Part shown: one piece after another, positions 1-64,000 of the stretch
How positions within the stretch are numbered: the stretch's first letter is position 1
Layout of the letters: each line of letters begins with the position of its first letter
DNA from: an uncultured cyanobacterium
GTDB lineage: Bacteria > Cyanobacteriota > Cyanobacteriia > Cyanobacteriales > CAWUOF01
Assembly: GCA_963744145.1 (NCBI GenBank)
Contig: CAVUSO010000001.1
Coordinates: 4,346,943-4,410,942 of the forward strand
Reading direction: 5' to 3'
DNA length: 64,000 nucleotides
The notes under the pieces: model-generated
The model's input: the letters and a program-made list of their open reading frames with translations, nothing else
Told to the model about the DNA's origin: nothing
Databases searched by the model: none
Made by a program: the position numbers and the translations under genes

Positions 1-161
1 GGGAACAAGCATACAAGCTAGCAAAAGCCATGAGAAATGCTTCTGCACATGGATTTCTACTACCAAGTAGGATTGGTAAATGGGGATTAAAACATGGATT
101 TCGTAAGTTAACTGATGATTTAGCACTAATTGTTACTGAAGGACTGAGTAAGATTACTTAA
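1..161 (+). CDS. 3' end of an unidentified protein-coding gene (partial, enters from window start)
   Basis: Open frame from position 3 to TAA at 159-161 (EQAYKLAKAMRNASAHGFLLPSRIGKWGLKHGFRKLTDDLALIVTEGLSKIT*). No family recognised. Confidence 0.3.
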   Translation, partial: EQAYKLAKAMRNASAHGFLLPSRIGKWGLKHGFRKLTDDLALIVTEGLSKIT

Positions 162-203
162 TTAGTCTTTTGAATTTTGTCTAAATTGATTTTGTCAAAG
201 GTA

Positions 204-233
204 TTGACAAGTAGTTGTGATTCAGCATATTAT
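204..233 (+). promoter_or_regulatory. candidate sigma70-type promoter TTGACA-N18-TATTAT
   Basis: TTGACA at 204-209 and TATTAT at 228-233, inside a 700-bp non-coding region and directly upstream of a hairpin plus T-run. Confidence 0.4.
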
Positions 234-245
234 TAAGTTGATAAA

Positions 246-357
246 TACACAAAGAGCTGAAGACCGCAAATTTTCGCGCTTCTTGTGTATTTTTCAACTT
301 TTGTGGCTAAATTAATAAGATTGCAAGTCCAAACACAGATAGTTGGTATCCGGCGCA
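246..357. repeat. 112-nt intergenic repeat, copy 1
   Basis: TACACAAAGAGCTGAAGACCGCAAATTTTCGCGCTTCTTGTGTA...GTTGGTATCCGGCGCA. A near-identical copy lies 415 bp downstream at 661-772. Confidence 0.8.
247..294 (+). terminator. intrinsic-terminator-like stem-loop plus T5 tract
   Basis: ACACAAAGAGC (247-257) pairs with GCTTCTTGTGT (278-288), with one mismatch and one G-U. It is followed by ATTTTT (289-294). Confidence 0.4.
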
Positions 358-370
358 TCAAATCAGGGTA

Positions 371-399
371 TTGACAATCTTGACGGTTGGTTGTAAAGT
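371..399 (+). promoter_or_regulatory. candidate promoter TTGACA-N17-TAAAGT
   Basis: TTGACA at 371-376 and TAAAGT at 394-399. The flanking GGTATTGACAA motif is shared with the promoter candidate at 204. Confidence 0.3.
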
Positions 400-660
400 A
401 GGTTCAATGTTTATTTGTCATTAGGCAATTGATTGAAAAAGCCCTAGTTTTCATTGCCATTGCACAAATACAGCATATTCCTGATTGATGAAGTACACTC
501 TGGAAGTGAAGATCACCTATTTTTAGTGCTATCTAGTGTACTTTTTTGAGCAAATATGCTGCATACAGAGACTCTGAAGGCAGCGAATTTACGCTCTTCA
601 GCAGGTTCAATTAGGTGCAATTGGCTCAGAAAACCCTCGTTTTCACGGCTATTGTATAAG

Positions 661-772
661 TACACAAAGAGCTGAAGACCGCAAGTTTTCGCGCTTCTTG
701 TGTACTATCCAATATTTGTCGCTAAATTAATAAGGTTGTGAGTCCAAACGCAGACAGTTGGTATCCAACGCA
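661..772. repeat. 112-nt intergenic repeat, copy 2
   Basis: Same hairpin core as 246-357, but followed by TGTGTACTATCC with no T-run. Confidence 0.8.
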
Positions 773-907
773 AAAAGCAGGAGCTTAGTCAATACCCATA
801 CCATCAACCTATAATGAAAGATGTTCCATGTAGCGTAAGCTAATATTTGGTAGATTTTATGTCTTAAATACTTGTCTCTATTTATCCAAAAAAAAAGGAG
901 CATTATT

Positions 908-1270
908 ATGGATGAAGTAGTAAAAAAAATAGCCGCTATTGGTCTACCAGGTATCATCTTTGTAATCACAATGGCCACCACAGGTTTAGGTGGAGCAGCT
1001 GCAATTACCAAAGCCTTATATCTATTAGGTCCTGGTGGGATGATTGGCGGTATTGTTTTTCTGGGAATAATCGGATTAGTTTCGGATACTTTGACTAAAT
1101 ATGGGTTGACAGAATTTCTGAAAGCCGTATATGTAGAAAGGTTAGCAAAAGGCGAATCTGCGGTAGATTTATGCAAAGAGATTGATTATTTGTTTATTAC
1201 TAATGAGCTTAAGCTAGTGCTTAAAGACCATTTGTCTACTATTACTAATCAAGGAAACAGAATCATGTAA
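908..1270 (+). CDS. small Gly-rich membrane protein, hypothetical
   Basis: ATG at 908 preceded by AAGGAG. Two hydrophobic Gly-rich segments (IAAIGLPGIIFVITMATTGLGGAAA, GGMIGGIVFLGIIGLV). Confidence 0.5.
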   Translation: MDEVVKKIAAIGLPGIIFVITMATTGLGGAAAITKALYLLGPGGMIGGIVFLGIIGLVSDTLTKYGLTEFLKAVYVERLAKGESAVDLCKEIDYLFITNELKLVLKDHLSTITNQGNRIM

Positions 1271-1306
1271 TCGCACTCTTCCAGCAAAAATGACCGTTGA
1301 TTTTTT

Positions 1307-1421
1307 GGCGTTGCTTAATCAGGGTATGAAAATCCTGTAGGGGCGCAAGAGCCATGCGCCCTGGGAGCAAGAGCCATACGCCCCTACAAATTATTTATTC
1401 ATACCGTAAATCAGCAACGCC
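1307..1421. mobile_element. 115-bp MITE-like element with ~24-bp terminal inverted repeats
   Basis: GGCGTTGCTTAATCAGGGTATGAA ... TTCATACCGTAAATCAGCAACGCC flank an internal GTAGGGGCGCAAGAGCC...CGCCCCTAC hairpin. It abuts the truncated xisH. Confidence 0.6.
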
Positions 1422-1422
1422 C

Positions 1423-1512
1423 CAATTTGCTCATAAGGTCAAAAAGAGATATCAACTCAAACTAATTGTTTACGAACCGTTAACTGAGGAGATTGTGCAA
1501 TGGATAAATTAG
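1423..1512 (+). pseudogene. xisH: xisH 3' stub (last ~29 codons only)
   Basis: Translation is PQFAHKVKKRYQLKLIVYEPLTEEIVQWIN*. The stop overlaps the xisI ATG, the usual xisH-xisI junction. The 5' part is replaced by the MITE at 1307-1421. Confidence 0.6.
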
Positions 1513-1835
1513 AGCATTATAGAATCTGTATCCAAGCCATCTTAGAACAGCATAGCCAATATAAATCCAATGACGAAAATATCGAAAGCGCACTTTTTTT
1601 TGATCCAATACGCGATCACTACCAATTGATGCGGATCGGCTGGAAAGGCTTAAAGAGAATCTATTACACTATCCTACATTTCGATATCAAAGAGGGCAAA
1701 ATTTGGCTTCAGCAAAATACCACTGATAGCGATGTAGGTGAAGAACTATTGGCAATGGGTATTCCCAAAGAAGATATTATTCTGGGTTTACATCCTCCCT
1801 ACAAGCGTCCTTATACCAAATATGGTGTTGCTTAA
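1500..1835 (+). CDS. xisI: XisI family protein (fdxN-element excision controlling factor-like)
   Basis: 111 aa. Motifs LEHYR..I, RDHYQLMRIGW, GKIWLQQNTTD and MGIPKEDIILG are typical of XisI. Confidence 0.85.
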   Translation: MDKLEHYRICIQAILEQHSQYKSNDENIESALFFDPIRDHYQLMRIGWKGLKRIYYTILHFDIKEGKIWLQQNTTDSDVGEELLAMGIPKEDIILGLHPPYKRPYTKYGVA

Positions 1836-1947
1836 AACCTCATGAACGATGTTCTCACAGGTAAATTGATCTAGCCAATAATTCCCGATCGCATTTTTTG
1901 CTACTATCAAAAACCAATTAAAAATACAATAACAGGAGATTTTTATT

Positions 1948-2517
1948 ATGTCTCTGATGACAGTTAAAGACTTAGAGCAAGTTCAAAGTACACTCTCTGA
2001 GGCGGGTTTAGATTATCAATTAGAATTAGAAAATGGGAGAATTCAAATTGTGGGGCCATCAGATATCGTATCTAGCGAAATTGGGATTCGTCTCAGTGCT
2101 TTTCTGTTTGCCTGGGTCAATCCTCGCCGTCTCGGTCGAGTATTTGACTCCGCAGGTGGTTTTATGATGCCCGATACCAATCTGAAAGCCCCCGATGTTT
2201 CTTTCGTGCGAGCATCCCGTCTGCGCCAAAGTGTGCGTTACTTTGCCGAATTGGTGCCGGATTTGGTGGTGGAAATCAAATCTCAAAGCGATCGCGTCAA
2301 GTCTATAGAAAAGAAAATTCGGAAATTTTTAGAATTGGGAGCTACAGTCGGTATTCTCATCGATCCGGATGAGTTAACTGTTACTGTTTATCGCGATCGC
2401 AGCGAACCGCTTGTGCTAGAAAATGAAGATATCTTAACAGTTCCAGAACTTTTCCCTGGTTGGGAATTACCTCTTAAGGAACTGTGGCCCCCTGTTTTTA
2501 CCGAAGACGAAGTTTAA
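1948..2517 (+). CDS. Uma2 family (DUF820) PD-(D/E)xK-like putative endonuclease
   Basis: 189 aa. Contains ELENGRI, PDVSFV and PDLVVEIKS motifs. Confidence 0.75.
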   Translation: MSLMTVKDLEQVQSTLSEAGLDYQLELENGRIQIVGPSDIVSSEIGIRLSAFLFAWVNPRRLGRVFDSAGGFMMPDTNLKAPDVSFVRASRLRQSVRYFAELVPDLVVEIKSQSDRVKSIEKKIRKFLELGATVGILIDPDELTVTVYRDRSEPLVLENEDILTVPELFPGWELPLKELWPPVFTEDEV

Positions 2518-2743
2518 AGAAATAACTTGGCTGTGTATTTAACTAATTTTTATTATTCCAAAACTAACCAGGATTTAGATAACCCATTACGCGATCCGCT
2601 AAACACTGGAAGTTTGCCCGATTATACAGTAAAATGAATACGCGAGTTTTCTGAAATACCCACAATGCCCAGAAAAGTAATGACTGAACCGCATCCGTCA
2701 GAGTACAATCTAATGGTTAGTTAGACCCCATTCAAGCAATAGG

Positions 2744-3337
2744 ATGGTAAGAAAAATGATCGCAGTAGCAACAGCAACGATAGCAACAGAACCAACAAGA
2801 AAGAAATTCACGGTAGAGGAATATTACAAGCTGGGTGAAGTTGGGATAATTGGACCTGATGAACGGACGGAATTAATTGATGGGGATATCATTCTTATGT
2901 CACCGATGGGACGTCGTCATTTTGGTTTTTTAATTCGACTGAATAGAATTTTTTCCAAGCTTTTTAATGATCGTGCTTTAGTAGCGATACAAGGTCCAGT
3001 CAGACTAAACGGAGAATTACAACCAGAACCCGATCTATTAATTTTGAAACCTTGTGGAGATGATTACATAGAATCAGATATCCAAATCCAAGACATTTAT
3101 TTACTAATTGAAGTAGCGGATACCACTATTAACCATGACCGCAATGTGAAGTCAGTCCTATATGGCAGAGCTGGGATTATTGAGCTTTGGATTGTAGATA
3201 TAAATGCTGAATTAGTAGAGGTGTATCGCAATCCTGGTCCGAACGGTTATGAAAGTATCCAACAATTCAGACGCGGCGAAAGTATCTCACCCCTGGCATT
3301 TCCAGATTTAGTAATTAGTGTTGACGATATTTTGTAG
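2744..3337 (+). CDS. Uma2 family putative endonuclease
   Basis: 197 aa. Contains FTVEEYYKLGEVGII, TELIDGDII and YLLIEVADTT. It is a paralog of 60483..61049. Confidence 0.8.
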   Translation: MVRKMIAVATATIATEPTRKKFTVEEYYKLGEVGIIGPDERTELIDGDIILMSPMGRRHFGFLIRLNRIFSKLFNDRALVAIQGPVRLNGELQPEPDLLILKPCGDDYIESDIQIQDIYLLIEVADTTINHDRNVKSVLYGRAGIIELWIVDINAELVEVYRNPGPNGYESIQQFRRGESISPLAFPDLVISVDDIL

Positions 3338-3358
3338 ACCAATAGTTTCGATTACTAA

Positions 3359-3466
3359 TCAACCGGATTCAATCGCATTTAATTTAGTTACTTCACTTCG
3401 TCTCAAACCGTTATCCCATAAGAGTCTCAGAATAGCGTAGTCGCGTTGACCAGGTACAGTATCGCC
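3359..3466 (-). pseudogene. tyrosine recombinase/integrase fragment
   Basis: Reverse translation is GDTVPGQRDYAILRLLWDNGLRRSEVTKLNAIESG*. It resembles the RD.A.L.LL..TGLR.SE box of phage-integrase family proteins. Only 35 codons remain, cut off by a half-MITE. Confidence 0.45.
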
Positions 3467-3500
3467 TACAAATTTATTCATACCATAAATCAGCAACGCC
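3462..3500. repeat. solo right end of the 1307-1421 MITE family
   Basis: CGCCTACAAATTTATTCATACCATAAATCAGCAACGCC matches the 1381-1421 end. Confidence 0.55.
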
Positions 3501-3516
3501 GAATTTATGATGACAA

Positions 3517-3774
3517 TCAACCAGGATTTGTAGGGGCAGGTTCACCAATCAATTCTGATTCAAACAGATCACGATCATAAACCTGCCCAACCAAACGAGA
3601 TAACTTCATCAACGTGGAATCCGCTGTATCTGGTGGGTTTCGTCGGAATCGGTTTCTGGTTTCTGTTGCTGACGCATCCGGTAATTGGGTTTGGATTGCA
3701 TCAATGATAATGCTTTGCTCAAATTTTTTGAAATCGCGTAAATCTTGAACTGCTTCAGGCGTAAGGTCACACAA
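3517..3774 (-). pseudogene. possible RelE/ParE-like toxin remnant
   Basis: The N-terminal LTPEAVQDLRDFKKFEQSIIIDAIQTQL...ETRNR resembles small cyanobacterial RelE/ParE-like proteins. There is no ATG start, and the C-terminus runs into the hairpin repeat at 3530-3588. Confidence 0.3.
3530..3588. repeat. 59-nt hairpin repeat GTAGGGGCAGGTTCACC...AACCTGCCC
   Basis: A near-identical copy lies at 55404-55462. Confidence 0.7.
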
Positions 3775-3781
3775 ATAGTTG

Positions 3782-3912
3782 AGGATATTCTAACAGAATG
3801 CGGTCAGGTTGACAAAAAGATCGGCAGCGCACCTTTTTTTGAGTTAGTACGCGATCGCTACCAACTGATGCAGATTGACGAGAAAGTTACTATTACGTCG
3901 CCAGGCAAGTGA
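3782..3912 (+). pseudogene. xisI: xisI internal fragment
   Basis: Translation is DILTECGQVDKKIGSAPFFELVRDRYQLMQIDEK. It aligns to ...ALFFDPIRDHYQLMRIGWKG of the intact XisI at 1500. Homology ends near 3885. Confidence 0.55.
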
Positions 3913-3942
3913 CCACACGGAAGTATCAACAATAACCTTCAT
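3886..3942 (-). pseudogene. PIN-domain (VapC-like) N-terminal fragment
   Basis: Reverse ATG at 3942 gives MKVIVDTSVWSLAWRRN, the first acidic-residue strand of PIN toxins. The frame then runs into the antisense of the xisI fragment. Confidence 0.3.
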
Positions 3943-4227
3943 AATACTTGTCTTTGTTTCTTATAATCATTAATTTCTGAGCTGCGTCACGATAATCATG
4001 GCAGTGACCAAACGCGATCAACCATGCCATTGTCAAATAAATTTAAACCTTTGTTCCTGCTGTATCCCCTTAGCACCAGCGATCGCCCCAGCACTATCAA
4101 GCCGCAATAATCACAGAAATCGGGTCCATAATTCATCCTCACTCATTTTTAACAGGGGAAAATATTGGTCTTACTGCGGATTGCCATTACATATACCACA
4201 AAGTTAATATAATGAGATCATGAGATC

Positions 4228-4491
4228 GTAAATTGATCTAGCCAATAATTCCTGATCGGGTTTTTTGCTACTATCCAAAACCAACTAAAAATACAATAAC
4301 AGGAAATTTTTATCATGTCTGAAGATGACAGTTAAAGACTTAGAGCAAGTTTCATTATACCCGATCCCAACCTGAAAGCCCGAGATGTTTCTTTCGTGCG
4401 AGCGTCCCGTCTGCGACAAAGTGTGCGTTACTTTGCCGAATTGGTGCCGGATTTGGTGGTGAAAATCAAATCTCAAAGCGATCGCCTCAAG
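4228..4491 (+). pseudogene. degenerate partial copy of the Uma2 gene at 1948 with its upstream region
   Basis: 4228-4491 aligns with 1861-2300, including the 5' UTR. It has an internal ~176-bp deletion and an early stop (ATGTCTGAAGATGACAGTTAA). Confidence 0.8.
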
Positions 4492-4541
4492 TTAAATGTA
4501 AAGATTGCTATTCTACGAATCGTTTGCAGGAAAAAAGAATA

Positions 4542-5534
4542 ATGAGCAATTTTGCTGGGATAAGTTCAAAAGCGACCAATGAACTCTCGTGTTTTCTTCC
4601 TAATGATCTTGGAGATTTGAGTGATATTCAAAGAGCAATTCCTCGTATTGCTAAAGATGAAAGGATTACTAGCCAGATAGAGCAATCTCTCCCTCAGATT
4701 CCAAGTAAACACGCTCTTTATCTGGGTGATGCCCGTGAAATGTCAGTGATTAGACCTCAGAGCGTTCACTTAGTATTGACATCACCACCATACTGGACAC
4801 TCAAAGCATACAACAAGGTGAATGGGCAACTTGGCTACATTGACAGCTACGAAAACTTTCTTGATGAACTTGATAAGGTTTGGCAAAGATGTTTTGAGGT
4901 TTTAGTACCCGGTGGTCGGTTGATTTGCGTGGTAGGGGATGTCTGTCTTTCTAGAAGAAAAAATGGTGGACGACATACTGTAGTGCCACTCCATGCCTCG
5001 ATCCAAGAGCATTGTCGCTCGATCGGTTTTGATAATCTTGCCCCAATCATTTGGCACAAAATCGCTAATATATCACTTGAGTCCGAGGGAAATGGGGCGT
5101 CTTTCCTGGGCAAGCCCTATGAGCCAAATGGTGTTGTCAAAAACGATATAGAGTTTATACTTATGCAACGCAAGCCAGGAGGCTATCGAACACCAGATTT
5201 AACCACAAAAATTCTCAGCATTATTCCTGAAAGATATCATCGTCAATGGTTCCAGCAGATTTGGAGTGGTATTACTGGTGCCTCAACCAGGTATCATCCT
5301 GCGCCCTACCCCTTAGAGCTTGCCTCAAGGTTGATCCGGATGTTCTCATTTGTTGGCGATACTGTACTTGACCCTTTTTTTGGCACAGGAACAACAACAT
5401 TGGCAGCAGCTAACTGTGGTCGAAATAGCATTGGCTATGAAATAGACGAAAGTTATTTAACTTACGCCCATGAACGCATTGCTACACAAGTAACAAGCTT
5501 GTTCAATCAGTCTGTTGTTTCTCTGTATAATTAA
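4542..5534 (+). CDS. beta-class N4/N6 DNA methyltransferase (motif IV before motif I)
   Basis: SPPYW catalytic motif (LVLTSPPYWTLK) precedes the AdoMet motif DPFFGTGTT near the C-terminus. No intact endonuclease gene is adjacent. Confidence 0.8.
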   Translation: MSNFAGISSKATNELSCFLPNDLGDLSDIQRAIPRIAKDERITSQIEQSLPQIPSKHALYLGDAREMSVIRPQSVHLVLTSPPYWTLKAYNKVNGQLGYIDSYENFLDELDKVWQRCFEVLVPGGRLICVVGDVCLSRRKNGGRHTVVPLHASIQEHCRSIGFDNLAPIIWHKIANISLESEGNGASFLGKPYEPNGVVKNDIEFILMQRKPGGYRTPDLTTKILSIIPERYHRQWFQQIWSGITGASTRYHPAPYPLELASRLIRMFSFVGDTVLDPFFGTGTTTLAAANCGRNSIGYEIDESYLTYAHERIATQVTSLFNQSVVSLYN

Positions 5535-5723
5535 AGGCTCTATGAGCGATATACTTAATAATCTCAACCAGCAACTGCTATTGGTGTAGCTCAAATGCAA
5601 CCATCTGAACCGTTAGAACCTCCGCAGATTGAGGTTGGGTTACAGATAGAAGAACTGATGGAAGATGGTGAAAGTAGCAATGGCTAAAGATAAAATGTTA
5701 ACTGAAAAAAAGTCTAAAACTAT

Positions 5724-6250
5724 TCAAGAACTCACAATACTTAAAATTACTTTAATCTGGCGATCGCACAGAAGATTTACCAGATCGGCTATTTTGATGT
5801 ACCAATGCGATCGCACAAGTGCCGATTCGCAATTCAGAGTCAATGAACATTTTCTTAACTTACTTGCTTTTGTTGTCTTTGCTGCAAAAACTCGGCTTTC
5901 ATCGCGAACTTCAGCAACTAAATCATCTGACAAATTATCTAAAACTGCTGTTAAATGTTCCCGAATTCCCATAGTTTCACGAGCAGGAATAGTTAGGATT
6001 AATTGATGAGGATAAGCGGTTTCTATTCCAATTGTCTCCATAAATGAGTCAGCTTCCTCCTGAATTGCTGGGACAAAATCTCCCTGTTCATTGTACTTAA
6101 CCCAATCACCAAATAATTCGACAATATACGCCTTTCCGTTTCCCAGAACTTCCACAATCGTTCCGACTGTTCCCTTCTGTGCTACCCCCCATAGGTTAAG
6201 GGAATATCTTCAGTTAGCTTAACCCCATCAAATAGCTGAAATCTAGTCAT
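5724..6250 (-). pseudogene. DUF4926-like gene interrupted by a frameshift in a G6 (C6 on + strand) run
   Basis: ATG at 6250 gives MTRFQLFDGVKLTEDIPLTYGG*. Shifting one nt at the homopolymer (about 6185-6190) continues as VAQKGTVGTIVEVLGNGKAYIVELF..., joining the ORF 5724..6155. Confidence 0.45.
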
Positions 6251-6252
6251 GA

Positions 6253-6408
6253 TCATCGCCCTAATCGCTCTGGTACTGCTGTTACAAATCTAGCAATATC
6301 TTCATCAAATAGAACAATCCAAACAGTTCTGATTTGTCGGGATATCCCAGAAACCCCTGTAATCTGAATATGGGCATGATAAAGTTCACCTTGCTCGTTC
6401 TCACTACA
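6253..6408 (-). pseudogene. DUF6883-like C-terminal remnant (usual partner of DUF4926)
   Basis: Translation is ...ITGVSGISRQIRTVWIVLFDEDIARFVTAVPERLGR*. It stops 2 nt before the DUF4926 ATG, and no start codon is left. Confidence 0.35.
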
Positions 6409-6455
6409 TTATGTGAAAATAATTTTATCAAGAATTACATACCGATCAAATAACT

Positions 6456-6746
6456 ATGGCCATTAAAACAAATAGTACAACTCGACCTTACACGCTAAAT
6501 TTGCGGATTAAGCCAGAAGAACGCAATTTAATCGATCGGGCTGCCAAAGTGCAAGGCAAGAATAGAACTGATTTTATTTTGGAGGCTGCAAGGAATGCCG
6601 CAGAAGAAACCTTGCTAGAACGGAGTATTTTGGAGACTAGTCCAGAAGCTTATGCAGAATTTATCGCGCTTCTAGATGCCCCACCCCAACCAAATGAACG
6701 TTTACGCAAAACTATGCAGATGACCCCACCTTGGGACAAAGAATGA
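6456..6746 (+). CDS. DUF1778 (TacA-like RHH) antitoxin
   Basis: 96 aa. LNLRIKPEERNLIDRAAKVQGKNRTDFILEAA is typical of DUF1778 antitoxins of GNAT toxins. Confidence 0.7.
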   Translation: MAIKTNSTTRPYTLNLRIKPEERNLIDRAAKVQGKNRTDFILEAARNAAEETLLERSILETSPEAYAEFIALLDAPPQPNERLRKTMQMTPPWDKE

Positions 6747-6770
6747 GTTTAAGATCACCTGAACCTCTAG

Positions 6771-7082
6771 TTAGTCATACTGCACTACAGCCTCAGTCAT
6801 GACTCTATCTCGAAAATAAATACTTAACTCATTCGGGGTTCTTAAGTCTATTTTTCTCCCTTTCATTAATTCTGAAAGTTCCATTTCCATTCTAACTATC
6901 TGAAAAAATCCTGGAGTTTTTCCTGGCTCAAATTCTACTAAGAAATCAATATCACTCTCTGATGTAAAATCATCCCGCAATACTGAACCAAATAAAGATA
7001 ATTTCTGAATATGGTGGTGCTGGCAAAATTGCGCTATTTCTTTCTTGGGAATTTCAATCGGTAATGTTTTTGTTTCACTCAT
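6771..7082 (-). CDS. MNT-type nucleotidyltransferase (MntA-like antitoxin)
   Basis: GSVLRDDFTSESDIDFLVEF is the minimal nucleotidyltransferase motif. There is no HepT/DUF86 gene downstream. Confidence 0.7.
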   Translation of the reverse strand: MSETKTLPIEIPKKEIAQFCQHHHIQKLSLFGSVLRDDFTSESDIDFLVEFEPGKTPGFFQIVRMEMELSELMKGRKIDLRTPNELSIYFRDRVMTEAVVQYD

Positions 7083-7150
7083 TACTATACTATGTTTCCT
7101 CTCACCACATTACTAAATTTTTATTAATCTGCTGGAAAAACCTTTTTTCC

Positions 7151-8737
7151 CTAGCTACTCAGCATTGCTTCGACAAATTCATAACTGGAAAAAGGTCTGA
7201 GATCTTCTATTCCTTCTCCAGCACCAATAAACCGGATTGGTAATCCTAATTCCTGTACAACTGCTAGCGCGACACCTCCTTTAGCAGTGCCATCTAATTT
7301 AGTTAATACTACACCGCTTAATTGTGCTGCTTCTGAAAAAACTTGTGCTTGTCGTAAGCCATTTTGACCTAGGGTAGCATCTAATACTAGCAAGGATTCA
7401 ACTTGAGCTTCGGGAGCTTTTTTATCGATGATTTTCCGAATTTTACTCAGTTCTTCCATGAGATTTTTTTTGTTTTGCAAACGTCCTGCTGTATCTACTA
7501 GTAATAATTCGGTTTGGCGCGATTTTGCTGCGGCGATCGCATCAAATACTACAGCAGCTGGATCGGTATTCTTACCTGGATTAGCGATAATTTCTGTTCC
7601 ACTCCGATCGCCCCAAATTTTTACCTGTTCTACTGCTGCTGCTCGGAATGTATCTGATGCTGCGATTAAACATTTATACCCCGATTTATGGGCTAAATGA
7701 GCGATTTTCCCAATCGTGGTAGTTTTTCCCGCTCCATTCACACCTGTGATTAACCAAATATTTAAGTGTTCTTTTTCTGGAGCAAAACTAGCATGATAAG
7801 TTTTATGTCCTTTGGCTTTTTTGTCTAGAGGTTGATCAAGAATATCCCGCAAGATTTGTTTGAGATAAGCGATCGCTGCTTCCGGAGGTAAAACTTCTGA
7901 TCTTAATTTTTCCTGGAGTTGTTCAATGATGTAATCTGTAGCTTCGACACCCACATCAGCTTGCAGGAGGAGGGATTCAATCTCAGTGACTCCATCTTGG
8001 TTTAGTGGTCCTTGACCGACGATCGCTTTGAGTTGGTTAATTAAACCTCGACGGGTTTTATCTAATCCTTGTCGTAAGCGTTTGAGCCAAGTAATTTCTT
8101 CGATCGCGACATCCTGGGGAAGTCGTCCTTGACCCGCTAATACTTCTGCTGACCATAAAAAACCTTCATCAAAAGCTAAATCTGGGATTTCTTCGAGTTG
8201 TTCTTCTGGTGCTGGGGTAACTGGGGTTTCTGCAATTACTGGTTCCGGTGTAACGATCGCTGTGGATTTTAACCGTTCCACTCTTGCTTCCCTTTCTGTT
8301 TGGGAACGAGCCCAGAAAGGAATTTCTGTTTCTGGTGGTGCGATCGGTTCTGAGATTTCTGTCTCTGGTGGGGTCGTGAGTGCGATCGGCTCTGAGATTT
8401 CTGTCTCTGATGGTGCGATCGGTTCTAATTCTAATGGTGGTTCACTTTCTACTGACTCTTTCTCAGTTGCTACAGGGGGAGTTTCTATTTCGGTCGGTAG
8501 ATCAGGAACTGTTGTTTCTATAACAGATGAGAGCTCTTCTTCCGATTGAGTTGCTAGTCCTTGTTTAGCTTGAATATTTTGATAAGCAGCTTTAGCCCAA
8601 CTTAAATAATCTACTTCGTCCGTTTCTGGAGATTTAGTTTCGGACTGTTCCGAGGGAGTCGCTTCTGGTTCGGGACTAACCTCTGGTTTGGGAGTTTGAT
8701 TAACTCCGATTTGACGACGGAACCAATTAAAAACCAT
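7151..8737 (-). CDS. ftsY: signal recognition particle receptor FtsY
   Basis: C-terminal NG domain with GVNGAGKTTTIGK, DTAGRLQNK and TKLDGTAKGG. Acidic repetitive N-terminus (ETEISEPIA repeats). Confidence 0.95.
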   Translation of the reverse strand: MVFNWFRRQIGVNQTPKPEVSPEPEATPSEQSETKSPETDEVDYLSWAKAAYQNIQAKQGLATQSEEELSSVIETTVPDLPTEIETPPVATEKESVESEPPLELEPIAPSETEISEPIALTTPPETEISEPIAPPETEIPFWARSQTEREARVERLKSTAIVTPEPVIAETPVTPAPEEQLEEIPDLAFDEGFLWSAEVLAGQGRLPQDVAIEEITWLKRLRQGLDKTRRGLINQLKAIVGQGPLNQDGVTEIESLLLQADVGVEATDYIIEQLQEKLRSEVLPPEAAIAYLKQILRDILDQPLDKKAKGHKTYHASFAPEKEHLNIWLITGVNGAGKTTTIGKIAHLAHKSGYKCLIAASDTFRAAAVEQVKIWGDRSGTEIIANPGKNTDPAAVVFDAIAAAKSRQTELLLVDTAGRLQNKKNLMEELSKIRKIIDKKAPEAQVESLLVLDATLGQNGLRQAQVFSEAAQLSGVVLTKLDGTAKGGVALAVVQELGLPIRFIGAGEGIEDLRPFSSYEFVEAMLSS

Positions 8738-8777
8738 AAAAATAAACCTAAATTTTAGTTATTATCCTACGAGTCGT

Positions 8778-10220
8778 TTACCTTGCTGCTTCAGAAATGG
8801 CAATTGGTAACCAAAGCACAAAAGTTGTTCCTCGTCCTGGATTAATGATGGTGGAATCGGGATCATAATCAGGTAACCACTCAGGGATCACAGGGGAATA
8901 GATATCGATTTTACCTTGCATTTGCTCTACTAAATCTTTCGCGATCGCCAAACCTAACCCTGTTCCAGGAATATTGGTTTGAGCTTGGACTCCACGATAA
9001 TGTCGTTCAAATAAATGTTCTCGATCTTGGGGGGGAATTCCCGGTCCTGTGTCACTAATTGCGATCGGCTGTAGTTGATTTTCCCAGGAGCAGTTCATGG
9101 GCATTGCCCGAATATATATATATCCTCCCTGGGGGGTATATTTTAAAGCATTATCGATTAAATTCGTGAATACTTCACATAAAGCTTTGTCATTCCCTAG
9201 CACTGGTGGTAAATTCGGGGAGATTTCCGCTTCTAGATTTAATTGTCTTTCTGAAGCGATCGCTTGTGCGGAAACTAGCAATGGTGCTAGAATCTTGGCC
9301 AGATCACAAATTGTACGAGGTAAATTTCGTCCCAGGAGTAAATTCTCAGCTGGTAACATCGGCAGTGATAAGTTATTCTTAGCTGAGATGACAATATCTG
9401 CATCAGCCTGGATTTCCTGGTTCGGTTGGACAGGTGTTAAAGTTAACTCAACTTGTTCTAAGTCGATACTTCGATCTAAATCTTGGAGTAATTCGTTCAA
9501 GCGATCGCTTTCTCTGACTATACTTTGAGCAATATCCCGGTTCGGATCTGGGGGTGAGAGTCGTTTGAGGAGTAGTTTCCCAAAAGTTTTTAAAGCAGTT
9601 AACGGATTGCGAAATTGATGGAGTAGATTGCTTAAGAGATTTTGCTGTTGTTCTTGTAATAGTTGTTGTTCATTTAATTGGGCAAAAGACCATTGAGCCC
9701 TTCGATCTAATAAACAAGCGATCGCTAAGGTGTGAGCAATTAGTTCTACTTGGGGTCTTTCTCCCTCATTCCAAGCTCGATCTTCTCTTCCTGTCACCAA
9801 TAATCCCATCATTACTCCTTCATGGATCATTGGTAAGACCAATTGATACTGTGGTCGCAGGGTATTTTTTTGATTTTCCTGATTTAATTCTGATAAGACT
9901 TCATAGTTAGAAGACTGTCTAATTAGATTCGTATCAGTTCGGGACAAATCCTTTGTTACTCCCGCTGATAATAATCGAGGTAGGTTGGTCGGTTGGTCAA
10001 CTCGTTTAGCTGATCCTGGTCTAGTAATTTCCCAAGTTTGCTCCCTGTCCCATCCCTTGGTGGTTTCCGGGTAAACGACGATGGGTATGAGTTTGGCATC
10101 TGTATCCAATAGTTCTTCAGTCAAGTAGACTACACTCAATGACGCTCCTAGTCCTTGAGTTAAAAGTGCTACCTGAGATTGGCACAAAGTAATAAATTCG
10201 GCACTGGTGGAAATTAACAT
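8778..10220 (-). CDS. sensor histidine kinase with N-terminal GAF-like domain
   Basis: H-box HQFRNPLTALKTF, and HATPase motifs NLIDNALKYT, DTGPGI and GTGLGLAI. Confidence 0.8.
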   Translation of the reverse strand: MLISTSAEFITLCQSQVALLTQGLGASLSVVYLTEELLDTDAKLIPIVVYPETTKGWDREQTWEITRPGSAKRVDQPTNLPRLLSAGVTKDLSRTDTNLIRQSSNYEVLSELNQENQKNTLRPQYQLVLPMIHEGVMMGLLVTGREDRAWNEGERPQVELIAHTLAIACLLDRRAQWSFAQLNEQQLLQEQQQNLLSNLLHQFRNPLTALKTFGKLLLKRLSPPDPNRDIAQSIVRESDRLNELLQDLDRSIDLEQVELTLTPVQPNQEIQADADIVISAKNNLSLPMLPAENLLLGRNLPRTICDLAKILAPLLVSAQAIASERQLNLEAEISPNLPPVLGNDKALCEVFTNLIDNALKYTPQGGYIYIRAMPMNCSWENQLQPIAISDTGPGIPPQDREHLFERHYRGVQAQTNIPGTGLGLAIAKDLVEQMQGKIDIYSPVIPEWLPDYDPDSTIINPGRGTTFVLWLPIAISEAAR

Positions 10221-10325
10221 GGGACTAATTTTAATCGGTTTCTAGACCAATTGTTGCGATTTTCTGATTTTTTCTGAGCCGATCGGCAAAATTAGAAAAT
10301 TTTTCAATTTTGCTCCGAAAAACAC

Positions 10326-10356
10326 TTGACATCTTCCCAGGGTTAGCTGTTATGAT
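10326..10356 (+). promoter_or_regulatory. candidate tRNA promoter (TTGACA ... TGT-TATGAT extended -10)
   Basis: TTGACA at 10326-10331 and TGTTATGAT at 10348-10356, ~18 nt upstream of the tRNA 5' end. The 19-nt spacer is long. Confidence 0.4.
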
Positions 10357-10373
10357 AGCAAAGGTTAAACCAA

Positions 10374-10445
10374 TGGGGCGTCGCCAAGTGGTAAGGCAGC
10401 GGGTTTTGGTCCCGCCATTCCGAGGTTCGAATCCTTGCGCCCCAG
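10374..10445 (+). tRNA. tRNA-Gln (anticodon UUG)
   Basis: Acceptor stem TGGGGCG/CGCCCCA, anticodon stem GCGGG/CCCGC with loop TTTTGGT, and T-arm GGTTCGAATCC. CCA is not encoded. Confidence 0.9.
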
Positions 10446-10514
10446 TTTTCAATTTTACCTAATTACTGATAGTCTTTGATTAAGGAGATTTTTAGTAAAA
10501 GGGAAATATTGCCG

Positions 10515-11291
10515 ATGAGTTCTGATCATGCTCCCACTATTATTGCTCTAGATTTTGATGGTGTTATTTGTGATGGGTTGATTGAATATTTCCAATCAGC
10601 TTGGCGTACTTATAGTAAAATTTGGACTGGGGAAAGTCCTGTTGCTCCTCCACCTGATTTAGCGGAAACTTTTTATCGATTACGACCAGTAATTGAAACA
10701 GGTTGGGAAATGCCCGTATTAATTCGTTGTCTATGTTTGGGAATTTCTGAAGCCAGAATTTGGCAAGAATGGCAAAGTATAGCACAAGATTTATTGATTA
10801 CAGAAAATTTGGATTCTGTCAAGATTGGCCGATCGCTAGATCAGATCCGGGATAACTGGATTAGTGAAGATTTAACTGGGTGGTTAAGTTGTCATCGGTT
10901 ATATCCTGGGGTGATAGAAAAATTAAAATCATTAACTAAAGATAACTCGCGATCGCCAATTATTACCACTAAAGAAGGACGCTTTGTCAGCCGACTACTA
11001 GCCGAATATGATATTTATATTGCACCAGAATTGATCTATGGTAAAGAGGTAGGTCGTCCCAAGTCTGCGATTCTGCGAGATTTAGCTCCGGGAGAAACAG
11101 TTTGGTTTGTGGAAGATCGACTCAAAACTTTACAATCAGTTGCTCAAGTGCCAGAATTAGATCAGGTCAAACTGTTTTTAGCTGATTGGGGTTATAATAC
11201 TGCTAAAGAACGAGCCACTATTGCTGATCAAACAAGGATTAAATTATTATCTCTGGCTCAATTTGCGGGAGATTTTGCGGAGTGGTTGTAA
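10515..11291 (+). CDS. HAD-superfamily hydrolase
   Basis: Motif I LDFDGVICDG just after the ATG at 10515. The ORF track starts earlier, at 10476. Confidence 0.6.
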   Translation: MSSDHAPTIIALDFDGVICDGLIEYFQSAWRTYSKIWTGESPVAPPPDLAETFYRLRPVIETGWEMPVLIRCLCLGISEARIWQEWQSIAQDLLITENLDSVKIGRSLDQIRDNWISEDLTGWLSCHRLYPGVIEKLKSLTKDNSRSPIITTKEGRFVSRLLAEYDIYIAPELIYGKEVGRPKSAILRDLAPGETVWFVEDRLKTLQSVAQVPELDQVKLFLADWGYNTAKERATIADQTRIKLLSLAQFAGDFAEWL

Positions 11292-11315
11292 ATCCTTATT
11301 GTCGATTGTATTGTT

Positions 11316-12515
11316 ATGCTAAATCTCAATCAATTAGCTACCCAAATTCCCGGTTTGAGTAGTCATCTTAACCAAGAAACAGAAAAATCTCGGCAAAGAT
11401 TAGAATTAGCTCAAAAGCTAATGAAACAAGCTGAATTACAACAGACTGAGTTAGTTAGTAAACAGCAAAATTGGCGCGATCGGATTATTTTTGCTTGTGG
11501 AGAGCCGATCGAACCTTTAAATACTCGTGGGGTAATTAGTGTTGCTCCAGTAACTCATACTGTGATTGCGACAGATGGTTCCCAAATTGCACCCAGTCAC
11601 CATGAAATTGCCTATTGTTATTTGATTAATGTGGGGAGAGTAATTTTACATTATGGTCAAAATATCCATCCTTTATTAGATAGTATTCCCGAAGTATTCT
11701 ATCAACCAGAAGATTTATATGTTTCCCGTCAATGGGGAATCAGGACTGATGAATGGATGGGTTATCGTCGGACAGTTTCCGAAGCAAATATTTTAGCAGA
11801 ATTAGGTCATAGTTTAGCCCAGGAAGAATTAAAAATACCGACGATCGCGATGGTGGATGGTTCCTTAATTTATTGGTTTCTTGATAATTTAGGTTCAGAA
11901 GTAAGAGAGCGCATTTTACCACCAATTTTAGCAGCTTGGGAACAAATGCGTTTAGATCGAATTCCCCTAGTTGGTTATATTAGTGCTTCTCGGAGTGTGG
12001 AAAGTCTCTCATTTCTCCGGTTACAAGCTTGTCCTTATCCAGAACCAGATTGTATTACCAATTGTCCCAAAAAAGACGAACAATACAGCGATCGCGCTCC
12101 TTGTCAAATTTTTGAACCTTTACGGGATAGCACCCTATGGGGATATTTATTAGCACCTGGACAACGTAGTCCCTGGTGGAAGAGTTCAGCTCGGATTTTA
12201 GAGTTTTATGGTAATGAACACACGATTTATTTTTGTTATATTAATGTTGGTGCCGAAATCGCTAGAATAGAAGTACCAGCTTGGGTAATTACCGATGCAA
12301 CCATGTTGGATACTGTGCTATCATTAACTATAGCACAGGTACAAAAAGGCTATGGCTATCCGGTAGTCTTAGCAGAAGCACATAATCAAGCATTAGTAAC
12401 TGGTAGCGATCGCACTCGGTTCTTTACTCTATTAGAAAGAGAAATGATCAAAGCAGGGATCACCAATGTCGGGACATCCTATAAGGAAGCTCGGAAACGG
12501 GGTAGTATTGCTTAA
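11316..12515 (+). CDS. NurA-domain nuclease-like protein
   Basis: 399 aa. VIATDGSQI and MVDGSLIYWFL resemble NurA catalytic strands. Assignment is from memory of cyanobacterial annotations. Confidence 0.4.
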   Translation: MLNLNQLATQIPGLSSHLNQETEKSRQRLELAQKLMKQAELQQTELVSKQQNWRDRIIFACGEPIEPLNTRGVISVAPVTHTVIATDGSQIAPSHHEIAYCYLINVGRVILHYGQNIHPLLDSIPEVFYQPEDLYVSRQWGIRTDEWMGYRRTVSEANILAELGHSLAQEELKIPTIAMVDGSLIYWFLDNLGSEVRERILPPILAAWEQMRLDRIPLVGYISASRSVESLSFLRLQACPYPEPDCITNCPKKDEQYSDRAPCQIFEPLRDSTLWGYLLAPGQRSPWWKSSARILEFYGNEHTIYFCYINVGAEIARIEVPAWVITDATMLDTVLSLTIAQVQKGYGYPVVLAEAHNQALVTGSDRTRFFTLLEREMIKAGITNVGTSYKEARKRGSIA

Positions 12516-12586
12516 TGAGATTATTGTGCGCGATCGCAGATTTTCAGTTAAAATAAATAATTGATAGTTATTTCTGTAGGTTTTTT

Positions 12587-13594
12587 ATGAAACTATCTAG
12601 CAAAAATCTTGATGAACGCATTGATACACTTTATGATGCCATCATTGTGGGTGGTGGAGCAGGAGGACTTTCCGCAGCTATTTATTTAGCTCGTTATGGA
12701 CTAAAATGTCTCGTGGTGGAAAAAGGGAGAGGACGCTCTTTTTGGATGCAAGATTTGCGTAATTATTTGGGACTTGATCCTCACACTCCTGGTAGAGAAC
12801 TATTGAATCATGGTACTAAACAAATTTTAGACTGGGGAGCAGATTATTTACTAGGTTACGTGGAAGAAGTAACCGATCAGGGAGAAAAATTAGCAGTTAA
12901 AGTCAAGGTTGGTAAGAAAAATAGTATATATCCGGTATTTCACAGTAAGTATTTAATTGCTGCATCCGGGATTATTGATATTTTACCAGAAATTGAAAAT
13001 ATGCAAAATCTCTATGATTATGCAGGTTATACCCTCCATGTCTGTATGATTTGTGATGGGTTTGATATGTGGGATCAGAAAGCAGTTTTGATTGCTGGAA
13101 CTGAATCCCAAATTAACGCTGCATTTGTGTTAAACTGGTTTACACCCTATCTGTCTATTCTAACCCACGGATTATGTACAGTCAGTGCAGAAATGAAACA
13201 AAAACTAACTGAACATGGATATCCGTTATATGAAGCACCGATTACTCGTTTTTTAGGTGAAAAACATCAAATGAGTGGGATAGAATTAGCCGATGGAACA
13301 GTTGTAGAAGCAACAACTGGATTAATCAATATGGGTTCAACTTACCATAATCATTACTTAAAAGGAATTCAGGGATTAGAATGGGATGGTGAGAATCTAG
13401 TCACCAATGAAATGACTCAAACTAAACATCCGCGAATCTTTGCGATCGGAGATTTAAAAAAAGGAGTAAATCAAGTATCGATCGCCGTTGCAGATGGAAC
13501 CTTAGCAGCAACTCAAATTTGGCGAAATATTCGTCGTGCTAGTGTACCCCGGAAGTGGGAAGAAAATATTGCTAAAGCTACTGTCTTATCGTAG
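12587..13594 (+). CDS. FAD-dependent thioredoxin-reductase-like oxidoreductase
   Basis: Dinucleotide motif YDAIIVGGGAGGLSAAIYLAR, CMICDG at the TrxR redox-site position, and a C-terminal GD motif FAIGDL. Confidence 0.7.
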   Translation: MKLSSKNLDERIDTLYDAIIVGGGAGGLSAAIYLARYGLKCLVVEKGRGRSFWMQDLRNYLGLDPHTPGRELLNHGTKQILDWGADYLLGYVEEVTDQGEKLAVKVKVGKKNSIYPVFHSKYLIAASGIIDILPEIENMQNLYDYAGYTLHVCMICDGFDMWDQKAVLIAGTESQINAAFVLNWFTPYLSILTHGLCTVSAEMKQKLTEHGYPLYEAPITRFLGEKHQMSGIELADGTVVEATTGLINMGSTYHNHYLKGIQGLEWDGENLVTNEMTQTKHPRIFAIGDLKKGVNQVSIAVADGTLAATQIWRNIRRASVPRKWEENIAKATVLS

Positions 13595-13760
13595 AAACTT
13601 CTGGTGGAACCTCTCTGACTAAAAAGTAAGAGGGGTGGAGTGATTTGGCAATTGGAGCGTGATCGCGGCTCTAAATCAAGGTGCAATAGGCTGGATGATT
13701 TGCTATGATGAGGAAGCGATCTGCTAGACCTCTTGCAAAAGTTCTTTTAATTAATTTACT

Positions 13761-13791
13761 GGACAGGTATCTTGCCTGTCCTAGTTATTTT
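13761..13791 (+). terminator. hairpin GGACAGG-N7-CCTGTCC followed by a T-rich tract
   Basis: Seen directly, ~170 nt downstream of the oxidoreductase stop. Confidence 0.35.
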
Positions 13792-13849
13792 TACAAGAAC
13801 TTTACTATCTAGACCGCCTCTATTTTTGTTAAAATAGAATGCGATCCAC

Positions 13850-14194
13850 ATGGTGCGAAAAAAAATTATGACTCAGATACCTATACCATCGGTAATCCAA
13901 GAACATATTGAAATTACTCCAGGTATTTGTGGCGGTAAACCGCGCATTGCTGGACATAGAATTAAAGTACAAAATATTGTTCTCTGGTACGAAGATCTGG
14001 GACTTTCCCCAGATGAAATTGTTTATCACTATCCCTCAATTACTTTGGCAGATGTCTATGCGGCGTTAGCGTATTATCATGATCACCGTCAGGAAATTCG
14101 ACAACAAATTAGAGAAGATGAAGTTTTTGCCCACCAGATTCAGGTGCAAACTCCTTCTCTACTTCAGGAAAAGTTAAAAAATCGTCATGTCTGA
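13850..14194 (+). CDS. DUF433 domain protein (antitoxin-like)
   Basis: ITPGICGGKPRIAGHRIKVQNIV is the DUF433 signature. Confidence 0.75.
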   Translation: MVRKKIMTQIPIPSVIQEHIEITPGICGGKPRIAGHRIKVQNIVLWYEDLGLSPDEIVYHYPSITLADVYAALAYYHDHRQEIRQQIREDEVFAHQIQVQTPSLLQEKLKNRHV

Positions 14195-14522
14195 AATTAT
14201 TCGCTTTCATTTGGATGAAAATGTTAGCAATGCGATCGCAGAAAGTTTGCGACGACGTGGGGTTGATGTGACAACTACACCATCAGCAGGATTAATGGGC
14301 TGCTCAGATGAAGAACAAATTGCTTTTGCTTTGGAGCAAAATCGGGTTATTTTTACTCAGGATACTGATTTCTTGCGGCTAAATCAAGATGGATTGACTC
14401 ATAATGGTATAGTTTATTGCCAGCAGAATAGTCGATTGATCGGTGAAATTGTGCGAAGTTTAATTTTGATTTGGGAGTATCTAAAACCAGAATATCTGCG
14501 CGGACGGGTTGAATTTATTTGA
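14187..14522 (+). CDS. DUF5615 / PIN-like (Mut7-C type) protein, usual partner of DUF433
   Basis: 8-nt overlap with the DUF433 gene. IRFHLDENV...VIFTQDTDF pattern. Confidence 0.65.
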   Translation: MSEIIRFHLDENVSNAIAESLRRRGVDVTTTPSAGLMGCSDEEQIAFALEQNRVIFTQDTDFLRLNQDGLTHNGIVYCQQNSRLIGEIVRSLILIWEYLKPEYLRGRVEFI

Positions 14523-14572
14523 GGGAGCGATCGTCTGCGATCGCTCGTTTGATTTGGTAAGGACGATCGCTT

Positions 14573-15007
14573 TTACAATATGGTTAAATAAGTATCAATT
14601 GAAGTTTCGGGTAAAACTTTTAATTGCTGATTTTGTAAATCTAATTCAATTCCCAATGCTTCTAAGGGAATCACCCCTAAAAGAGCATCTCGTCCACCAG
14701 GTAATTCTAAACATTCAAAAGTACCTTCTCTCCCACATAAAAATATTTTGGCATCTTGAAAAATTCGGGCTTTGCTAATTCCAGTTGCTGTAGTAACATC
14801 AACTTCTCGCAGCAGTTCTAAACCTAGTTGTGCGATCGCTTCTGGGGGTAAACTCATGGTAGTAGCTCCTGGATCTACTAGCACATTCTTTAGGGTAATC
14901 GAGCGGACTTGCTCGGTCGGAATATAACCGCGTGTTGCAGCAGATTGATCGGATCGGTTTGTAATAGTCAATGTGGTGGTAATTTTGCCCATTTGTTCTG
15001 TAAACAT
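14573..15007 (-). CDS. retropepsin-like (clan AA) aspartic protease, copy 1, active-site triad changed to DPG
   Basis: 144 aa. It has LVDPGATT where copy 2 has LVDTGATT. The C-terminal 100 aa are identical to copy 2. Confidence 0.7.
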   Translation of the reverse strand: MFTEQMGKITTTLTITNRSDQSAATRGYIPTEQVRSITLKNVLVDPGATTMSLPPEAIAQLGLELLREVDVTTATGISKARIFQDAKIFLCGREGTFECLELPGGRDALLGVIPLEALGIELDLQNQQLKVLPETSIDTYLTIL

Positions 15008-15092
15008 GATTTTGAGTTCCCATACTATACCACTATTGTAAGGTGAGAAATTAGAGATGGGGGCGATGTTTTGAGGGAATAGTGCGATCGCT

Positions 15093-15780
15093 ATCTATAC
15101 CGCCTCTATTTTTGTTAAAATAGAATGCGATCCACATTGTGCAAAGTTTAATTTTGATTTGGAAGTATCTAGAACCAGAAGATCTGCGCGGACGAGTTGA
15201 ATTTATTTGAGGGAGCGATCGTCTGCGATCGCTCGTTTGATTTGGTAAGGATGATCGCTTTTACAATATGGTTAAATAGGTATCAATTGAAGTTTCGGGT
15301 AAAACTTTTAATTGCTGATTTTGTAAATCTAATTCAATTCCCAATGCTTCTAAGGGAATCACCCCTAAAAGAGCATCTCGTCCACCCGGTAATTCTAAAC
15401 ATTCAAAAGTACCTTCTCTCCCACATAAAAATATTTTGGCATCTTGAAAAATTCGGGCTTTGCTAATTCCAGTTGCTGTAGTAACATCAACTTCTCGCAG
15501 CAATTCTAAACCCAGTTGTGCGATCGCTTCTGGGGGTAAACAAAGGGTAGTAGCTCCTGTATCTACTAGCACATTCTTTAGGGTAATCGAGCGGACTTGC
15601 TCGGTCGGAATGACCTGCTGATTTGCTAGAATCTGGTCAGCTCGGTTTGTAATAGTCAATGTGGTGGTAATTTTGCCCATCTGTTCGGTAGACATGATTT
15701 TGAGTTCCCATACTATACCACTATTGTAAGGTGAGAAATTAGAGATGGGGGCGATGTTTTGAGGGAATAGTGCGATCGCA
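15093..15780. repeat. tandem duplication unit 2 (DUF433/DUF5615 deleted)
   Basis: The junction CACATTGTGCAAAGTTTAATTTTG joins the equivalents of 13850 and 14447, which share the microhomology GTGCGAA. Confidence 0.85.
15261..15695 (-). CDS. retropepsin-like (clan AA) aspartic protease, copy 2 (DTG intact)
   Basis: VLVDTGATTLCLP catalytic motif. Confidence 0.75.
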   Translation of the reverse strand: MSTEQMGKITTTLTITNRADQILANQQVIPTEQVRSITLKNVLVDTGATTLCLPPEAIAQLGLELLREVDVTTATGISKARIFQDAKIFLCGREGTFECLELPGGRDALLGVIPLEALGIELDLQNQQLKVLPETSIDTYLTIL

Positions 15781-16273
15781 ATTAGAAGCTGATTTTTGGG
15801 ATAATGCTATCATCATTTTACTCTTTAACTATAGATTGATTTCCTAGCGAATTTAATGACAAACTAATATTTAAGGGAAAATTTTTACTCGATCGTTAGA
15901 AATAGAAGCAGCCGTATGGTTGAATGGGATAAAAGTTAGTTGGGTAAATTCCACCCCGATCGCTCAAATTAATTCAGGAATCAATATTGACTTTAATGAT
16001 CTTGTTCTCTAGAATCGTTGATTAATTGGTAAAATGGTAGTTTTAATAATATTCAACCCGAGTAGGACATAATTTGGATACAGTTGATCAACTGTCCCCA
16101 ATCCAATCTTGATCTTTGATTAAATTTGGTTTTTATATGAGAACTCCCATGATAAATATCACAGGAGTGACTCTAGGTTAGTGACAGAGCGATCGACCTG
16201 TGACAAAAATACTGAGGAGATCTCGATCTGATAAATTACTGAAAACTTCTGAATTAAACAGGTATCTATTGAC

Positions 16274-17476
16274 ATGAAACCTATCAACCCAACTACAACT
16301 CATCCGTTTCCTTTTCTGCTGTATTTAGAATGGTTGTTATTAATCCTTTGTGTATTACTCGAATTTTTACCGACACCAACCAAACATTTACCCAAAATTC
16401 CGCTGCTGAATATCCTGATTATTATCGGATTTGGAGTGATGGGTTTGCGATTACCAAAAGTCAGCCAAATTGGTAAAATCCTTTACACAGCTTTAGAAAT
16501 TATTTTAATTTTAATCGCAGGACTCTCGGAAAACCTCCGATTTTTTCTGTTTCTTTATCTAATTTTGGTAATCCGTGGTTGTTTAATTTTCCAATTATCT
16601 GGTCGTTTGATCGTTACGGGTGTAGTTTTCTTGTTATTCTTGTTGACTTTAATCCTGCGATTTGAAACTACGGATTTTCCTAATCGACTATTAGAAGAAC
16701 GAGAAAAATTTTTTATTCTTAATTCGACGCTTTTATTTGGATTAGTTTTGCTGTTTGTTTTACTATTGGTAAATGCTTTGTTAGCTGAACGTAAAAGTCG
16801 GGAAAAATTGGCAAATGCTAACGAACAATTGCGTCAATATACGTTAAGAATTGAAGACCAAGCTACTCTCCAAGAACGTAATCGGATTGCTCGGGATATT
16901 CACGATTCTTTAGGACACTCTCTGACCGCACTTAATTTGCAGCTTGAGACTGCGGTAAAATTATGGTCAGTAGATTCCACCAAAGCACATTCATTTCTAA
17001 CTGAAGCGAAACGATTGGGTTCTCAAGCACTTCAAGATGTACGTTGGTCTGTTTCTGCGCTTCGATTTGATCCCCTCCAAGGTCGTTCTTTAGAAACAGC
17101 GATCGCGTCTTTAGCTGAAGAATTTCATCGGACTACTGGAATTTTACCAAATTTATATTTTCATCTACCCAATTCGATTCCGAGTGAATTTCCTACTGCG
17201 ATTTATCGGATTGTGCAAGAAGCATTGACAAATATCTGTAAATATGCTTTAGCATCGGAAGTGAAAATTCAGTTATTATCATCAGCAACAGAACTAACTT
17301 TAATCATTCAAGATAATGGTCAAGGATTTAATCAAGATAAAAATACCACAGGTTTTGGGTTACAAAGTATGCGCGATCGCACCTTAGCATTGGGAGGACA
17401 ATTTCATCTGAAAACAGCACCTAATGCTGGTTGTGAGATTGCAGTTAGTTTTAGGTTACCAAAAAATTGGAATTAA
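16274..17476 (+). CDS. membrane sensor histidine kinase, HisKA_3 (NarX/LiaS-like) type
   Basis: Five or six hydrophobic segments, then ERNRIARDIHDSLGHSLTAL and the HATPase motifs DNGQGF and GFGLQSMRDR. No response regulator is adjacent. Confidence 0.8.
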   Translation: MKPINPTTTHPFPFLLYLEWLLLILCVLLEFLPTPTKHLPKIPLLNILIIIGFGVMGLRLPKVSQIGKILYTALEIILILIAGLSENLRFFLFLYLILVIRGCLIFQLSGRLIVTGVVFLLFLLTLILRFETTDFPNRLLEEREKFFILNSTLLFGLVLLFVLLLVNALLAERKSREKLANANEQLRQYTLRIEDQATLQERNRIARDIHDSLGHSLTALNLQLETAVKLWSVDSTKAHSFLTEAKRLGSQALQDVRWSVSALRFDPLQGRSLETAIASLAEEFHRTTGILPNLYFHLPNSIPSEFPTAIYRIVQEALTNICKYALASEVKIQLLSSATELTLIIQDNGQGFNQDKNTTGFGLQSMRDRTLALGGQFHLKTAPNAGCEIAVSFRLPKNWN

Positions 17477-17552
17477 AGGCGCAAAAGCTATCCGCTCCTA
17501 CTCATAATAAAAAACCCATCCTTGAGCAGAATGGGATGAATAAATCTATCTA

Positions 17553-18314
17553 TCAAATTCCAGAACCATCTAAAAACTCTTCAATCAACTTATCTTGAAT
17601 TCGACATTTTTGAGTAAATTCAACTAGAGATACAGCTGAATTTTGTCGTCGAATTCCCAATGGAACTAAAGCATTGCTGTGAGAATTGTTTAATTCTTGG
17701 AGTTGCTGTTCTAGAGATTCTAGACGATCAACTAAAACCCGAATTACTGCTGCTTCCGAGTCAGGTAAAGAACCATGTTCTAAGGGAGCAACCTTGACCC
17801 CAGAACGATGGATAATCCGTCCAGGTATCCCAACGACAGTACAATCTGATGGGACACTTCGTAACACCACCGAACCAGCACCAATCCGGACATTATCACC
17901 AATCTGAATATTGCCCAGAACCTTAGCACCTGCACCAACTACCACATTTTCACCCAAAGTGGGATGACGTTTACCACTTTCCTTACCAGTACCACCCAAG
18001 GTAACACCCTGGTAAATTAAAGCATAATTGCCAATAATGGCAGTTTCACCAATCACTACACCCATTCCGTGGTCAATAAATACACTATGTCCAATTACTG
18101 CACCAGGGTGAATTTCAATCCCAGTGATAAAACGAGCTAAGTGGGAAATTAACCGAGGAATAAACGGGAGTCCCAGTTGGTATAACCAATGGGAAAATCG
18201 GTGGAACAAGAGTGCTTGTAAACCTGGATAGCAGAATAACACTTCTAGCCAGTTGCGAGCCGCAGGGTCGCGCTCAAAAATTATCCGGAAATCAGCGTTG
18301 AGGGTATTTAGCAC
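17553..18314 (-). CDS. cysE: serine O-acetyltransferase
   Basis: [24 protein letters not shown] followed by hexapeptide repeats ([28 protein letters not shown]). Confidence 0.9.
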
Positions 18315-18446
18315 AAATACTTATGACAGTTGAGCAAAACAAGTGATTGAATAACAGACTATTGATTATTTTAACGAAGATCGTTTATAATGGGAAAGCC
18401 TAATTAAGAAAACCGCAAAAATTGCGGCTCTCCAGAAAAAGAATAA

Positions 18447-18969
18447 TTATGGGCTTAATTCGGTGACAGAAATAGTATATTTCCGATTGATGTTTTCTAA
18501 GGGAGATCCCACCCAAATCTTATAGGTGCCTTTTCCCCAGCTTTTATCATCCACGCTAGCACCTCTATTAGTCGGATCTGTATCACCGCAACGAAATGTC
18601 GTGCCTCTTGGGTCCTTGGATCATTAAAGTGGTATCTTTACCACTACTGTCAACTTGGATTTTGAGGTGATCGAAGTCATCTTTCAAATCCATGATATAG
18701 TCAGGTTTCTGTTCAGCAAAGCCTAAACAAAGGTTGTTGTTGCGATCGCGGTTAGCGAGGGAAGGGAGAGAAAAAGACCCTCCTGTCTGACCAGATGGTA
18801 CTCCTACAGCAGATTTAAATCCTTTCGATAAGCTCAAAGTGCCAAAATTAGCCACCTGATCTGCTGCAAAAGTAGGTAAAGCACTTAAAACCGCAAGCGT
18901 ACTCAACAAAACACCGCATTTCAAATGCTGCATAGTTAAACTGAGCATTTTCAAGATCCTCGCGATCAA
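18447..18969 (-). pseudogene. secreted hypothetical protein, apparently frameshifted near 18600
   Basis: The ORF 18583..18969 has a signal peptide and ends ...MIQGPKRHDISLR*. Another frame continues as GTTFRCGDTDPTNRGASVDDKSWGKGTYKIWVGSPLENINRKYTISVTELSP* down to 18447. Confidence 0.4.
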
Positions 18970-19267
18970 TCCCAGGAGTTAAACCTCGTCTACTCACTGA
19001 GTGGACAATCTAGATGAGGCTAATTTAGTTTTAACAAACTGATGTGGCTTTGCTTGAGGTTCTAGTGACAATTATATGTCTGCCACATGAAATTGAGCTG
19101 GAACTAGATCTATTTCTGGGAGATCGGAGTAACTCAGATTGCTAGAACGGAACACTTTTGATATAAAATCCTATCATTAAGTTCCCACTCTCACCAGCTC
19201 TGATTAGTCCAAAACTGGTAGGAGTAGGCTTTTGCACTCACAAATATTTAGGAGAGGAGAGAAGATC

Positions 19268-19864
19268 ATGACATTTACACTTGCTGATTTACCTTTTGCT
19301 GATACTGCCCTGGAATCAGCCCATATGTCCAAGAACACTTTTTCCTTTCACCATGATAAGCATCATGCAGCTTATGTCAATAACCTCAACAATTTAATCA
19401 AAGATACAGAACTCGCACACCATTCCCTAGAAGATATCATCAAAGCTACCTTTAAAGATGCCGCCAAAGTCGGTATATTCAATAACGCTGCACAAGTTTG
19501 GAACCATGACTTTTTCTGGAAGTCCCTTAAACCAGGTGGTGGTGGTACACCATCTGGAAAGTTGGCTGATAAAATCCACGCAGATTTTGGTAGTTTTGAT
19601 AAATTTAAAGAAGAGTTCAAAACAGCCGCAGCAACTCAGTTTGGCAGTGGTTGGGCTTGGTTAGTATTAGATCATGGTACTTTAAAAGTAACCAAAACCC
19701 CCAATGCAGAAAACCCATTGGTTCACGGACAAACTCCGTTATTGACTCTTGATGTTTGGGAACACGCTTATTATCTAGATTTCCAAAACCGTCGTCCCGA
19801 TTTTATTGCTAATTTCCTCGATCACTTAGCTAACTGGGATTTTGCGACCGCAAATTTGGGCTAA
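19268..19864 (+). CDS. sodB: iron superoxide dismutase
   Basis: [25 protein letters not shown] and [13 protein letters not shown] at 19268 follows GGAGAGGAGAG. The ORF track starts at 19232. Confidence 0.9.
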
Positions 19865-19989
19865 ATCTAGTCTGATGTTTGATTTTTTTTAATTGGACAA
19901 ATCCGCATTTCTCCCTATGATCTCATGGTGAGAAATGCTGGATTAGGATGGCTAAAATTAGTCCTCGTCTGGGAAAGTGGTGAGACAAA

Positions 19990-20214
19990 ATGGATAGCAA
20001 ACAATTAGCCCAATATATCGAAACAACTGATGGGATTACCAAACCTTGGCTATTATTGCAACTACGCTTAAAGAAACTTAAAGAACGTTCTTCTACGATT
20101 ACAGTAGAAGAGTATACCCACGAGTTAGCAGAAATTCACCAACATCTGATGAACTTAGGGGAATGGTGGGTCGGGATCGAACCAGAAGTATTTGGTTTGT
20201 CAAACAAAATCTGA
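19990..20214 (+). CDS. hypothetical protein
   Basis: 74-aa ORF with no recognised family. Confidence 0.35.
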   Translation: MDSKQLAQYIETTDGITKPWLLLQLRLKKLKERSSTITVEEYTHELAEIHQHLMNLGEWWVGIEPEVFGLSNKI

Positions 20215-20299
20215 AAAAGTTTAGATGAGTAGCAAAATATATGGGAATGGAAAAATTTCCATTCATGCAGCTTTTTGTCCATACCACTAACCTAAAATC

Positions 20300-22432
20300 A
20301 TGTCACGACCAAAAAAGACTGCTCCGGAAATTAATCTCCAAGCTCCCCAATATTACTTTAACCGAGAATTAAGCTGGCTAGAGTTCAATAGTCGAGTTTT
20401 GCACGAAGCACTAGACTCACGGACACCTTTGTTAGAGCGACTCAAGTTTTTGGCAATTTTTAGCTCTAACTTAGATGAATATTTTATGGTGCGGGTAGCT
20501 GCTCTGAAACAACAGGTGGAAGCAAAGGTAACTCAACGAACACCTGATGGTCGTACCCCACAGGAACAGCTCGATGCGATTAGTCAAGGGTTACACCCTA
20601 TGGTAACTCAACAACACCAGCATTTTGAAAAGGTGTTGCGATCGCAATTAGCCCTAGAAGGTATCCATCTGCTCGACTATGTGCAATTAAATCAGGAACA
20701 GAAGAGCTACCTCAAGGGTTATTTTGATGAACAAATTTTTCCAGTCCTGACACCTTTAGCGATCGATCCGGGTCATCCTTTTCCTTATATTTCTAATCTT
20801 AGTTTAAGTTTAGCTGTGGTGGTCAAAGACCCAGATACTGGAGAGGAAAAATTTGCCCGGGTCAAAGTTCCCAAAGTTTTACCCCGGTTTTTACCTTTAC
20901 CAGAGAATTTACGTTTTCAACAAAAAGATCAACTAGCAATTTGGACTGGAGTACCTTTAGAGCAGGTAATTGCTCATAATATTCAAGCATTGTTTTCCGG
21001 GATGGATATTCTGGAATATCACCCATTTCGGATTACAAGGAATGCGGATTTAGAAGTAGAAGAAGATGAAGCAGAGGATCTGTTACTTGCGATCGAACAG
21101 GAATTAAGAAAACGTCGGATTGGTGGTTCAGTAGTACGGATGGAAATTCAATCTACTATGCCCGAAGCGGTGTTAAGGATGTTAATGGAAGAATTATCCT
21201 TAACAGAAAGTGATGTTTATGCAGTTGAGGGGTTGTTGAGTTTAGGAGATTTAATGGGATTGATGGGACTACCTGTACCAGAATTAAAAGATCCGGTATG
21301 GACACCCGTTGTTCCCGGACCAATTCGGCGATTTAGTGAACAAATCGATGGGGATGAGGGACCAGATTTGTTTACTTTAATTAGGCATAAAGATTTACTA
21401 TTACACCATCCTTATCATTCTTTTGCCGCCACTGTGCAAATGTTTATTACTCAAGCTGCTCACGATCCAGCTGTATTAGCAATTAAAATGACTCTTTACC
21501 GGACTTCGGGAGATTCACCAATTGTTAATGCTTTGATTGCTGCTGCTGAAAATGGTAAACAAGTAGCAGTTTTGGTAGAATTGAAAGCACGTTTTGATGA
21601 GGAGAATAATATTAATTGGGCAAGGAAGTTAGAACAAGTTGGGGTTCATGTAGTGTATGGGTTAGTGGGATTAAAAACTCATACAAAAGTTGTGATGGTA
21701 GTCCGTCGAGAAGAAGGTCATATTCGGCGTTATGTGCATATCGGTACAGGGAACTATAATCCGAAGACAGCCCGACTTTATACAGATTTAGGTTTGTTAA
21801 GTTGTCGGGAAGAATTGGGTGCAGATTTGACCGATTTATTTAATTATTTGACTGGTTACTCCCGACAAAAATCCTATCGGAAATTGTTGATAGCTCCAGT
21901 AAATATGCGATCGCGAATGACTGAGTTAATTCTCCGGGAAGCTGAGAATTGTAAAAATGGTGGTTCGGGTCGAATTGTGGCTAAAATGAATGCTTTAGTC
22001 GATCCGCAAATTATTGCTACTCTCTATGAAGCAGCGATCGCTGGAGTCAAAATTGATTTAATTGTCCGAGGAATGTGTTGTTTACGTCCAGGGATTCCTG
22101 GTGTGAGTGAAAATATTCGTGTCGTTAGTATAGTTGGTCGTTTCTTAGAACACTCACGGATTTATTATTTTCATAACCAAGGACAAGAGGAGCTTTATAT
22201 TGGGAGTGCGGACTGGATGAATCGGAATCTGAGTCGTCGAGTGGAAGCAATTACACCGATCGAAGATCCAGAGATTGGTAAAGATTTAATGGAAATTCTG
22301 GCAATTATGCTAGCAGATAACCGTCAATCCTGGGAACTGCAACCAGATGGTCATTACATCCAAAATCATCCGGATGAAAACTCTCCTGAAAATAGCAGTC
22401 AAGTAATTTTAATGGAAATGGCACTACAATAA
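20300..22432 (+). CDS. ppk1: polyphosphate kinase 1
   Basis: 710 aa. YFNRELSWLEFNSRVLHEA N-terminus, a conserved KTHTK segment (LKTHTKVVMV) and two PLD-like C-terminal domains. Confidence 0.95.
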   Translation: MSRPKKTAPEINLQAPQYYFNRELSWLEFNSRVLHEALDSRTPLLERLKFLAIFSSNLDEYFMVRVAALKQQVEAKVTQRTPDGRTPQEQLDAISQGLHPMVTQQHQHFEKVLRSQLALEGIHLLDYVQLNQEQKSYLKGYFDEQIFPVLTPLAIDPGHPFPYISNLSLSLAVVVKDPDTGEEKFARVKVPKVLPRFLPLPENLRFQQKDQLAIWTGVPLEQVIAHNIQALFSGMDILEYHPFRITRNADLEVEEDEAEDLLLAIEQELRKRRIGGSVVRMEIQSTMPEAVLRMLMEELSLTESDVYAVEGLLSLGDLMGLMGLPVPELKDPVWTPVVPGPIRRFSEQIDGDEGPDLFTLIRHKDLLLHHPYHSFAATVQMFITQAAHDPAVLAIKMTLYRTSGDSPIVNALIAAAENGKQVAVLVELKARFDEENNINWARKLEQVGVHVVYGLVGLKTHTKVVMVVRREEGHIRRYVHIGTGNYNPKTARLYTDLGLLSCREELGADLTDLFNYLTGYSRQKSYRKLLIAPVNMRSRMTELILREAENCKNGGSGRIVAKMNALVDPQIIATLYEAAIAGVKIDLIVRGMCCLRPGIPGVSENIRVVSIVGRFLEHSRIYYFHNQGQEELYIGSADWMNRNLSRRVEAITPIEDPEIGKDLMEILAIMLADNRQSWELQPDGHYIQNHPDENSPENSSQVILMEMALQ

Positions 22433-22439
22433 TTAGTGG

Positions 22440-22470
22440 CTGGTTCATGGTGATTCATCCCATGAACCAG
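22440..22470. terminator. 11-bp perfect hairpin between convergent genes
   Basis: CTGGTTCATGG-TGATTCATC-CCATGAACCAG lies 8 nt after the ppk1 stop and 7 nt from the stop of the small minus-strand ORF. Confidence 0.55.
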
Positions 22471-22476
22471 GGATCA

Positions 22477-22656
22477 CTAATTATGATCTTCTGGAAAAGT
22501 CCGCTTAAATTCTTCCAGAAGATCATCAATTTCTTCTAGAGCTTGATTCACATCTAAGCGCAAATTTCCCAGATGAGGTTGCTCCAACAGTTGAACTAAA
22601 GACTCACGTTTAGCTTTAATCACCTTAATGCGGTCTTTAATGGTATCTATATCCAT
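22477..22656 (-). CDS. small 59-aa coiled-coil protein (below ORF-track cutoff)
   Basis: MDIDTIKDRIKVIKAKRESLVQLLEQPHLGNLRLDVNQALEEIDDLLEEFKRTFPEDHN*. It fills an otherwise empty 400-bp gap. Confidence 0.4.
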   Translation of the reverse strand: MDIDTIKDRIKVIKAKRESLVQLLEQPHLGNLRLDVNQALEEIDDLLEEFKRTFPEDHN

Positions 22657-22829
22657 TTTTTGCTTCCTTTACCAATGGGGGTACAATTTTTGTCTAGTAA
22701 TTACTAAAGACAATTTCAGTATAGATTCTAGCAGAGGATAGCAATTTGGCAAAATCGGAATTGTGTTTTTTGCTAAAATCAGATAAAATCTAAGTTGATC
22801 AGAAATCTATCACTGTAAGGAAATATCTC

Positions 22830-23267
22830 ATGGCTCTAACTGTAGGTTCAGACGCTCCCGCGTTTACGGTTAAAGATACTAACGGTAACGAGGTTAGTCT
22901 TTCTGATTTTAAGGGAAAAACCGTCGTTTTATACTTCTACCCCAAAGATGACACCCCAGGTTGTACCAAACAAGCTTGTAGTTTTAGGGACGCTGCTGAT
23001 ACCTATACAAGCAACAATGTGGTGGTACTTGGTGTGAGTGCAGATGACGAAGCGTCTCATCAAGCATTTACCAACAAGTATAATTTGAATTTCCCATTGC
23101 TTGCAGATACAGAGCAGCAGTTGATTAAAGCTTACGATGTTGATGGTGGAGGTTATGCTAAACGGGTTACTTATGTGATTGATGGTAATGGGAAGATCAC
23201 CCATGTCGATGGTAGCGTGAATACAGCTACTCATGCTAATGATGTCTTAGCTCAACTGGGCTTATGA
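22830..23267 (+). CDS. bcp: peroxiredoxin Q / Bcp
   Basis: FYPKDDTPGCTKQAC peroxidatic-Cys motif. Confidence 0.9.
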   Translation: MALTVGSDAPAFTVKDTNGNEVSLSDFKGKTVVLYFYPKDDTPGCTKQACSFRDAADTYTSNNVVVLGVSADDEASHQAFTNKYNLNFPLLADTEQQLIKAYDVDGGGYAKRVTYVIDGNGKITHVDGSVNTATHANDVLAQLGL

Positions 23268-23373
23268 TTTCTCAGCATAGACAATAATTTTTTCTAATCG
23301 CTGTTTTTGCAGGATTGAGCAACACCCAAAAAATATTTTTGGGTGTATTTGAATTTTAATGTTATGTTAATTG

Positions 23374-23713
23374 CAATACGATCAGTTAAGTGTAGGGGTG
23401 AAGCATTCGGGCGATAATTGAACAATCAAGCTAGTAATATTAGATCCGAATGCTTCACCCTTCTAAAGCGGAGAAGCTCCCAAAAAATTCTTAACTGAAT
23501 ATATTGTAGTATATAGTTGATCTGTTGGCTGCATAGATGTGAGGGCAAAGCATTTCGGTCATATTAATATATAGTTGATCTGTTGGCTGCATAGATGTGA
23601 GGGCAAAGCATTTCGGTCATATTATTCTTCCCTTCGACTACGCTCAGGATAAACGTTTAATCAATTATTTATTCGCCGAAATGCTTTGCCCCTACAGTTA
23701 ACTGAACCGGATT
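23374..23713. mobile_element. composite palindromic MITE, copy 1
   Basis: Ends CAATACGATCAGTTAAGTGTAGGGG ... CCCCTACAGTTAACTGAACCGGATTG. Inside are a GGTGAAGCATTCGG/CCGAATGCTTCACC hairpin, a GGGCAAAGCATTTCGG/CCGAAATGCTTTGCCC hairpin, and a 58-bp internal tandem duplication (23511-23626). Confidence 0.7.
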
Positions 23714-23777
23714 GTGTTATATTACTCTAGCTAACTACAAGTTGCATAGCAGAAAATTAATCTTTTGTTGATGTACT

Positions 23778-25880
23778 ATGAACAATTTACCCTCACCTCC
23801 ACCAGGATTTTCCCAGTTAACTATTCTCCAAAATACCAAAATTAAAAGTAAACCTAGTGATTCATCTCTATTAGCTAATAATGAAAAAGCTGATCTAACT
23901 CAAGGACAGAATTTTTTAATTATCGGTTATGTTTCCGTAGCTGGACATTTTCGAGTTACTCTCAGTGAAGCTATCCCCAATTTTGGCAAAATTGGTTATG
24001 TTTATGCACCTCATGTCCAAATTCAAAAAGATGGTCAAGCGATCGCTTATGATCCTAATGCTGTAACTTTAACCGTCCTCAAAAATGCTACCTTTAAAAA
24101 GCAACCAGTTGACGAAGCAAATCTGACCGATGGAGATAAAACTAATTTCCCCGTTGGGATGATTTATGGAGTATCTGGATATAGTTTTGAATCAGGACAG
24201 CTAAAAGTTTCCCTCACCGAAAATATCCCAAATTTTGGTAATACAGGTTATCTTCAGACTGATGTGGTTCAACTAAATCGAGGTGGTGAAATCTTCAACC
24301 TCACCCCAATCCTAACCTATCGAGGTCCGAAAGAACTTTTTGTCAAACAGCTCACAATTCTTAATGGAACTTTTGACCCCAAACAAGTAACTAATATTTC
24401 CTTAGTCGCTGAAGATAAATATCCTTTGAATGTAAGTTTAAATAAAAAAACAGGGGTTTGGCAAACCATTATAAAGCAAGGTTTTCAAGCTACAGGTGCG
24501 CGGTGGTTACGTTTAAAAGGAGCTAATAGTGCTGGCAAAATTGTGGGTAATCAAGTAATTAAACTGACCGTAATTACAGACAATCAAATAGCTGGTCAAA
24601 ATTTTACCTTAAATATTTTAAAAGATACATTTTTTAAAATCTCACCAAATGATTCTAGCAAACTAAATGACCAACAAAAAGTCTTTGTCAAAGCTGGTCA
24701 AACCTATACTGTCAGTAACTATGGTTACATCGATGGACATCTGAAAATCGCATTAACTAGCTTAATTCCACCTCTGGGAAACTTTGGCTATTTTTATGAA
24801 GGTGATGTCCAACTGAACAAAGGAAATCAAATTTTACGATTTGATATTGAAGATGTACCTAATTCTAATCTGAGCGCTCAGATGTTAGTGACTGAAAAAA
24901 CTCGGATCAAAATTCAGCCGATCGATTCAACCCACCTAGCTGATAATCAAAAAGCTGATTTACTCCAAGGACAAACTTTAGCAATTACTGGTTATGCTTG
25001 TACTCAAGGACATTTTCGAGTTACTTTAGCTGAACCAATACCAGGTTTTGGTAATGTGGGTTATATTTATTGGTTACACGTCCGGATTAAGAAAGATAAT
25101 CAGGTAATCGCTTATGATCCTGATGCGTTAACAGTCACAATTTTACAACCAACAATTTTAAAGAAAAAACCAGTAGATGGTAGTCAATTAAATGATAATG
25201 AAAAAGCAACTATGCCCTTAGGTAGAGTTTATGGATTATCTAGCTATGGAATCGAACAAGGACATATTAAAGTAGCTTTAACTGAACAATTACCACCAAT
25301 TGGTAATACTGGTTATGTTTATCCCAGTTATGTGTTAATGAGACGCGGTGGTACAACGATCAATCCTTATCCCAGTCAAGTAGAGTTAAATGTACCCTAT
25401 TTTTCCCAACGAGATAATCCACGTTTTTATGAGAGTACCTGTAATGTGACATCAATCTCAATGGCATTTTACTATTATGGAGTGCGATCGCAATCAGATG
25501 GACGTTTAGAAGATGAATTATTACAATGGTGTTTGGATAAATATGGTGAAGGTTCCCAAACAGATCATGATGTTTTAAATCAATTAATCTGTGCTTATGG
25601 GTTTAAGACAAGTTTTAGTACAGGTCGTCGTTGGTCAGATGTCACAGAAGAGATCATTAATCGTCGTCCGGTAATTCTTGCGGGTAACTTTACTCCCAGT
25701 GGGCATATAATTTGTGTAGTTGGGTTTACACCGGACGGTTTAATCGTTAATGATCCTTGGGGAGATGCTTTGAGTGGTTATGACGATACAGAAGGTGCGA
25801 AACTACTATATCCTAATAGTTATCTCAATGATGTAGCTGGTCCGGATGGCAATGTCTGGGCACACTTTATTTCCCGTTGA
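23778..25880 (+). CDS. multi-repeat (SH3b-like) protein with C-terminal C39-like/papain-fold peptidase domain
   Basis: Five ~65-aa repeats (K.P.DSS.L....KA.L.QGQ....GY....GHFRVTL.E.IP.FG..GY.Y). The C-terminus has VPYFSQRDN, Cys in STCNVTSISM, His in SGHIICVVGF, and NDPWG. Confidence 0.65.
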   Translation: MNNLPSPPPGFSQLTILQNTKIKSKPSDSSLLANNEKADLTQGQNFLIIGYVSVAGHFRVTLSEAIPNFGKIGYVYAPHVQIQKDGQAIAYDPNAVTLTVLKNATFKKQPVDEANLTDGDKTNFPVGMIYGVSGYSFESGQLKVSLTENIPNFGNTGYLQTDVVQLNRGGEIFNLTPILTYRGPKELFVKQLTILNGTFDPKQVTNISLVAEDKYPLNVSLNKKTGVWQTIIKQGFQATGARWLRLKGANSAGKIVGNQVIKLTVITDNQIAGQNFTLNILKDTFFKISPNDSSKLNDQQKVFVKAGQTYTVSNYGYIDGHLKIALTSLIPPLGNFGYFYEGDVQLNKGNQILRFDIEDVPNSNLSAQMLVTEKTRIKIQPIDSTHLADNQKADLLQGQTLAITGYACTQGHFRVTLAEPIPGFGNVGYIYWLHVRIKKDNQVIAYDPDALTVTILQPTILKKKPVDGSQLNDNEKATMPLGRVYGLSSYGIEQGHIKVALTEQLPPIGNTGYVYPSYVLMRRGGTTINPYPSQVELNVPYFSQRDNPRFYESTCNVTSISMAFYYYGVRSQSDGRLEDELLQWCLDKYGEGSQTDHDVLNQLICAYGFKTSFSTGRRWSDVTEEIINRRPVILAGNFTPSGHIICVVGFTPDGLIVNDPWGDALSGYDDTEGAKLLYPNSYLNDVAGPDGNVWAHFISR

Positions 25881-26076
25881 TTGGGAATTGGATTAAATTC
25901 CTGAGCTAATGGTTGTTGAGGGATAGAGAAGGAGCGATCGCTGATTTATAAGAAAGCAGCTAATTTATTTCAAGCTCAAGGAATAAATGAAGATGCTAAA
26001 AAAGCTTTAGTAATAATTGAGCAACTACCAGAATAGATAGGAGTAGCAATATTATTATCCGTAGGAAATTGATAGA

Positions 26077-26652
26077 TTATTGTTGCATTGGTTGATTCTT
26101 ATGATCAAGAAATTTGGTGGGATTTTCTGGATCTTCTTCCCATTTTAATGGGTTTTCTTGGATATAAAGTTTAATATTTTCATAGGCGCGATCGCTCCGA
26201 ATAATAGTTTCATAATAATTCCTTTGCCAAATAGTTCCGGAATTTCTAGTAATAGTATTTACCCGTCGCGTCGAAACTGATTTAAAATTTTGGACGATCG
26301 CTCCTAATGAGTCTTTTTTCGTACCATTAGGCATAGAATTTTTTGTTAAATCAGCAGTATGACTATTAATTAAATCAGAATGATCAATCAAGCAAATTAT
26401 GCCATGTAAATGATTAGGCATAACCACGAAATCATCCAGTCTAATTTTAGTAAAATTATTCGGTAAATTTAACCAAACTTCCTGCACTATTTTACCGATA
26501 ACACTAAGGGAAATAATCCCTCCTTTAATCTCACCAAATAAGCAATTTTTTTGAACAGAACAAATTGTCACAAAATAAGCACCAGCGCTGGCATAATCAT
26601 AACGAGGTAAACGAATTGAGCGACGGTGATGAACATCAGGATTATAAGACAT
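26077..26652 (-). CDS. REP-associated tyrosine transposase (RAYT, IS200/IS605 Y1 TnpA-like)
   Basis: 191 aa. HHRRSIRLPRYDYASAGAYFVTICS, HUH-type MPNHLHGII, and WQRNYYETIIR (Tyr motif). Confidence 0.8.
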   Translation of the reverse strand: MSYNPDVHHRRSIRLPRYDYASAGAYFVTICSVQKNCLFGEIKGGIISLSVIGKIVQEVWLNLPNNFTKIRLDDFVVMPNHLHGIICLIDHSDLINSHTADLTKNSMPNGTKKDSLGAIVQNFKSVSTRRVNTITRNSGTIWQRNYYETIIRSDRAYENIKLYIQENPLKWEEDPENPTKFLDHKNQPMQQ

Positions 26653-26693
26653 AAAAAAACATAACCTAAATTTTTCATAATTTTATCCCCTCC

Positions 26694-28039
26694 GTAGGGG
26701 CAAAGCATTTCGGCGCAGAAATTATTGCCTTAACACCGAAAACTATGACCGAAATGCTTTGCCCTCAGCCATACCTGCATCCAACCGATCGACCAAATCA
26801 ACCCATATCTGCATTCAAGCGATCAACTAAATCAACCAATAGTTGGAAAATCGTCGCGGGAGCTGGCCTAATTATTTCCTCCTTAACAATTATCGCGGGG
26901 GCTGGGCGAAGCATTCCCCAATTAAATTTATCCATGACCTGATCAGTGATCGTGGGGAATGCTTCGCCCCTACGGCGATCGCCCTTCTTTTCCATCAACC
27001 TAAAACAGAATTTGAGCCGTCTTTGTAGGGGCAAAGCATTTCGGCGCAGAAATCATGACTTTAACCCCGAAAATTATGACCGAAATGCTTTGCCCTCAGC
27101 CAGGTCTGCATCCAACCGATCGACCAAATCAACCCATATCTGCATCCAACCGATCGACCAAATCAACCCATATCTGCATTCAAGCGATCGACCAAATCAA
27201 CCCATATCTGCATCCAATCGATCGACCAAATCAACCCATATCTGCATTCAAGCGATCAACTAAATCAACCAATAGTTGGAAAATCGTCGCGGGAGCTGGC
27301 CTAATTATTTCCTCCTTAACAATTATCGCGGGGGCTGGGCGAAGCATTCCCCAATTAAATTTATCCATGACCTGATTAGTGATCGTGGGGAATGCTTCGC
27401 CCCTACGGCGATCGCCCTTCTTTTCCATCAACCTAAAACAGAATTTGAGCCGTCTTTGTAGGGGCAAAGCATTTCGGCGAAAAAATCATGACTTTAACGC
27501 CGAAAATTATGACCGAAATGCTTTGCCCTCAGCCAGGTCTGCATCCAACCGATCGACCAAATCAACCCATATCTGCATCCAATCGATCGACCAAATCAAC
27601 CCATATCTGCATTCAAGCGATCAACTAAATCAACCAATAGTTGGAAAATCGTCGCGGGAGCTGGCCTAATTATTTCCTCCTTAACAATTATCGCGGGGGC
27701 TGGGCGAAGCATTCCCCAATTAAATTTATCCATGACCTGATCAGTGATCGTGGGGAATGCTTCGCCCCTACGGCGATCGCCCTTCTTTTCCATCAACCTA
27801 AAACAGAATTTGAGCCGTCTTTGTAGGGGCAAAGCATTTCGGCGCAGAAATCATGACTTTAACGCCGAAAATTATGACCGAAATGCTTTGCCCTCAGCCA
27901 GGTCTGCATCCAACCGATCGACCAAATCAACCCATATCTGCATCCAACCGATCGACCAAATCAACCCATATCTGCATCCAACCGATCGACCAAATCAACC
28001 CATATCTGCATCCAATCGATCGACCAAATCAACCAACAG
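26694..28039. repeat. nested repeat array: 4 higher-order units (331, 433, 365 and a partial 217 bp), each holding 2, 5, 3 and 4 copies of a 34-bp tandem repeat
   Basis: Each unit has three parts. Hairpin A is GGGGCAAAGCATTTCGGCG...CCGAAATGCTTTGCCC. The 34-mer is CTGCATCCAACCGATCGACCAAATCAACCCATAT repeated n times. Hairpin B is GGGCGAAGCATTCCCC-N34-GGGGAATGCTTCGCCC. Unit starts are 26694, 27025, 27458 and 27823. Confidence 0.9.
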
Positions 28040-28096
28040 TTTTAGAATTATAGCGTGGTATAATCAGGATAAATTCACTCGATCGAAGACAGAACT

Positions 28097-28411
28097 ATGA
28101 CAGATGAAGAGTTAAAAAAACTCGTAGAAAGTAATGCTCGTGCTATTCAAGCACTGACCGATACAGTTAATTCTTTTAGTCATCAAGTTTCCGGAAGAAT
28201 GGAACAGTTTGACCAAAGAATAGACCATTTGCTGCAATTAGCGGAGCAAGCACAAGCAGAACGAGAAGAACTCCGTCAAGCCACCATAGGAATTGCTAAC
28301 CTGCTTGCGGCTCTTGATCAAGATCGTCCTACAATTCTCAAGCGTTTAACATCGATCGAGACCAAAATAGACCAAATTTTGGAAAAAAATCAATTTGGCA
28401 ATAATGAATGA
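28097..28411 (+). CDS. hypothetical coiled-coil protein
   Basis: 104-aa ORF with a heptad-like sequence. Confidence 0.4.
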   Translation: MTDEELKKLVESNARAIQALTDTVNSFSHQVSGRMEQFDQRIDHLLQLAEQAQAEREELRQATIGIANLLAALDQDRPTILKRLTSIETKIDQILEKNQFGNNE

Positions 28412-28761
28412 AAATAAGTTGCCCTAGTCTGCTCTATCATCAACCTGTCATAACTATGGAAATATTCCAATTAAACCTTCACAGTTAACAATATAGTGCG
28501 CGATCGCTTTATTACAATTAATGCAAAAAGTTAATTAAAATTGTGCTGATACTCTCAAGGCAATGCAATCTCTGAAGCGTCGATTTTTATTGGAAGAAGT
28601 ACAGAAAGGAAAAGAATTTTTGTTTGAATTAGACCTAGTTATAAAAAATTATGTGAAAAGTCGCTTTTTAGGAAAATAGATATCTAAATTACCCATCAGG
28701 AAAACTAGAAACGCCCTAATTTGATTATAATCTGTAAAGAAATGACTGGAGAATACTTTTC

Positions 28762-29820
28762 ATGGATCTGGTGGCACTCCAGAACTGGCTGGATAATTGC
28801 TCGTTTGCGGTTCTGTTCCTCACCATGTTGATTTATTGGTCAGGGACAGCTTTTCCCCAAATTCCTTATTTTTCGACCCTTGGCTCGACTGGAATGGCGA
28901 TCGCAAATCTCTGTATCGCTACTTTATTAGGTGCTAGGTGGATCGAAGCAGGTTACTTTCCTTTGAGTAATCTTTATGAATCCCTCTTTTTTCTCACCTG
29001 GGGAATTACTACCATCCATCTCATTGCCGAAAATATGAGTCGGAGTCGCTTGGTGGGAGTAGCTACTGCACCGATCGCGATGGCAATTACTGCTTTTGCA
29101 ACTTTGACTCTACCAACAGAAATGCAGTCATCGGCTCCCTTAGTCCCAGCTTTGAAGTCTAATTGGCTGATGATGCACGTCAGTGTGATGATGCTCAGTT
29201 ATGCTACCTTAATCGTCGGGTCTCTCTTAGCGATCGCCTTTTTGATCGTTACCCGTGGTCAAAATATTGAACTCAGGGGTAGTTCGATCGGGACGGGTGC
29301 TTATCGTAATCACCATAATCGATCGCCAAAGTTAGAAAACCCATCAACATTTTCTTTAACCTCTCTCCCAGTAACTACCATCAATGGTGCAACAGCCAGC
29401 GGTGTTAGTTTGGCTGAAAATAATGGTAGTCAGAAAACCGCAGTTTTAGATTTGTTCACTACTGGGCACTCCGAACCATCGATCCTTTCTCCCCAACGTC
29501 TCAGTTTAGCAGAAACCCTAGATAACATCAGCTATCGGATTATTGGATTGGGATTTCCCCTCTTAACCATTGGGATTATTGCTGGTGGGGTGTGGGCTAA
29601 CGAAGCTTGGGGATCTTACTGGAGCTGGGACCCAAAAGAGACTTGGGCTTTAATTACTTGGCTAGTATTTGCCGCTTATCTTCACGCTCGAATCACCCGT
29701 GGTTGGCAAGGACGAAAACCAGCTATTTTAGCAACTACTGGCTTTTTTGTGGTTTGGGTTTGCTATCTAGGAGTTAATCTTTTAGGCAAAGGATTACATT
29801 CTTACGGTTGGTTTTTCTAA
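28762..29820 (+). CDS. ccsA: cytochrome c biogenesis protein CcsA (system II)
   Basis: [18 protein letters not shown] tryptophan-rich (WWD) motif and multiple TM segments. Confidence 0.9.
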
Positions 29821-29837
29821 CCTTTTACTGGTCAGCT

Positions 29838-29892
29838 CACCAATTTTAGATTTGATCTTTGGTCGATCGCTATTTAAAATCTAAAATCGGTG
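29838..29892. terminator. 16-bp stem hairpin downstream of ccsA
   Basis: CACCAATTTTAGATTT-N23-AAATCTAAAATCGGTG (one mismatch), 18 nt after the ccsA stop. There is no clear T-run. Confidence 0.35.
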
Positions 29893-29931
29893 GCTGGCTG
29901 ATTCTTGCCAATTTTACTAGGGACACTTAAC

Positions 29932-30228
29932 ATGGAAAATCAACCTGAATTGCTAAATATCGATGATGTTTTATCAACAAGTGCTAGTAATATCATGTTT
30001 CAATGCACTTTTAAAATCGGCGAATTTATGGCAATAATTAAGGAAAAATTAGGAGAAGAAGAAAATTTTTTTACCGAAGGTGTAGACTGTGAAATCCTCA
30101 GACCTGGTAAAAACTGGCAAAAAGGTAAAGTGAAAATGCGCCTAGAGTTTTATCCAGATGAACCTAAAGATATTCCTCCTGAGCAGAGTGATTCTGCTTA
30201 TTCCCAAATACCCATTAATCTTGAATAA
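29932..30228 (+). CDS. KGK domain protein
   Basis: GKNWQKGKVKMRLEFYPDEP contains the KGK motif of this cyanobacterial family. Confidence 0.55.
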   Translation: MENQPELLNIDDVLSTSASNIMFQCTFKIGEFMAIIKEKLGEEENFFTEGVDCEILRPGKNWQKGKVKMRLEFYPDEPKDIPPEQSDSAYSQIPINLE

Positions 30229-30271
30229 GCAATTAACGGGAGGTATATAGTCTATATCTCCCTAGCAAATT

Positions 30272-31075
30272 CTATTTGGCTAAGGGTAAATCGAGCAAAT
30301 TATGTGATTGTTTGCGTTTTAGCTGGGAAATTTCCAATTTGGGATTACTAGGGACAAGACTTAATACTGGTGTTGATTTCCGGACTGGAGGAGCAGTAAT
30401 TTCTTGCACGGAAAAACTTTTGACTACACCAGAATAACCCGAAAACCAATCTTCTCCTGAGTTTACGCTTGGTTGTAAGTATAAACTTGTCCACTGATGA
30501 ACTTCGGGATGATTATGTAATTGAGTCAGTAAATCAGCAATTTGATTGGCTTTAAGTAACTCTAGGAATCTCTGCAACTCTTCATCGGTCAGGTTGCTAG
30601 CTTGCATACCTGTATAGAATTTACCAAAATGATGATTAGTATTTAATCCCGAATAGTAAATCCCAAATTTTACTTCTTGAATATTGGTATTTTTTTTCAG
30701 ATCAGTACGGGAATCTAATTCAATAAAACCGACTATATCTAACTCATCTGAACTGATTAAAGGAAAAGGACCACCTTGTAAACGTGCAAAGGAGTTACCT
30801 GTGATATTCTGACGATAGGATTCACCAACGCTAGTTGGACTTCGATCAGTTGTCACCATTAGCTCTTTACACCGCAAATCTGCACCAAATATCCCAATCA
30901 CCGCTGGAGACAAAGTTCCTGATTCATAGTCAACCGACCCTGTAGATGAGTCGTGACAGTACCAAGTCCATTGTAAATCAATGTCTAGCACAAAGGAGGT
31001 TTCTGGATCTGTGACAGATCGATCTACCTGCACAACTTTGTCTTCTAACCTTTCTAGTTCATTGAGGGTCTTCAT
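30272..31075 (-). CDS. hypothetical protein
   Basis: 267-aa ORF with no recognised family. Confidence 0.4.
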   Translation of the reverse strand: MKTLNELERLEDKVVQVDRSVTDPETSFVLDIDLQWTWYCHDSSTGSVDYESGTLSPAVIGIFGADLRCKELMVTTDRSPTSVGESYRQNITGNSFARLQGGPFPLISSDELDIVGFIELDSRTDLKKNTNIQEVKFGIYYSGLNTNHHFGKFYTGMQASNLTDEELQRFLELLKANQIADLLTQLHNHPEVHQWTSLYLQPSVNSGEDWFSGYSGVVKSFSVQEITAPPVRKSTPVLSLVPSNPKLEISQLKRKQSHNLLDLPLAK

Positions 31076-31158
31076 AAAACTTTCTTAAAGGATTATTACT
31101 ATCTTAAGTAGATTCACATACATATTCAAGCATATTTAGTTAAGATTTGTTAAATTTC

Positions 31159-32142
31159 ATGGTAAATACTGATTTTGGTCGGCATTTGCAGGCAAGACTA
31201 GAAAAAGTTCTGCGATCGCGGCAATTACTTAAGCCTCGTCATCCTATACTGGTAGCCGTATCTGGCGGACAAGATTCTTTATGTTTAATGAAATTGTTGT
31301 TAGACTTACAAGCTAAATGGGAATGGAATTTAGGTATAGCCCACTGCGATCATCGATGGCCCGCTGATGTCGGTAATGCGGACAGAGTGCGAGAAATAGC
31401 GAATAATTGGGAAATTCCCTTTTATTTAGCCACAGCATCTGCTCTTACTACCAGCGAAGGAGCAGCCCGACAATGGCGTTATCAAACTCTACGTGAAATT
31501 GCGGAAATAAATGGTTATAATTACGTAGTGACCGGTCATACAAAAAGCGATCGAGCGGAAACGATTCTCTATCATCTCATTCGTGGTAGTGGGATTGCTG
31601 GACTTTCCACCCTGACATGGAAACGTTCTTTAGCTCCAAATCTAGAGTTAGTACGTCCCCTGTTAGAGATCACTCGGGCTGAAACTGCTCAATTTTGTCA
31701 AGCTGAACAACTAACCATCTGGGAAGATGCTACTAATCAAAACTTACAGTATGCACGTAACCGGATCAGGTTAGAATTATTACCTTATTTAAAAACTAAT
31801 TTTAATCCCCAGGTGGAACATAATCTAGCCCAGACGGGGGAACTTTTGCGAGCAGATCTGGAATATTTAGAACAAATGGCTACAGATTTATGCCAAAAAG
31901 TAATCAGTGAGTCGGATGGAAGCTTAAAATTGAATCGGATGATCCTCAAAAATGCTCATCTCGCTTTACAACGTCGAGTCATGCAGCAAATATTACAGAA
32001 AATATTACCTGCTGCACCTAACTATGAACATATCGAAAAACTAACTGCTTTAATTTCTGCCCCTAATCGTTCCCGCACTGACCCTTTTCCTGGTGGAGCG
32101 ATCGCCCAAGTTAACGGGGAATGGATCTATATTTTACCCTAG
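31159..32142 (+). CDS. tilS: tRNA(Ile)-lysidine synthetase
   Basis: PP-loop VAVSGGQDSLCL and GHTKSDRAET. Confidence 0.9.
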   Translation: MVNTDFGRHLQARLEKVLRSRQLLKPRHPILVAVSGGQDSLCLMKLLLDLQAKWEWNLGIAHCDHRWPADVGNADRVREIANNWEIPFYLATASALTTSEGAARQWRYQTLREIAEINGYNYVVTGHTKSDRAETILYHLIRGSGIAGLSTLTWKRSLAPNLELVRPLLEITRAETAQFCQAEQLTIWEDATNQNLQYARNRIRLELLPYLKTNFNPQVEHNLAQTGELLRADLEYLEQMATDLCQKVISESDGSLKLNRMILKNAHLALQRRVMQQILQKILPAAPNYEHIEKLTALISAPNRSRTDPFPGGAIAQVNGEWIYILP

Positions 32143-32199
32143 CATTACCACCAACCAAAACATTATCTTGGAGTATACGACTAACCGCGTCTAATAATT

Positions 32200-32460
32200 C
32201 AATCCGGTTCAGTTAACTGTAGGGGTGAAGCATTCGGGCGATAATTGAACAATCAAGCCAGTAACATTATATCCGAATGCTTCACCCTTCTTCTGCGCCG
32301 AGATATCAAAAACATTCTTAACTGAATGTATTTTAATGTATAGTTGATCTGTTGGCTGCATAGATATGAGGGCAAAGCATTTCGGTAATATTATTCTTCG
32401 CTTAAGCTATCATTTATTTGCCGAAATGCTTTGCCCCTACAAGTTAACTGAATCGGATTG
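32200..32460. mobile_element. composite palindromic MITE, copy 2
   Basis: CAATCCGGTTCAGTTAACTGTAGGGG ... CCCCTACAAGTTAACTGAATCGGATTG, with the same two internal hairpins as copy 1. Confidence 0.75.
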
Positions 32461-32484
32461 AGTTATAATTAATTATTGGCTCAA

Positions 32485-34539
32485 TTATTCACTCAAACTT
32501 TCTTGTAGCATCCGACCAGCCGCATCTAACAAGACCTCTTCTAAATAAGGTTTAGTAAAGTAACCACTTGCTCCTAATTCTATTGCCATTTGTCGATGTT
32601 TATCAGCACCCCGGGAAGTTAACATCGCGATCGGTAATTTACCTAATACCGGATCATTCTGAAGACGAGATAATAATTCTAACCCATCCATTCGAGGCAT
32701 TTCTATATCACAGAATACCAGATCACAATTTAGTCCTGAGCGCAGTTTTTCCCAAGCTTCTTGACCATTTCGAGCTTGTTCCACTCGATACCCAGCTTTA
32801 TTAAAAGTCATCGATAACATTTCCCGGACTGTAATAGAATCATCCACAACTAAAACAGTAGGATTAGTCGGATTCTCATCAATCATAGAAACTATCTGAT
32901 CTTGATTCCAACTCCAACGATCTTCACGACGAATCCGTCCTAGAGCTAAATCAATCAGTTCTAAAACATCTGCGATCGGCACAATTTGACCATCCCCCAT
33001 TACCGTAGCACCTACAATTCCCAAGGGTTTAGGTACTGGACCTTCAAGTTGTTTAATAACTATTTCTTTTTCTCCTAAAAACTGATCAACTTGAACCGCG
33101 AGCAAAGTTTCAGCATTGCGTAAAATCACGATCGATATTTTATCATCGTTATTGCTACTCCAATAACCGCGACCGAAAGGACGATGATAAGTCAGGAGTT
33201 CTTTCAGTGGTCGAAAAGGGAGTTCTCGATCGCGCCAAAAAATACAGGTTTTACCTTCAGAATTAACTTTAATCTGAGTTGGGGGAATCTTCATCATATC
33301 TTCTACCCCATCAATTGGAAAAGCAATCTGAGCTTTGTCACTGATACAATAAAGCACTTTAGAAATATTAAAGGTAAGAGGTAGTCGAATCGTAAAAGTA
33401 GTACCTTGACCAGGAGTAGAATCTGTATGAATTACCCCACGTAATTCATGCACATCTTCTCGGACTACATTCATCCCCATTCCACGACCAGAAATTAAAT
33501 CTACTTCATCATTGGTACTAAATTCTGGATAGAATAACAGCTCATAAATATCCAAACGAGACATAATATGTGCTTGTTCAGGTGTAATTAATTCCTGTTT
33601 AATTGCTTTTACTTTTACTCGTTCTAGATCAATACCCGCTCCATCATCAGTACAGGAAATTACAGTTTGGTTCCCTTGATAACCAGCGCGAATCGTAATC
33701 CGACCTTTAGGGGGTTTTCCTTGTTGCTTTCTAATCTCTGGTAATTCAATCCCATGCGCGATCGCATTATTAACTAAGTGAGTTAATGAAGCGGAAAGCT
33801 CTTCGAGGATCATCTTATCAATTAAGGTATCTTCACCTTCAATTTGCAATTCGATTTGTTTTCCCTTTCGCTCCGCAATTTCCTGACAACCGAGTTTTAA
33901 TTTACTCGAGATTTGGGAAAAAGGTTGCATTCGCGATCGGGTTAATCCTTCTTGGAGTTGGGTAGTTACTTGTCGGAGTTGTTTACTTACCTGATCAGAA
34001 CCATCTACTAAAAACTCAATATCAGCAGCAGATTCTCGCACTCTGACCATTAATTCAATAATTTCCTGAGATAAACTATGAAATGGTGTAAATCGATCCA
34101 TTTCTAACACATCCCATTGGTCAGATTGATGACTAACTTCTTTCTGACTCCAACGATTTTTTTCAGGTTGAGATATGAGGTGACGTCCGGTTTTGCGACT
34201 TGACAATAAGGAAGTTTCTAACAGCGATCGCTCATACAAATCTTGCATTCTTTGGGAAACATCACTGAGCTGACTGACCTGAATCAATAAATTATCTAAA
34301 AACTGTCTTAACCTTTCCTGATCCTGTTCTAAACTATTACGATTAACTACCAACTCCCCAACTAAGTTGCTCATGTTATCCAATTGTTTAATTGGCACTC
34401 TCATGATCTGGTCATTCAGCTTTTTCTTTTTCGGTGCTGGTAATAAACAGCGTCGATAGAGTTGATTTTTTAAGTTACCTTCATCAATCAAATTTTCCAG
34501 ATCATCCCATTGACTCTCATCAGTTTGGTTATTAGTCAT
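32485..34539 (-). CDS. Hpt-less CheA-like hybrid kinase (dimerisation, HATPase, CheW-like, REC)
   Basis: 684 aa, collinear with and highly similar to residues ~940-1632 of the upstream 1632-aa CheA. Motifs HLVNNAIAHGIE, DDGAGID and GRGMGMNVV, plus a C-terminal REC (VLVVDDSITVRE...DIEMPRMDG). There is no HSxKG Hpt motif. Confidence 0.8.
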   Translation of the reverse strand: MTNNQTDESQWDDLENLIDEGNLKNQLYRRCLLPAPKKKKLNDQIMRVPIKQLDNMSNLVGELVVNRNSLEQDQERLRQFLDNLLIQVSQLSDVSQRMQDLYERSLLETSLLSSRKTGRHLISQPEKNRWSQKEVSHQSDQWDVLEMDRFTPFHSLSQEIIELMVRVRESAADIEFLVDGSDQVSKQLRQVTTQLQEGLTRSRMQPFSQISSKLKLGCQEIAERKGKQIELQIEGEDTLIDKMILEELSASLTHLVNNAIAHGIELPEIRKQQGKPPKGRITIRAGYQGNQTVISCTDDGAGIDLERVKVKAIKQELITPEQAHIMSRLDIYELLFYPEFSTNDEVDLISGRGMGMNVVREDVHELRGVIHTDSTPGQGTTFTIRLPLTFNISKVLYCISDKAQIAFPIDGVEDMMKIPPTQIKVNSEGKTCIFWRDRELPFRPLKELLTYHRPFGRGYWSSNNDDKISIVILRNAETLLAVQVDQFLGEKEIVIKQLEGPVPKPLGIVGATVMGDGQIVPIADVLELIDLALGRIRREDRWSWNQDQIVSMIDENPTNPTVLVVDDSITVREMLSMTFNKAGYRVEQARNGQEAWEKLRSGLNCDLVFCDIEMPRMDGLELLSRLQNDPVLGKLPIAMLTSRGADKHRQMAIELGASGYFTKPYLEEVLLDAAGRMLQESLSE

Positions 34540-34650
34540 AGTTATGCAATCCCTGAAATCTCTGGGTTATGTAGATGATTATTTTGGAACAAAGGGATCA
34601 GATGTCAGGGAAATTACACCTTCAATCAGATCCCCCAGACCTGACACCGA

Positions 34651-37600
34651 TTAAGTTGCACTAGCACTACCTACTAATACTTCACCCTTAAGCATCCGAC
34701 TCGCTGCGTCTAATAAAGCTTCTTCTAAATAAGGTTTAGTAAAGTAGCCATTAGCTCCCATTTGAATTGCCATTTGTCGATGTTTGTCTGCACCACGGGA
34801 AGTTAACATCGCGATCGGTAATTCACTGAGTTGAGGATCTTTCTGGAGACGAGATAATAATTCCAATCCATCCATCCGAGGCATTTCAATATCGCAGAAT
34901 ACTATGTCACAAGGTAGTCCGGAGCGCAGTTTTTCCCAAGCTTCTTGACCATCACGCGCTTGTTCGACTCGATATCCAGCTTTATTAAATGTCATTGACA
35001 GTAGCTCACGCACGGTAATCGAATCATCGACAATTAATACTGTTGGTTCAGCTTTGTGATCTTCCGCGGCTTCGCTCTGCATTTGGATGTGATCTTGTTC
35101 CCACATCCGTCGATCTTCACGACGAATTCGTCCGAGAGCTAAATCAATTAATTCCAATACATCTGCGATCGGTACAATTCGACCATCCCCCATCACCGTA
35201 GCACCAGCAATTCCGACTGGTTTCGGTACGGGACCTTCAAGTTGTTTAATTACGATTTCTTGTTCCCCCATCGCTTGATCCACTTGGACCGCCAGAAAGG
35301 TGCCAGCACTTCGCAACACAATCACATCAATAGTCTCTTCATCATTGCTAGCGCCCCCATAAATACTACCCCGACCAATATAGCGATTATAAGCTAGTAG
35401 TTCTTTCAGTGGTTGGAACGGCATTTGTTGATCGCGCCAAGGAATACAAGGTTGATTTTCCGCATTCACCTTAATCCGTTCCTTGCTAATTTTGATGATA
35501 TCTTCTACCCCATCCATCGGGAAAGCAATCCGCGCTTTATCACTGATACAACATAGAGCTTTAGAAATACTTAGGGTTAAAGGAAGACGGATCGTAAACG
35601 TAGTACCTTTACCCATCGTCGAGTCAGTATTAATTACCCCACGAATCTTATTCACGTTATCTAAGACTACATTCATCCCCACCCCACGACCGGAAATAGA
35701 ATTTACCTCATCATTGGTACTAAATCCCGGATGGAAAAGAATGTCATATACATCTAAACGAGACATGGTTTTTGCTTGTTCGGGGGTAATTAGTCTCTTT
35801 TCCATAGCTTTAACTTTTACCCGCTCGATATCAATCCCAGCACCATCATCAGAAAATGCGATTACGGTTTGGTTACCTTGGTGGAAAGCTCGAATTGTAA
35901 TTCGACCTATAGGGGGTTTTCCTTTCGCAACTCGTGCTTCTGGGGGTTCAATCCCGTGAGCGATCGCATTATTCATTAAGTGAGTCAATGGATCGGTCAG
36001 TTTCTCCAGGATCATCTTATCAATTAAAGTATCTTTCCCTTCAATTCTTAACTCGGCTTGTTTCCCATTTTCCCCAGCTACTTTCCGACAACCCCGCTCT
36101 AACATATTCGAGATTTGCATAAATGGTTCCATCCGCGATCGGGTTAAACCTTCTTGGAGTTGAGTTGTTACCTGTCGGAGTTGTCGAGTTACTTGATCTG
36201 CTTCATCCACTAAAAATTCAATATCTGCTGCTGATTCCCGGACTCTGACCATTAATTCGATAATTTCTTGAGATAAACTATGAAATGGTGTAAACCGATC
36301 CATTTCTAGCACGTCCCAATCTGAACCGTGATTTCCTGCTGCTTCTTGATTACTATTACTTTTTTCTCCACGAAATGCAGGTCCACGGGGAGCTTTCCGA
36401 CTTGCTAATAGGGAAATTTCTAATAGCGATCGCTCATATAAATCTTGCATTCTTTGGGACACATCACTGAGCTGACTGACCTGAACCAGTAAGTTATCTA
36501 AAAATTGCCTTAAACGTTCCTGATCTTGTTCTAAACTATTGCGGTTGACTACTAACTCCCCAACTAAGTTGCTCATATTATCCAACTGTTTCACGGGGAC
36601 TTTCATAATCTGTTCATTGAACTGTTTGTTCGGACGTGCTTGAGCCGATCGCGGTCTTCCTTGTACTTTCGTTTCACCCCGTTCATCCAGTAATTTTTCC
36701 ATATCACCCCATTCATTCTGATCAGCTTTTGGTTTAGCTGTGGTGGTGATTACTGGTGTTGCTTGCTCAGTTTTCGGTTTAACTGTTTCTTTTGCTCTCG
36801 TAGTTTCTCGGTTGCTGGTGGTGGATTTTTCCACACCTAATAATTTTTCTAATTCAGCAAATATATTGCTGTCAACAGGTTGATTTGCTAACAGTGCTTC
36901 TAATTCGGCAAATTGTGCCCCATTTAATTCTTTTTCAGAATCAATAGTCAGATGGAGCGATTCGGAACTAACATCTACAGGTTGATCAATATCCAATTCG
37001 CTACTAATCAGATCATCTAAGGAAATCTCTGCTGTTTGCTCAGGTAAAACTAACTCATCCTGGTGGGGAAATTCCCATAAATCTGCTCCCATTTCTGTGG
37101 GAGTATCAGTTAACCAATTGTCTGGTAATTCACTGGTTTCTTGTCCAGCAAATAAATCGTCAATCTGATCAGCAAAATTCAGAGTTAGCTCCGGTTCGGA
37201 CTCATCACTTTCTTCCTGCGGTTCATCAAAATCAAAGAAGCTATCTGTCAAACTTTCATCAGCTCCCAAATCGACAGCAAATAGATCATCGACTGCTAGT
37301 TCGGATGATATTTCTGTACTATTTTCATTCTCAAACTCTATTAATTCCAAACTTGAGGGTGATTCACTTTCTAGCGATGTTTCTGGGAAAAAGGAAAAAT
37401 CTGCTTCCGGTTCTGGGGTGGGATTGGTTTGGGCTGAATCGGATATTTCCCAGCTAAATAAATCATTTAATTCTGATTTATCCTCGGTTTCTTCTGTTAA
37501 TTCCAACCAGCTTAAATCCTTACTTTCTTGCTCTTGAGTATCTTCTAACCAATTTTCTGAAGCATCTATTTGGTCAATTTCCAGAGCAATTTCATCTTGG

Positions 37601-39549
37601 TTATCTTCCGTTAAATCTAATGAACTTAGGGCAGATTTTTCTGATTTTTCCGGACCACTGATTTCCAACAGTTCACTAAAATCTTGATCATCATCATCCG
37701 GAATACTTTCAATCGCTTCATTTAGAGAATTATCTCCAAATAAATCATCTGTTTCCCAGGAATTTACTAATTCTTCATCAGTTGAATTAGCATTTATTTC
37801 TGGTTCATCTGTCCATAGACCTTGCCAATTATTTTCACCGTTTGCACTGTCCTGATTTTCTAGCTCTAATTGACCAAAGCTATCATTATTTGCTGTTACC
37901 TCATCAGCAAACAAAGGTTCCTCTTCTGCTAAATCAGCAAATAATTGATTTAAAGGAGCTGAGTCAATTACCGTGTTTAAATCCTCTGAATTACTCTCTA
38001 ATTCTGACCATAAAATATTTTCTTCTTCCTGGGAATTTTCCGGCTCTGTCTCGATATCTAAAAGTGATAAATCTCCGAAATCTAATAACTCCGACTGGGT
38101 GTCGGTGAGATTTTCTAAATTTAAGTTTGGCTGTTGTTCTTCTGATTCAAGCATAAAATCCTCGTCAAACAAACTGGTTAATTCATCACTGGTTAGTTCT
38201 GGAGATACAGCGGATTGATTTAAACTATTTTCATCAAATAATAAATCAGCAAACTCATGATTAGCATCAAATTCGATTCCATCTTTTAAATCTAATTGTT
38301 GAGCCGTTTCCACCCTACTTTCTTCGGTCGTTTGTCGGTGATCTAGTTCTTCTGTTTCACTCCCAAATAAACTACTTAACGCATTGAGAACATCCATTTC
38401 CACTTCCGGTACTGCTGGATGTTCGTGTCTTTGGTTGACCTGGCTTTTTTCTGACGGTTGACCTAGTAATTCCATCTCTTTTCCATTTGCTAGTTCTAAA
38501 TCTAAATTTATTTTATTTTCTTCATAATTGACAATTTCATTTCCAAATAGATCAAGGCTATCTGGTGCCAAAAAGTCCTGATTTGGGGATTCATTCATAA
38601 ATGTTAATGTAGATGACTCTTCGTTTGATGGCATAAATTCAAGTAAGTCCTCAAAATTTAGATCCTCTGCTTCCGGCTCCCTATTTATTTCTGGGGGAAC
38701 TAGTTCTTGTAGTTGGGAGCTTTCTGATATTTCTGTCCAGCGACCAGCTAACACTAACTCTTGAGCTTGTTTAATATCTTGGAACACTGCTACTGCGATC
38801 GTCCGGTAGGTTTTTTCTTGATTCCCGATCGCTTTTTTCACAGTTTCCATTAAGTTTACCCATTGAGGAATTTCAAATTGCTCCCCAAATTGGTTTAAAG
38901 TATCACATATTTCTTGTAAGTGTTCTCTAGTATCGGTATTATCTGTTTGTTTAAACAGTTGCAACATCTCTCGTAATGCTTGGGTGACATCACTGCGAAA
39001 GATCAATTGGAGTGCACTCTCTTCTCCATATTCCGTTATTCTTTTACTCAGGTTAGTTTCTGCAACTAACTGAGCTGGTTTGGTTGAGCTAGATTTTTCA
39101 TTTTTGGTCGATTTCTGAGTCGATGGGGTTTTGACCAACGAATGGAGATGACTGACTAGCTCTTGTAAAACTGGTTCTACTTCGGTCAGTTTTTGGTTAG
39201 CTAACTCTTCACTCAGACCAAACTGACTTGCTAGTTGATCTACTAATTCTTGCAGAGTATCAAAAACTTGTAAAAATAGAGATTCTAGTCTTTGGTCTAC
39301 TTTAACTGGTTCTTCTTTGAGGATGCGAAAACAATCTTCTAAACTATGAGAAATAGCTTGAATACTTTTAATTCCCAACATCGCGGCTCCACCTTTGACT
39401 GAGTGGGCCGCTCGAAACACCTCATTCGCCATTTCTGGCTCTTCTAAGATGCTTTGGAGGTTGAGTAGACCTTGTTCGATCGTATTGAGATGATCTTTTG
39501 CTTCGTCAATAAAATATTTAGTAATTCTATCTTGCTCATCCGGTAACAT
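34651..39549 (-). CDS. hmpE: hybrid CheA histidine kinase of the Hmp/PilL type
   Basis: N-terminal Hpt (FRAAHSVKGGAAMLG), a ~650-aa acidic low-complexity linker, then CheA dimerisation/HATPase/CheW-like/REC. Confidence 0.85.
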   Translation of the reverse strand: MLPDEQDRITKYFIDEAKDHLNTIEQGLLNLQSILEEPEMANEVFRAAHSVKGGAAMLGIKSIQAISHSLEDCFRILKEEPVKVDQRLESLFLQVFDTLQELVDQLASQFGLSEELANQKLTEVEPVLQELVSHLHSLVKTPSTQKSTKNEKSSSTKPAQLVAETNLSKRITEYGEESALQLIFRSDVTQALREMLQLFKQTDNTDTREHLQEICDTLNQFGEQFEIPQWVNLMETVKKAIGNQEKTYRTIAVAVFQDIKQAQELVLAGRWTEISESSQLQELVPPEINREPEAEDLNFEDLLEFMPSNEESSTLTFMNESPNQDFLAPDSLDLFGNEIVNYEENKINLDLELANGKEMELLGQPSEKSQVNQRHEHPAVPEVEMDVLNALSSLFGSETEELDHRQTTEESRVETAQQLDLKDGIEFDANHEFADLLFDENSLNQSAVSPELTSDELTSLFDEDFMLESEEQQPNLNLENLTDTQSELLDFGDLSLLDIETEPENSQEEENILWSELESNSEDLNTVIDSAPLNQLFADLAEEEPLFADEVTANNDSFGQLELENQDSANGENNWQGLWTDEPEINANSTDEELVNSWETDDLFGDNSLNEAIESIPDDDDQDFSELLEISGPEKSEKSALSSLDLTEDNQDEIALEIDQIDASENWLEDTQEQESKDLSWLELTEETEDKSELNDLFSWEISDSAQTNPTPEPEADFSFFPETSLESESPSSLELIEFENENSTEISSELAVDDLFAVDLGADESLTDSFFDFDEPQEESDESEPELTLNFADQIDDLFAGQETSELPDNWLTDTPTEMGADLWEFPHQDELVLPEQTAEISLDDLISSELDIDQPVDVSSESLHLTIDSEKELNGAQFAELEALLANQPVDSNIFAELEKLLGVEKSTTSNRETTRAKETVKPKTEQATPVITTTAKPKADQNEWGDMEKLLDERGETKVQGRPRSAQARPNKQFNEQIMKVPVKQLDNMSNLVGELVVNRNSLEQDQERLRQFLDNLLVQVSQLSDVSQRMQDLYERSLLEISLLASRKAPRGPAFRGEKSNSNQEAAGNHGSDWDVLEMDRFTPFHSLSQEIIELMVRVRESAADIEFLVDEADQVTRQLRQVTTQLQEGLTRSRMEPFMQISNMLERGCRKVAGENGKQAELRIEGKDTLIDKMILEKLTDPLTHLMNNAIAHGIEPPEARVAKGKPPIGRITIRAFHQGNQTVIAFSDDGAGIDIERVKVKAMEKRLITPEQAKTMSRLDVYDILFHPGFSTNDEVNSISGRGVGMNVVLDNVNKIRGVINTDSTMGKGTTFTIRLPLTLSISKALCCISDKARIAFPMDGVEDIIKISKERIKVNAENQPCIPWRDQQMPFQPLKELLAYNRYIGRGSIYGGASNDEETIDVIVLRSAGTFLAVQVDQAMGEQEIVIKQLEGPVPKPVGIAGATVMGDGRIVPIADVLELIDLALGRIRREDRRMWEQDHIQMQSEAAEDHKAEPTVLIVDDSITVRELLSMTFNKAGYRVEQARDGQEAWEKLRSGLPCDIVFCDIEMPRMDGLELLSRLQKDPQLSELPIAMLTSRGADKHRQMAIQMGANGYFTKPYLEEALLDAASRMLKGEVLVGSASAT

Positions 39550-39730
39550 GGTATGATCCTTAGTTAAATATTAAACCGGCACCTAGCTGGAATTTATGCT
39601 GTGTTGTGAGGCAACGAAAACAAAAACATTCGGAGTGAAACCACAAGTAGGGATTTAGCGCTACCTGCACCCCAAGCCGATTCAGGTTTTGAGATCACCA
39701 CACATTTTGATTACTACCAATATTATATTA

Positions 39731-42703
39731 TTATTGACGGTCAGCTATGTCCACCCGGAACCGTTCTACCGAAGTCAGTAAATCTCGCGCCACACCTACC
39801 AGGTTTTGTAAAGCACCAGACACCCGTTGTGCTTCTTGAGAAGTTTCTTGAGCTGTTAATTCTACAGCTTGCATTACCGAAGCAACTGCTCGTGAGGTTT
39901 CACTTTGCTCCACGGTATCAGCAGTAATCGATCGCACCAGCACGTCAATCCGATTTGATACTTTAATGATATCTTCCAGAGCGCGTTTGGCTTGTTCAGC
40001 CCGTTTGGTCCCTTCAATTACCTGCTGGGTCCCTTCTTCCATGGCCATCATTACTTGGCCAGTTTCACTTTGGATTTGCATGACTATTTGTTCGATTTCT
40101 TTTAAAGCTTTGGCGGAACGATCGGCCAATTGTCGAACTTCATCCGCAACCACTGCAAACCCCCGACCGGCTTCTCCAGCCCGAGCTGCTTCAATACTAG
40201 CATTCAGAGCGAGCAAGTTAGTCCGAGAAGCGATCGCGGCGATTAAAGCCACAATCTTGGCAATTTCTTGGGTCGATTCGGCTAACCGTTTAACTTTTCT
40301 AGTCGTTTCTGCTACTGTTTCTCGAATTTCTAAAATCCCAGCCACCGTGCGTTCAACTGCCTCACCCCCTTTAATCGCCGTTGAAGAAGCCGAACGAGCT
40401 ACTTCTTCCGTTTCCCGAGCATTATCAGCCACCCGTTGAATCAAGTCGGTCATCACCTGCACGGAATTGAGGGTAGCAGCTAATTCTTCTGCTTGTCGTA
40501 AAGCGTCTGAGGACAAACCGCGAGCAAAAGTTTCACTATCGGCGGCTCCTTTAGCTACTTGACGGGCAGCGGTTTTCACTTGTTGGACAATTTCTCGCAG
40601 GTTTTGAATGGTCAAGTTAAAGGAATCAGCTACAGCTCCTAAAACGTCTGCGGTCACTTCAGCTTGAACGGTCAAATCTCCTCTAGCTGCACCTTCTACG
40701 TCATCTAGGAGACGAATCACCTGACGTTGTAAGTCTTCTTTAGCTTGTTCTTGGTCCGCAGCTTTGCGTTGTAACTCGCTCATGGTGGTAAACATCACCC
40801 GAGACATATTGTTAAATTTCTGAGAGAGTTGACCGAATTCATCCTCCGCGTAAACGGTAGAATGGGCTTTGAGATCACCTTGAGATACGGCATCAAATTG
40901 GGCTTGCAAATCATCCGTCGTGCGTTTAATTTGTTTGGTAGTCATATATCCCAAACCTAGGCTCGTGCCAAAACTAGCGATCCCTGCTGCCAGAGCCATA
41001 ATGCCGCCAGTTTGGCGCAACTGTAAAATTATGTCTGCTTTGCCTTGTTGATAAGCATTACTAGCGGCAAACCAACTGACAAAACCAACACTGATTAATG
41101 AGATTACTCCAGTTGTCCCCGCCGAGATCATTTGTTTAGTGGTCAGCGGTGCATTTTCAAAAAAGGCAAAAAAACCTTGTTCCACAGTAGTTGCTGGTTC
41201 CGCATCCCCACTATCTAGGTGAGTAAAAGTCGGCAGTGGGGTACTTTCGCTACTCCCAGCAATACTAAATACTTCTTCATCACGAATGGCCGAGCGATCG
41301 CTAATATCCCCGAAATCCGATCCCCCTTGATAGACACTTTTGGTCGCACCAGTGGATAAACCAAAACCAGAGTGACTGTTACCCAAACTAGAACTTAGGT
41401 TTGAGCCACTTTGCATATCGCCAGATATATCGTACAAATCTACATCTTGGAGATTGCCGAGATCGTCAAATTCATCAAATTCGTTGTTTTCCAGAAATCC
41501 ACTATGGGCGGCATTACCTGAAACGGGAAATCCACTCGTGCTAGCATTACTACCAGTAGCGCCGCTCCCAAAGGCATCATCACTGAAACTAGCATCATCA
41601 AATTCATCTAAATCAAAACTATCTGTAGGATTAAATCCGTTTTGAGCTGAGGGAGCTACCAAAGTTAAGTCAGATTGATCAACCAGGTTTTGGGGGCGTG
41701 ATGGCTGATAAGTATTAGGATTTTGGCTTTTCGACCTAATTGCTTCTGTTGGTGCTTCTTCTAGTTCTTCTGCACCCATAAACAGAGTTGCATCTGCACT
41801 TTCTTGGTATTCATTCAGACTAAAATCAGAGTCTTCTAAATTGTCATAGTTTTCTGGTGGCAGATCCGGCTCGGGAGTAGCTGTCACGGGTTCATCTTGC
41901 CAGTCCATCGGGGCAAAGGATTCTTCATCAAACTCATCAATGGGGTTTGATAACAGATCATATTCCTCATCGGTTGAGGTGCTAAAGGGTGATGATTCTA
42001 CCTGGGCATGACCATTTCCTGTTGGTCGATTCACACTCGAGAAAGTAATATCTTCAGCTGCAAAAATCTGCTGAGTTTGCTCGTCATCCTGGGGCTGAAA
42101 TTGACCTGCGGCAAAAGGATCTTCAAAATGATCGGCGGAATCTGAATTGAGATCATATTCTTCTGTACTATCATGCTGATGGTCAAATGGGTTAGTAAAT
42201 GCCTGAGAGCCACTATCCTCTTGATGATTAGCCAAATTGGCGGTGCTAAACATTTCTGTTGGACCATCTAAATCCACTTCTCCCAGGTTAAAGTCACTAT
42301 TTGGGTTGTAATACTCTCCCTGGTCAGTCTCAGCTTGTGGATATAAGGAAATGTCTTGGTCATCCATCAGCGGTTCGCTATCATATTCTGATTGCATATA
42401 TGCTTCTGGATCGGCCAAGTCACCGTTCTGATATTGTTCAGCGTAGGCTAAACCGTTGTTGGCATAATCAACAAATTCTGGCTCGCCCGTCAGTTTTAGC
42501 ACAGTTTGATACTCACTGCTAGCCACATCAAATTGTTGTAGCCCATAGCAATAAATATGACCTCGCAATAAATGAATTGATGGGTCATTTGGGCTATCGG
42601 TGACTAACTGATCTACAATTTCTGCGGCTTCCTCATAATTTTGCTGGATATAAGCTGTTTCCGCCCGCCGATAGTCTTGTTCATAAGTTGTGCTTGATGC
42701 CAT
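39731..42703 (-). CDS. hmpD: methyl-accepting chemotaxis protein of the HmpD/PilJ type
   Basis: TPR-like N-terminus, an acidic disordered region, two TM segments, HAMP, and the MCP signalling domain ([28 protein letters not shown]). Confidence 0.85.
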
Positions 42704-42888
42704 TTGCCTGCTCCTGAGTAGTACACTACTTATACTGAGTAATAGTAAACATTCATTCTGGATTTAATTTTTGTCAGTTAGTTCAGCAGTTGGCCGTAGA
42801 CAAGCTTCCTGATCAGGCTGCTTGTCCCTAACGGCTCATCCTGATTCTTCTGCCCAGTTTTTGCCCTAAAAAAAAGCGATCGCTGAGT

Positions 42889-43464
42889 TTATGCTCCCCA
42901 GCGGGCCGAACTAATAATCGCCGTTTGATCTAATAATCTAAGAAACCGGCCTTCTTTTTCGTCTAACAACCACTCACCTCGGAGGAATGGTTCCATACTA
43001 TCCGGGACATTGGTGGGTCTTTGGACTTGCTCGCTATCAAGCCAATCCATCCCCACAATCCGGTCCACGGCTAAACCTAATAATCTGTCTTGATCTTCGA
43101 CGGCAATGACCGGAATTTCGGTACGGTCTGTACTTAATGCCGCTGTATCGCCTAAAAATTGACCCAAATCGGCTACCCAGATGACTCGACCTCGGACATT
43201 TAGGGTGCCTAAGAGTAAGCCAGACACATTGGGAATTGGGGTAATTCGATCTGGTGCTGGCGAAATTACTTCGCGAATTCCTGTGGCCGGCAGGGCAAAT
43301 TCTGTGCCCGATGGGACATAAAACCGCAAGTGTAATTCACCTTCTGGGCTGTCCAATTCCTGGAATTCTGAGGCTAAATCTGGGATTTGGCCGGTGGGAA
43401 AATCTGGATTGCCTATCATTACCAGTAAACCTTTAACCTCTGAGAAGTTGTTTGACTGTGCCAA
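42889..43464 (-). CDS. hmpC: CheW-like coupling protein
   Basis: CheW fold sequence (LRFYVPSGTEFALPATGIREV...RGRVIWVADL). The start may be the internal Met at 43419, which would avoid the overlap with hmpB. Confidence 0.8.
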   Translation of the reverse strand: MAQSNNFSEVKGLLVMIGNPDFPTGQIPDLASEFQELDSPEGELHLRFYVPSGTEFALPATGIREVISPAPDRITPIPNVSGLLLGTLNVRGRVIWVADLGQFLGDTAALSTDRTEIPVIAVEDQDRLLGLAVDRIVGMDWLDSEQVQRPTNVPDSMEPFLRGEWLLDEKEGRFLRLLDQTAIISSARWGA

Positions 43465-43798
43465 CTAGCTCCGGGGGCTGGAAAGGTTTGGCAATATAAG
43501 CATCTGCCCCTTGCTTCATACCCCAATAGCGATCGAATTCTTCCCCTTTGGAAGAACACATGACCACTGGTACACCCTGGGTCTTAGGATCGGCTTTCAG
43601 TCGGCGACAGACTTCATAGCCGTTCATTCTCGGCATCACTATATCCAGAATCACTAAGTCAGGACAATCACCTTGGATTTGTTCTAAGGCTTCGACGCCA
43701 TCACTGGCTTCGGTGACTGTTAGCCCACAGCCACGGAGGAGGTTTGAGATCATCTCCCGTTGCGTCACACTGTCTTCCACCACTAGCACTCTATTCAT
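43433..43798 (-). CDS. hmpB: CheY-like single-domain response regulator
   Basis: 121 aa with VLVVEDS, DLVILDIVMPRMNG and KP motifs. Confidence 0.85.
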   Translation of the reverse strand: MNRVLVVEDSVTQREMISNLLRGCGLTVTEASDGVEALEQIQGDCPDLVILDIVMPRMNGYEVCRRLKADPKTQGVPVVMCSSKGEEFDRYWGMKQGADAYIAKPFQPPELVGTVKQLLRG

Positions 43799-44156
43799 CG
43801 CTCCCTACCTGAACAGTTCGCTGGCAACTCTAACGGTAAAGATCCCCATTATGTACATAATTATCTCCTTGAAATCGCTACTGTTGGGCAGGGAAGGAAT
43901 AAATTAAACTGGTGGATGTCTGACGGGGCGATCGCTAGGTTCTGGCCAGTGGCGATGCAGAAGTTGGGACTCTCGTTGGCTCAATACCAAGTCGTCGGCT
44001 AATGCTGATCACCCTGATCTTCTCTGGCGGCCACTTTCCTGGGGCAGACAAACCGTTTTTTATTGAATAAGTATATTAATATTATATTTTGACCTGAAAA
44101 CGTGAAGTTAGATCTAACTATTTACTTATTCGCGCCACTAAGATATCAATAATAAC

Positions 44157-45464
44157 TTAATCACTCAGATTTGTCTCTAATTTTGTTGCCAAGCTATCAT
44201 CATTGTCTGTTGCTGATAAAGGAGTGGGGGCTTTTCCTGGGCCAACATATTTTTCTACCAACATCAATAACTCATTTTCTCCAAATGGCTTAGTCAGGTA
44301 GTTCGTTGAGCCGACCATCCGGGCTTTTACCCGATCAATAAATCCATCTTTACCAGTGAGCATGATGATGGGTGTTTGTCGAAATGCAGTTGAGCGTCTG
44401 AGCATCGCACAAATTTCATAGCCATCAAGTTCTCGCATTGCGATATCACACAAAATTAAATCTGGCTTGAGCTGAAAAACTAAACTCAATGCTTTCAGTG
44501 GATTGCTCAATGCTGTCACTTCATAACCATGTTCTTTGAGAATATATTCAACAGTTTTGCCAATTGATCTGTCATCATCAATGCAAACAATTCTCGGAAT
44601 CTTTGTTTCTCTCCATAATCCAAAATCGCGTTTATTTGCTGCCGCTAATTCTGCCTCTGGGTAAAATAGTTGTACTAATCCAAGCTGGACAAAAGGATAA
44701 ATCGCACGCGCTACAGTTAAAATATCTCGGCTTAAATAGCGGGCCATCTGGCGGAGGGAAGTTTTACCATCAGCCCAATGTTTCAAGGTTTTAAAGGTAT
44801 TTTCTGGTAAAGCTGAACGCAACTGGACTGCATCTGAGATCACTGGACATTGGGTCGGGGACTGGATGTGAGGATGAAATTGTTTCCATTCTTGCACCTG
44901 GGTCATAATCTTGGCGACTAATGGGCCAATCTCTAAGGTAGTTAGTTGTGGTGCTAAAGGGGAACCGATTTCAAACACAAAGGTGCCTTGGTGCAGACTG
45001 AGTAAATCAAATAGGGTCTCATGGACCATGCTTTTGATGATGGTACGTCCTTGGGCTGGAGTAATTATATAATTCTCTAGTAGGGTCCAAAGGTAGCCAT
45101 ATTCTAGTGCATTGGTCGAAGCAATTGCTGGTTTTTCAATCTGATCCAGGGTGGCTTCAGCTTTGTACCGATGTAAATAATCGCGCAGACGCGATAAACT
45201 GTTACCCCCATCACCAGCATAAACAATTTGACCATTAAAAAAAAACACAAACCATGATTGTTCCTGAGGTCGAATTCGTGGTTCGCGGGGCAATCCTCGG
45301 ACAGAACTGCGGATCATCGTTTCCCGTAATGGTAAAGAATCACTACTTCCAACGATTCCTAAGTGCGAACTATAAGCTTCCACAAACAGTTCACCGGTTC
45401 GCTGACCTAATTCAATCAGTTGCAGGATGCTGCGGATATCGATTTCACTCAAATTTCCCTGCAT
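44157..45464 (-). CDS. hmpA: PatA-type response regulator (PATAN/DUF4388 + REC)
   Basis: N-terminal GNLSEIDIRSILQLIELGQRTGELFVE (DUF4388) and a C-terminal REC (IVCIDDD...DLILCDIAMRELDG). Confidence 0.8.
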   Translation of the reverse strand: MQGNLSEIDIRSILQLIELGQRTGELFVEAYSSHLGIVGSSDSLPLRETMIRSSVRGLPREPRIRPQEQSWFVFFFNGQIVYAGDGGNSLSRLRDYLHRYKAEATLDQIEKPAIASTNALEYGYLWTLLENYIITPAQGRTIIKSMVHETLFDLLSLHQGTFVFEIGSPLAPQLTTLEIGPLVAKIMTQVQEWKQFHPHIQSPTQCPVISDAVQLRSALPENTFKTLKHWADGKTSLRQMARYLSRDILTVARAIYPFVQLGLVQLFYPEAELAAANKRDFGLWRETKIPRIVCIDDDRSIGKTVEYILKEHGYEVTALSNPLKALSLVFQLKPDLILCDIAMRELDGYEICAMLRRSTAFRQTPIIMLTGKDGFIDRVKARMVGSTNYLTKPFGENELLMLVEKYVGPGKAPTPLSATDNDDSLATKLETNLSD

Positions 45465-46347
45465 GCACCTAAAATACTCTCCTCAGAATAGTTTGATGTG
45501 AATATATAAATGTCTCATGCTTGCTAGTATGACAAAAATTACACTTAATCGCGTTAATTTTGACGGCAATTTAGCAATTGCAACTGGCCGAGCAGAAATT
45601 GCTATGTTATAATTTTATACTTTACTACCTATTCCTAAATAACGATTCTGGTTCATGATCATCCTATGGCTTTTGCTAATTGTTCGGTGGAGACCTACAC
45701 TGGGGCAAAAATTTCCGCGCGATCTGATGTTTCCCTTTCTGGTGACTTGGCTGTCTGCCCTCAGCCGAGCCGCAGGATTTGGTGCGGCTTGTTCAGAAAA
45801 TCTATTTTTACCCAACTTTTGTAAAGAAAAATAACGTTTTTATGACTTAATTTTTAGAGCTAGGCAAAGACTTAAAATATCATCGGTTCAACATAAATGA
45901 GAATAAATTACCGTGCAACTGATTAGCTATTTTCCAGTTTGGTTGACGGTCGGGAAACTAACACGATCGCGAACAAATTTTCAGGCTGAGGAGAGCTAAA
46001 GCAGTTGATCAACTGCTGGACTAATTATCACAGATCACACCCCCGTCGGAGTCAGATCCGGCTCAAATAATCCTAAAAGTTGCCCGAGCAACTGGTAAAA
46101 AGAGTATATATGGTCATAAATAGCGGTATCAAGCACAATAAAATATAATCTCAACCAGACCAAAAGGAGGGAAGGCCAAAAAATGAGTGAGTAGCCATGT
46201 TAGTTGCTACTCGCGCAGGAAGTGGCAAAATAGCGGTAAGCTTCAAATTTAGTTTAGATTAATTAGGGCTTAAATCAATCTGCCCCCAGGGTGGCGGGAA
46301 AAAATCAATAAATTATTAGGCATAGACATATCAAGAGGACAAGTATT

Positions 46348-48018
46348 GTGCTATATCTAGCGGAAGTACAAAAAAAAGCAAGTGGATTTTTGGGTAGCAG
46401 TGCGAAGGCCGAATTAAAGCTGCTAGCACTACAACGAAATGACCAAAGTTGGAGTGCTGTACCTGGAGAAGAACTGGTGGTAGCACCTGAGGAAGCTAAT
46501 AATTTAGGTAATGGGGCAATAGTATTAGTGGAACTCGGGAATAATAAGCAAGTACAGCGGATTGAGCAAAGCCGTCAGTTAGTAAATATTTTGCAAAATT
46601 TTTCCAAACAGCAAGAAAAAGTCAAAACTCAGGAAGAAGAAATTGAACAGTGGAAACAATCCCTGACTTATCAAAGTCAAGAACTCAATCGTCGTGAAAT
46701 GGAAATGGAAGCGGAGCGAGACCAGCTCGAAGAATTGAAAAAAGAAGTCGAAAGACTACCTGAACAACGTCAAGAAATTGATCATGCTCGGGATGAAGTG
46801 AATCGACTTCGGGAAGAGAGCGATCGCAAAAGTCAAGAACTAGAAGGTGCTTGGCAACAACTACGCAATGAAATGCAACGTTTAGAGCAACAACAAACCC
46901 AGTTACAGCAATCCTCAAGTCTTAATCAAGAACAATCTGGGCAGCTTCAGGAATTAATTAATCAGTTATTAGGTGCGATCGCACCTGGTGACTTGGTGAG
47001 AGAAGAATTAAATATCGTGTTTGAAATTCTGAATGCCCAACAAGGGATTATGGATCGGCACTGGCACGAATGGGAGCCAAAGCACGCTCAAGCTGAACAA
47101 ATGCAAAAAGAAGTAGATGAGCAAGCCCAAGTGATTCCCCAGCGTTGGCAAGAATGGTATCAAACTCAAGCATCTTTAGAGCAAGCTCGTTTAGAGTTGA
47201 AAGTCCAGCAAAATACGTTCCATCTGATGGAAGCAAGAGCGCAGAAATTAAGAGAGGAAATTGAAACTCAGAAAAGTTTACAGGTAGCGGTTTCTCAGCT
47301 AGCAAATGCCACGACTATTCATAGCAATAATGGTAATCATGGTGATGTGGAAGCTTTTGAGAAAATGCCGCTAGACCAGCTCCAGGGAAAAGTGCAAGAA
47401 CTGGAGCGGGAATGGGAAAATATGTTTAATTTTGTCCATGCTCAGGAAGAAGAATTGGCAGAATTAAAGAATGAACCTGAAAGTTACGAAATGCTCAATC
47501 GTACTCTAGAAGGTCAGCGTCGGAGTTTACGGGAAAAAGAAGAAATTCTAAATCAGTATCAATGTGTACTATGGAAACGCCAAGGTCGCAATTTTGGTGG
47601 AAATCAAAGTGTCAGTATTGATATTAGTCCAGTTTTAGGAGAAATCGAAAAACAGTTCCAGCACCAAACCGAGGAATTACAGAATTTAGAAAACCAAATT
47701 CAGCAGTTAAAACCAAGTCTTGAGGAAGAACAAAGAAAAATTGAACAACAAACTACAGAACAGGAAGCAAAGCGCAATGAATTAAAGGAATTAGAACAGA
47801 ATTGGCACAATCAAAAAGTAGCTGTAGGGGAAATTTGGAGTAAGTTGAATTTGTATCAAGATTTGTTACAACCAGCTCAAGATCGGGTAAATGAAATTAG
47901 ACAAAAATTGGAAGCAATGTCTGGAGTAGTACAGCAAGTGCAAGAGTCCGGTGGGACTCAACATCAGGCGATCGCTCAGATCCAAACAATAATTTCTAGT
48001 CTCACAAAAGCTGGCTGA
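46348..48018 (+). CDS. hmpF: HmpF-like coiled-coil regulator of type IV pilus motility
   Basis: Divergent from hmpA. The conserved N-terminus is MLYLAEVQKK...ELKLLALQRNDQSW, followed by ~450 aa of Q/E-rich coiled coil. GTG start. Confidence 0.7.
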   Translation: MLYLAEVQKKASGFLGSSAKAELKLLALQRNDQSWSAVPGEELVVAPEEANNLGNGAIVLVELGNNKQVQRIEQSRQLVNILQNFSKQQEKVKTQEEEIEQWKQSLTYQSQELNRREMEMEAERDQLEELKKEVERLPEQRQEIDHARDEVNRLREESDRKSQELEGAWQQLRNEMQRLEQQQTQLQQSSSLNQEQSGQLQELINQLLGAIAPGDLVREELNIVFEILNAQQGIMDRHWHEWEPKHAQAEQMQKEVDEQAQVIPQRWQEWYQTQASLEQARLELKVQQNTFHLMEARAQKLREEIETQKSLQVAVSQLANATTIHSNNGNHGDVEAFEKMPLDQLQGKVQELEREWENMFNFVHAQEEELAELKNEPESYEMLNRTLEGQRRSLREKEEILNQYQCVLWKRQGRNFGGNQSVSIDISPVLGEIEKQFQHQTEELQNLENQIQQLKPSLEEEQRKIEQQTTEQEAKRNELKELEQNWHNQKVAVGEIWSKLNLYQDLLQPAQDRVNEIRQKLEAMSGVVQQVQESGGTQHQAIAQIQTIISSLTKAG

Positions 48019-48074
48019 TTTTAACTAAATCGCGAGCAGTCCCACAGGGTATGAAGAAGGTGCAAAGCGCCCAT

Positions 48075-48103
48075 GTACGGGCGCAAGAGCAATCGACCCG
48101 TAC
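48075..48103. repeat. GTACGGGCGCAAGAGC...CCCGTAC hairpin, related to the GTAGGGGCGCAAGAGCC repeat at 1336-1390
   Basis: 7-bp stem, 57 nt after the hmpF stop. Confidence 0.4.
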
Positions 48104-48238
48104 TTCTTTCAGCGTCCAGGTTTGTTCACATATCCACTTCTAGTTCTGGCAAGATATAGTTAATCAATAAGTATAGCCCGTCTAGACGGGCTTATATTAC
48201 TATAGGGATTTTTGGTAGTAAAACTGGTTGGATCAACC

Positions 48239-48598
48239 ATGAGCAAGCTTGACTCCGATGGAGAGAAAAATTTAAAGCGTTTGGGGCTATTTATTTATTT
48301 GCTTCCTGTGGTAGGCTTTTTTCCGGCAGTGTGGACTGTATATCGTCGTCAGGGGAGTAAGCAAGAACAAGCTGTAAGTCGTTTAGCTATTACCTTAGCC
48401 TTAATTTGGCTGTCGGGATACTTTTTATTGGAAACAGGAGCTAGAAGTACGGAATTTTTGCAGGTGCCTTTGTTAATAACCAGTAGCATATTGACATCTA
48501 GTTACTTTTTGCTCAACATAGGGCTGATGATTCGTCTAGTCGCACGTAAACCCCTATGGTTACCCGGAATCAGCAAAATCAGCGATCGTTTACCCTAA
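48239..48598 (+). CDS. small integral membrane protein, hypothetical
   Basis: Three or four hydrophobic helices. ATG at 48239 lies within the ORF 48212..48598. Confidence 0.45.
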   Translation: MSKLDSDGEKNLKRLGLFIYLLPVVGFFPAVWTVYRRQGSKQEQAVSRLAITLALIWLSGYFLLETGARSTEFLQVPLLITSSILTSSYFLLNIGLMIRLVARKPLWLPGISKISDRLP

Positions 48599-48781
48599 TG
48601 CTAAAACCGATTGGTTGGAGTTTTTCGTCAGGACATCCCGATCATCGAGTCCAAATAGGAAGTTGTACTCATCTAGTTGATTGTCCGATGACTGATCATG
48701 TCCAGAATCCTGACTAGGTGGAAAAAACCCGATCGAGTCAAAAACTAACCAAATAATCTTAATTTCAAACTTTTTAAATGT

Positions 48782-50200
48782 GTGAGGAAGCTAGTGTCTG
48801 CTCAGAAAATATCTAATCCACAAAAAACTAAATCTCTCCTGAGAAAAACATCACAAATTAACCATAGACGTTGGTTCTGGTTGGGTTGTGGTTTAACTGG
48901 GGTAGCGATGTTATCAGCAACAGCAGGAGCATTATTAGCTGTATCTTTATCTAGTACCCCTTTGATGCAAAGAAAGTTAAGCTCGGAAGAAGCTGCGGTA
49001 TTTGCTCAAGGTGATTGGACGAGCATGAATCTGCGGTTACCCAATTTGACTCGTCCAGTCAATATTCTAGTTTTGGGGATGTCAGTGTTAACTTCGGACT
49101 TAAAAGAATATAAAACTACACCAGGAGAATACTTTCCCGAGGTTAATTCCTTTGATGGTCTTTCCGATGTCATGCTCCTGCTCCGGTTTAATCCTGACAC
49201 CAAAACCTTAAACGTGCTTTCCATTCCCAGAGATACCCGAGCTGAAGTGGAAGGGATGGGAATGACCAAAATCAATGATGCTAATTATCATGGTGGACCA
49301 GCGATCGCTGCTAAAGCAGTCAGTCAACTGTTAGCTGGAGTCCCCATCGATCGCTATGTACGAGTTAATGTCGGTGGAGTAGAAAAATTAGTTGAAGCTT
49401 TGGGTGGTGTGACAATTTATGTCCCCGAAGATATGAAATATCGAGATGATAGTCAACATTTATACATTAATCTCAAAGCTGGTAAGCAGCATCTGAATGG
49501 TAATCAAGCATTACAATATTTGCGTTTTCGCTATGACGATTTAGGAGATATTGGTCGGATTCAGCGTCAGCAAGTGATGATGCGAACACTGATTGAACAA
49601 TCACTCAACCCAGCTATACTGATTCGTTTACCGGAAATTCTGTCGGTAATTCAGGAGCATATTGATACTAATTTGAGTGTGGAAGAATTAATGGCTTTAG
49701 TGGGTTTTGGCGTCCAAACCGATCGCACCCATGTGAAAATGTTAATGGTACCGGGTGAATTTAGTGATCCGAAGGAATATGAGCTGAGTTTCTGGTTACC
49801 TCATAAGAATGAAATCGAAACAATGGTAGCCCAATATTTTGATGTCCATCCTAATTTAGTTAATAATACCTCAACATCGGAGTTAGACAATACTTATATG
49901 AAGATAGCGGTTCAAGATAGTACAAATCAGCCCGAAGCAGTAGATAAATTAATTGATACTTTAGTAAAATCTGGTTATAGTAAAGTTTATGTTAGTCGTC
50001 CATGGAGTGAACCTTTAGCTGTGACTCGAATTGTTGCTCAAAATGGAGATATTAAAGAAGCTGAAGCTGTACGGAGGTCTTTGGGTTTTGGAGAAGTCCG
50101 GGTGGAAAGCACTGGGAGTCTTACTTCTGATGTTACAGTTCAGTTAGGTAAAGATTGGTTGAAGAAAAAACAACAGTCGGTTGATCCTAACAAAGTTTAA
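48782..50200 (+). CDS. LCP (LytR-CpsA-Psr) family protein
   Basis: N-terminal TM, then NILVLGMS...SDVMLLLRFNPDTKTLNVLSIPRDT and LQYLRFRYDDLGDIGRIQRQQ. Confidence 0.8.
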   Translation: MRKLVSAQKISNPQKTKSLLRKTSQINHRRWFWLGCGLTGVAMLSATAGALLAVSLSSTPLMQRKLSSEEAAVFAQGDWTSMNLRLPNLTRPVNILVLGMSVLTSDLKEYKTTPGEYFPEVNSFDGLSDVMLLLRFNPDTKTLNVLSIPRDTRAEVEGMGMTKINDANYHGGPAIAAKAVSQLLAGVPIDRYVRVNVGGVEKLVEALGGVTIYVPEDMKYRDDSQHLYINLKAGKQHLNGNQALQYLRFRYDDLGDIGRIQRQQVMMRTLIEQSLNPAILIRLPEILSVIQEHIDTNLSVEELMALVGFGVQTDRTHVKMLMVPGEFSDPKEYELSFWLPHKNEIETMVAQYFDVHPNLVNNTSTSELDNTYMKIAVQDSTNQPEAVDKLIDTLVKSGYSKVYVSRPWSEPLAVTRIVAQNGDIKEAEAVRRSLGFGEVRVESTGSLTSDVTVQLGKDWLKKKQQSVDPNKV

Positions 50201-50219
50201 TGGCGATAATTTGTCAAGA

Positions 50220-50283
50220 GGTGAAGCATTCGGGCGATAATTTGTCACTTCAACTCATTCCTATTAGATCCGAATGCTTCACC
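50220..50283. repeat. solo GGTGAAGCATTCGG...CCGAATGCTTCACC hairpin element
   Basis: The same hairpin occurs inside the MITEs at 23396 and 32222. It sits between convergent genes. Confidence 0.7.
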
Positions 50284-50297
50284 TTTCTTCGCCTTAA

Positions 50298-51689
50298 TTA
50301 TTTGATCGTGCAAGTATTGCAGCCACAAACTGAATTTACGCCCGGTTCAGTAGTTAACCATTGACCATTCCAACCACCACTATTCGCACAAGTATTAGGA
50401 CATTTGTTCTGAGCATCCTGCTGACTCCAAATTGCTCCGGCATTCAAATCGCAACCGCAAGTATAATTATCCCTAATTTCCTGTTTTATAGTCTTTGCCA
50501 TGGTATTTAACCAGTTTTTTGCGTCATTGTCTAGAGTAAACAAGATGGGGTTAGCTGTATTGATCAAATCATACATTTTTTGGTAAGTGGGATAGGATTG
50601 AGACAATTGAGTAAACACCGTATGCCGAGTAGGCATTAAGTATTGAGGTATACCAGATTCATCGGCACTAATACTTTTAACCATATAGTCGGAAGACGCT
50701 AATAAATTGGCAAGTTTGACAGCTAAGTCACGATTGCCCCGCTCAACTGCTTGAGGATGAATTCCAATTACATCTGCATAAAAAAGAGCTTGGCGATCGT
50801 CATCAGCAAGGGGCATCAATTTAAAATCAATCTTCTTCAAATAATCTGGATTCATGGCGGACATTGATTCAGTGAATCCAACTACAGCCCGTCCTTTACC
50901 ATTGCTAAACCAATTCGCTCTGATGTAGGGATCACTGGTGTCCTGGGTAGCATTATAATAGCTGGACATTTTCAACAGTTTGCGTAAGTTAGCGATCGCA
51001 TTCTGATCAACTTCCTGTTGATTCCATGGTTCGGGTACAGGAAATTTATCGGTGATACTAGCTAGAGCATCAATATAAAGACAAGCATTAGTAGTGCTCC
51101 CAGCCAGATCTACCATTAATCCTTGCTGATCAGGGGGTTGTTGGCTAGTGTAACTACACTGACCAATGGTATGATAAATATCATCAAGTTTGCTAGCCTT
51201 TTGCAAAGCTATATCTGTATTCCAGTAGAAAAGAATATTGGTACAACCTAATTGGGGAATGGCATAGTATGTATTTTCGGCTTTGTGATCTTTAACTCCG
51301 TTAATTGCATAGGGCAAAAAATCATCGGCTGCTTCGATTTCCTGACTATTTAATGGTAGTAACCAGCCATGAGAACGAAAGTAATTAAGAAAGATCGCAT
51401 CAAAGACGTAAACGTCAGCGTTTTGGGGAGGTTCATTATGATAACCACCATCCCACTCTTGTGATGACAGGATCTGTAGCGTGACTTCTGGTTCAATTTG
51501 CTGCCATGCAGTTTGAATTGACTGTTTGAATTGTTCTAGTCTAGGAACCCAAGGATATAAAGCAACAGTTAGGGTTTTCTGATTTGAAACTGACCAAGCA
51601 GGAGGTGAAAAACCCAAGATTGTAGCCAGAAAAAAGCTGGCGATCGCCAAACCAGAAATAACCCTTGTCCAAGTTTTTTTCGGTAACAT
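50298..51689 (-). CDS. secreted thiaminase I (thiamine pyridinylase)-like protein with C-terminal MVL-type Cys-rich lectin domain
   Basis: Signal peptide. LTVALYPWVPRLEQF, DVYVFDAIFLNYF, YAIPQLGCTNILFY (nucleophile Cys position), YIRANWFSNGKGRAVVGFTESM and QYLMPTRH parallel Paenibacillus thiaminase I. The tail AGAIWSQQDAQNKCPNTCANSGGWNGQWLTTEPGVNSVCGC parallels an MVL repeat. Confidence 0.75.
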   Translation of the reverse strand: MLPKKTWTRVISGLAIASFFLATILGFSPPAWSVSNQKTLTVALYPWVPRLEQFKQSIQTAWQQIEPEVTLQILSSQEWDGGYHNEPPQNADVYVFDAIFLNYFRSHGWLLPLNSQEIEAADDFLPYAINGVKDHKAENTYYAIPQLGCTNILFYWNTDIALQKASKLDDIYHTIGQCSYTSQQPPDQQGLMVDLAGSTTNACLYIDALASITDKFPVPEPWNQQEVDQNAIANLRKLLKMSSYYNATQDTSDPYIRANWFSNGKGRAVVGFTESMSAMNPDYLKKIDFKLMPLADDDRQALFYADVIGIHPQAVERGNRDLAVKLANLLASSDYMVKSISADESGIPQYLMPTRHTVFTQLSQSYPTYQKMYDLINTANPILFTLDNDAKNWLNTMAKTIKQEIRDNYTCGCDLNAGAIWSQQDAQNKCPNTCANSGGWNGQWLTTEPGVNSVCGCNTCTIK

Positions 51690-52033
51690 TTGTTAATTTA
51701 CTCCTATGATAACTTTCCGGTCTGAGATCGTTACGGTTAACCAGACTCAAGCAATTTCGGATTGAAATCGGCTGGCGTTCCTCTTTAGATATATAATTTG
51801 GTTTTAACATCTGTCAATTAAACTTAAATTTTATTTATAAAAGATTACATAGAATATTTTATTTGGTTAAAATAAATTGTAAATAATCATAAATTTTTCT
51901 AATAATCTAATATTATTATGGTATCTATTATTATCCCTAGTGTATTGAGTAAACGACTTAATATTTTGGGTTTAATCAATCGAGAAAATCAATTAGAATA
52001 TGGCTCTCCCGGATTTATGGTTATAAGTAAGAC

Positions 52034-53197
52034 TTATATTGCCTGAACAGCGAGCATTTCCGCCCTCATTAACCAAAAGATTTGTAGCTTAAGATACTTT
52101 TTTACCACAGAGCCGAGAGAGCCTAATTTTTCAGATGATTCAAACTCGAGTTGGTCACCTTTATATCGGCTAGGAACTTGGCTGATAATAATACTGGGCA
52201 AAGGATCTCGATCATCTGTGGCAGGAGATTTAGCACCAATCAATTTCAGGATTTTTTCTGTTCCTGCCAAAGACTGAGCGCTTAATGTTGTGACAAATGT
52301 TCTGTATACTCTTGGATCAAGTAGTAAACCTGTAGCAAGTTCGGAAAGTCCAGCACGTAAATCTACTAACACCGCATCTACTCCTAATTTTTTGCCGAGC
52401 TTAGACAAAATTTCTGTGAGAATAAACGGATTACTCGAACCTTGAATAAGATGCTCTGGTCGAATCTCTAAAGATGTAAAGTCTTGACTGGAACGATAGG
52501 CTGGTAATACATAAATTCCATCTACCATACTATCAATCAAACGATCGGCAACTAATTGAATTGCGATCGCTCCATCAGGAGAAGTATCTCCATGTACCAG
52601 TGCGAGGAGATCGGCAAAAGCAATCAGTGGATTTGGAAAGCGTTTTTCAAATATCCAACTAATCCCAGGAGCTTCTAGATCGGCATCAATTAATAGCACT
52701 TGATATTTCTCTGAAGAAGTGGATAGTGCTTGAGCTAAAGCTAAAATGTGAGTTGTTCTGCCTACTCCCCCTTTAAATGAATGAAAAGTAACCACAGGAG
52801 GCAAATTTGGTTCTAACGGGGTGGGAAATTCTGGTAATTGGTTCGGCTGCCAGATTACACTGGGGCGAGTTAAGCTAGAAATTAATTTTGGTACATAAGG
52901 GCTTTCATCTGTTTCTTCAAAGATGATTGGTAAGGTGCGATCGCTACCATTTAGACCTTCTAAAATAATTGCATCATATTTAGCTTCTGAATTATCTTGA
53001 AATCTAGGCTCAAAGTTTTCTTGTAACCATTGCTTTACTTGTGGTTGGCTATGAGGACGAATACCTAAAGTTAAATTATCCCAATAAGCTCGAATCCAAA
53101 TGACAGATTGCTCCCATCCATTTTCAAGGGTTTGAAGATATAGGAAAACTTCTTCAACATCAACCCATGTATATAACCGAATATGTGAAGGGATCAT
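52034..53197 (-). CDS. ParA/MinD-fold ATPase with variant Walker A KGGVGR and an unassigned ~140-aa N-terminal domain
   Basis: FHSFKGGVGRTTHILALAQAL, and LLIDADLEAPG (Walker A' / switch region). Confidence 0.65.
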   Translation of the reverse strand: MIPSHIRLYTWVDVEEVFLYLQTLENGWEQSVIWIRAYWDNLTLGIRPHSQPQVKQWLQENFEPRFQDNSEAKYDAIILEGLNGSDRTLPIIFEETDESPYVPKLISSLTRPSVIWQPNQLPEFPTPLEPNLPPVVTFHSFKGGVGRTTHILALAQALSTSSEKYQVLLIDADLEAPGISWIFEKRFPNPLIAFADLLALVHGDTSPDGAIAIQLVADRLIDSMVDGIYVLPAYRSSQDFTSLEIRPEHLIQGSSNPFILTEILSKLGKKLGVDAVLVDLRAGLSELATGLLLDPRVYRTFVTTLSAQSLAGTEKILKLIGAKSPATDDRDPLPSIIISQVPSRYKGDQLEFESSEKLGSLGSVVKKYLKLQIFWLMRAEMLAVQAI

Positions 53198-53402
53198 AAA
53201 TTAATGTTTTCCTTAATCCAGACGTAAAATCGGCTATAATGGTTGCCACAGAACTGGATATTGATCACTTGATCTTTGATTTGGTTCATGATTGACTTGG
53301 GAATAGGAGAAAATGAGGTATAATTTTTTGTATTACCCAATTTTTTCGGTAATATTAGACTATACTCAATTATAACCTTGAGCAGATATCTAGGCAATAG
53401 CA

Positions 53403-55232
53403 ATGACTCGCAAAGCCTTAGTCATCGGGATTAAAAATTATCCCAACTTCAGGGGAAGAGGACAAAGACAGGATCTGGAAAACCATCCTCTGGATGCAAA
53501 AGCGATCGCCGATTTTTTGAGAAAGTTCGGACGCTTTGAGGTGGAAGTTCTCCCCAAAACTGAGATTGATGGAGCTTATCAGGTTGATGAAAAAGGTATT
53601 GTAACAGCAAAGCAGCTAAAGAATGCCATTTACGATTTGTTTGTTGATCCCAAAGATGGTAAGATCCCCCAGACTGCATTACTATTTTTTGCTGGTCACG
53701 GTTTAGCGATCGAGGAATATCGCAAAACGATCGGCTATCTCTGTACAAGTGACACAAATAAAGACCAAGAAAAATGGGGTGTAGAGTTTCGCTGGTTAGC
53801 TGAACAACTTGGAAACAGTCAAGTATCAGAGCAAATTATCTGGTTAGATTGTTGTCACAGTGGACACTTGACTCAGCAAATTTTTGAGCAGACAAATCCT
53901 GGGAATCGAGATGATATAAAGCGCTCAATTATTGCGTCTTGTAGGGATTCAGAAATATCCCTAGGTGTAGATGGTCACGGGGTGCTGACACATCTTTTGA
54001 AAAAAGTGCTTCACCCTGAACAGTATGATGTTAGTTTTGCTATTAACAGTTCAGAAATTCAAGCAGCAGTAGAGCGAGAATTTCATGCTCATCCCAAATT
54101 TGGGACTTATCCTCAGCGTCCGTTATTTTTCCATTGTGGTAGACCAATTCATTTTTGGGAAGGTAGAGGGAAGCAAAGCGATCGCAAGTTTGAAATTTCT
54201 TCCGCAAATCAACCTTTTTGGTTAGCAGATAGCTTGCAGAATGATTCCCCATCTCTTAATAATTCCGAGTTATCTTGGTTTTGTTCTCTTCGAGAAGATC
54301 CAAATGTTTATGATCGGATTAGAAAAGCATACCAAGACTCTTTACCTCCCGATGCAGGATTGTGGGATTTAGAAGGAAATAATCTTCACCAGATTTTACA
54401 AGAGCTTAAAGTATTTAGAAGATTATTTGAATTTTTTAACCGTCTTAGTAAAGATGAAAATTTGCCTGAAGAAATTCGCGATCGCTTCAAAAACTGGGCT
54501 GAAAGGTTAGAGCCAAAAAAGTATCCAGATCCGATTAATTCTAGCGATCGCGAACTTGAATCCTATTTAATTGCTAAAATTGAACCTGATGAGGGATCTG
54601 ACAAATTTTTAGTAAATGCTTGGTTAATTATGGATAACTCAATCCCAGCAAATAACCTATTTAGATTTGAATCTCTGATTGATGGGAATGAACATCAACA
54701 GGGAATAGTTTGTCAATTTAATCAAATCCCAGAAAAATTAAATGAATTTCTAAAAAAATCTCGTAGAAATCTCCGAGGGAGAAAATATAACTTAACTATT
54801 GAGGTGTTTGTACCCAGTGATTTAATGTGTACAGAAGTCGATCGCTGGAAAATTATTGACCCAATCGATGATGAAGCTACTTTGGGTATTAGGTATCCGA
54901 TTCGATTGCGATCGGTAGAACGGTTACAGATTGATTATTTGGATGCGTATTTGTCTGATTGGTATAAACAGTGGGAGCGGGTAAAAAATATCTTCCATAA
55001 GGAACCAACTCCAGAATTATTTGAAACTATTGAGAAAATGGAAAATTTTAATTGGAAAATGTTGAAAAATAGTTTAATGGAAAAAATTGGTCTTAAGCTA
55101 ACTTGCGCTCATCCTCAAGGGAAAAGAAAGGAGTTATTTAAAGCTATTTTAACAGCAACCACTCCCATTGCTATTTGGACAAGATGTGATATTCCTAATG
55201 TAGATCAAGTAGCTGATACCAATTCACCATGA
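53403..55232 (+). CDS. caspase (peptidase C14) domain fused to a VMAP-like (vWA-MoxR associated protein) middle and C-terminal region
   Basis: KALVIGIKNY, catalytic His in LLFFAGHG, and Cys in IWLDCCHSGH. The C-terminal half (YNLTIEVFVPSDLMCTEVDRWKI...TPIAIWTRCD) resembles VMAP-C. It probably lost its extreme C-terminus to the repeat insertion at 55270. Confidence 0.65.
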   Translation: MTRKALVIGIKNYPNFRGRGQRQDLENHPLDAKAIADFLRKFGRFEVEVLPKTEIDGAYQVDEKGIVTAKQLKNAIYDLFVDPKDGKIPQTALLFFAGHGLAIEEYRKTIGYLCTSDTNKDQEKWGVEFRWLAEQLGNSQVSEQIIWLDCCHSGHLTQQIFEQTNPGNRDDIKRSIIASCRDSEISLGVDGHGVLTHLLKKVLHPEQYDVSFAINSSEIQAAVEREFHAHPKFGTYPQRPLFFHCGRPIHFWEGRGKQSDRKFEISSANQPFWLADSLQNDSPSLNNSELSWFCSLREDPNVYDRIRKAYQDSLPPDAGLWDLEGNNLHQILQELKVFRRLFEFFNRLSKDENLPEEIRDRFKNWAERLEPKKYPDPINSSDRELESYLIAKIEPDEGSDKFLVNAWLIMDNSIPANNLFRFESLIDGNEHQQGIVCQFNQIPEKLNEFLKKSRRNLRGRKYNLTIEVFVPSDLMCTEVDRWKIIDPIDDEATLGIRYPIRLRSVERLQIDYLDAYLSDWYKQWERVKNIFHKEPTPELFETIEKMENFNWKMLKNSLMEKIGLKLTCAHPQGKRKELFKAILTATTPIAIWTRCDIPNVDQVADTNSP

Positions 55233-55269
55233 AGATACATTGATGTATATTGATCTGTGGGTGAGGGTG

Positions 55270-55462
55270 GGTTTTGATGATTAGTAGGTAAATGTCAAAC
55301 ATCTCGGTGAACCCGGGCGGGTTTTTCTAATTAATTGGTAAATTTCAAAAATCTGGGCGAACCCGCCCCTACTACAGAAATCCGCAAATTGAGGATAAAA
55401 TTGGTAGGGGCAGGTTCACCAGTCAATTTTGCCACCAACAGATCACCATTATAAACCTGCCC
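55270..55462. repeat. cluster of GGGCGGGTT/AACCCGCCC and GTAGGGGCAGGTTCACC hairpin repeats inserted between two genes
   Basis: Two GGG(T/C)GGGTTT...GAACCCG(G/C)C units plus the 59-nt element (55404-55462) also found at 3530-3588. Confidence 0.7.
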
Positions 55463-55709
55463 TGACCTAACAGATCAACCTCAGATTAAGTGCAATTTCA
55501 TAGTTAATTGGTATGAACCCCATGATGATATTAATCGTCTTCCTGATCCCCCCAGTTAGCGTAAATTTACGGGTGCAGATGAGGAAATTATTACAGAAAT
55601 TGAACAACGCTGGGAAAAGTTTGGTGATAGTTTAGATCACAATAAAAGGGATGAGGAACGGGGTAAAAGTTTCCGTATCCATAGTGATCAGGATAATGAC
55701 CGAAATAGT

Positions 55710-56528
55710 GTGATTAATATGGTCAATGCTGCTTTATATTTAAGACGACCTTTATTAGTTACAGGAAAACCAGGGACAGGTAAAACCTCTTTAGCTTATG
55801 CGATCGCTTATGAATTAAAATTAGGGACTGTATTACCTTGGTATATTACAGCCCGTTCAACTTTACAAGAGGGATTATATCGCTATGATGCGATCGCGCG
55901 TCTGCAAGATGTGCAAATGGGTGATAAAAGTAAAGATATCGGTCGCTATATTACATTAGGTTCACTAGGAACAGCATTACTCCCTTCCCGTCGTCCTCGT
56001 GTATTATTGATTGATGAAGTAGACAAAAGTGATATTAATTTACCCAATGATTTACTCAACTTATTTGAGGAGGGAGAATTTAAAATCCCAGAATTAGTCC
56101 GGATTTCTAAAGACGTGAATCAGGTAGAAGTTCGTACTTATGATGGCATAGATGTCCCCATAAAAGACGGTAAAGTGCGTTGTCTGAATTTTCCATTTAT
56201 TATTTTGACAAGTAACGGTGAACGAGATTTTCCGCCAGCATTTCTCAGACGTTGTTTAAGGTTAAATATGCCTTATAATCCTGATGCAACAGCGTTACTG
56301 GAAATAGTAAAAGCCCATTTAGAGAAAGATAAATTAACTCAAGATCAGCCAAAAATCGAGAATTTAATCAATAAGTTTAAAGAATTACGAGAAGGAGGAG
56401 ATATTGCCACAGATCAACTACTGAATGCAATTTATATGGTGACTCGTGAGTTTAAACCTGAACCAGCAGAAGAAAAAGACCTAATTGAAGTGCTAATGAA
56501 ATACTTAAGCAGTGCGGAGGATCGATGA
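55710..56528 (+). CDS. MoxR-type AAA+ ATPase, N-terminally compromised
   Basis: Walker [14 protein letters not shown], Walker [12 protein letters not shown], and sensor region FLRRCLRL. The same frame continues upstream to 55509 ([26 protein letters not shown]...) with an in-frame TAG at 55557-55559 and no ATG. Confidence 0.7.
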
Positions 56529-58924
56529 TTAATCGCTTAATTAATGCGTTGAGCAAGGAAGTGGAATTGTCAGCTAAAGAAATTGCTGCAAATTCGTTGG
56601 GGTATCGGTGCAACTGCTAAGAATCAATCTCCCCGTAGTCCAAAAGAATTAATTGACCCTAGTGGTCGGCATTTGGTATTGGTAGTAAGTGATTGTGTAT
56701 CATCTTACTGGCGGTAATGGAAAGGTTACATCTGTATTAGAAATCTGGGCAAAACAAGGGTCAATAGCAATTATCCAGATGCTACCTAAATGGATGTGGA
56801 AAAGAACCGCTTTAGGGAGAGCATCTGAAGTGCGGTTGCGAGGACTGACTCCAGGGGTATTCAATCAGAATTTAATCGCTAAAGAAGTATCTTTGTGGGA
56901 TGAACTGGATGAGGAAAGAGGGGTTAAAGTTCCTGTATTTACCTTAGAAGCGGATCATGCTGTAACTTGGGCACTTATGTTATCAGGAAAGGGGAGTATT
57001 TGGGTATCGGGATATGTGTTTAAATTAGATATAGTTCCTGTTAAAAAGGAAAGTAGCTTATTGAATTTTGCTGGTGATTTAAGTGCAGAGCATCGCGTGC
57101 AAGCATTTCGGGTAACAGCTTCACCAATGGCGCGGAAATTAGCAGGTTTATTAGCTTCTGCACCTGTAATAACTCTACCAATTGTTCGATTGATTCAGGA
57201 AGCACTGTTAAAAGATTCTCTACAAGTTAATGTAGCTGAGGTCTTTTTAGGAGGATTATTAAAACCGTTATCTGAAATTAATGCAGAAACGAATCCTGAT
57301 TATGTTCAATATGATTTTATGGATGGAGTACGTGATTTATTGCTTGATTCTGTGCCTTCAAATTATACTTTGACTGTCATTAATGAGGTATCAAAATATG
57401 TAGCGAAAAAGATGGAGTTATCCTTAGATAATTTTGCGGCTGTTTTGAAGAATGAGCAACTCATTAGGAATAGTGAGATTGTTGAAGATGTTGGATATTT
57501 TGCGACAGTTACAGCTCAAATTTTGAGACGTTTAGGTGGGGAGTATGTAAAGGTTGCTGAAGAATTGGAGAGTTATAATCAACCAAATTATAAAATAAAT
57601 GTTCAAACCACAGTTAAGAAAAATTATAATCTTTTATGGGAACATAAAAACACTAAAATTTATAGTTTTTGCACAGATCAACCTTGGGTTTTACCTTTTG
57701 ATACTTTAGTAATTCCTATGGGATGTAGCATATTCTTACATAACAAATTGCTATCTGGAGGAGGATTTAGTAAGGGATTTCAACATTTTTTAGGTAAAAA
57801 TATAGTTCTTTTTGATCAATCAGTTGCTATGGCTTTAGGAGAGGATAAAAATAATCAAAAACAAGTTAGTCCTAATAAACCTTTACTTGTCCCTCTAGCT
57901 TCTGAAATTAATCATCAACTTTCTTTAACCAATGGTTATAAAATTAACCATTTTGTCATTATTACAACAGTAGAATCTCCAGAACCTAGTGTATTAAATG
58001 CCGTTGATGCTATTAATTCTATCATTGCTCTAGCAGTAAAACAAGGATTAAAGTACATAATTGTTCCTTTATTAGGAACTGGAAATATTGGATTATCTGT
58101 TGATAAAGTAGCGACTGAAATGTTATCAGCAATTAATAAAAGTTTAAAAAATTTATCATCTAATTCTATAGAAGAAATTATTTTTGTAGATAAAAGCGAA
58201 AATACCATTACAAAAATTAATCAAATTGCACAGAGTTTATTTACTGAAGAAGATACAGATCAAGTTCAGCAACCTTCAGAACTATTCCGAGCGAATCCTG
58301 AACCTCGCATTCCAGTTGTTCTAATCCTTGATACATCAGGTTCAATGTCGGGTCAACCTATTAATGAGTTAAATCAAGGATTAGTTACTTTTCAGCAAGA
58401 ACTGAACAAAGATGATTCGGGTTCTATGCGTGTAGAAGTTGCGATTATTACCTTTAACACTTCTGTAACGATTGTTCAAGATTTTGTGAGAGTTGACCAA
58501 TTTAAGCCCCCTTGTCTCTCAGCATCAGGAGTAACGGCAATGGGTGAAGCCATTGAAACAGCGATCTCCCTGCTAGAATATCGGAAAGAGACTTATAAAA
58601 ATAATGGTGTTCGTTATTATCGTCCTTGGGTATTGCTAATTACAGATGGCTCACCCACTGACAATTGGCAAAGTGCTGCTAAAAAGATTCGACAATTTGC
58701 GGTCCAATCAAAAAATCAACTTTTTTGCAGTGGGTGTTCAGGACGCGGATATTGGTATTCTCTCACAGATTGCTCCTACCGATACGCCGCCTCTTAAGTT
58801 AAGAGGATTGTCGTTTATTGAGTTATTTCAGTGGTTATCATCCTCAATAATATCCGGAGTATATAGGAGTACACCCGTTACTCAAGTTACTCTTCCTCCA
58901 ATAGGATGGGCAACTGATTTTTAA
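56525..58924 (+). pseudogene. vWA partner of the MoxR/VMAP system, with macro-like and TerY-type vWA C-terminal domains; disrupted by one deletion and two frameshifts
   Basis: ATGA overlap with the MoxR stop. [22 protein letters not shown] (SAV_2336-type N-terminal helix) then breaks. The next frame reads SPRSPKELIDPSGRHLVLVVSDCVSSYWR* (stop 56715-56717). The third frame is ORF 56689..58797. The fourth is 58646..58924, after an A6 run at 58710-58715. Confidence 0.6.
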
Positions 58925-58965
58925 ACTTAGGCAAATATGAGGAATAGAAGTACATTATTATAACA

Positions 58966-59365
58966 CAATACAGTTCAGTTAACCGTAGGGGCAAAGCATT
59001 TCGGCGAATAAATGATTGCTTAAACGTTTACCCTGAGCGTAGTCGAAGGGAAGAATAATATTACCGAAATGCTTTGCCCTTACCATCTATGCAGCCAACA
59101 GATAAACTAGATATTACAATCCATTCAGTTAAGGATTTTTTGGGATATCTCGACGAAGAAGGGCGAAGCATTCGGATATAATATTACTGCCCTTCGACTA
59201 CGCCCCCTTCGACTACGCTCAGGGCAAGCTTCGACTACGCTCAGGGCAAGCTTCGACTACGCTCAGGGTAAACTCAGGGTAAAGTTTGATTGTTCAATTG
59301 TCGCCCGAATGCTATGCCTCCGGCACGCTACGCGAACGCCCCTACAATTAACTGAACCGTATTAC
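58966..59365. mobile_element. composite palindromic MITE, copy 3 (inverted relative to copies 1 and 2)
   Basis: CAATACAGTTCAGTTAACCGTAGGGG ... CCCCTACAATTAACTGAACCGTATT. It carries about three tandem copies of the 22-mer CTTCGACTACGCTCAGGGCAAG (59190-59280). Confidence 0.7.
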
Positions 59366-59414
59366 AATATAATGAAAGCAGATAAAACTCCTACTTATCA
59401 GAAGGAGGCAAAAA

Positions 59415-59666
59415 ATGCCAATTAAAAGCAACAGTGTCATGGGAAAAGTTTTTGCCACTCTGACAATTATTAATCGATCTGACCAAATTCGGGCAGAAGA
59501 TGGGATAATTCCCTTAACCCAAATTCGCTCAATCAAGCTCAATAATGTCTTAGTAGATCAAGGTGTAACTACCTTGTGTTTACCATCAGATGCGATCGCC
59601 ACGCTAGGGTTAAAACTGCTGAAAGAAGTAACCGAAGATTATTTGGGAATAATGACTCTCCACTAA
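59415..59666 (+). pseudogene. truncated retropepsin-like protease (same family as 14573 and 15261)
   Basis: MGKVFATLTIINRSDQ...NNVLVDQGVTTLCLPSDAIATLGLKLLKEV, then unrelated sequence and a stop. The catalytic DTG is changed to DQG. Confidence 0.6.
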
Positions 59667-59680
59667 TATCATTGAATTAG

Positions 59681-59737
59681 GTAAAAATGATTGTATACGA
59701 TCCGATTAAGGAGGAAATCGTCAGATGGATACACTAG
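59681..59737 (+). pseudogene. xisH: xisH 3' stub (18 codons)
   Basis: VKMIVYDPIKEEIVRWIH*, overlapping the xisI ATG. Compare LKLIVYEPLTEEIVQWIN* at 1459-1512. Confidence 0.55.
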
Positions 59738-60057
59738 AGCATTATCGTCAGTGCATTGAAAAGTTGCTATTAGCATACGGGAAGTCACCGCCTATTAATG
59801 GTGAAATAGAAGTGGAAGTAGTTTTCGATAAAGAACGCGATCGCTATCTAATTATCGATTTGGGATGGAATGAACATCACCGTGTTTATAACTGCTTTAT
59901 TCACTTGGATATCTTAGATGGGAAAATCTGGATTCAGCGCAATCAAACAGACAAAAGTATCGCTGAAGAATTAGTAGAAATGGGTGTTCCCAAAGAAGAT
60001 ATCGTCTTGGGACTTCAATCTCGCTATGTCCGGGAGTATACGGGGTTTGGAGTATAG
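59725..60057 (+). CDS. xisI: XisI family protein
   Basis: 110 aa. LEHYRQCI, RDRYLIIDLGW, GKIWIQRNQTD and MGVPKEDIVLG. Confidence 0.85.
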   Translation: MDTLEHYRQCIEKLLLAYGKSPPINGEIEVEVVFDKERDRYLIIDLGWNEHHRVYNCFIHLDILDGKIWIQRNQTDKSIAEELVEMGVPKEDIVLGLQSRYVREYTGFGV

Positions 60058-60482
60058 AGAAAAACCGCATTTTCTATACATATCAATATTGTTAGGAGGC
60101 GATAGCCCCTCTTCAAGATGTCCAAGTGGGCGATCAACGTAAGGCCAAATTTGGTAGATAATATCTATGAACCACGCCTGACACCAAGGCACTAAGGTAA
60201 GAAAGGTTGGAAGCAATTACCTCCGACTTTCTAAGGAATGAAAATTAAATAACATGATCATTCATGCTGGCCGCGATTTAAACGAAATTAGAGATTATTT
60301 TGCCTCTCTGAGTGGTGCATGGCTCGCGCTTAAAAGACTTGTTTGAATTACCAGATTTCTAAGCACAAAGAGCGATCGCTCCTTCAATATAAGTTATAAT
60401 CATTGGAACACTACAAGGTGATATCGAAGTAGATCCGGTATTGAAATCAAAAGCTTGATTCTGTAATAGGTTGGTAAAACTT

Positions 60483-61049
60483 ATGTCTCTATTAGCAACT
60501 AAACAACTAAGGAAAAAGTTCACAGTAGAGGAATATCACAAGCTAGGTGAAGTAGGGATAATTGGACCTGATGAACGGACAGAACTAATTGATGGGGATA
60601 TTATGCTTATGGCACCGATGGGTAGTGGTCATGTAAGCTGTGTTGGTCGTTTGCTGAAAATGTTCTTTAAAGCTTTAGGTGATCGTGCCACAATCTTGTC
60701 CCAAACTCCAGTCAGGCTAAACAACGGATTAGAACCAGAACCGGATCTATCAATTTTGCACCCGCGTGAAGATTGTTACAGGCATCAGCTCCCACAACAT
60801 CAAAACGTATATTTATTAATCGAAGTAGCCGATACTACCATTAACAACGACCGTAATGTGAAGTCAGTCCACTACAGTCAAGCTGGGATTATTGAACTTT
60901 GGATCGTAGACATTAGGGCCGAATTAGTTGAGGTGTATCGCAACCCTGGTCCTAACGGCTATGAAAGTATCCAACAATTCAGACGTGGTGATACTATTTC
61001 ACCCCTGGCGTTTCCGGACATAGTGATCGGTGTTGACGATATTCTGTAG
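60483..61049 (+). CDS. Uma2 family putative endonuclease
   Basis: Paralog of 2744..3337. The termini are nearly identical and the central third is diverged. Confidence 0.8.
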   Translation: MSLLATKQLRKKFTVEEYHKLGEVGIIGPDERTELIDGDIMLMAPMGSGHVSCVGRLLKMFFKALGDRATILSQTPVRLNNGLEPEPDLSILHPREDCYRHQLPQHQNVYLLIEVADTTINNDRNVKSVHYSQAGIIELWIVDIRAELVEVYRNPGPNGYESIQQFRRGDTISPLAFPDIVIGVDDIL

Positions 61050-61254
61050 AAAATCTGATCCAGTTTGTTGTCGTCAATGATGAACAAGGAGTGCTAATGT
61101 AGCTCGATTTACTCGTTCGGACGTTCGGCGATCGCGCTCATTCTGGTAGGTAATGTCTAGAGAATGGCGATCGCGCTGCTCATTAGGTAGTTTTTGTACT
61201 TTGAGATGAGCCACGTATGCTAGACTGAACAGCAAGTGGAGTGGATGGACCCAA

Positions 61255-61443
61255 ATGCCTACTACTACTCAATTAGAAAGCTTATATCTTGTGGGTTATC
61301 AACTAACATACATCATGCTTCAGCCTATCCACATGATCTGTATTGATGCTCGAACTCGTAATGTATATGTTCTAGCTGGATATCACGAAGAGCTTGAATT
61401 CCAAATATTGCCCAACGGAGAGTTATCTGATGAGTCAAATTAA
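61255..61443 (+). CDS. DUF6888-like small protein
   Basis: 62 aa. The pattern PIHMICIDARTRNVYVLAG...ELEFQILPNGE matches my recollection of this cyanobacterial family. It overlaps the next gene by 14 nt. Confidence 0.4.
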   Translation: MPTTTQLESLYLVGYQLTYIMLQPIHMICIDARTRNVYVLAGYHEELEFQILPNGELSDESN

Positions 61444-61660
61444 CTACGATTTAATGTCTGATTCTGAGCTGAAGCATTATTTTCTTAAGCATCGAGGAGA
61501 TCAACTTGCTTTCCAAACATATTTAGATAGAATTAATCAGCATCCACGTCGGATCATTGCAAGTCTTAATGACTCTGACTTTGATGAGAAAGTTCAAGCA
61601 GCAATTCGCCAAAAACTAGCAGCCACAAAAAGTATCAATAACCTGCAACAATTTGATTAA
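61430..61660 (+). CDS. DUF6887-like small protein
   Basis: MSQINYDLMSDSELKHYFLKHRGD... It is paired with the preceding small ORF. Confidence 0.4.
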   Translation: MSQINYDLMSDSELKHYFLKHRGDQLAFQTYLDRINQHPRRIIASLNDSDFDEKVQAAIRQKLAATKSINNLQQFD

Positions 61661-61674
61661 GGTGAAGTGCTACT

Positions 61675-61824
61675 ATGGCTCGAATTACGATTGAAGTACC
61701 AGAAGAACTTTCTGACCAATTGGCTCAAGTTGGCGATCGCCTCCCTGAGTTGCTGGCTCTTAGTCTCCAACAACCTGCACTTTCAGCCCATATCTACCGC
61801 TATATTCTCATAAAAAAGAGATAA
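61675..61824 (+). CDS. small antitoxin-like protein, 5' copy (C-terminus replaced)
   Basis: MARITIEVPEELSDQLAQVGDRLPELLALSLQQPALSAHIYRYIL, then IKKR*. It is duplicated at 62576. Confidence 0.45.
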   Translation: MARITIEVPEELSDQLAQVGDRLPELLALSLQQPALSAHIYRYILIKKR

Positions 61825-61828
61825 AATT

Positions 61829-62146
61829 ATGACTAAAAACCAAACAATTCGTCCTGTTCGTCGAGGTCGGATATTTCCTGAAATTCAGTGGTCTGAAGAA
61901 CGAAGAAGCCAATGGAAAGCTGAACAAGAATCAATTCATCAACGTTGCAAAGCTATTTTTGAGCAGCTCAAACCTGAATTGATTAAAAATCACTATAACT
62001 GGTATCTGGCCATAGATCCAGTCAGCACAGATTATGCGATCGATCCGAATATAGAAGTAGCTACACAAAAAGCACTTCAGCAACATCCAAATACGATTCC
62101 GTTTCTCTTTCGGATTAACGAAACAGGAACTTGTGGCACGATATGA
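61829..62146 (+). CDS. hypothetical protein (upstream partner of the aspartic protease)
   Basis: 105 aa. ATGA overlap with the next gene. Confidence 0.45.
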   Translation: MTKNQTIRPVRRGRIFPEIQWSEERRSQWKAEQESIHQRCKAIFEQLKPELIKNHYNWYLAIDPVSTDYAIDPNIEVATQKALQQHPNTIPFLFRINETGTCGTI

Positions 62147-62520
62147 TTCAGGGTCGATTTGGCGATAATGATGAATTATTTTTTGAAATTGAGTTGATTA
62201 CTGATGATGGTGTGGAGTTTCCCGTAGAAGCGATGCTAGATACGGGTTTTTCAGGATGGTTAGCCATTGATATTCAAGATATAGAAGGACTGGATTGGTT
62301 TTACATTCGCAAGGAAGCTATGCAAATGGCTCAAAGAGGTGATACCGAGTTCGATCTTTACCTGGGAAAAGTGCGCTTAGATGAAGGAGAGTTTGATATT
62401 CCCGTTCATGTCGGTGATGGAATACCAGAAATTTTAATCGGTCGTCAGTGGTTAAAAACTCGACGGTTAATAGTGAATATGGCAGTAGGAATATTGACGA
62501 TAGAAGCGATAAACTATTAA
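62143..62520 (+). CDS. clan AA (retropepsin-like) aspartic protease, second type
   Basis: AMLDTGFSGWLAI catalytic motif and ILIGRQWL. Confidence 0.7.
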   Translation: MIQGRFGDNDELFFEIELITDDGVEFPVEAMLDTGFSGWLAIDIQDIEGLDWFYIRKEAMQMAQRGDTEFDLYLGKVRLDEGEFDIPVHVGDGIPEILIGRQWLKTRRLIVNMAVGILTIEAINY

Positions 62521-62575
62521 TTTAATAGGTGTACTGGTAATACATCCAACGATTTGATTAAGACGGAGTGCTACT

Positions 62576-62780
62576 GTGGCTCGAATTAGGATTGAAGTAC
62601 CAGAAGAACTTTCTGACCAATTGGCTTGGCGATCGCCTCCCTGAGTTATTAGTTCTTAGTCTCCAACAACCTGCACTCTCAGCCCAGATCTACCCCTATA
62701 TTCTCAACTTTCTGGTAAGTAACCCTCAACTCGAAGCCGCGATCTTAGCCATCCAACCGCGCTCACTCGCAGAACGATAG
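62576..62780 (+). pseudogene. second copy of the small antitoxin-like gene, with a 5-nt deletion but the native C-terminus
   Basis: GTGGCTCGAATTAGGATTGAAGTACCAGAAGAACTTTCTGACCAATTGGCT^TGGCGATCGC lacks the CAAGT present at 61726-61730. The downstream frame reads GDRLPELLVLSLQQPALSAQIYPYILNFLVSNPQLEAAILAIQPRSLAER*. Confidence 0.6.
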
Positions 62781-62927
62781 GGTATTTTCTCTTGAAAATA
62801 CCCTATTACAATATAAATTAATATTTAATATTCACTGCCCCTAAGCCAGCAGCAATCCGATTCATCCCGACCCCTTGCATAGGTGGGCTTTCTCGGTGAC
62901 AGCCTGTAAGCGAGTATCGAGGTTTCT

Positions 62928-64000
62928 ATGGTAACAATAGTTTCATGCCAAATCGTCCACCTTATTCCTCATCGGATTCGGATTCGCATTCCTAGACTGT
63001 TCTATGATGCTAAGTATGCTCGCCAACTTCAACGGCTAGCTGCATCACTTGATTTTGTTACAGATATTCGCATCAATGCTGCTGCTAGCTCCTTGATTGT
63101 GCATCATCTGATTGTGGATACAGCCGAAGCCTGGGATCAGCTCAATGCCATAATTCAAAACGCTGTTACAGCCCAGATTCCTGAGATAGCAGTAGAAAAT
63201 CCACCTACTCAGTCTATTCACTTGGGTGGTGTTGGTTGGATGCTACTAGCAACGGGATCTTTTGCGGGAATGCAAACTATTGTGCGGTTGACTGCCGTAA
63301 ATCTTAACCCCTTGCAGGTTGCTTTTGTTAGTCATTTCTTTAGTATTGTGATTCTCGCTCCCTGGAGCATCAATGCTCATGTCCTCAAAACCGAGAAATT
63401 TCACTTGCATGGATTTAGAGCCATTATTGAAGCAAGTGCAACCATGTTGATGTTTACTGGACTGACACTGATTCCTTTAGCCCAAGCCAATGCACTCCTA
63501 TTTACGGCTCCGCTCTTTGCTATGTTAGGAGCCACCCTGTTTTTAGGTGAGCAGATCAAGCCCCCCAATGTCATTTCTCTCCTATTGGGTCTAGTCGGAA
63601 TGCTAGTAATTTTGCGTCCTGGTGTAGAAGTGATCGGAGTAGGTTCACTATTCATTTTGATGGGGGCAGTCGGACTAGCAGGCTCGATGTTGTTCCTCAA
63701 ATTACTTACTAGAACCGATTCAAGTTTAACGAGTACAGCATATTCGTTCCTATTGATGACTCCACTCATGTTAATTCCAGCTTTATGGGTATGGCAATTG
63801 CCAACACTTCTGGAGGTGTTAGGATTAGTTTTGGTAGGAGCTTTGATGGTCAGTGGCAATATGGCAGTAGCTAAAGCATTTGAATCGGCAGATTTAACTG
63901 CTGTACTCCCAGTGAACTTTACCCAACTGATCTGGTCAAGTATATTAGGGTATCTCTTATTTGCAGAAATACCAGATTTGTGGATCTGGATAGGTGGTTT
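62928..64000 (+). CDS. DMT/EamA-family transporter with N-terminal HMA2-like domain (partial, runs off window end)
   Basis: Not in the ORF track because no stop lies in the window. ATG at 62928, then 357 codons open. N-terminus IVHLIPHRIRIRIPRLFYDAKYARQLQRLAASLDFVTDIRINAAASSLIVHH, then ~9 TM helices typical of EamA repeats. Confidence 0.65.
   Translation, partial: MVTIVSCQIVHLIPHRIRIRIPRLFYDAKYARQLQRLAASLDFVTDIRINAAASSLIVHHLIVDTAEAWDQLNAIIQNAVTAQIPEIAVENPPTQSIHLGGVGWMLLATGSFAGMQTIVRLTAVNLNPLQVAFVSHFFSIVILAPWSINAHVLKTEKFHLHGFRAIIEASATMLMFTGLTLIPLAQANALLFTAPLFAMLGATLFLGEQIKPPNVISLLLGLVGMLVILRPGVEVIGVGSLFILMGAVGLAGSMLFLKLLTRTDSSLTSTAYSFLLMTPLMLIPALWVWQLPTLLEVLGLVLVGALMVSGNMAVAKAFESADLTAVLPVNFTQLIWSSILGYLLFAEIPDLWIWIGG

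Follow-up and report, generated by a model that had tools for sequence, protein, structure and literature searches.

The locus at positions 26077 to 28039 of the 64-kb stretch of cyanobacterial DNA analysed here (the window) is a REPtron of the ordinary sort: a domesticated transposase gene whose product binds hairpins lies beside a tandem cluster of its own palindromic repeats. Both the cluster and the 34-bp run inside it most likely arose by unequal recombination between two neighbouring repeat copies. We put the probability at roughly three in four that the locus is a REPtron with a BIME-like cluster whose array grew by homology-driven unequal exchange between X copies, where X denotes hairpin A with its run of 34-mers and Y denotes a spacer, the inverted hairpin B and a further spacer. 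Letters a, b, c, y and z name variants of the 34-mer in the features below.

26077..26652 (-): RAYT/TnpA_REP gene, 191 aa, subclass 2.4-like, with NHLH (HUH), WQ and YIQENP motifs
26653..26693 (-): leader, from the RAYT ATG to the CTAC/GTAG foot of the first hairpin, 41 nt
26694..28039 (+): whole nested array, structure (XY)3X, 1,346 bp
26694..26764 (+): hairpin A of unit 1 (X-left), a long GTAG REP with inner stem TTTCGG; diverged, RAYT-proximal
26775..26842 (+): 34-mer run 1, a z (2 copies)
26843..27024 (+): Y copy 1, 182 bp: spacer 1, inverted hairpin B at 26904-26973, spacer 2
27025..27095 (+): hairpin A of unit 2
27106..27275 (+): 34-mer run 2, a a b c z (5 copies)
27276..27457 (+): Y copy 2, with hairpin B at 27337-27406 (GTAG on the minus strand)
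27458..27528 (+): hairpin A of unit 3
27539..27640 (+): 34-mer run 3, a c z (3 copies)
27641..27822 (+): Y copy 3, with hairpin B at 27702-27771 (GTAG on the minus strand)
27823..27893 (+): hairpin A of unit 4 (X-right)
27904..28039 (+): 34-mer run 4, a a a y (4 copies); end of array

The transposase gene encodes a cyanobacterial RAYT

The initial annotation identified the gene product as a RAYT-type Y1 transposase, an assignment upheld by profile matches, fold matches and invariant HUH and tyrosine residues. The NCBIfam model REP_Tyr_transpos matches the 191-aa protein with 59.4 bits (E 3.4e-16), below the cut-off of 80 of this model, which was built mainly on the proteobacterial equivalog, and Pfam Y1_Tnp matches it with a significant E-value at 20.1 bits, below a cut-off of 23. 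Lying under both curated cut-offs (Pfam and NCBIfam), the protein is, judged by its sequence, a divergent family member. A total of 7,986 homologues were found, many of which bear the name RayT. The profile of the RAYT homologues has 4ER8 as its best PDB match (E 8.6e-5), and the same structure is the best fold match of the AF2 model (E 2.3e-6), followed by IS200/IS608/ISDra2. His81, His83 and Tyr163 do not vary among 29 homologues, and in the alignment they match the HUH motif and the Tyr115 region of 4ER8. We assign the protein to RAYT/TnpA_REP, in cyanobacterial subclass 2.4 (Bertels group 4); if it acts like E. coli TnpA_REP, it would bind the single-stranded GTAG hairpin. The window holds one RAYT copy, and the exact protein was found on one genome contig. 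An IS200/IS605 insertion sequence was considered and rejected, given that the hairpins are one-sided, A and B are inverted and the gene is single-copy in the window.

The array had been placed 42 bp from the RAYT start codon; in agreement with this, the first GTAG lies at 26694, with 41 nt between. Together with the dispersed copies of hairpin A described below, this position gives the REP adjacency by which a RAYT is recognised. A CTAC-ended hairpin also lies 14-74 nt upstream of the RAYT ATG at four other loci (L002, L003, L004 and L014). No REP was found on the 3′ side of the gene, where most homologues differ in having one, and no REP arm was found inside the RAYT ORF (26077-26652). REP insertions inside the RAYT gene are present in L005, L011-L014 and most of the best 120 homologue matches, and REPs within the RAYT ORF of homologues have already been published (Quentin 2018, PMC6006769). 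Similar neighbouring gene lengths raised the possibility of synteny between the window and L003 and L004. This was rejected: the neighbours are unrelated by tblastn, and these are therefore independent RAYT loci rather than orthologous positions.

Hairpins A and B are long GTAG REPs, and A is dispersed

Hairpin A had been described as REPIN-like; A and B both form perfect 16-17 bp stems, with fold energies from -18.6 to -22.3 kcal/mol and z from -3.9 to -5.5 (unit-1 hairpin A: -18.6 kcal/mol, z -3.9). The GTAG arm reads GTAGGGGCAAAGCATTTCGG in A and GTAGGGGCGAAGCATTCCCC in B, and the two hairpins are inverted relative to each other. REPs 70-72 nt long, with GTAG at the 5′ end and a GGG/CCC foot, occur in the window and beside five homologous RAYTs; the REPs of this locus read GTAG plus GGGC...GCCC. 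The outer stem is the same in all 26 REP copies compared, which come from 6 sources, while the inner stem covaries: 99.5 % of cells are paired, compensatory changes occur at 6 of the 16 pairs, and none of 500 shuffles reaches the observed score. The REP core has 22 matches in the window against 0.05 expected. Palindromic, multicopy and extragenic, with an unpaired 5′ GTAG, hairpins A and B have the make-up of GTAG-tagged REPs or REPINs and are canonical long GTAG REPs (~71 nt) of the RAYT family.

The initial annotation made its reading depend on the hairpins also occurring elsewhere. Outside the array, hairpin A is present at three other loci in the 64 kb (at 23.5, 32.4 and 59.0 kb), so that the reading is not refuted on this count. 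Within the window, hairpin B is confined to the array, and no further copy of the Y segment was found outside it. The exact GTAG arm of hairpin A has only 3 matches in species-representative genomes, in two Oscillatoriales, too small a number for a picture at genome scale. The dispersed elements are as follows.

23503..23695 (-): dispersed REP-A element; 95-nt hairpin with a perfect 58-bp x2 repeat of the non-GTAG arm and flank module (duplication at 23510-23624)
32330..32440 (-): dispersed REP-A element with flank module TATGCAGCCAACAGATCAAC; 78 % identity to array unit positions 1-97 by blastn (E 4e-17)
58985..59130 (+): dispersed REP-A element; 95-nt hairpin with flank module

The array nests a minisatellite derived from a REP flank

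The dimensions first given for the array hold on recounting. Measured from one GTAG to the next, the first three units span 331, 433 and 365 bp, and a partial unit of 217 bp closes the array at 28039; direct counting gives 2, 5, 3 and 4 copies of the 34-mer; and, with a constant part of 263 bp, the units vary in length by whole multiples of 34. As had also been noted, runs 1-3 close on the identical variant, CTGCATTCAAGCGATCAACTAAATCAACCAATAG, and run 4 terminates in CTGCATCCAATCGATCGACCAAATCAACCAACAG. TRF independently detects repeats with periods of 34, 365 and 433 (91-98 % match). The Y copies mutually differ at 0-1 of 182 sites, and hairpin A of unit 1 differs from those of units 2-4 at 9-11 of 78. 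Spacer 1 of Y copy 1 holds a vestigial non-GTAG arm flank, ATCGTCGCGGGAGCTGGCC. The REPs thus stand in tandem with conserved linkers or flanks, as in a BIME or an ordered REPIN cluster. A CRISPR array was rejected, since no spacers separate the 34-mers, and what could pass for ‘spacers’ at the higher level is itself repeated. Weak similarities of the RAYT leader to spacer 2 (p 0.02) and of the right flank of the array to spacer 1 (p 0.05) were not used.

The 34-mer has 10 matches in the window against 0 expected. The flank module of the dispersed REP-A elements is TGCAGCCAACAGATCAAC, and the alignment of array unit positions 1-97 to the dispersed copies extends 19 nt into the 34-mer. None of 2000 shuffles reaches the score of the flank module against the 34-mer dimer, and the flank-module pattern has 12 matches against 0.06 expected, 11 of which are dispersed-element flanks or 34-mers. 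We count this homology as established; on these alignments, the 34-mer derives from the module that flanks dispersed REP copies on the non-GTAG side. Its variant b is an exact z/a chimera (positions 1 to 11-16 of z followed by a), and variant c consists of positions 1-29 of y followed by a. Copy number varies between the paralogous runs (2/5/3/4) within one genome. Scans with the 34-mer core gave 0 matches in the genome collection and 1 in the metagenome collection, a chance match in unrelated 50 % GC coding DNA; the searched collections therefore yield no other arrays and no strain comparison.

Hybrid units point to unequal exchange between X copies

Between the first and last X copies (X1 and X4), 9 of the 81 head sites differ. 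The internal copies, X2 and X3, are X4-like at 8-9 of these 9 head sites and X1-like at all 5 diagnostic sites of the terminal 34-mer, and are thus hybrids whose head matches the right-hand X and whose tail matches the left-hand X. Copies at the array edges are diverged, and those in the interior are homogenised. As far as sequence comparison can tell, the hybrid X copies and the z/a chimera b are the signature of homology-driven unequal exchange or slippage. The earlier suggestion of amplification by replication slippage gains support in this broader form, as slippage or unequal exchange, from the hybrid internal units and chimeric 34-mers. The hybrid structure places the junctions in the 34-mer run and is compatible with RecA-type exchange, replication slippage or RAYT cut-and-join; a recombination mechanism of array growth is what we infer.

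We propose that the REPtron belongs to a filamentous (Oscillatoriales-type) cyanobacterium and comprises a single RAYT/TnpA_REP gene with a BIME-like cluster directly upstream, and that its array would not have grown by repeated insertion. Two direct-orientation REP-A elements, each an X made of hairpin A and its 3′ flank module, would at the start have flanked a Y with an inverted REP-B. Homology-driven unequal exchange between both X copies, by unequal crossing-over or by template switching/slippage and with crossover sites inside the flank module, would then have converted X-Y-X to (XY)3X. The flank module would itself have turned into a 34-bp minisatellite and, because it had done so, misaligned exchanges could have produced the copy numbers 2, 5, 3 and 4. 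The array is most likely a neutral by-product of REP density beside the RAYT.

Alternative explanations

The RAYT could instead have catalysed local amplification by binding the single-stranded GTAG hairpin, cleaving the linker on its non-GTAG side and adding units by strand transfer, which would yield both the higher-order array and the 34-mer run, as in the BIME model of Ton-Hoang 2012. TnpA_REP cleaves C|T in iREPs and linkers, and strand transfer could build tandem BIMEs (PMC3333891); here, each 34-mer contains exactly one CT, placed at the unit junction. Tandem amplification on the non-GTAG side also recurs beside independent RAYTs and REPs of the family (L014, L003 and 23510-23624), and the amplified modules are mutually homologous, although the 34-mer is linked to the L014 and L003 inner repeats only transitively, via the window’s flank module (direct similarity was not significant). 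The breakpoint of chimera b, however, falls between 34-mer positions 11 and 17 (CGATC), with CT on neither strand, so that event did not take place at a 34-mer unit junction. In addition, 182 bp of non-REP spacer was co-amplified at 99-100 % identity, and the internal units show the hybrid structure expected from homologous exchange. We therefore consider catalysis by the RAYT unlikely, and are equally doubtful that subclass-2.4 RAYTs themselves generate non-GTAG-side tandem amplifications of long REPs by linker cleavage and strand transfer. The same hybrids of X-left and X-right, which are not identical insertions, make it highly improbable that each A...B unit is a composite non-autonomous transposon, with A and B as IS200/IS605 LE/RE-like ends, that repeatedly inserted next to itself. 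Two different hairpins do bound each unit, and Y1 transposases do act on subterminal hairpins, but of the unit only A plus its flank recurs elsewhere in the 64 kb, Y (spacers and B) being confined to the array, and the two hairpins are mutually inverted, unlike LE and RE.

The array length of 1,346 bp rests on one assembly. The junction of the RAYT gene with hairpin A is confirmed by L001, an independent short-read contig that then breaks inside unit-1 hairpin A, and the collections searched hold no second assembly or sister strain, as might be the case if the nesting or the copy numbers came from a mis-assembled shorter repeat. Such an artefact is nevertheless very unlikely: individual units have differences of their own (in the loop of unit 1, at one SNP of hairpin B in unit 2 and in the order of the 34-mer variants) that collapse or expansion errors normally do not create, the 7.63 Mb length of the source contig suggests long reads, and similar arrays occur in independent megabase-scale assemblies (L014). 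There is also little to commend a functional non-coding or small-protein locus, whether a tandem sRNA array, iteron- or centromere-like binding sites or a repeat protein. The units do contain recurring ORFs of 61-118 aa, yet 34 is not a multiple of 3 and the array ORFs match no public gene call; coding potential was rejected with these ORFs absent from all gene calls. The 34-mer has a 17-nt half-periodicity, but its run lacks significant structure (z -1.3), and Rfam, permissive scan included, gave nothing at the gathering threshold and only meaningless hairpin matches (E 0.1-0.2). The last 34-mer supplies the -35-like hexamer of a promoter-like site upstream of a 104-aa gene, whereas such sites are fewer than in shuffles (3 versus 7.5). 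The 34-mer is absent from all other searched genomes and metagenomes and is therefore not conserved, and we regard a function of this kind as most improbable.

Implications

The locus extends the REPtron/BIME picture by a well-resolved example from the cyanobacteria. Its diagnostic sites would reveal how a REP cluster grows, with two direct-orientation dispersed REPs seeding an unequal-exchange array and crossovers falling in a flank-derived minisatellite, and they suggest that REP clusters beside RAYTs need not record transposase activity. Nested REP loci of this kind break short-read assemblies and could serve in strain typing. The amplification of one homologous module beside several RAYTs of the family is a small lead that would make the RAYT-driven model testable in cyanobacteria. 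If that model were true, the 34-mer run, the 58-bp x2 duplication, the 59-bp repeat of L003 and the 58-bp x12.7 repeat of L014 would be four arrays sharing one homologous module, TGCAG.CAACAGAT.AAC, and would be natural in-vivo RAYT footprints. RAYT activity in vivo has never been directly observed, and such footprints would record it.

Comparison with known systems

The initial annotation took the array to be unusual on the grounds that known RAYT loci carry only simple REP or REPIN copies. This is contradicted by published clusters and by the nested or tandem arrays that adjoin homologous RAYTs in L003 (59 bp x3.1/1.9 inside 262/302-bp units), L004 and L014 (58 bp x12.7). Ordered tandem REPIN clusters with flanks, beside each RAYT, and alternating two-type arrays were described by Bertels & Rainey 2011 (PMC3116915), tandem BIMEs that are homogeneous within a locus and vary in number, together with a model of amplification by TnpA_REP, by Ton-Hoang 2012 (PMC3333891), and tandemly reiterated dimers including flanking DNA by Di Nocera 2013 (PMC3733652). 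The array belongs to a known kind, which it illustrates clearly, and does not constitute a new one.

Like a REPtron, a tnpA_REP/RAYT flanked by REP/BIME (Ton-Hoang 2012), the locus has a single Y1/HUH gene directly beside 5′ GTAG hairpins that are also dispersed, and its tandem copies are highly homogeneous. REPtrons were reportedly also described by Nunvar et al. in 2010. The present locus differs in that REPs lie only 5′ of the gene, the hairpins are ~71 nt (‘long REP’) rather than ~35 nt, and one linker contains a 34-bp minisatellite. Subclass 2.4 is defined by NH[IFV]H, WQ and YIxNNP motifs and by long REPs with a 5′ GT[AG]G and a foot of three G-C pairs (Quentin 2018, PMC6006769). Our protein is likewise cyanobacterial, has NHxH, WQ and YIxxNP, and is accompanied by canonical long REPs with a 5′ GT[AG]G and three stem-foot G-C pairs; its NHLH departs from the published I/F/V at that position, a minor deviation that leaves the assignment in place. 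The 191-aa protein and its closest relatives also lack the in-gene REP insertion typical of the subclass, a feature that is predominant but not universal.

The REPIN clusters and GI-GIII arrays of Pseudomonas fluorescens SBW25 similarly place near-identical hairpins and flanks in tandem beside each RAYT, with two REP types alternating at fixed spacing (Bertels & Rainey 2011). That spacing is reported as 112/72 bp, whereas in the present array one spacer changes length in whole 34-bp steps and REPs of the two types are oppositely oriented. E. coli BIME-2 also consists of alternating-orientation REPs with specific linkers in tandem, and its copy number varies between loci and strains, but its REPs differ in sequence and size. 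BIME-2 linkers are short and are not known to be tandem repeats themselves. With bacterial minisatellites and VNTRs, the 34-mer runs share head-to-tail 34-bp units, diverged edges, chimeric variants and copy-number differences between paralogous runs; they are set apart by being nested in a higher-order REP array and derived from a REP flank module.

RAYT motifs and hairpins

The window's RAYT scores under the curated cut-offs of two profiles (Pfam Y1_Tnp, 20.1 bits against 23; NCBIfam REP_Tyr_transpos, 59.4 bits, E 3.4e-16, against 80) and has ~8,000 homologues, for the most part cyanobacterial, many of which are called RayT by their source databases; the nearest named ones are from Microcoleus. 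H81 and H83 of the HUH motif and Y163 are unchanged throughout an alignment of 29 homologues. A profile of RAYT homologues finds E. coli TnpA_REP as its top match in the PDB (4ER8, E 8.6e-5), with the HUH and Tyr regions aligned, and an AlphaFold model (pLDDT 76.5) also matches 4ER8 best, followed by IS200/IS608/ISDra2 transposases. The motifs NHLH, WQ and YIQENP agree with those of subclass 2.4 in Quentin et al. 2018 (group 4 of Bertels), which is plentiful in cyanobacteria. REPs of that subclass, termed “canonical long”, are hairpins that carry a 5′ GT[AG]G and close at the foot with three G-C pairs (PMC6006769). In more distant homologues, the RAYT ORF contains an entire in-frame GTAG REP hairpin, its arms translating as (C)RGEAF...TNASPF, at these loci in other sequences:

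L005, 2630-2700
L011, 5290-5360
L012, 5335-5405
L013, 5284-5351
L014, 5285-5349

Quentin 2018 (PMC6006769) had already described this in-gene hairpin as the hallmark of the subclass. A GEAF-type motif occurs in ~90 of the best 120 RAYT homologues; the window's RAYT lacks it.

Each hairpin has two arms, GTAG and non-GTAG, and B is oriented opposite to A. The same design, 70-72 nt long, recurs directly beside RAYT homologues in L002, L003, L004 and L014, and in another two Oscillatoriales genomes. Across 26 aligned hairpins, the outer 11 bp of the stem (GGGCRAAGCAT) are essentially invariant, and the inner 5 bp vary by subtype with complementarity kept (TTTCGG, TTCCCC, TTGGCC, GACCC, GAGGG, TCCGG). 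Pairing holds in 99.5% of cells, double-sided changes occur at 6 of 16 pairs, and the covariation score was reached by none of 500 shuffles. Folding as single-stranded DNA gives hairpins A and B perfect stems of 16-17 bp (z -3.9 to -5.5) and the 34-mer run no significant structure (z -1.3). Further copies of hairpin A at 23.5, 32.4 and 59.0 kb of the window make it a dispersed REP, as the initial annotation's reading required. Within the 64-kb window hairpin B is limited to the array, and hairpins of its type (TTCCCC) flank both closest RAYT homologues.

Anatomy of the array

26077-26652, minus strand: RAYT ORF, 191 aa (ORF calling)
26694: start (GTAG) of the first hairpin A, 41 nt upstream of the RAYT ATG

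In-register dissection resolves four hairpins A, each of 71 nt, whose successive GTAGs lie 331, 433 and 365 bp apart; the last unit is partial (217 bp) and ends at 28039. Hairpin A is followed by a 10-nt linker and a spacerless run of 34-mers (2, 5, 3 and 4 copies in units 1-4) and, in units 1-3 only, by a 61-nt spacer, the 70-nt hairpin B and a 51-nt spacer. With 263 bp held constant in every full unit, the lengths vary only by exact multiples of 34. TRF, run independently, recovers the same periods, and pattern searches of the window return 22 REP cores (0.05 expected) and 10 34-mers (0 expected). The initial annotation's description of the array held up in all details checked. The short-read contig L001 independently confirms the RAYT-hairpin A junction; it breaks in the unit-1 hairpin A, at most 3 nt from the first base setting unit 1 apart from the others.

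A promoter-like site (TCGACC-17-TAGAAT, 28020-28048), whose -35 hexamer is part of the last 34-mer copy, lies 49 nt upstream of a 104-aa coiled-coil gene; such sites are not enriched in the array region (3 vs 7.5 in shuffles). On the other side, a 700-aa neighbour (23778-25880) carries a C39-like/papain-like peptidase domain at its C terminus and internally repeated N-terminal modules (23943-24067 / 25008-25132). It has no relative at 90% identity in the protein collection, where the proteins flanking the array are singletons at that level.

Origin of the 34-mer

Dispersed REP-A copies carry a flank module (...CATATCTATGCAGCCAACAGATCAACTATA...) after their non-GTAG arm. Array unit positions 1-97, comprising hairpin A and the first 19 nt of the 34-mer, match these copies by blastn (E 4e-17); the remainder of the unit has no other copy within the 64-kb window. 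The module aligns over the 34-mer junction (CATATC--TGCATCCAACCGATCGAC) with a score reached by 0 of 2000 shuffles, and its pattern, allowing up to 3 mismatches, occurs 12 times in the window (0.06 expected), 11 of these being 34-mers or flanks of dispersed elements. Together, these three comparisons show that the 34-mer arose by internal duplication of part of the 3′ flank belonging to the REP element itself. Its core has no match among species-representative genomes and one, by chance, in a metagenome collection, and by this measure is private to the window's lineage. The 34-mer includes the HIP1 core CGATCG; the HIP1 octamer GCGATCGC has 71 copies in the 64-kb window (GC 40%), a signature of cyanobacterial origin.

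Two small tandem repeats accompany the dispersed elements:

23510-23624: perfect 58-bp x2 duplication within a dispersed REP-A element, taking in its non-GTAG arm and flank module; the peptidase gene separates it from the RAYT, 2.5 kb away
59207-59268: perfect 22-bp x2.8 array of a second repeat, CTTCGACTACGCTCAGG(GCAAG)

Of the three dispersed REP-A hairpins, two also have the second repeat as a ~24-nt insertion in their loops (23632-23648, 59032-59048) and are thus 95 nt rather than 71 nt long. Nested mobile repeats of very small size, which this repeat resembles, are reported from cyanobacteria by Elhai et al. 2008. A larger common element, with direct TTCAGTTAA motifs as its boundaries, encloses the dispersed hairpins; two copies (23382-23566 and 32209-32393, with ends ..TTCAGTTAAC / ..ATTCAGTTAAG) have an extra ~130 nt in common at 88% identity. 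All three dispersed copies are directly downstream of plus-strand genes.

Elsewhere in the window, a ~2.2 kb tandem duplication (32507-36630, 78-86% identity) runs through large minus-strand ORFs (32485-34539, 34651-39549), which could represent either paralogous genes or a protein with repeated domains. A 688-bp tandem duplication (14448-15782, 95-97% identity) carries two 144-aa minus-strand ORFs, and 1677-3338 resembles 59902-61050, 57.7-58.2 kb away, at 70-83% identity, taking in ~190-aa ORFs (2744-3337, 60471-61049).

Growth of the array

With X denoting GTAG-hairpin A, linker and 34-mer run, and Y denoting spacer 1, hairpin B and spacer 2, the array reads X1-Y-X2-Y-X3-Y-X4. Among the three copies of Y, differences amount to 0-1 of 182 sites. 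X1 is distinguished from X4 by 9 of 81 head sites and by 5 sites of the terminal 34-mer (variants z and y). Internal X2 and X3 have heads that are X4-like at 8-9 of the 9 diagnostic sites and terminal 34-mers that are X1-like at 5/5. In a precursor, two direct-orientation REP-A elements (X-left and X-right) would have stood on either side of a single Y; unequal exchange between them, with the crossover within the 34-mer run, would have amplified the interval, and the hybrid X2/X3 pattern is exactly the product to be expected of it. The internal 34-mer variants are chimeric too: b is exactly z from position 1 to 11-16 followed by the canonical variant a, and c is y[1..29]+a[30..34].

The RAYT itself may also have contributed to the amplification. 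The breakpoint interval of variant b, however, has CT on neither strand, which argues against C|T cleavage of the E. coli type in that case. Given the hybrid internal X copies, the chimeric 34-mers and this breakpoint, homology-driven exchange or slippage is the best-supported mechanism, in line with the slippage-type amplification suggested in the initial annotation; array growth by unequal exchange would be legible in the sequence itself.

Related loci and published REP clusters

Tandem arrays occur at 4 of 10 examined loci of this RAYT family (the window, L003, L004 and L014):

L003, 1122-1997: nested array downstream of a RAYT that shares 74% identity with that of the window
L014, 4129-4886: 58 bp x12.7 (99% match), beginning at a GTAG arm and ending 115 nt upstream of the RAYT ATG

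L003 has units of 262/302 bp, with periods of 321 and 361 also present, a 59-bp inner repeat of variable copy number (3.1 and 1.9) and two oppositely oriented hairpin subtypes. L004 carries 104-bp x2 repeats on both sides. The L014 unit consists of loop, non-GTAG arm and flank, in near-perfect copies after a single GTAG arm, so that one 5′ arm faces ~12 alternative 3′ arms; its last copy is diverged, like the edge copies of the window's array. Full-length homology links the inner repeats of L014 and L003, and 21 of 25 positions agree between the L014 unit and the flank module of the window (p about 3e-4). Because of these arrays, the 58-bp x2 duplication in the window and the homologous modules, we conclude that nested or tandem architecture is a recurring property of this REP family.

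Published clusters are of the same kind. REPINs occur in ordered tandem with their flanks included, all three SBW25 RAYTs have an adjoining cluster, and GI and GIII alternate in arrays of up to 12 copies per REP type (Bertels & Rainey 2011, PMC3116915). GTAG REP families occur in cyanobacteria, and large clusters are tandemly reiterated dimers with flanking DNA (Di Nocera et al. 2013, PMC3733652). Ton-Hoang et al. 2012 (PMC3333891) defined the REPtron, described tandem BIMEs as uniform within a locus and variable in number, and proposed amplification by TnpA_REP. Set against these clusters and the arrays at 4 of 10 related loci, the initial premise that a higher-order array is unusual does not hold. 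In the library searched, no paper ties REPIN/RAYT to a minisatellite; as a feature the nested 34-mer is minor, if undocumented, and no new element type. The window locus is a subclass 2.4 REPtron with a BIME-like REP cluster, a real feature of known type.

Follow-up and report, generated by a model that had tools for sequence, protein, structure and literature searches.

In filamentous cyanobacteria, pilus polarity and motility are set by the hmp operon, whose CheA kinase is HmpE. Canonical hmp loci, such as hmpA-F of Nostoc punctiforme and the corresponding locus of Geitlerinema sp. PCC 7407, have hmpF in divergent orientation and end at a single hmpE, encoding a hybrid CheA that opens with an Hpt domain, continues with a long acidic linker and ends in a receiver. 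To our knowledge, CheA cores lacking the Hpt domain have been described in just two forms, as one half of a split kinase (PilL-C, CheA4) and as an isoform made from an alternative start (CheA-S). In the tax3/pilG system of Synechocystis sp. PCC 6803, the kinase is split into PilL-N and PilL-C (Hik36/Hik43), the two halves interact physically, and an Hpt-less core works with an Hpt protein encoded at a distant locus (PMC7656254). The two forms of Escherichia coli CheA, CheA-L and CheA-S, form homo- and heterodimers (PMC2644175), and CheA4 of Rhodobacter sphaeroides, a P1-less protein (P3-P4-P5), does not autophosphorylate and phosphorylates P1 of CheA3 (PMC3591291).

The stretch of DNA analysed here (64 kb, hereafter the window) comes from a filamentous cyanobacterium and contains an hmp cluster that, by its Pfam domains and by comparison with relatives, has the canonical order and content. 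On the plus strand, hmpF (46348..48018; 59% identical over its full length to a PF28019 (HmpF) protein of a related locus, L034) diverges from hmpA-B-C-D-E on the minus strand, where Pfam identifies an hmpA-like PATAN (DUF4388/PatA_N)-receiver response regulator (44157..45464), an hmpB-like CheY (43433..43798), an hmpC-like CheW (42889..43464) and an hmpD-like methyl-accepting chemotaxis protein (HAMP and MCPsignal domains; 39731..42703), the last in the same position as in L034 and Geitlerinema (L120). Next comes the full-length hmpE (34651..39549), encoding a 1632-aa hybrid CheA made of an Hpt (P1) domain (39220..39549; PF01627, residues 11-108) with the phospho-histidine motif FRAAHSVKGG, an acidic linker of ~800 aa, and P3-P4-P5-REC; our search of related sequences and loci makes it an ortholog of the HmpE-type proteins of filamentous cyanobacteria. 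Whereas canonical loci end here, the window adds a second core, a 684-aa Hpt-less kinase core plus receiver (P3-P4-P5-REC; 32485..34539), encoded on the same minus strand 111 nt downstream of the long gene. A tblastn search found no Hpt in the 64-kb window beyond that of the long protein, and no further MCP, CheW or Hpt was found in the window outside the hmp cluster.

The similarity of the two products is far beyond chance. BLASTP aligns residues 5-679 of the short protein with residues 941-1621 of the long one at 491/682 identities (72%) and 8 gap positions, in agreement with a first-pass annotation of this DNA, whose ORFs proved exact and which had described the 684-aa ORF as collinear with the last ~690 aa of the 1632-aa CheA. 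By blastn, the genes are 77.7% identical over 1949 nt (short 34428..32507, long 36630..34691), and an additional 53-nt match carries the homology to position 34530 in the short gene and 36734 in the long one, the duplicated unit, taken as the long-gene segment homologous to the short gene in DNA, being 34691..36734 on the minus strand. The annotation had illustrated the similarity with a stretch of 41 supposedly identical residues; a long identical run does exist there, but the residues quoted are those of the short protein, from which the long one differs at two positions (IMKVPVKQL...), and the run that is truly identical has 35 residues, KQLDNMSNLVGELVVNRNSLEQDQERLRQFLDNLL. Recent gene conversion as the source of such long identical stretches is ruled out by their pS of 0.55-0.64, and the two copies show no low-dS patches, the lack of any 40-codon window with pS below 0.35 likewise speaking against recent gene conversion.

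The spacer between the long-gene stop and the short-gene ATG (34540..34650, minus strand) begins at the TAA of the long gene and has two further TAA codons in frame, at distances of 30 and 42 nt upstream of the short ATG, which rule out a hidden upstream exon. That the short gene stands alone, as first supposed, was thus upheld: a cryptic Hpt or a frameshift joining it to another ORF was looked for and is excluded by the in-frame stops and by the tblastn search of the window. An internal-start isoform of the CheA-S kind is excluded as well, since the short protein has its own ORF 111 nt past the long stop, at only 77.7% DNA identity. The 111-nt spacer holds one weak promoter-like match, with no terminator-like site or significant RNA structure; compared with the region downstream of the short gene, with the aim of defining the duplicated unit, it gave no homology score above shuffled controls. 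The same-strand spacing of 111 nt without a terminator suggests co-expression with the hmp operon, and the short gene is probably co-transcribed with hmpE.

Pfam places H-kinase_dim, HATPase_c, CheW and Response_reg domains in both paralogs and Hpt in the long protein alone. The first reading of the short protein as devoid of Hpt and acidic linker, with catalytic, CheW-like and receiver domains kept, therefore holds, and the dimerisation domain can be added to those retained, the active-site residues being intact. No PF01627 match for P1/Hpt was obtained in the short protein, upstream of which there is no room for such a domain and in-frame stops are present. Residues 8-21 (34477..34518, minus strand, as for all domains below), ESQWDDLENLIDEG, align with a family-wide acidic motif, [DE][DE]EFxDLExLLE, located just upstream of P3; the presence of this motif speaks for a start at the ATG at 34539, and AlphaFold2 predicts a helix here at low confidence. 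The P3 dimerisation region (residues 42-185; 33985..34416) has a PF02895 match (E = 4.4e-08, residues 44-100) and predicted helices, two of which are 90-97% identical between the paralogs. The P4 kinase domain (HATPase_c, residues 186-392; 33364..33984), delimited by Pfam (PF02518, E = 4.6e-17), alignment, structure match and model, aligns with the E. coli CheA structures 8c5v/6s1k and with T. maritima CheA structures, and its N, G1 and G2 ATP boxes are intact (H254/N257/N258, D298-D299-G300-x-G302 and G351-R-G353-x-G355, all invariant columns of the alignment). The CheW-like P5 (residues 393-535; 32935..33363) matches PF01584 (E = 1.4e-15, residues 400-530), and the receiver (residues 561-680; 32500..32859) matches PF00072 (E = 4.4e-27) and keeps the active-site residues D566, D567, D611, S642 and K663. 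In an AlphaFold2 model built from a 14-sequence alignment (mean pLDDT 59.9), P4 (pLDDT about 80-87), P5 and the receiver are confidently predicted to take their expected folds, while P3 and the N-terminus are not confident. Two parts of P4 are altered: another residue stands in place of the F-box glycine (FYPEFST), and the RxPRxVRD helix with which the domain opens, a motif conserved from E. coli to cyanobacteria in structure and sequence alignments, has degenerated to KLKLGCQE, with both remaining arginines lost (R216L, R219Q).

How does this protein relate to the Hpt-less cores described before? It is of the same family as PilL-C of Synechocystis and other unicellular forms (57-60% core identity), with which it has in common the acidic motif upstream of P3 and the Hpt-less P3-P4-P5-REC organisation, with a phosphorylation substrate that would have to be supplied in trans. 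PilL-C systems, however, have no full-length gene, their Hpt and core halves forming one kinase, whereas a complete HmpE coexists with the core here; PilL-C-type proteins also have a long acidic N-terminal region and two receivers, features that the short protein lacks, and they are not its orthologs, the short protein being the sister of its own neighbour in the tree. The pair resembles CheA-L/CheA-S in that one locus gives a full-length and an N-terminally shortened form without the phospho-histidine, but CheA-S is translated from a start codon inside the cheA gene and does not differ further from CheA-L in sequence, whereas the short protein is the product of a separate gene and has diverged by 28%. 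In CheA-S, some of P1 and the whole of P2 are still present; the short protein, which carries a receiver, starts no more than ~40 residues ahead of P3. CheA4 is likewise a P1-less core with a partner CheA in the same cluster, but its partner CheA3, lacking P3 and P4, is an obligate complement, whereas the partner here is a complete kinase; moreover, CheA4 has no receiver and belongs to an unrelated lineage and to the flagellar pathway class, as opposed to the type IV pilus class of hmp. The short protein has the domain composition of a split-type P1-less core (P3-P4-P5), for which the candidate P1-bearing partner is the adjacent full-length HmpE, itself a complete kinase. Its gene lies in an hmpF/PATAN-REC/CheY/CheW/MCP cluster, encodes a C-terminal receiver and falls within the HmpE clade, which places it in the HmpE/PilL family, and the pair is a lineage-specific variation on already known split or shortened CheA kinases.

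Related loci were sampled by a metagenome scan with alignment A2 and by exact look-ups of the encoding contigs. None of 85 related loci, the closest relatives (76% identical) included, has a second kinase core, 58 of them having at least 3 kb of downstream sequence, enough to show one, and Geitlerinema has a single hmpE. Taking protein searches and these loci together, the pair is known from one genome only; it is lineage-specific and not a conserved feature. The first-pass annotation had contrasted the pair with described loci, in which no full copy is accompanied by an additional C-half; this agrees with the 85 loci, with Geitlerinema and with the split gene of unicellular forms (PMC7656254), and the synteny comparison that it had proposed did not reveal the pair as common to orthologous loci. 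The pS between the short and long genes is 0.52, clearly lower than that of either to the closest ortholog, P0122 (0.67 and 0.72), which points to a duplication within the lineage. In a neighbour-joining tree at the protein level, the two are sisters (66% bootstrap) inside a clade with P0122/P0123 that has 100% support, and derived residues common to both include ‘GC’ in the P4 helix and FSTNDEV. Chroococcales PilL-C types stood atop the first protein search and suggested a link of the short gene to PilL-C, which the tree rejects; in BLASTP against the short protein, the long paralog and P0122/P0123 outscore these types. We propose that the short gene very probably originated by a partial tandem duplication of hmpE followed by selective maintenance: the 3' ~2.05 kb of hmpE would have been duplicated in tandem in a restricted lineage, giving a second gene directly downstream.

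The short copy is old, intact and under purifying selection. Between the two genes dS is 0.84-0.89 and dN/dS 0.21-0.23; the nucleotide comparison that the first reading had suggested for dating the duplication thus makes it an old event (dS about 0.85 at 77.7% DNA identity). At the same time, the short copy has an evolutionary rate about 2.5 times that of the full-length gene, with 89 unique replacements versus 35 (p = 1.3e-6), and among columns in which at least 95% of the other sequences agree 16 are changed in the short protein (five of them in the receiver) versus one in the long. For an old, selected and fast-evolving copy with 16 near-invariant replacements, service as a simple redundant dose of kinase core is unlikely.

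The explanation towards which we lean, if only slightly, is that this old, lineage-restricted partial duplicate of hmpE provides a selected extra core acting in trans on the Hpt of HmpE. The short protein would join the HmpD/HmpC receptor array via P5, either as a homodimer or in a heterodimer with HmpE formed through the almost identical P3 helices; its P4 would then phosphorylate in trans the lone Hpt of HmpE, tethered on its flexible linker of ~800 residues, and HmpA/HmpB and the two receiver domains would in turn receive the phosphate. Overall, the ratio of kinase core to Hpt to receiver would change, and with it the gain of the type IV pilus motility system. We would give the trans-phosphorylation step, considered by itself from the sequence and from analogy, an even chance. 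Heterodimerisation, trans-phosphorylation and a phosphate-sink role, all raised in the first reading, are plausible in view of the 90-97% identity of the P3 helices and of the CheA-L/CheA-S, CheA4-CheA3 and Hik36-Hik43 precedents. The occurrence of Hpt and core as separate polypeptides within the same family (L119, PilL-C, Hik36/Hik43) further supports a trans mechanism. The lost P4 arginines and the 16 near-invariant replacements suggest, on the other hand, that kinase activity or its coupling may be altered rather than preserved, and the occurrence of the short gene in one genome only also counts against the proposal, as does the 66% bootstrap of the sister grouping. A more specific possibility, which we consider less likely than not, would make the short paralog a subunit dedicated to regulation: within the Hmp array, asymmetric heterodimers with HmpE, having two kinase domains, one Hpt and two non-identical receivers, might tune the gain or add a second phosphate-sink channel.

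The rate asymmetry between the copies is strongest in the receiver (15 unique changes versus 2) and P4 (29 versus 11) and almost absent in P5 (18 versus 13). Strong asymmetry in the receiver and P4 might be expected if the short protein were a negative modulator or phosphate sink, which would enter heterodimers or take up places in the array without yielding productive kinase output, or would drain phosphate from the Hpt of HmpE through its diverged receiver, thereby damping or reshaping signalling. The loss of R216 and R219 in P4 and the receiver replacements D591N and P604N, unique to the short copy, fit this reading, as do the single Hpt per heterodimer instead of two and the intact phospho-acceptor residues, with which the short receiver can still take phosphate. 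All ATP-binding boxes are still selected, however, although a pure sink or blocker would have no need of them, dN/dS in P4 is as low as in the rest of the short gene, and the whole 684-codon core has been kept where a receiver alone would suffice; we therefore regard this role as unlikely.

The spread of fast evolution over all domains of the short copy might also reflect subfunctionalisation, the core having been coupled to another receptor/CheW pair or to a distant stand-alone Hpt in the 7.6-Mb genome, with its present position a historical remnant. Synechocystis cores do pair with Hpt proteins from distant loci (PMC7656254), an orphan Hpt-less PilL-C-type gene in Gloeothece suggests a similar arrangement, and, with 64 kb of the genome covered by our inspection, a further Hpt protein or partner receptor could be encoded beyond the window. 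Nevertheless, the tight same-strand spacing without a terminator suggests expression with hmp, P5, the domain for receptor/CheW coupling, is nearly free of rate asymmetry, and the window holds no other Hpt, MCP or CheW, which together make such a partnership quite improbable. Decay of a duplicated fragment without any role would account for the faster evolution of the short copy, its replacements at conserved positions and its occurrence in one genome only, but is very hard to reconcile with a 684-codon ORF still open at dS of about 0.85, an overall dN/dS of about 0.22 with pN of 0.02-0.05 in conserved blocks, retention of every catalytic motif and a GC3 similar to that of the parent gene. An assembly or annotation artefact, from collapsed strain variants or a mis-joined contig, has nothing in its favour, was considered solely because the arrangement is unique to one genome, and has a negligible chance of being true, since the copies differ at 22% of nucleotides over their whole length, far above strain variation, the junction shows no irregularity and its spacer is an ordinary one, and both proteins are found on one 7,634,710-bp contig in public collections.

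Irrespective of the details of its action, the locus has, next to a complete hybrid CheA and in one operon with it, a copy of the kinase's core that lacks the Hpt and has diverged under selection, and documents one evolutionary route, partial tandem duplication, to split or accessory kinase cores. If the proposed action in trans is true, the pair would offer a genetic handle on how far an Hpt serves as a shared, tethered substrate in an array, and on the function of the C-terminal receivers of hybrid CheAs. Were the short protein instead a regulatory subunit, the pair would be a natural gene-encoded counterpart of CheA-L/CheA-S, permitting direct tests of the effects of Hpt stoichiometry and trans-phosphorylation on type IV pilus chemosensory output. 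Given a single genome and a fit with known principles, the wider impact is modest.

Judged from their sequences, Hpt-less cores of the HmpE/PilL family are common elsewhere as split genes. Hpt and core halves are adjacent but split in L119, a Gloeocapsopsis-like contig, and orphan Hpt-less PilL-C-type genes occur in Chroococcales, including Gloeothece. P0317 of Gloeocapsopsis (701 aa), considered as a second short form, proved to belong to such a split gene, its mate in a 90%-identity cluster being a 1001-aa core, itself without Hpt, encoded after a separate Hpt gene. As to other elements, no tandem repeats were found in the window, and the only Rfam match across it is one tRNA.

The short gene (32485..34539, minus strand; 684 aa) is collinear with the C-terminal half of the full-length hmpE (34651..39549, minus strand), which encodes a hybrid CheA of 1632 aa. 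Residues 5-679 of the short protein align with 941-1621 of the long one by BLASTP (491/682 identities, 72%, with 8 gap positions), and at the DNA level homology extends from 34530 to 32507 against 36734 to 34691, with a main block of 1949 nt at 77.7% identity. By Pfam the two proteins share H-kinase_dim, HATPase_c, CheW and Response_reg domains; Hpt (P1) is confined to the long one (residues 11-108), where a disordered acidic linker of ~800 residues tethers it. This agrees with the first-pass annotation, which had described a C-half copy without Hpt retaining the other domains; of the 41-residue string it gave as identical, an exact run of 35 residues stands, while two positions differ in the long protein (IMKVPVKQL...). 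In a collection of 15 billion proteins, each of the two is a singleton; the source contig measures 7,634,710 bp (NCBI, ENA).

Neither the cryptic upstream Hpt nor the frameshift that the same annotation had allowed for was found: the 111-nt spacer starts at the TAA of the long gene, two more in-frame TAA codons lie 30 and 42 nt before the short ATG, and tblastn queries taken from the Hpt and linker of the long protein detected no second copy of either elsewhere in the 64-kb window. Eight residues into the short ORF lies the acidic motif ESQWDDLENLIDEG, which fits a family-wide [DE][DE]EFxDLExLLE motif N-terminal to the dimerisation domain (P3) in HmpE- and PilL-C-type proteins, and its retention near the N-terminus supports the annotated ATG as the probable start. 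The 111-nt spacer holds no terminator-like site and no significant structure.

By gene content, the surroundings are the canonical hmp (tax3/pilG-class) cluster, through which filamentous cyanobacteria control their type IV pilus motility (PMC12288463). Upstream of hmpE, Pfam assigns a HAMP-containing MCP (39731..42703), CheW (42889..43464), CheY (43433..43798) and a PATAN plus receiver regulator (44157..45464), all on the minus strand; the divergent HmpF-like protein (46348..48018, plus strand) shares 59% identity along its entire length with a related-contig protein of the Pfam HmpF family. The CheW ORF as listed has a TTG start, 191 aa and a 32-nt overlap with the end of the CheY gene; its orthologs have 176 aa, so that translation probably starts at a codon downstream of the listed one. 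Convergent tilS (31147-32142, plus strand) lies downstream of the short gene. It flanks the hmp cluster also in Geitlerinema sp. PCC 7407 (L120:1-456), at the opposite, hmpF-side end, and the differing positions may reflect a rearrangement of the cluster's surroundings.

P0122 and P0123, encoded on metagenomic contigs, are the nearest orthologs of the long protein, with 76% identity to its C-half; the short protein shows 69% identity to them and 72% to the long one. A neighbour-joining analysis of 41 core regions unites these four in one clade (100% bootstrap), within which short and long are sisters (66% bootstrap), the short branch being about twice the length of the long one. Because pS between short and long (0.52) is lower than that of either against P0122 (0.67 for short, 0.72 for long), with similar GC3 in all compared genes, the duplication postdates the split from the P0122 lineage, a point that the synonymous sites settle. 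The nucleotide comparison proposed earlier for dating the duplication indicates that it is still old, with dS of ~0.85-0.89 against 0.37 for P0122-P0123. Recent gene conversion was ruled out, as pS never falls below 0.35 in any 40-codon window; since pS is 0.55-0.64 within the long identical peptide runs, these are due to purifying selection.

A full copy plus an extra C-half had been thought unusual for such loci, and the survey bears this out. A metagenome scan with the family alignment added 80 loci for a total of 85, each probed by tblastn with core and Hpt, and none of the 85 has a second core; each has exactly one, with at least 3 kb of sequence beyond the core in 58. The proposed synteny comparison likewise finds hmpE without an adjacent core copy: a prolyl oligopeptidase gene follows it in all five contigs carrying P0122 or P0123, and in PCC 7407 the order is tilS, hmpF, hmpA-E with a single hmpE, then unrelated genes. 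By this survey the tandem pair is not a conserved feature, and it is documented in a single genome. When 1.84 billion cluster representatives were searched exhaustively, only one of the best 150 matches, P0317 from Gloeocapsopsis, was ~700 aa long; we rejected it as a second case of an extra copy, since the protein with which it clusters at 90% identity, a 1001-aa core lacking Hpt, is encoded directly after a separate 268-aa Hpt gene and belongs to an adjacent split. When queried with the short protein, a word-indexed search of proteins omitted the long protein (72%) and P0122/P0123 (69%), all of which outscore its listed Chroococcales matches by BLASTP; its top list can therefore mislead on nearest relatives.

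Those Chroococcales proteins (Crocosphaera, Gloeothece, Cyanothece and others; 1000-1180 aa) have an acidic N-terminal region, two receivers and no Hpt, and match the split pilL-N/pilL-C of Synechocystis; the Gloeothece gene is remote from any chemotaxis cluster. Hik36 and Hik43, encoded by pilL-N and pilL-C, interact physically, for which the Hik43 N-terminal region including the dimerisation domain is needed (PMC7656254), and the two mutants differ in pilus phenotype (PMC7690421, PMC7656254). Because Hpt-less cores are common and the genes are split in Synechocystis, the HmpE/PilL family evidently tolerates separation of Hpt and core, which fits with an HmpE Hpt carried on so long a disordered linker. 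On a Gloeocapsopsis-like metagenome contig (L119:84-4063) a 268-aa Hpt gene, 168 nt and a 1001-aa Hpt-less P3-P4-P5-REC gene form an adjacent split, an arrangement that stands between the fused form of filamentous species and the dispersed split of Synechocystis. Another locus (L079:8288-11932) encodes a 1214-aa HmpE-like protein without Hpt by Pfam and with no Hpt-like sequence in 10 kb upstream, and may be a further case in which Hpt was independently lost or split off. Sequence, phylogeny and context all place the short protein in the HmpE/PilL family; lacking P1 it is not a complete CheA, and its architecture groups it with the P1-less cores. PilL-C and CheA4 are P1-less too, but the partner of the short protein differs from theirs in being a complete kinase, and unlike CheA-S the short protein is the product of a separate gene, 28% diverged, with its own receiver.

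As judged from codon and residue comparisons, the short gene is intact and selected and carries the motifs for catalysis. Pairwise dN/dS is 0.21-0.23. With P0122 as reference, the short protein has 89 unique residues and the long one 35 (binomial p = 1.3e-6), the excess being strongest in the receiver (15 vs 2), the kinase domain P4 (29 vs 11) and P3 (12 vs 3), and weakest in the CheW-like P5 (18 vs 13). Among 39 other family members, 252 columns are conserved at 95% or more; the short copy alone departs from 16 of these and the long copy alone from one, and in the alignment the 16 changes spare the N, G1 and G2 boxes and receiver D566, D567, D611, S642 and K663. P4 opens with the RxPRxVRD helix, which is conserved in E. 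coli (SRYPRLVRD), Thermotoga and almost all cyanobacterial homologs; it is altered clade-wide (MLERGCRK in long, 35993-36016 region; KLERGVRV in P0122), and in the short copy (KLKLGCQE, residues 212-219, 33883-33906, minus strand) both remaining arginines are gone. AlphaFold2, run on a shallow alignment, models P4, P5 and receiver with confidence (pLDDT ~70-87) and the monomeric P3 helices and N-terminus with low confidence.

The short protein would then join the HmpD/HmpC array via P5 and, because its P3 helices are 90-97% identical to those of the long protein, could dimerise with itself or with HmpE, whose Hpt would be phosphorylated in trans. Precedents are CheA4 acting on CheA3 (PMC3591291), the CheA-L/CheA-S heterodimer (PMC2644175) and the partnership of PilL-C with PilL-N (PMC7656254), and by this analogy the mechanisms suggested in the first-pass annotation are plausible. 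The fast-evolving receiver and altered P4 helix would also suit a short protein that may act as a modulator or phosphate sink; alternatively, as our view is of a 64-kb window, it may couple to partners whose genes lie in another part of the genome. That the copy is a decaying relic is very unlikely: its 684-codon frame is still open at a dS of ~0.85, and dN/dS is low.

Elsewhere in the window, a 191-aa ORF (26077-26652, minus strand) weakly matches the IS200-type Y1 transposase (E = 7e-4, short of the Pfam cut-off) and is followed by a row of short ~100-aa ORFs (26946..28411). An unusual fusion at 50298-51689 (minus strand) joins a solute-binding-protein-like region with a Thiaminase-1 domain to a C-terminal MVL mannan-binding lectin module. 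The stretch 53403-58797 is likely a vWA-MoxR-associated conflict/defence-type module, comprising a Peptidase_C14 (caspase-like), VMAP-M1 and VMAP-C protein (53403..55232), an AAA/MoxR-like ATPase (55710..56528) and a Macro plus VWA protein (56689..58797).

Follow-up and report, generated by a model that had tools for sequence, protein, structure and literature searches.

Does the island at positions 52034-58924 of the window (the whole 64,000-nucleotide stretch that was analysed) encode a working conflict system of a new kind? A sequence-only reading had proposed that four intact genes, for a ParA-like ATPase with a KGGVGR motif, a caspase-VMAP protein, a MoxR-type ATPase and a very large vWA partner, form a candidate NTP-dependent conflict system of non-canonical composition. 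We found that the locus is very probably a degraded VMAP ternary system lying beside a separate, 3'-truncated KGGVGR gene, with no conserved linkage between the two. The plus-strand portion, from 53403 to 58924, is an ordinary decaying copy of an already described VMAP system, so that no novel type of system is represented here. Five ORFs are present, at 52034-53197 on the minus strand and at 53403-55232, 55710-56528, 56689-58797 and 58646-58924 on the plus strand, and the features they belong to are collected in Table 1. The KGGVGR and caspase-VMAP genes are divergent, with 205 bp between them. Both borders proposed earlier, an AT-rich tract and a MITE, were confirmed; the MITE has further copies at 23402-23721 and 32194-32469, and the AT-rich tract has no second copy within the window. 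HIP1 occurs 71 times in the window against 0.3 expected, a mark of cyanobacterial DNA.

Table 1. Features of the locus and of its borders, with positions in the window and the basis of each assignment
Feature	Position	Strand	Basis or description
AT-rich intergenic tract	51690..52033	.	GC 0.27 vs 0.40 for the whole window; borders the KGGVGR gene on its truncated 3' side
KGGVGR-motif variant ParA/MinD-like ATPase gene, 3'-truncated	52034..53197	-	NF047398 AAA_KGGVGR, homolog alignment
Caspase + VMAP-M1 + VMAP-C gene, 3'-truncated	53403..55232	+	Pfam, homolog alignment
Repeat-rich segment, 282 bp, small palindromic repeats, MITE-like	55233..55514	.	Comparison with L002
MoxR-type AAA+ ATPase pseudogene	55515..56528	+	86% identity to L002 MoxR residues 12-348, in-frame stop
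vWA-gene 5' remnant, 31 codons then stop	56525..56620	+	Matches residues 1-21 of L002/L009 vWA proteins
vWA component remainder	56583..58797	+	Last vWA-core strands and conserved C-terminal extension, then macro-like, then YegL/TerY-type vWA
Predicted Macro (ADP-ribose-binding/processing) module	57622..58260	+	Profile and fold matches
C-terminal YegL/TerY-type vWA domain	58315..58924	+	PF00092; split by frameshift
MITE, right-hand border of locus	58957..59373	.	36-nt terminal inverted repeats and internal 22-nt tandem repeats

Profile searches bore out the domain calls of the sequence-only reading (ParA-like KGGVGR, caspase-VMAP, AAA+ and vWA/macro/YegL vWA), and the FKGGVGRTT, FFAGHG and LDCCHSG motifs were all located. 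The caspase-VMAP protein matches Peptidase_C14 (PF00656) at residues 2-207 (3.3e-14, 53.6 bits, cutoff 21.4), with the His/Cys dyad intact in FFAGHG (53685) and LDCCHSG (53844), followed by VMAP-M1 (PF19963) at residues 300-372 (6.8e-07) and VMAP-C (PF20028) at residues 401-598 (2.7e-23, 83.5 bits, cutoff 27); the other plus-strand genes gave AAA, SAV_2336_NTERM and PF00092 matches. The genes run from VMAP (53403-55232) through MoxR (55515-56528) to vWA (56525-58924), and this strict order on one strand is the rule for ternary systems (Kaur 2020, PMC7159879). Since the PF20028 match, VMAP-M1, Peptidase_C14, SAV_2336_NTERM (5.9e-70) and the gene order all point the same way, sequence comparison supports the earlier assignment of the three plus-strand genes to the vWA-MoxR-VMAP ternary class. 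With the systems of that class (PMC7159879) the window shares a VMAP protein in which a peptidase at the N-terminus precedes VMAP-M and VMAP-C; the gene order, PsWRxa ancestry in MoxR and a cyanobacterial host; and a vWA component whose core has helical extensions and leads into a variable array of effectors. Unlike them, it has lost the end of VMAP-C, the start codon of MoxR together with its WxhapG motif and the Trp of PsWRxa, and the MIDAS region of the vWA core.

The MoxR label itself stood in part. The ATPase is placed tentatively in the MoxR clade, on the basis of the classification of Kaur et al. together with the family-specific motif; its Pfam matches are to the generic AAA and AAA_5 families only, a profile search of PDB sequences gave P-loop-only matches (RuvBL and p97), and a single-sequence AF2 model reached a pLDDT of 33. 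The window copy is 78-93% identical to the MoxR of 17 VMAP loci from the genome scan. Intact relatives are L002, L007, L008 and L009: each encodes a VMAP protein with a full VMAP-C, a MoxR of 348 aa and, starting from the ATGA overlap, a vWA protein (756-1282 aa across the four). More broadly, 17 related loci were checked, 3 reached by exact-protein look-ups and 14 by the genome scan; in 15 of them MoxR is intact at 348 aa and a vWA ORF of 738-1529 aa comes after it. The nearest VMAP loci belong to Nostocales and Oscillatoriales.

Lesions were mapped by tblastn and alignment against the intact relatives, and the proposal of four intact genes did not hold. The VMAP-C match covers profile positions 2-176 of 226, compared with 6-226 in the intact relative L009; the 644-aa L002 homolog aligns to the window protein over residues 1-587 only, and about 57 conserved C-terminal residues (compared with L002, L009 and L027) are absent, leaving an ORF of 609 aa. 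In place of the VMAP 3' end, the spacer of about 21 bp and the first 11 MoxR codons stands the 282-bp repeat-rich segment, whereas L002 has only 21 bp between the VMAP end and the MoxR ATG. Part of this segment recurs at 3526-3608, and the segment contains the direct repeat TT(A/C)ATTGGTA (55323/55496) as well as terminator-like hairpins (55303-55324). The MoxR gene consequently has no start codon where its homologs have theirs and no WxhapG motif, and a TAG at 55557-55559 replaces the Trp of PsWRxa, so that the window reads P-S-TAG-R-K-F. Both N-terminal motifs were defined by Kaur 2020 (PMC7159879), and in all 17 relatives MoxR opens M..WKIF.GN and keeps P.WR. The longest leftover MoxR ORF, at 55710-56528, encodes an AAA+ core of 269-272 aa from an internal ATG/GTG at 55710-55719, with the Walker A motif intact.

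The vWA gene had been described as a very large partner starting at an ATGA overlap. The overlap is real, since the ATG at 56525 overlaps the MoxR stop as in 16 of the 17 relatives checked, but the ORF that begins there is only a short remnant, which retains the overlap and the N-terminal helical extension (EVELSAKEIA). At a deletion junction near 56588-56592 the sequence resumes at residue ~196-217 of the relatives in a different frame; compared with L002 and L009, ~175-195 codons have been deleted out of frame, comprising the linker and the vWA core with its MIDAS motif DESIS. SAV_2336_NTERM is matched here over profile positions 242-474 of 475, compared with 2-474 in the intact L009 protein, and the remainder is 79% identical to L002 residues 255-564. 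The conserved helical N- and C-extensions are kept and the MIDAS-bearing core is gone. The surviving macro-vWA ORF exceeds 700 aa from an internal TTG at 56583. Further downstream, the C-terminal YegL-type vWA (PF00092, 8e-11, 42.9 bits, cutoff 23.8) has its MIDAS motif DTSGS intact at 58330 and is split by a -1 frameshift, read in the window record, in the A6 run at 58710-58715; L002 residues 1004-1180 and 1167-1236 align to the window in two frames, and the last third of the domain is out of frame. In the window record the vWA partner is spread over three reading frames.

An independent check came from Logan assemblies of run ERR11571142, from the same strain. Contig L001 is identical to the window over 52972-55242, including the truncated VMAP end, and contig L026 carries the TAG and an identical vWA deletion junction. 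The extra G at 56713/14, which splits the vWA ORF in the window record, is missing from L026, which reads through from 56583; since it is absent from the independent assembly, this G is probably an assembly error or a polymorphism. Each core gene is disabled in its own way, VMAP by loss of the VMAP-C end, MoxR by replacement of its 5' end and the TAG, and vWA by deletion of its core. A ternary machine that fits the definition cannot assemble in this strain, and the locus is a pseudogenised remnant, not a working candidate system.

A remnant may still do something, whether its products act together as a reduced system or singly, for instance as a free caspase. The long ORFs persist, the caspase dyad, Walker A and the second MIDAS DTSGS are intact, and the MoxR core has kept 86-92% identity to that of intact relatives. 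On the other hand, such high identity may just reflect recent decay, and the parts that define and couple the complex, namely both N-terminal motifs of MoxR, the MIDAS of the vWA core and the conserved end of VMAP-C, are gone. Independent lesions in each of three neighbouring genes are the pattern expected under relaxed selection, and we consider residual or new function unlikely.

The KGGVGR gene poses a separate question, since the sequence-only reading had counted it as part of the system. Its product matches the NF047398 AAA_KGGVGR profile well above the curated cutoff (1.1e-46, 159.6 bits, cutoff 90) and the PADLOC candidate profile PDC-M28B (3.9e-18), and it has the deviant Walker A KGGVGR (52757-52774, within FKGGVGRTT), in which the catalytic P-loop Lys is replaced by Arg. 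To our knowledge, PDC-M28 is a candidate system only and has not been validated. Homology to relatives is confined to 52124-53197: the homologs are 420-660 aa long, the alignment is limited to residues 1-358, and their conserved C-terminal 65-85 residues were not found in the window. Elsewhere, in three distinct genomic contexts, the homologs lie in an operon with a small, unrelated, conserved partner gene upstream, which was likewise not found in the window, and the three contexts hold no VMAP, MoxR or vWA genes. Could the ATPase nevertheless serve the VMAP system in trans, as an accessory or an effector, from a separate divergent gene instead of a vWA fusion? Predicted-inactive MinD/ParA-like domains occur in fusions with vWA components and, close to VMAP systems, with AP-ATPases (Kaur 2020, PMC7159879), KGGVGR has Arg for the catalytic P-loop Lys, and some KGGVGR homologs are fused to STAND/NACHT-like NTPases. 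However, none of 20 related VMAP loci has a KGGVGR homolog in its flanks, which span at most 10 kb and less where a contig stops early, the homologs keep other company, and the gene itself is truncated here, so that we regard a role in trans as quite improbable. More plausibly, the KGGVGR gene derives from a different two-gene module and adjoins the VMAP system with no conserved linkage.

It is very unlikely that the surviving ORFs, for a caspase-VMAP without its C-terminal latch, an AAA+ core clipped at the N-terminus and a macro/YegL-vWA protein, form a reduced module independent of the MoxR motifs, or that KGGVGR and caspase-VMAP are a functional pair sharing the 205-bp region as a promoter. 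The original proposal, an intact and non-canonical four-gene NTP-dependent conflict system of KGGVGR ATPase, caspase-VMAP, MoxR and vWA/macro/vWA, has in its favor that all four domain families are truly present side by side and that inactive MinD/ParA-like domains are associated with some VMAP systems (Kaur 2020, PMC7159879). It is nonetheless extremely unlikely, since the three core genes are disrupted, with the in-frame TAG and the deleted MIDAS contradicting it directly, the KGGVGR gene is truncated and absent from the flanks of the 20 related loci, and the supposedly unusual modules had already been published. Just as remote is the reading that the lesions are long-read assembly artefacts in a truly intact locus, which the missing extra G and the position of the second frameshift in a homopolymer would suit, but errors of the homopolymer type do not account for the TAG, the deletion, the 282-bp replacement or the shortened VMAP, and these lesions are identical in L001 and L026.

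A model of how intact relatives of the ternary system work can be drawn from Kaur 2020 and Dore 2023. In it, a MoxR ring with its vWA co-chaperone may keep the VMAP protein and the effector array inactive; when an invader is sensed, ATP-driven remodelling would activate the VMAP caspase, which would in turn free or activate variable C-terminal modules. In the macro/YegL family, the predicted modules are a macro domain that binds ADP-ribose and a vWA domain that binds protein.

The effector array here consists of these two modules. The Pfam Macro score of 21.7 bits is marginally below the 22-bit cutoff; a five-sequence macro profile matches solved macro domains, with TTHA0132 (1.6e-08), PARP14 and macroH2A among them (1.6e-08 to 6e-05), and Foldseek with a low-confidence model (pLDDT 58) returned mostly macro domains. 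Together, these matches identify 57622-58260 as a predicted macro domain. In L009, L010 and L014 the vWA core is likewise succeeded by this module, which is 47-49% identical there, and the YegL-type vWA is also found at the C-terminus in the intact L002 and L009. Both Macro and predicted-inactive MinD/ParA-like domains are already listed as effectors of such systems (Kaur 2020, PMC7159879), so the composition that had been called non-canonical is not: the macro and YegL-vWA tail is a further recombination among modules found in relatives, whose arrays include EVE, GUN4, FGE-sulfatase, Roc-COR, WD40, caspase and other domains.

Parts of the locus also resemble proteins of other systems. Caspase-STAND (NACHT/NB-ARC) proteins of filamentous cyanobacteria have caspase domains 70-74% identical to that in the window (P0005-P0007, P0012), but the C-terminal half here is VMAP-M1/VMAP-C and holds no STAND NTPase; by sequence, the similarity indicates likely domain shuffling, not membership. 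Stand-alone cyanobacterial 'YegL' vWA proteins of ~219 aa are up to 70% identical to 58315-58924, and one such match carries a JGI annotation as a vWF-domain protein encoded in the toxicity-protection region of plasmid R478. Unlike the stand-alone YegL/TerY proteins, the window vWA is fused as the last module of the vWA component and frameshifted, and no associated kinase or phosphatase was seen at the window locus. In line with the sequence-only reading, our literature search brought up no VMAP-type system that had been studied experimentally. The sole relative with experimental support that it found is the Esr pathway, among the MoxR-vWA beta-propeller systems of Actinomycetales (bioRxiv 10.64898/2026.09.08.750141), which shares the MoxR and vWA chaperone core of a threat-sensing module. 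Its third component, however, is a surface beta-propeller feeding a kinase/FHA relay and Esx secretion, without VMAP-C or a caspase. Finally, decay of the same kind of system has occurred independently in another genome (L027), there by an IS630-like insertion.

Profile and Foldseek searches on the products, as suggested in the sequence-only reading, returned VMAP, vWA, AAA and macro matches, and its domain calls (a ParA-like KGGVGR ATPase, a caspase-VMAP protein, an AAA+ ATPase and a vWA/macro/vWA protein) hold in the profile searches. Its landmarks, namely the ORFs, the AT-rich tract and the MITE, were borne out by the ORF listing and base composition. We found that the KGGVGR protein matches NF047398, the KGGVGR-motif variant AAA ATPase (1.1e-46; 159.6 bits, cutoff 90); that the caspase-VMAP protein, of 609 aa, combines Peptidase_C14 (3.3e-14), VMAP-M1 (6.8e-07) and VMAP-C (2.7e-23) and has both FFAGHG and LDCCHSG; and that the next ORF encodes an AAA/AAA_5 ATPase by Pfam. 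The 702-aa ORF that follows matches SAV_2336_NTERM at 5.9e-70, an NCBIfam model spanning the vWA core and extensions in intact relatives, and has a Pfam VWA match close to its C-terminus and a borderline Macro match. The macro assignment was confirmed at the profile level by comparing a five-sequence profile with PDB sequences (TTHA0132 macro domain at 1.6e-08, PARP14 and macroH2A), and Foldseek found mainly macro domains for a low-confidence AF2 model of the region (2-sequence alignment, pLDDT 58). For MoxR, a profile search against PDB sequences gave P-loop matches only, and the single-sequence AF2 model of its core had a pLDDT of 33. PADLOC has no model for VMAP, MoxR or vWA-core proteins and gave only generic caspase and ATPase matches for them.

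Features of the region and of compared loci (window positions unless a locus is named)
Feature	Position	Strand	Remark
KGGVGR ORF	52034-53197	-	ORF listing
Caspase-VMAP ORF	53403-55232	+	ORF listing
MoxR-type AAA+ ORF	55710-56528	+	ORF listing
vWA-component ORF (702 aa)	56689-58797	+	ORF listing
Further plus-strand ORF	58646-58924	+	ORF listing
AT-rich tract	51690-52033		GC 0.27 vs 0.40 in the window
Repeat-rich segment, 282 bp	55233-55514		stands where a ~21-bp VMAP-MoxR spacer normally is
MITE	58957-59373		36-nt terminal inverted repeats
Other copies of the MITE family	23402-23721; 32194-32469		
Complex tandem array	26769-28034		
Solute-binding/lectin protein	50298-51689	-	463 aa
Accessory-type genes	59725-61049		downstream of the MITE
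Decayed VMAP locus	L027 5845-10609		3.9-Mb genome
Peptidase_C39-like ORF	L009 9465-9944	-	between VMAP and MoxR genes
Small partner gene	L003 9396-10001; L005 9586-9999; L006 4676-4894		directly 5' of KGGVGR gene

Looking up exact proteins and scanning genomes once with a MoxR alignment gave us 20 related loci; a genome-contig scan with the caspase-VMAP protein as single query gave no match, whereas the MoxR alignment query did find loci. When layouts were compared across the 17 loci with readable MoxR and vWA genes, 15 were alike in having a VMAP gene, an intact 348-aa MoxR (N-terminus M..WKIF.GN...PP.WR.F) and a vWA-component gene of 738-1529 aa, and the vWA-gene ATG overlapped the MoxR stop in 16. 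This layout is that of the VMAP ternary systems as defined by Kaur et al. 2020 (PMC7159879), with the strict order VMAP, MoxR, vWA, the MoxR N-terminal motifs WxhapG and PsWRxa, and a vWA component in which a core with helical extensions is followed by a hypervariable domain array. The locus had been placed in the right class, the vWA-MoxR-VMAP ternary systems, which its gene order and ATGA overlap match. The related loci clearly illustrate how a core stays constant while its periphery varies: MoxR is 78-93% identical among them, but the effector arrays are reshuffled, with tails of EVE, GUN4, FGE-sulfatase, receiver, Roc-COR, AAA_35/EAD10/WD40, HEAT, caspase and DO-GTPase-like modules. One relative, L009, has a Peptidase_C39-like ORF on the opposite strand but is otherwise intact, and no N-terminal effector domain was seen in its VMAP ORF (389 aa from TTG).

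The domains and order of the proposed four-gene island stand, but its genes are not intact: VMAP is truncated, MoxR contains a TAG and the vWA core carries a deletion. We mapped the lesions by aligning the intact proteins of the related loci L002 and L009 to the window. The window VMAP aligns to residues 1-587 of 644, with the last ~57 residues missing, and its VMAP-C Pfam match ends at profile position 176 of 226, compared to coverage of 6-226 in the L009 copy. The repeat-rich segment behind it, which has a partial copy at 3526-3608, has also cost MoxR its start codon and its WxhapG motif. Further into MoxR, the Trp codon of PsWRxa, kept in 17 of 17 relatives checked, has become TAG at 55557-55559, where the window reads P-S-stop-R-K-F. 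The vWA gene begins properly at the ATGA overlap and after ~21 codons jumps, in a different frame, to homolog residue ~196-217; this deletion of ~175-195 codons took the MIDAS motif DESIS and limits the SAV_2336_NTERM match to positions 242-474 of 475, compared to 2-474 in L009. Two small frameshifts are also in the window record, one from an additional G at 56713/14 and the other a -1 in the A6 run at 58710-58715.

Two contigs of the same strain (L001 and L026), from an independent Logan assembly of run ERR11571142, bear on these lesions. L001 equals window 52972-55242 exactly and reproduces the truncated VMAP end, while L026 equals 55487-58702 bar one base and has the TAG and the deletion junction. 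Since the TAG, the junction and the VMAP end are all reproduced, the large lesions of the VMAP locus are real. At 56713-56714, where the window has GG, L026 has a single G and its ORF from 56583 reads through; the extra G probably reflects a within-sample polymorphism or an error of assembly, with the frameshift in the record only. An exact look-up of the 702-aa ORF product gave no match, probably because the independent assembly lacks this frameshift. L026 ends at 58702, short of the A6 run, so that frameshift is seen in the window record alone.

The composition had been called non-canonical, but its features are either already published (Kaur et al. 2020) or not linked to the system. A macro-like module lies directly 3' of the vWA core in L009, L010 and L014 (47-49% identity), and the intact 1282-aa vWA component of L009 carries macro, two GUN4 and a YegL-type vWA, the last also forming the C-terminal end of the L002 protein. 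The C-terminal vWA of the window is up to 70% identical to stand-alone YegL-type proteins of ~219 aa, one of which, according to its source annotation, is encoded in the R478 plasmid's toxicity-protection region. The window macro module and vWA tail are one more recombinant of reshuffled modules. The caspase domain (53403-54180) is 70-74% identical to caspases on NACHT/NB-ARC STAND NTPases of other cyanobacteria and 67% and 48% identical to the same-genome paralogs P0019 and P0038, but its identity to the caspases of its nearest VMAP relatives is no more than 36-42%, whereas the VMAP-M/C half shares 55-68% identity with those relatives. These values show that STAND and VMAP proteins have swapped modules, and those of the caspase point to a recent exchange.

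Predicted-inactive MinD/ParA-like domains are the commonest cell-division-related effector domain in the survey of Kaur et al. 2020 (PMC7159879). The ParA-like KGGVGR gene of the window had been counted as a system member, but a homolog is absent from the stored flanks (<=10 kb; tblastn, E <= 1e-5) of all 20 VMAP loci, and the neighbourhoods of its homologs (52-57% identity), which sit among unrelated genes, showed no co-occurrence with VMAP in the loci examined. Immediately 5' of these homologs is a small conserved gene (72-201 aa), its stop overlapping the start of the KGGVGR gene in L003 and L004 and directly adjoining it in L005. It has no Pfam, NCBIfam or PADLOC match, and the pair may be a two-gene module; survival of the partner in the window was rejected, as tblastn gave no match. 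The window KGGVGR protein aligns up to residue 358 only, and the C-terminal 65-85 residues conserved in all homologs are absent from the window in every frame. The best reading of the gene is as another remnant, unrelated to the first and perhaps belonging to the PADLOC candidate type PDC-M28; its protein matches PDC-M28B in PADLOC. Some homologs have STAND-like C-termini and resemble the 'inactive MinD/ParA + AP-ATPase' proteins of Kaur et al. (PMC7159879). The family's P-loop residue varies: most members have R, whereas P0129 has K and P0127 has C.

No functional ternary complex can be expected from the window copy, since it lacks the MoxR-specific N-terminal region, the conserved VMAP-C end and the MIDAS face with which the vWA core captures peptides. 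In intact relatives, under the model of Kaur et al., VMAP would pass sensing to MoxR, ATP-driven remodelling would activate the VMAP peptidase, and this would cleave the vWA component and free the effector modules; under that of Dore et al., the variable C-terminal array would be the sensor and the VMAP peptidase the effector. The literature searched contained no experiments on VMAP-type systems, in agreement with the earlier claim that none has been characterised experimentally; for the sister beta-propeller MoxR-vWA type (Esr) of Actinomycetales, a September 2026 preprint gives genetic evidence (bioRxiv 10.64898/2026.09.08.750141).

The window locus is a pseudogenised member of a class described computationally since 2020 and, as a broken copy, adds little to the discovery of new biology. 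It does show routes by which VMAP systems decay, in that a mobile element entered at the VMAP/MoxR junction, a conserved motif acquired a nonsense codon and part of a gene was deleted internally. At least two loci in the set are independently decayed, the window and L027, where an IS630-like (DDE_3) element cuts MoxR right in front of the AAA+ core and the vWA component has come apart into pieces of 549 aa and 202 aa; L019 and L024 may be further cases. Better candidates for a first experimental VMAP test in cyanobacteria are intact relatives such as L009 and L014 (Nostoc sp. FACHB-152), which have the macro module as in the window locus.

HIP1 (GCGATCGC) occurs at 71 sites in the window against 0.3 expected, which identifies the host as a cyanobacterium. 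There are zero HIP1 sites over the 3.7 kb of 55898-59591, compared to a window mean of one per ~0.9 kb, and in the macro module, at 57.4-58.3 kb, GC falls to 0.30; the effector cassette may have been acquired recently from outside the HIP1-rich genome background. Since promoter and terminator scans were not above shuffled sequence and no tRNA was found in 40-64 kb, no integration-type island boundary could be drawn. The MITE family has three copies in the 64 kb, and the copy beside the locus contains 3-4 tandem repeats of 22 nt at 59192-59272. In the complex tandem array, 34-nt units lie within 365/433-nt higher-order units at 97% identity, and its flanks have short segments in common with this MITE family. 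In the 463-aa protein at 50298-51689, a solute-binding-protein/thiaminase-I domain is joined to a C-terminal MVL mannan-binding lectin domain in what looks like an unusual fusion. Downstream of the MITE lie XisI (1.5e-43), a Uma2-family putative endonuclease (7e-31) and DUF6887, small accessory-type genes of the sort that typifies the variable parts of cyanobacterial genomes.
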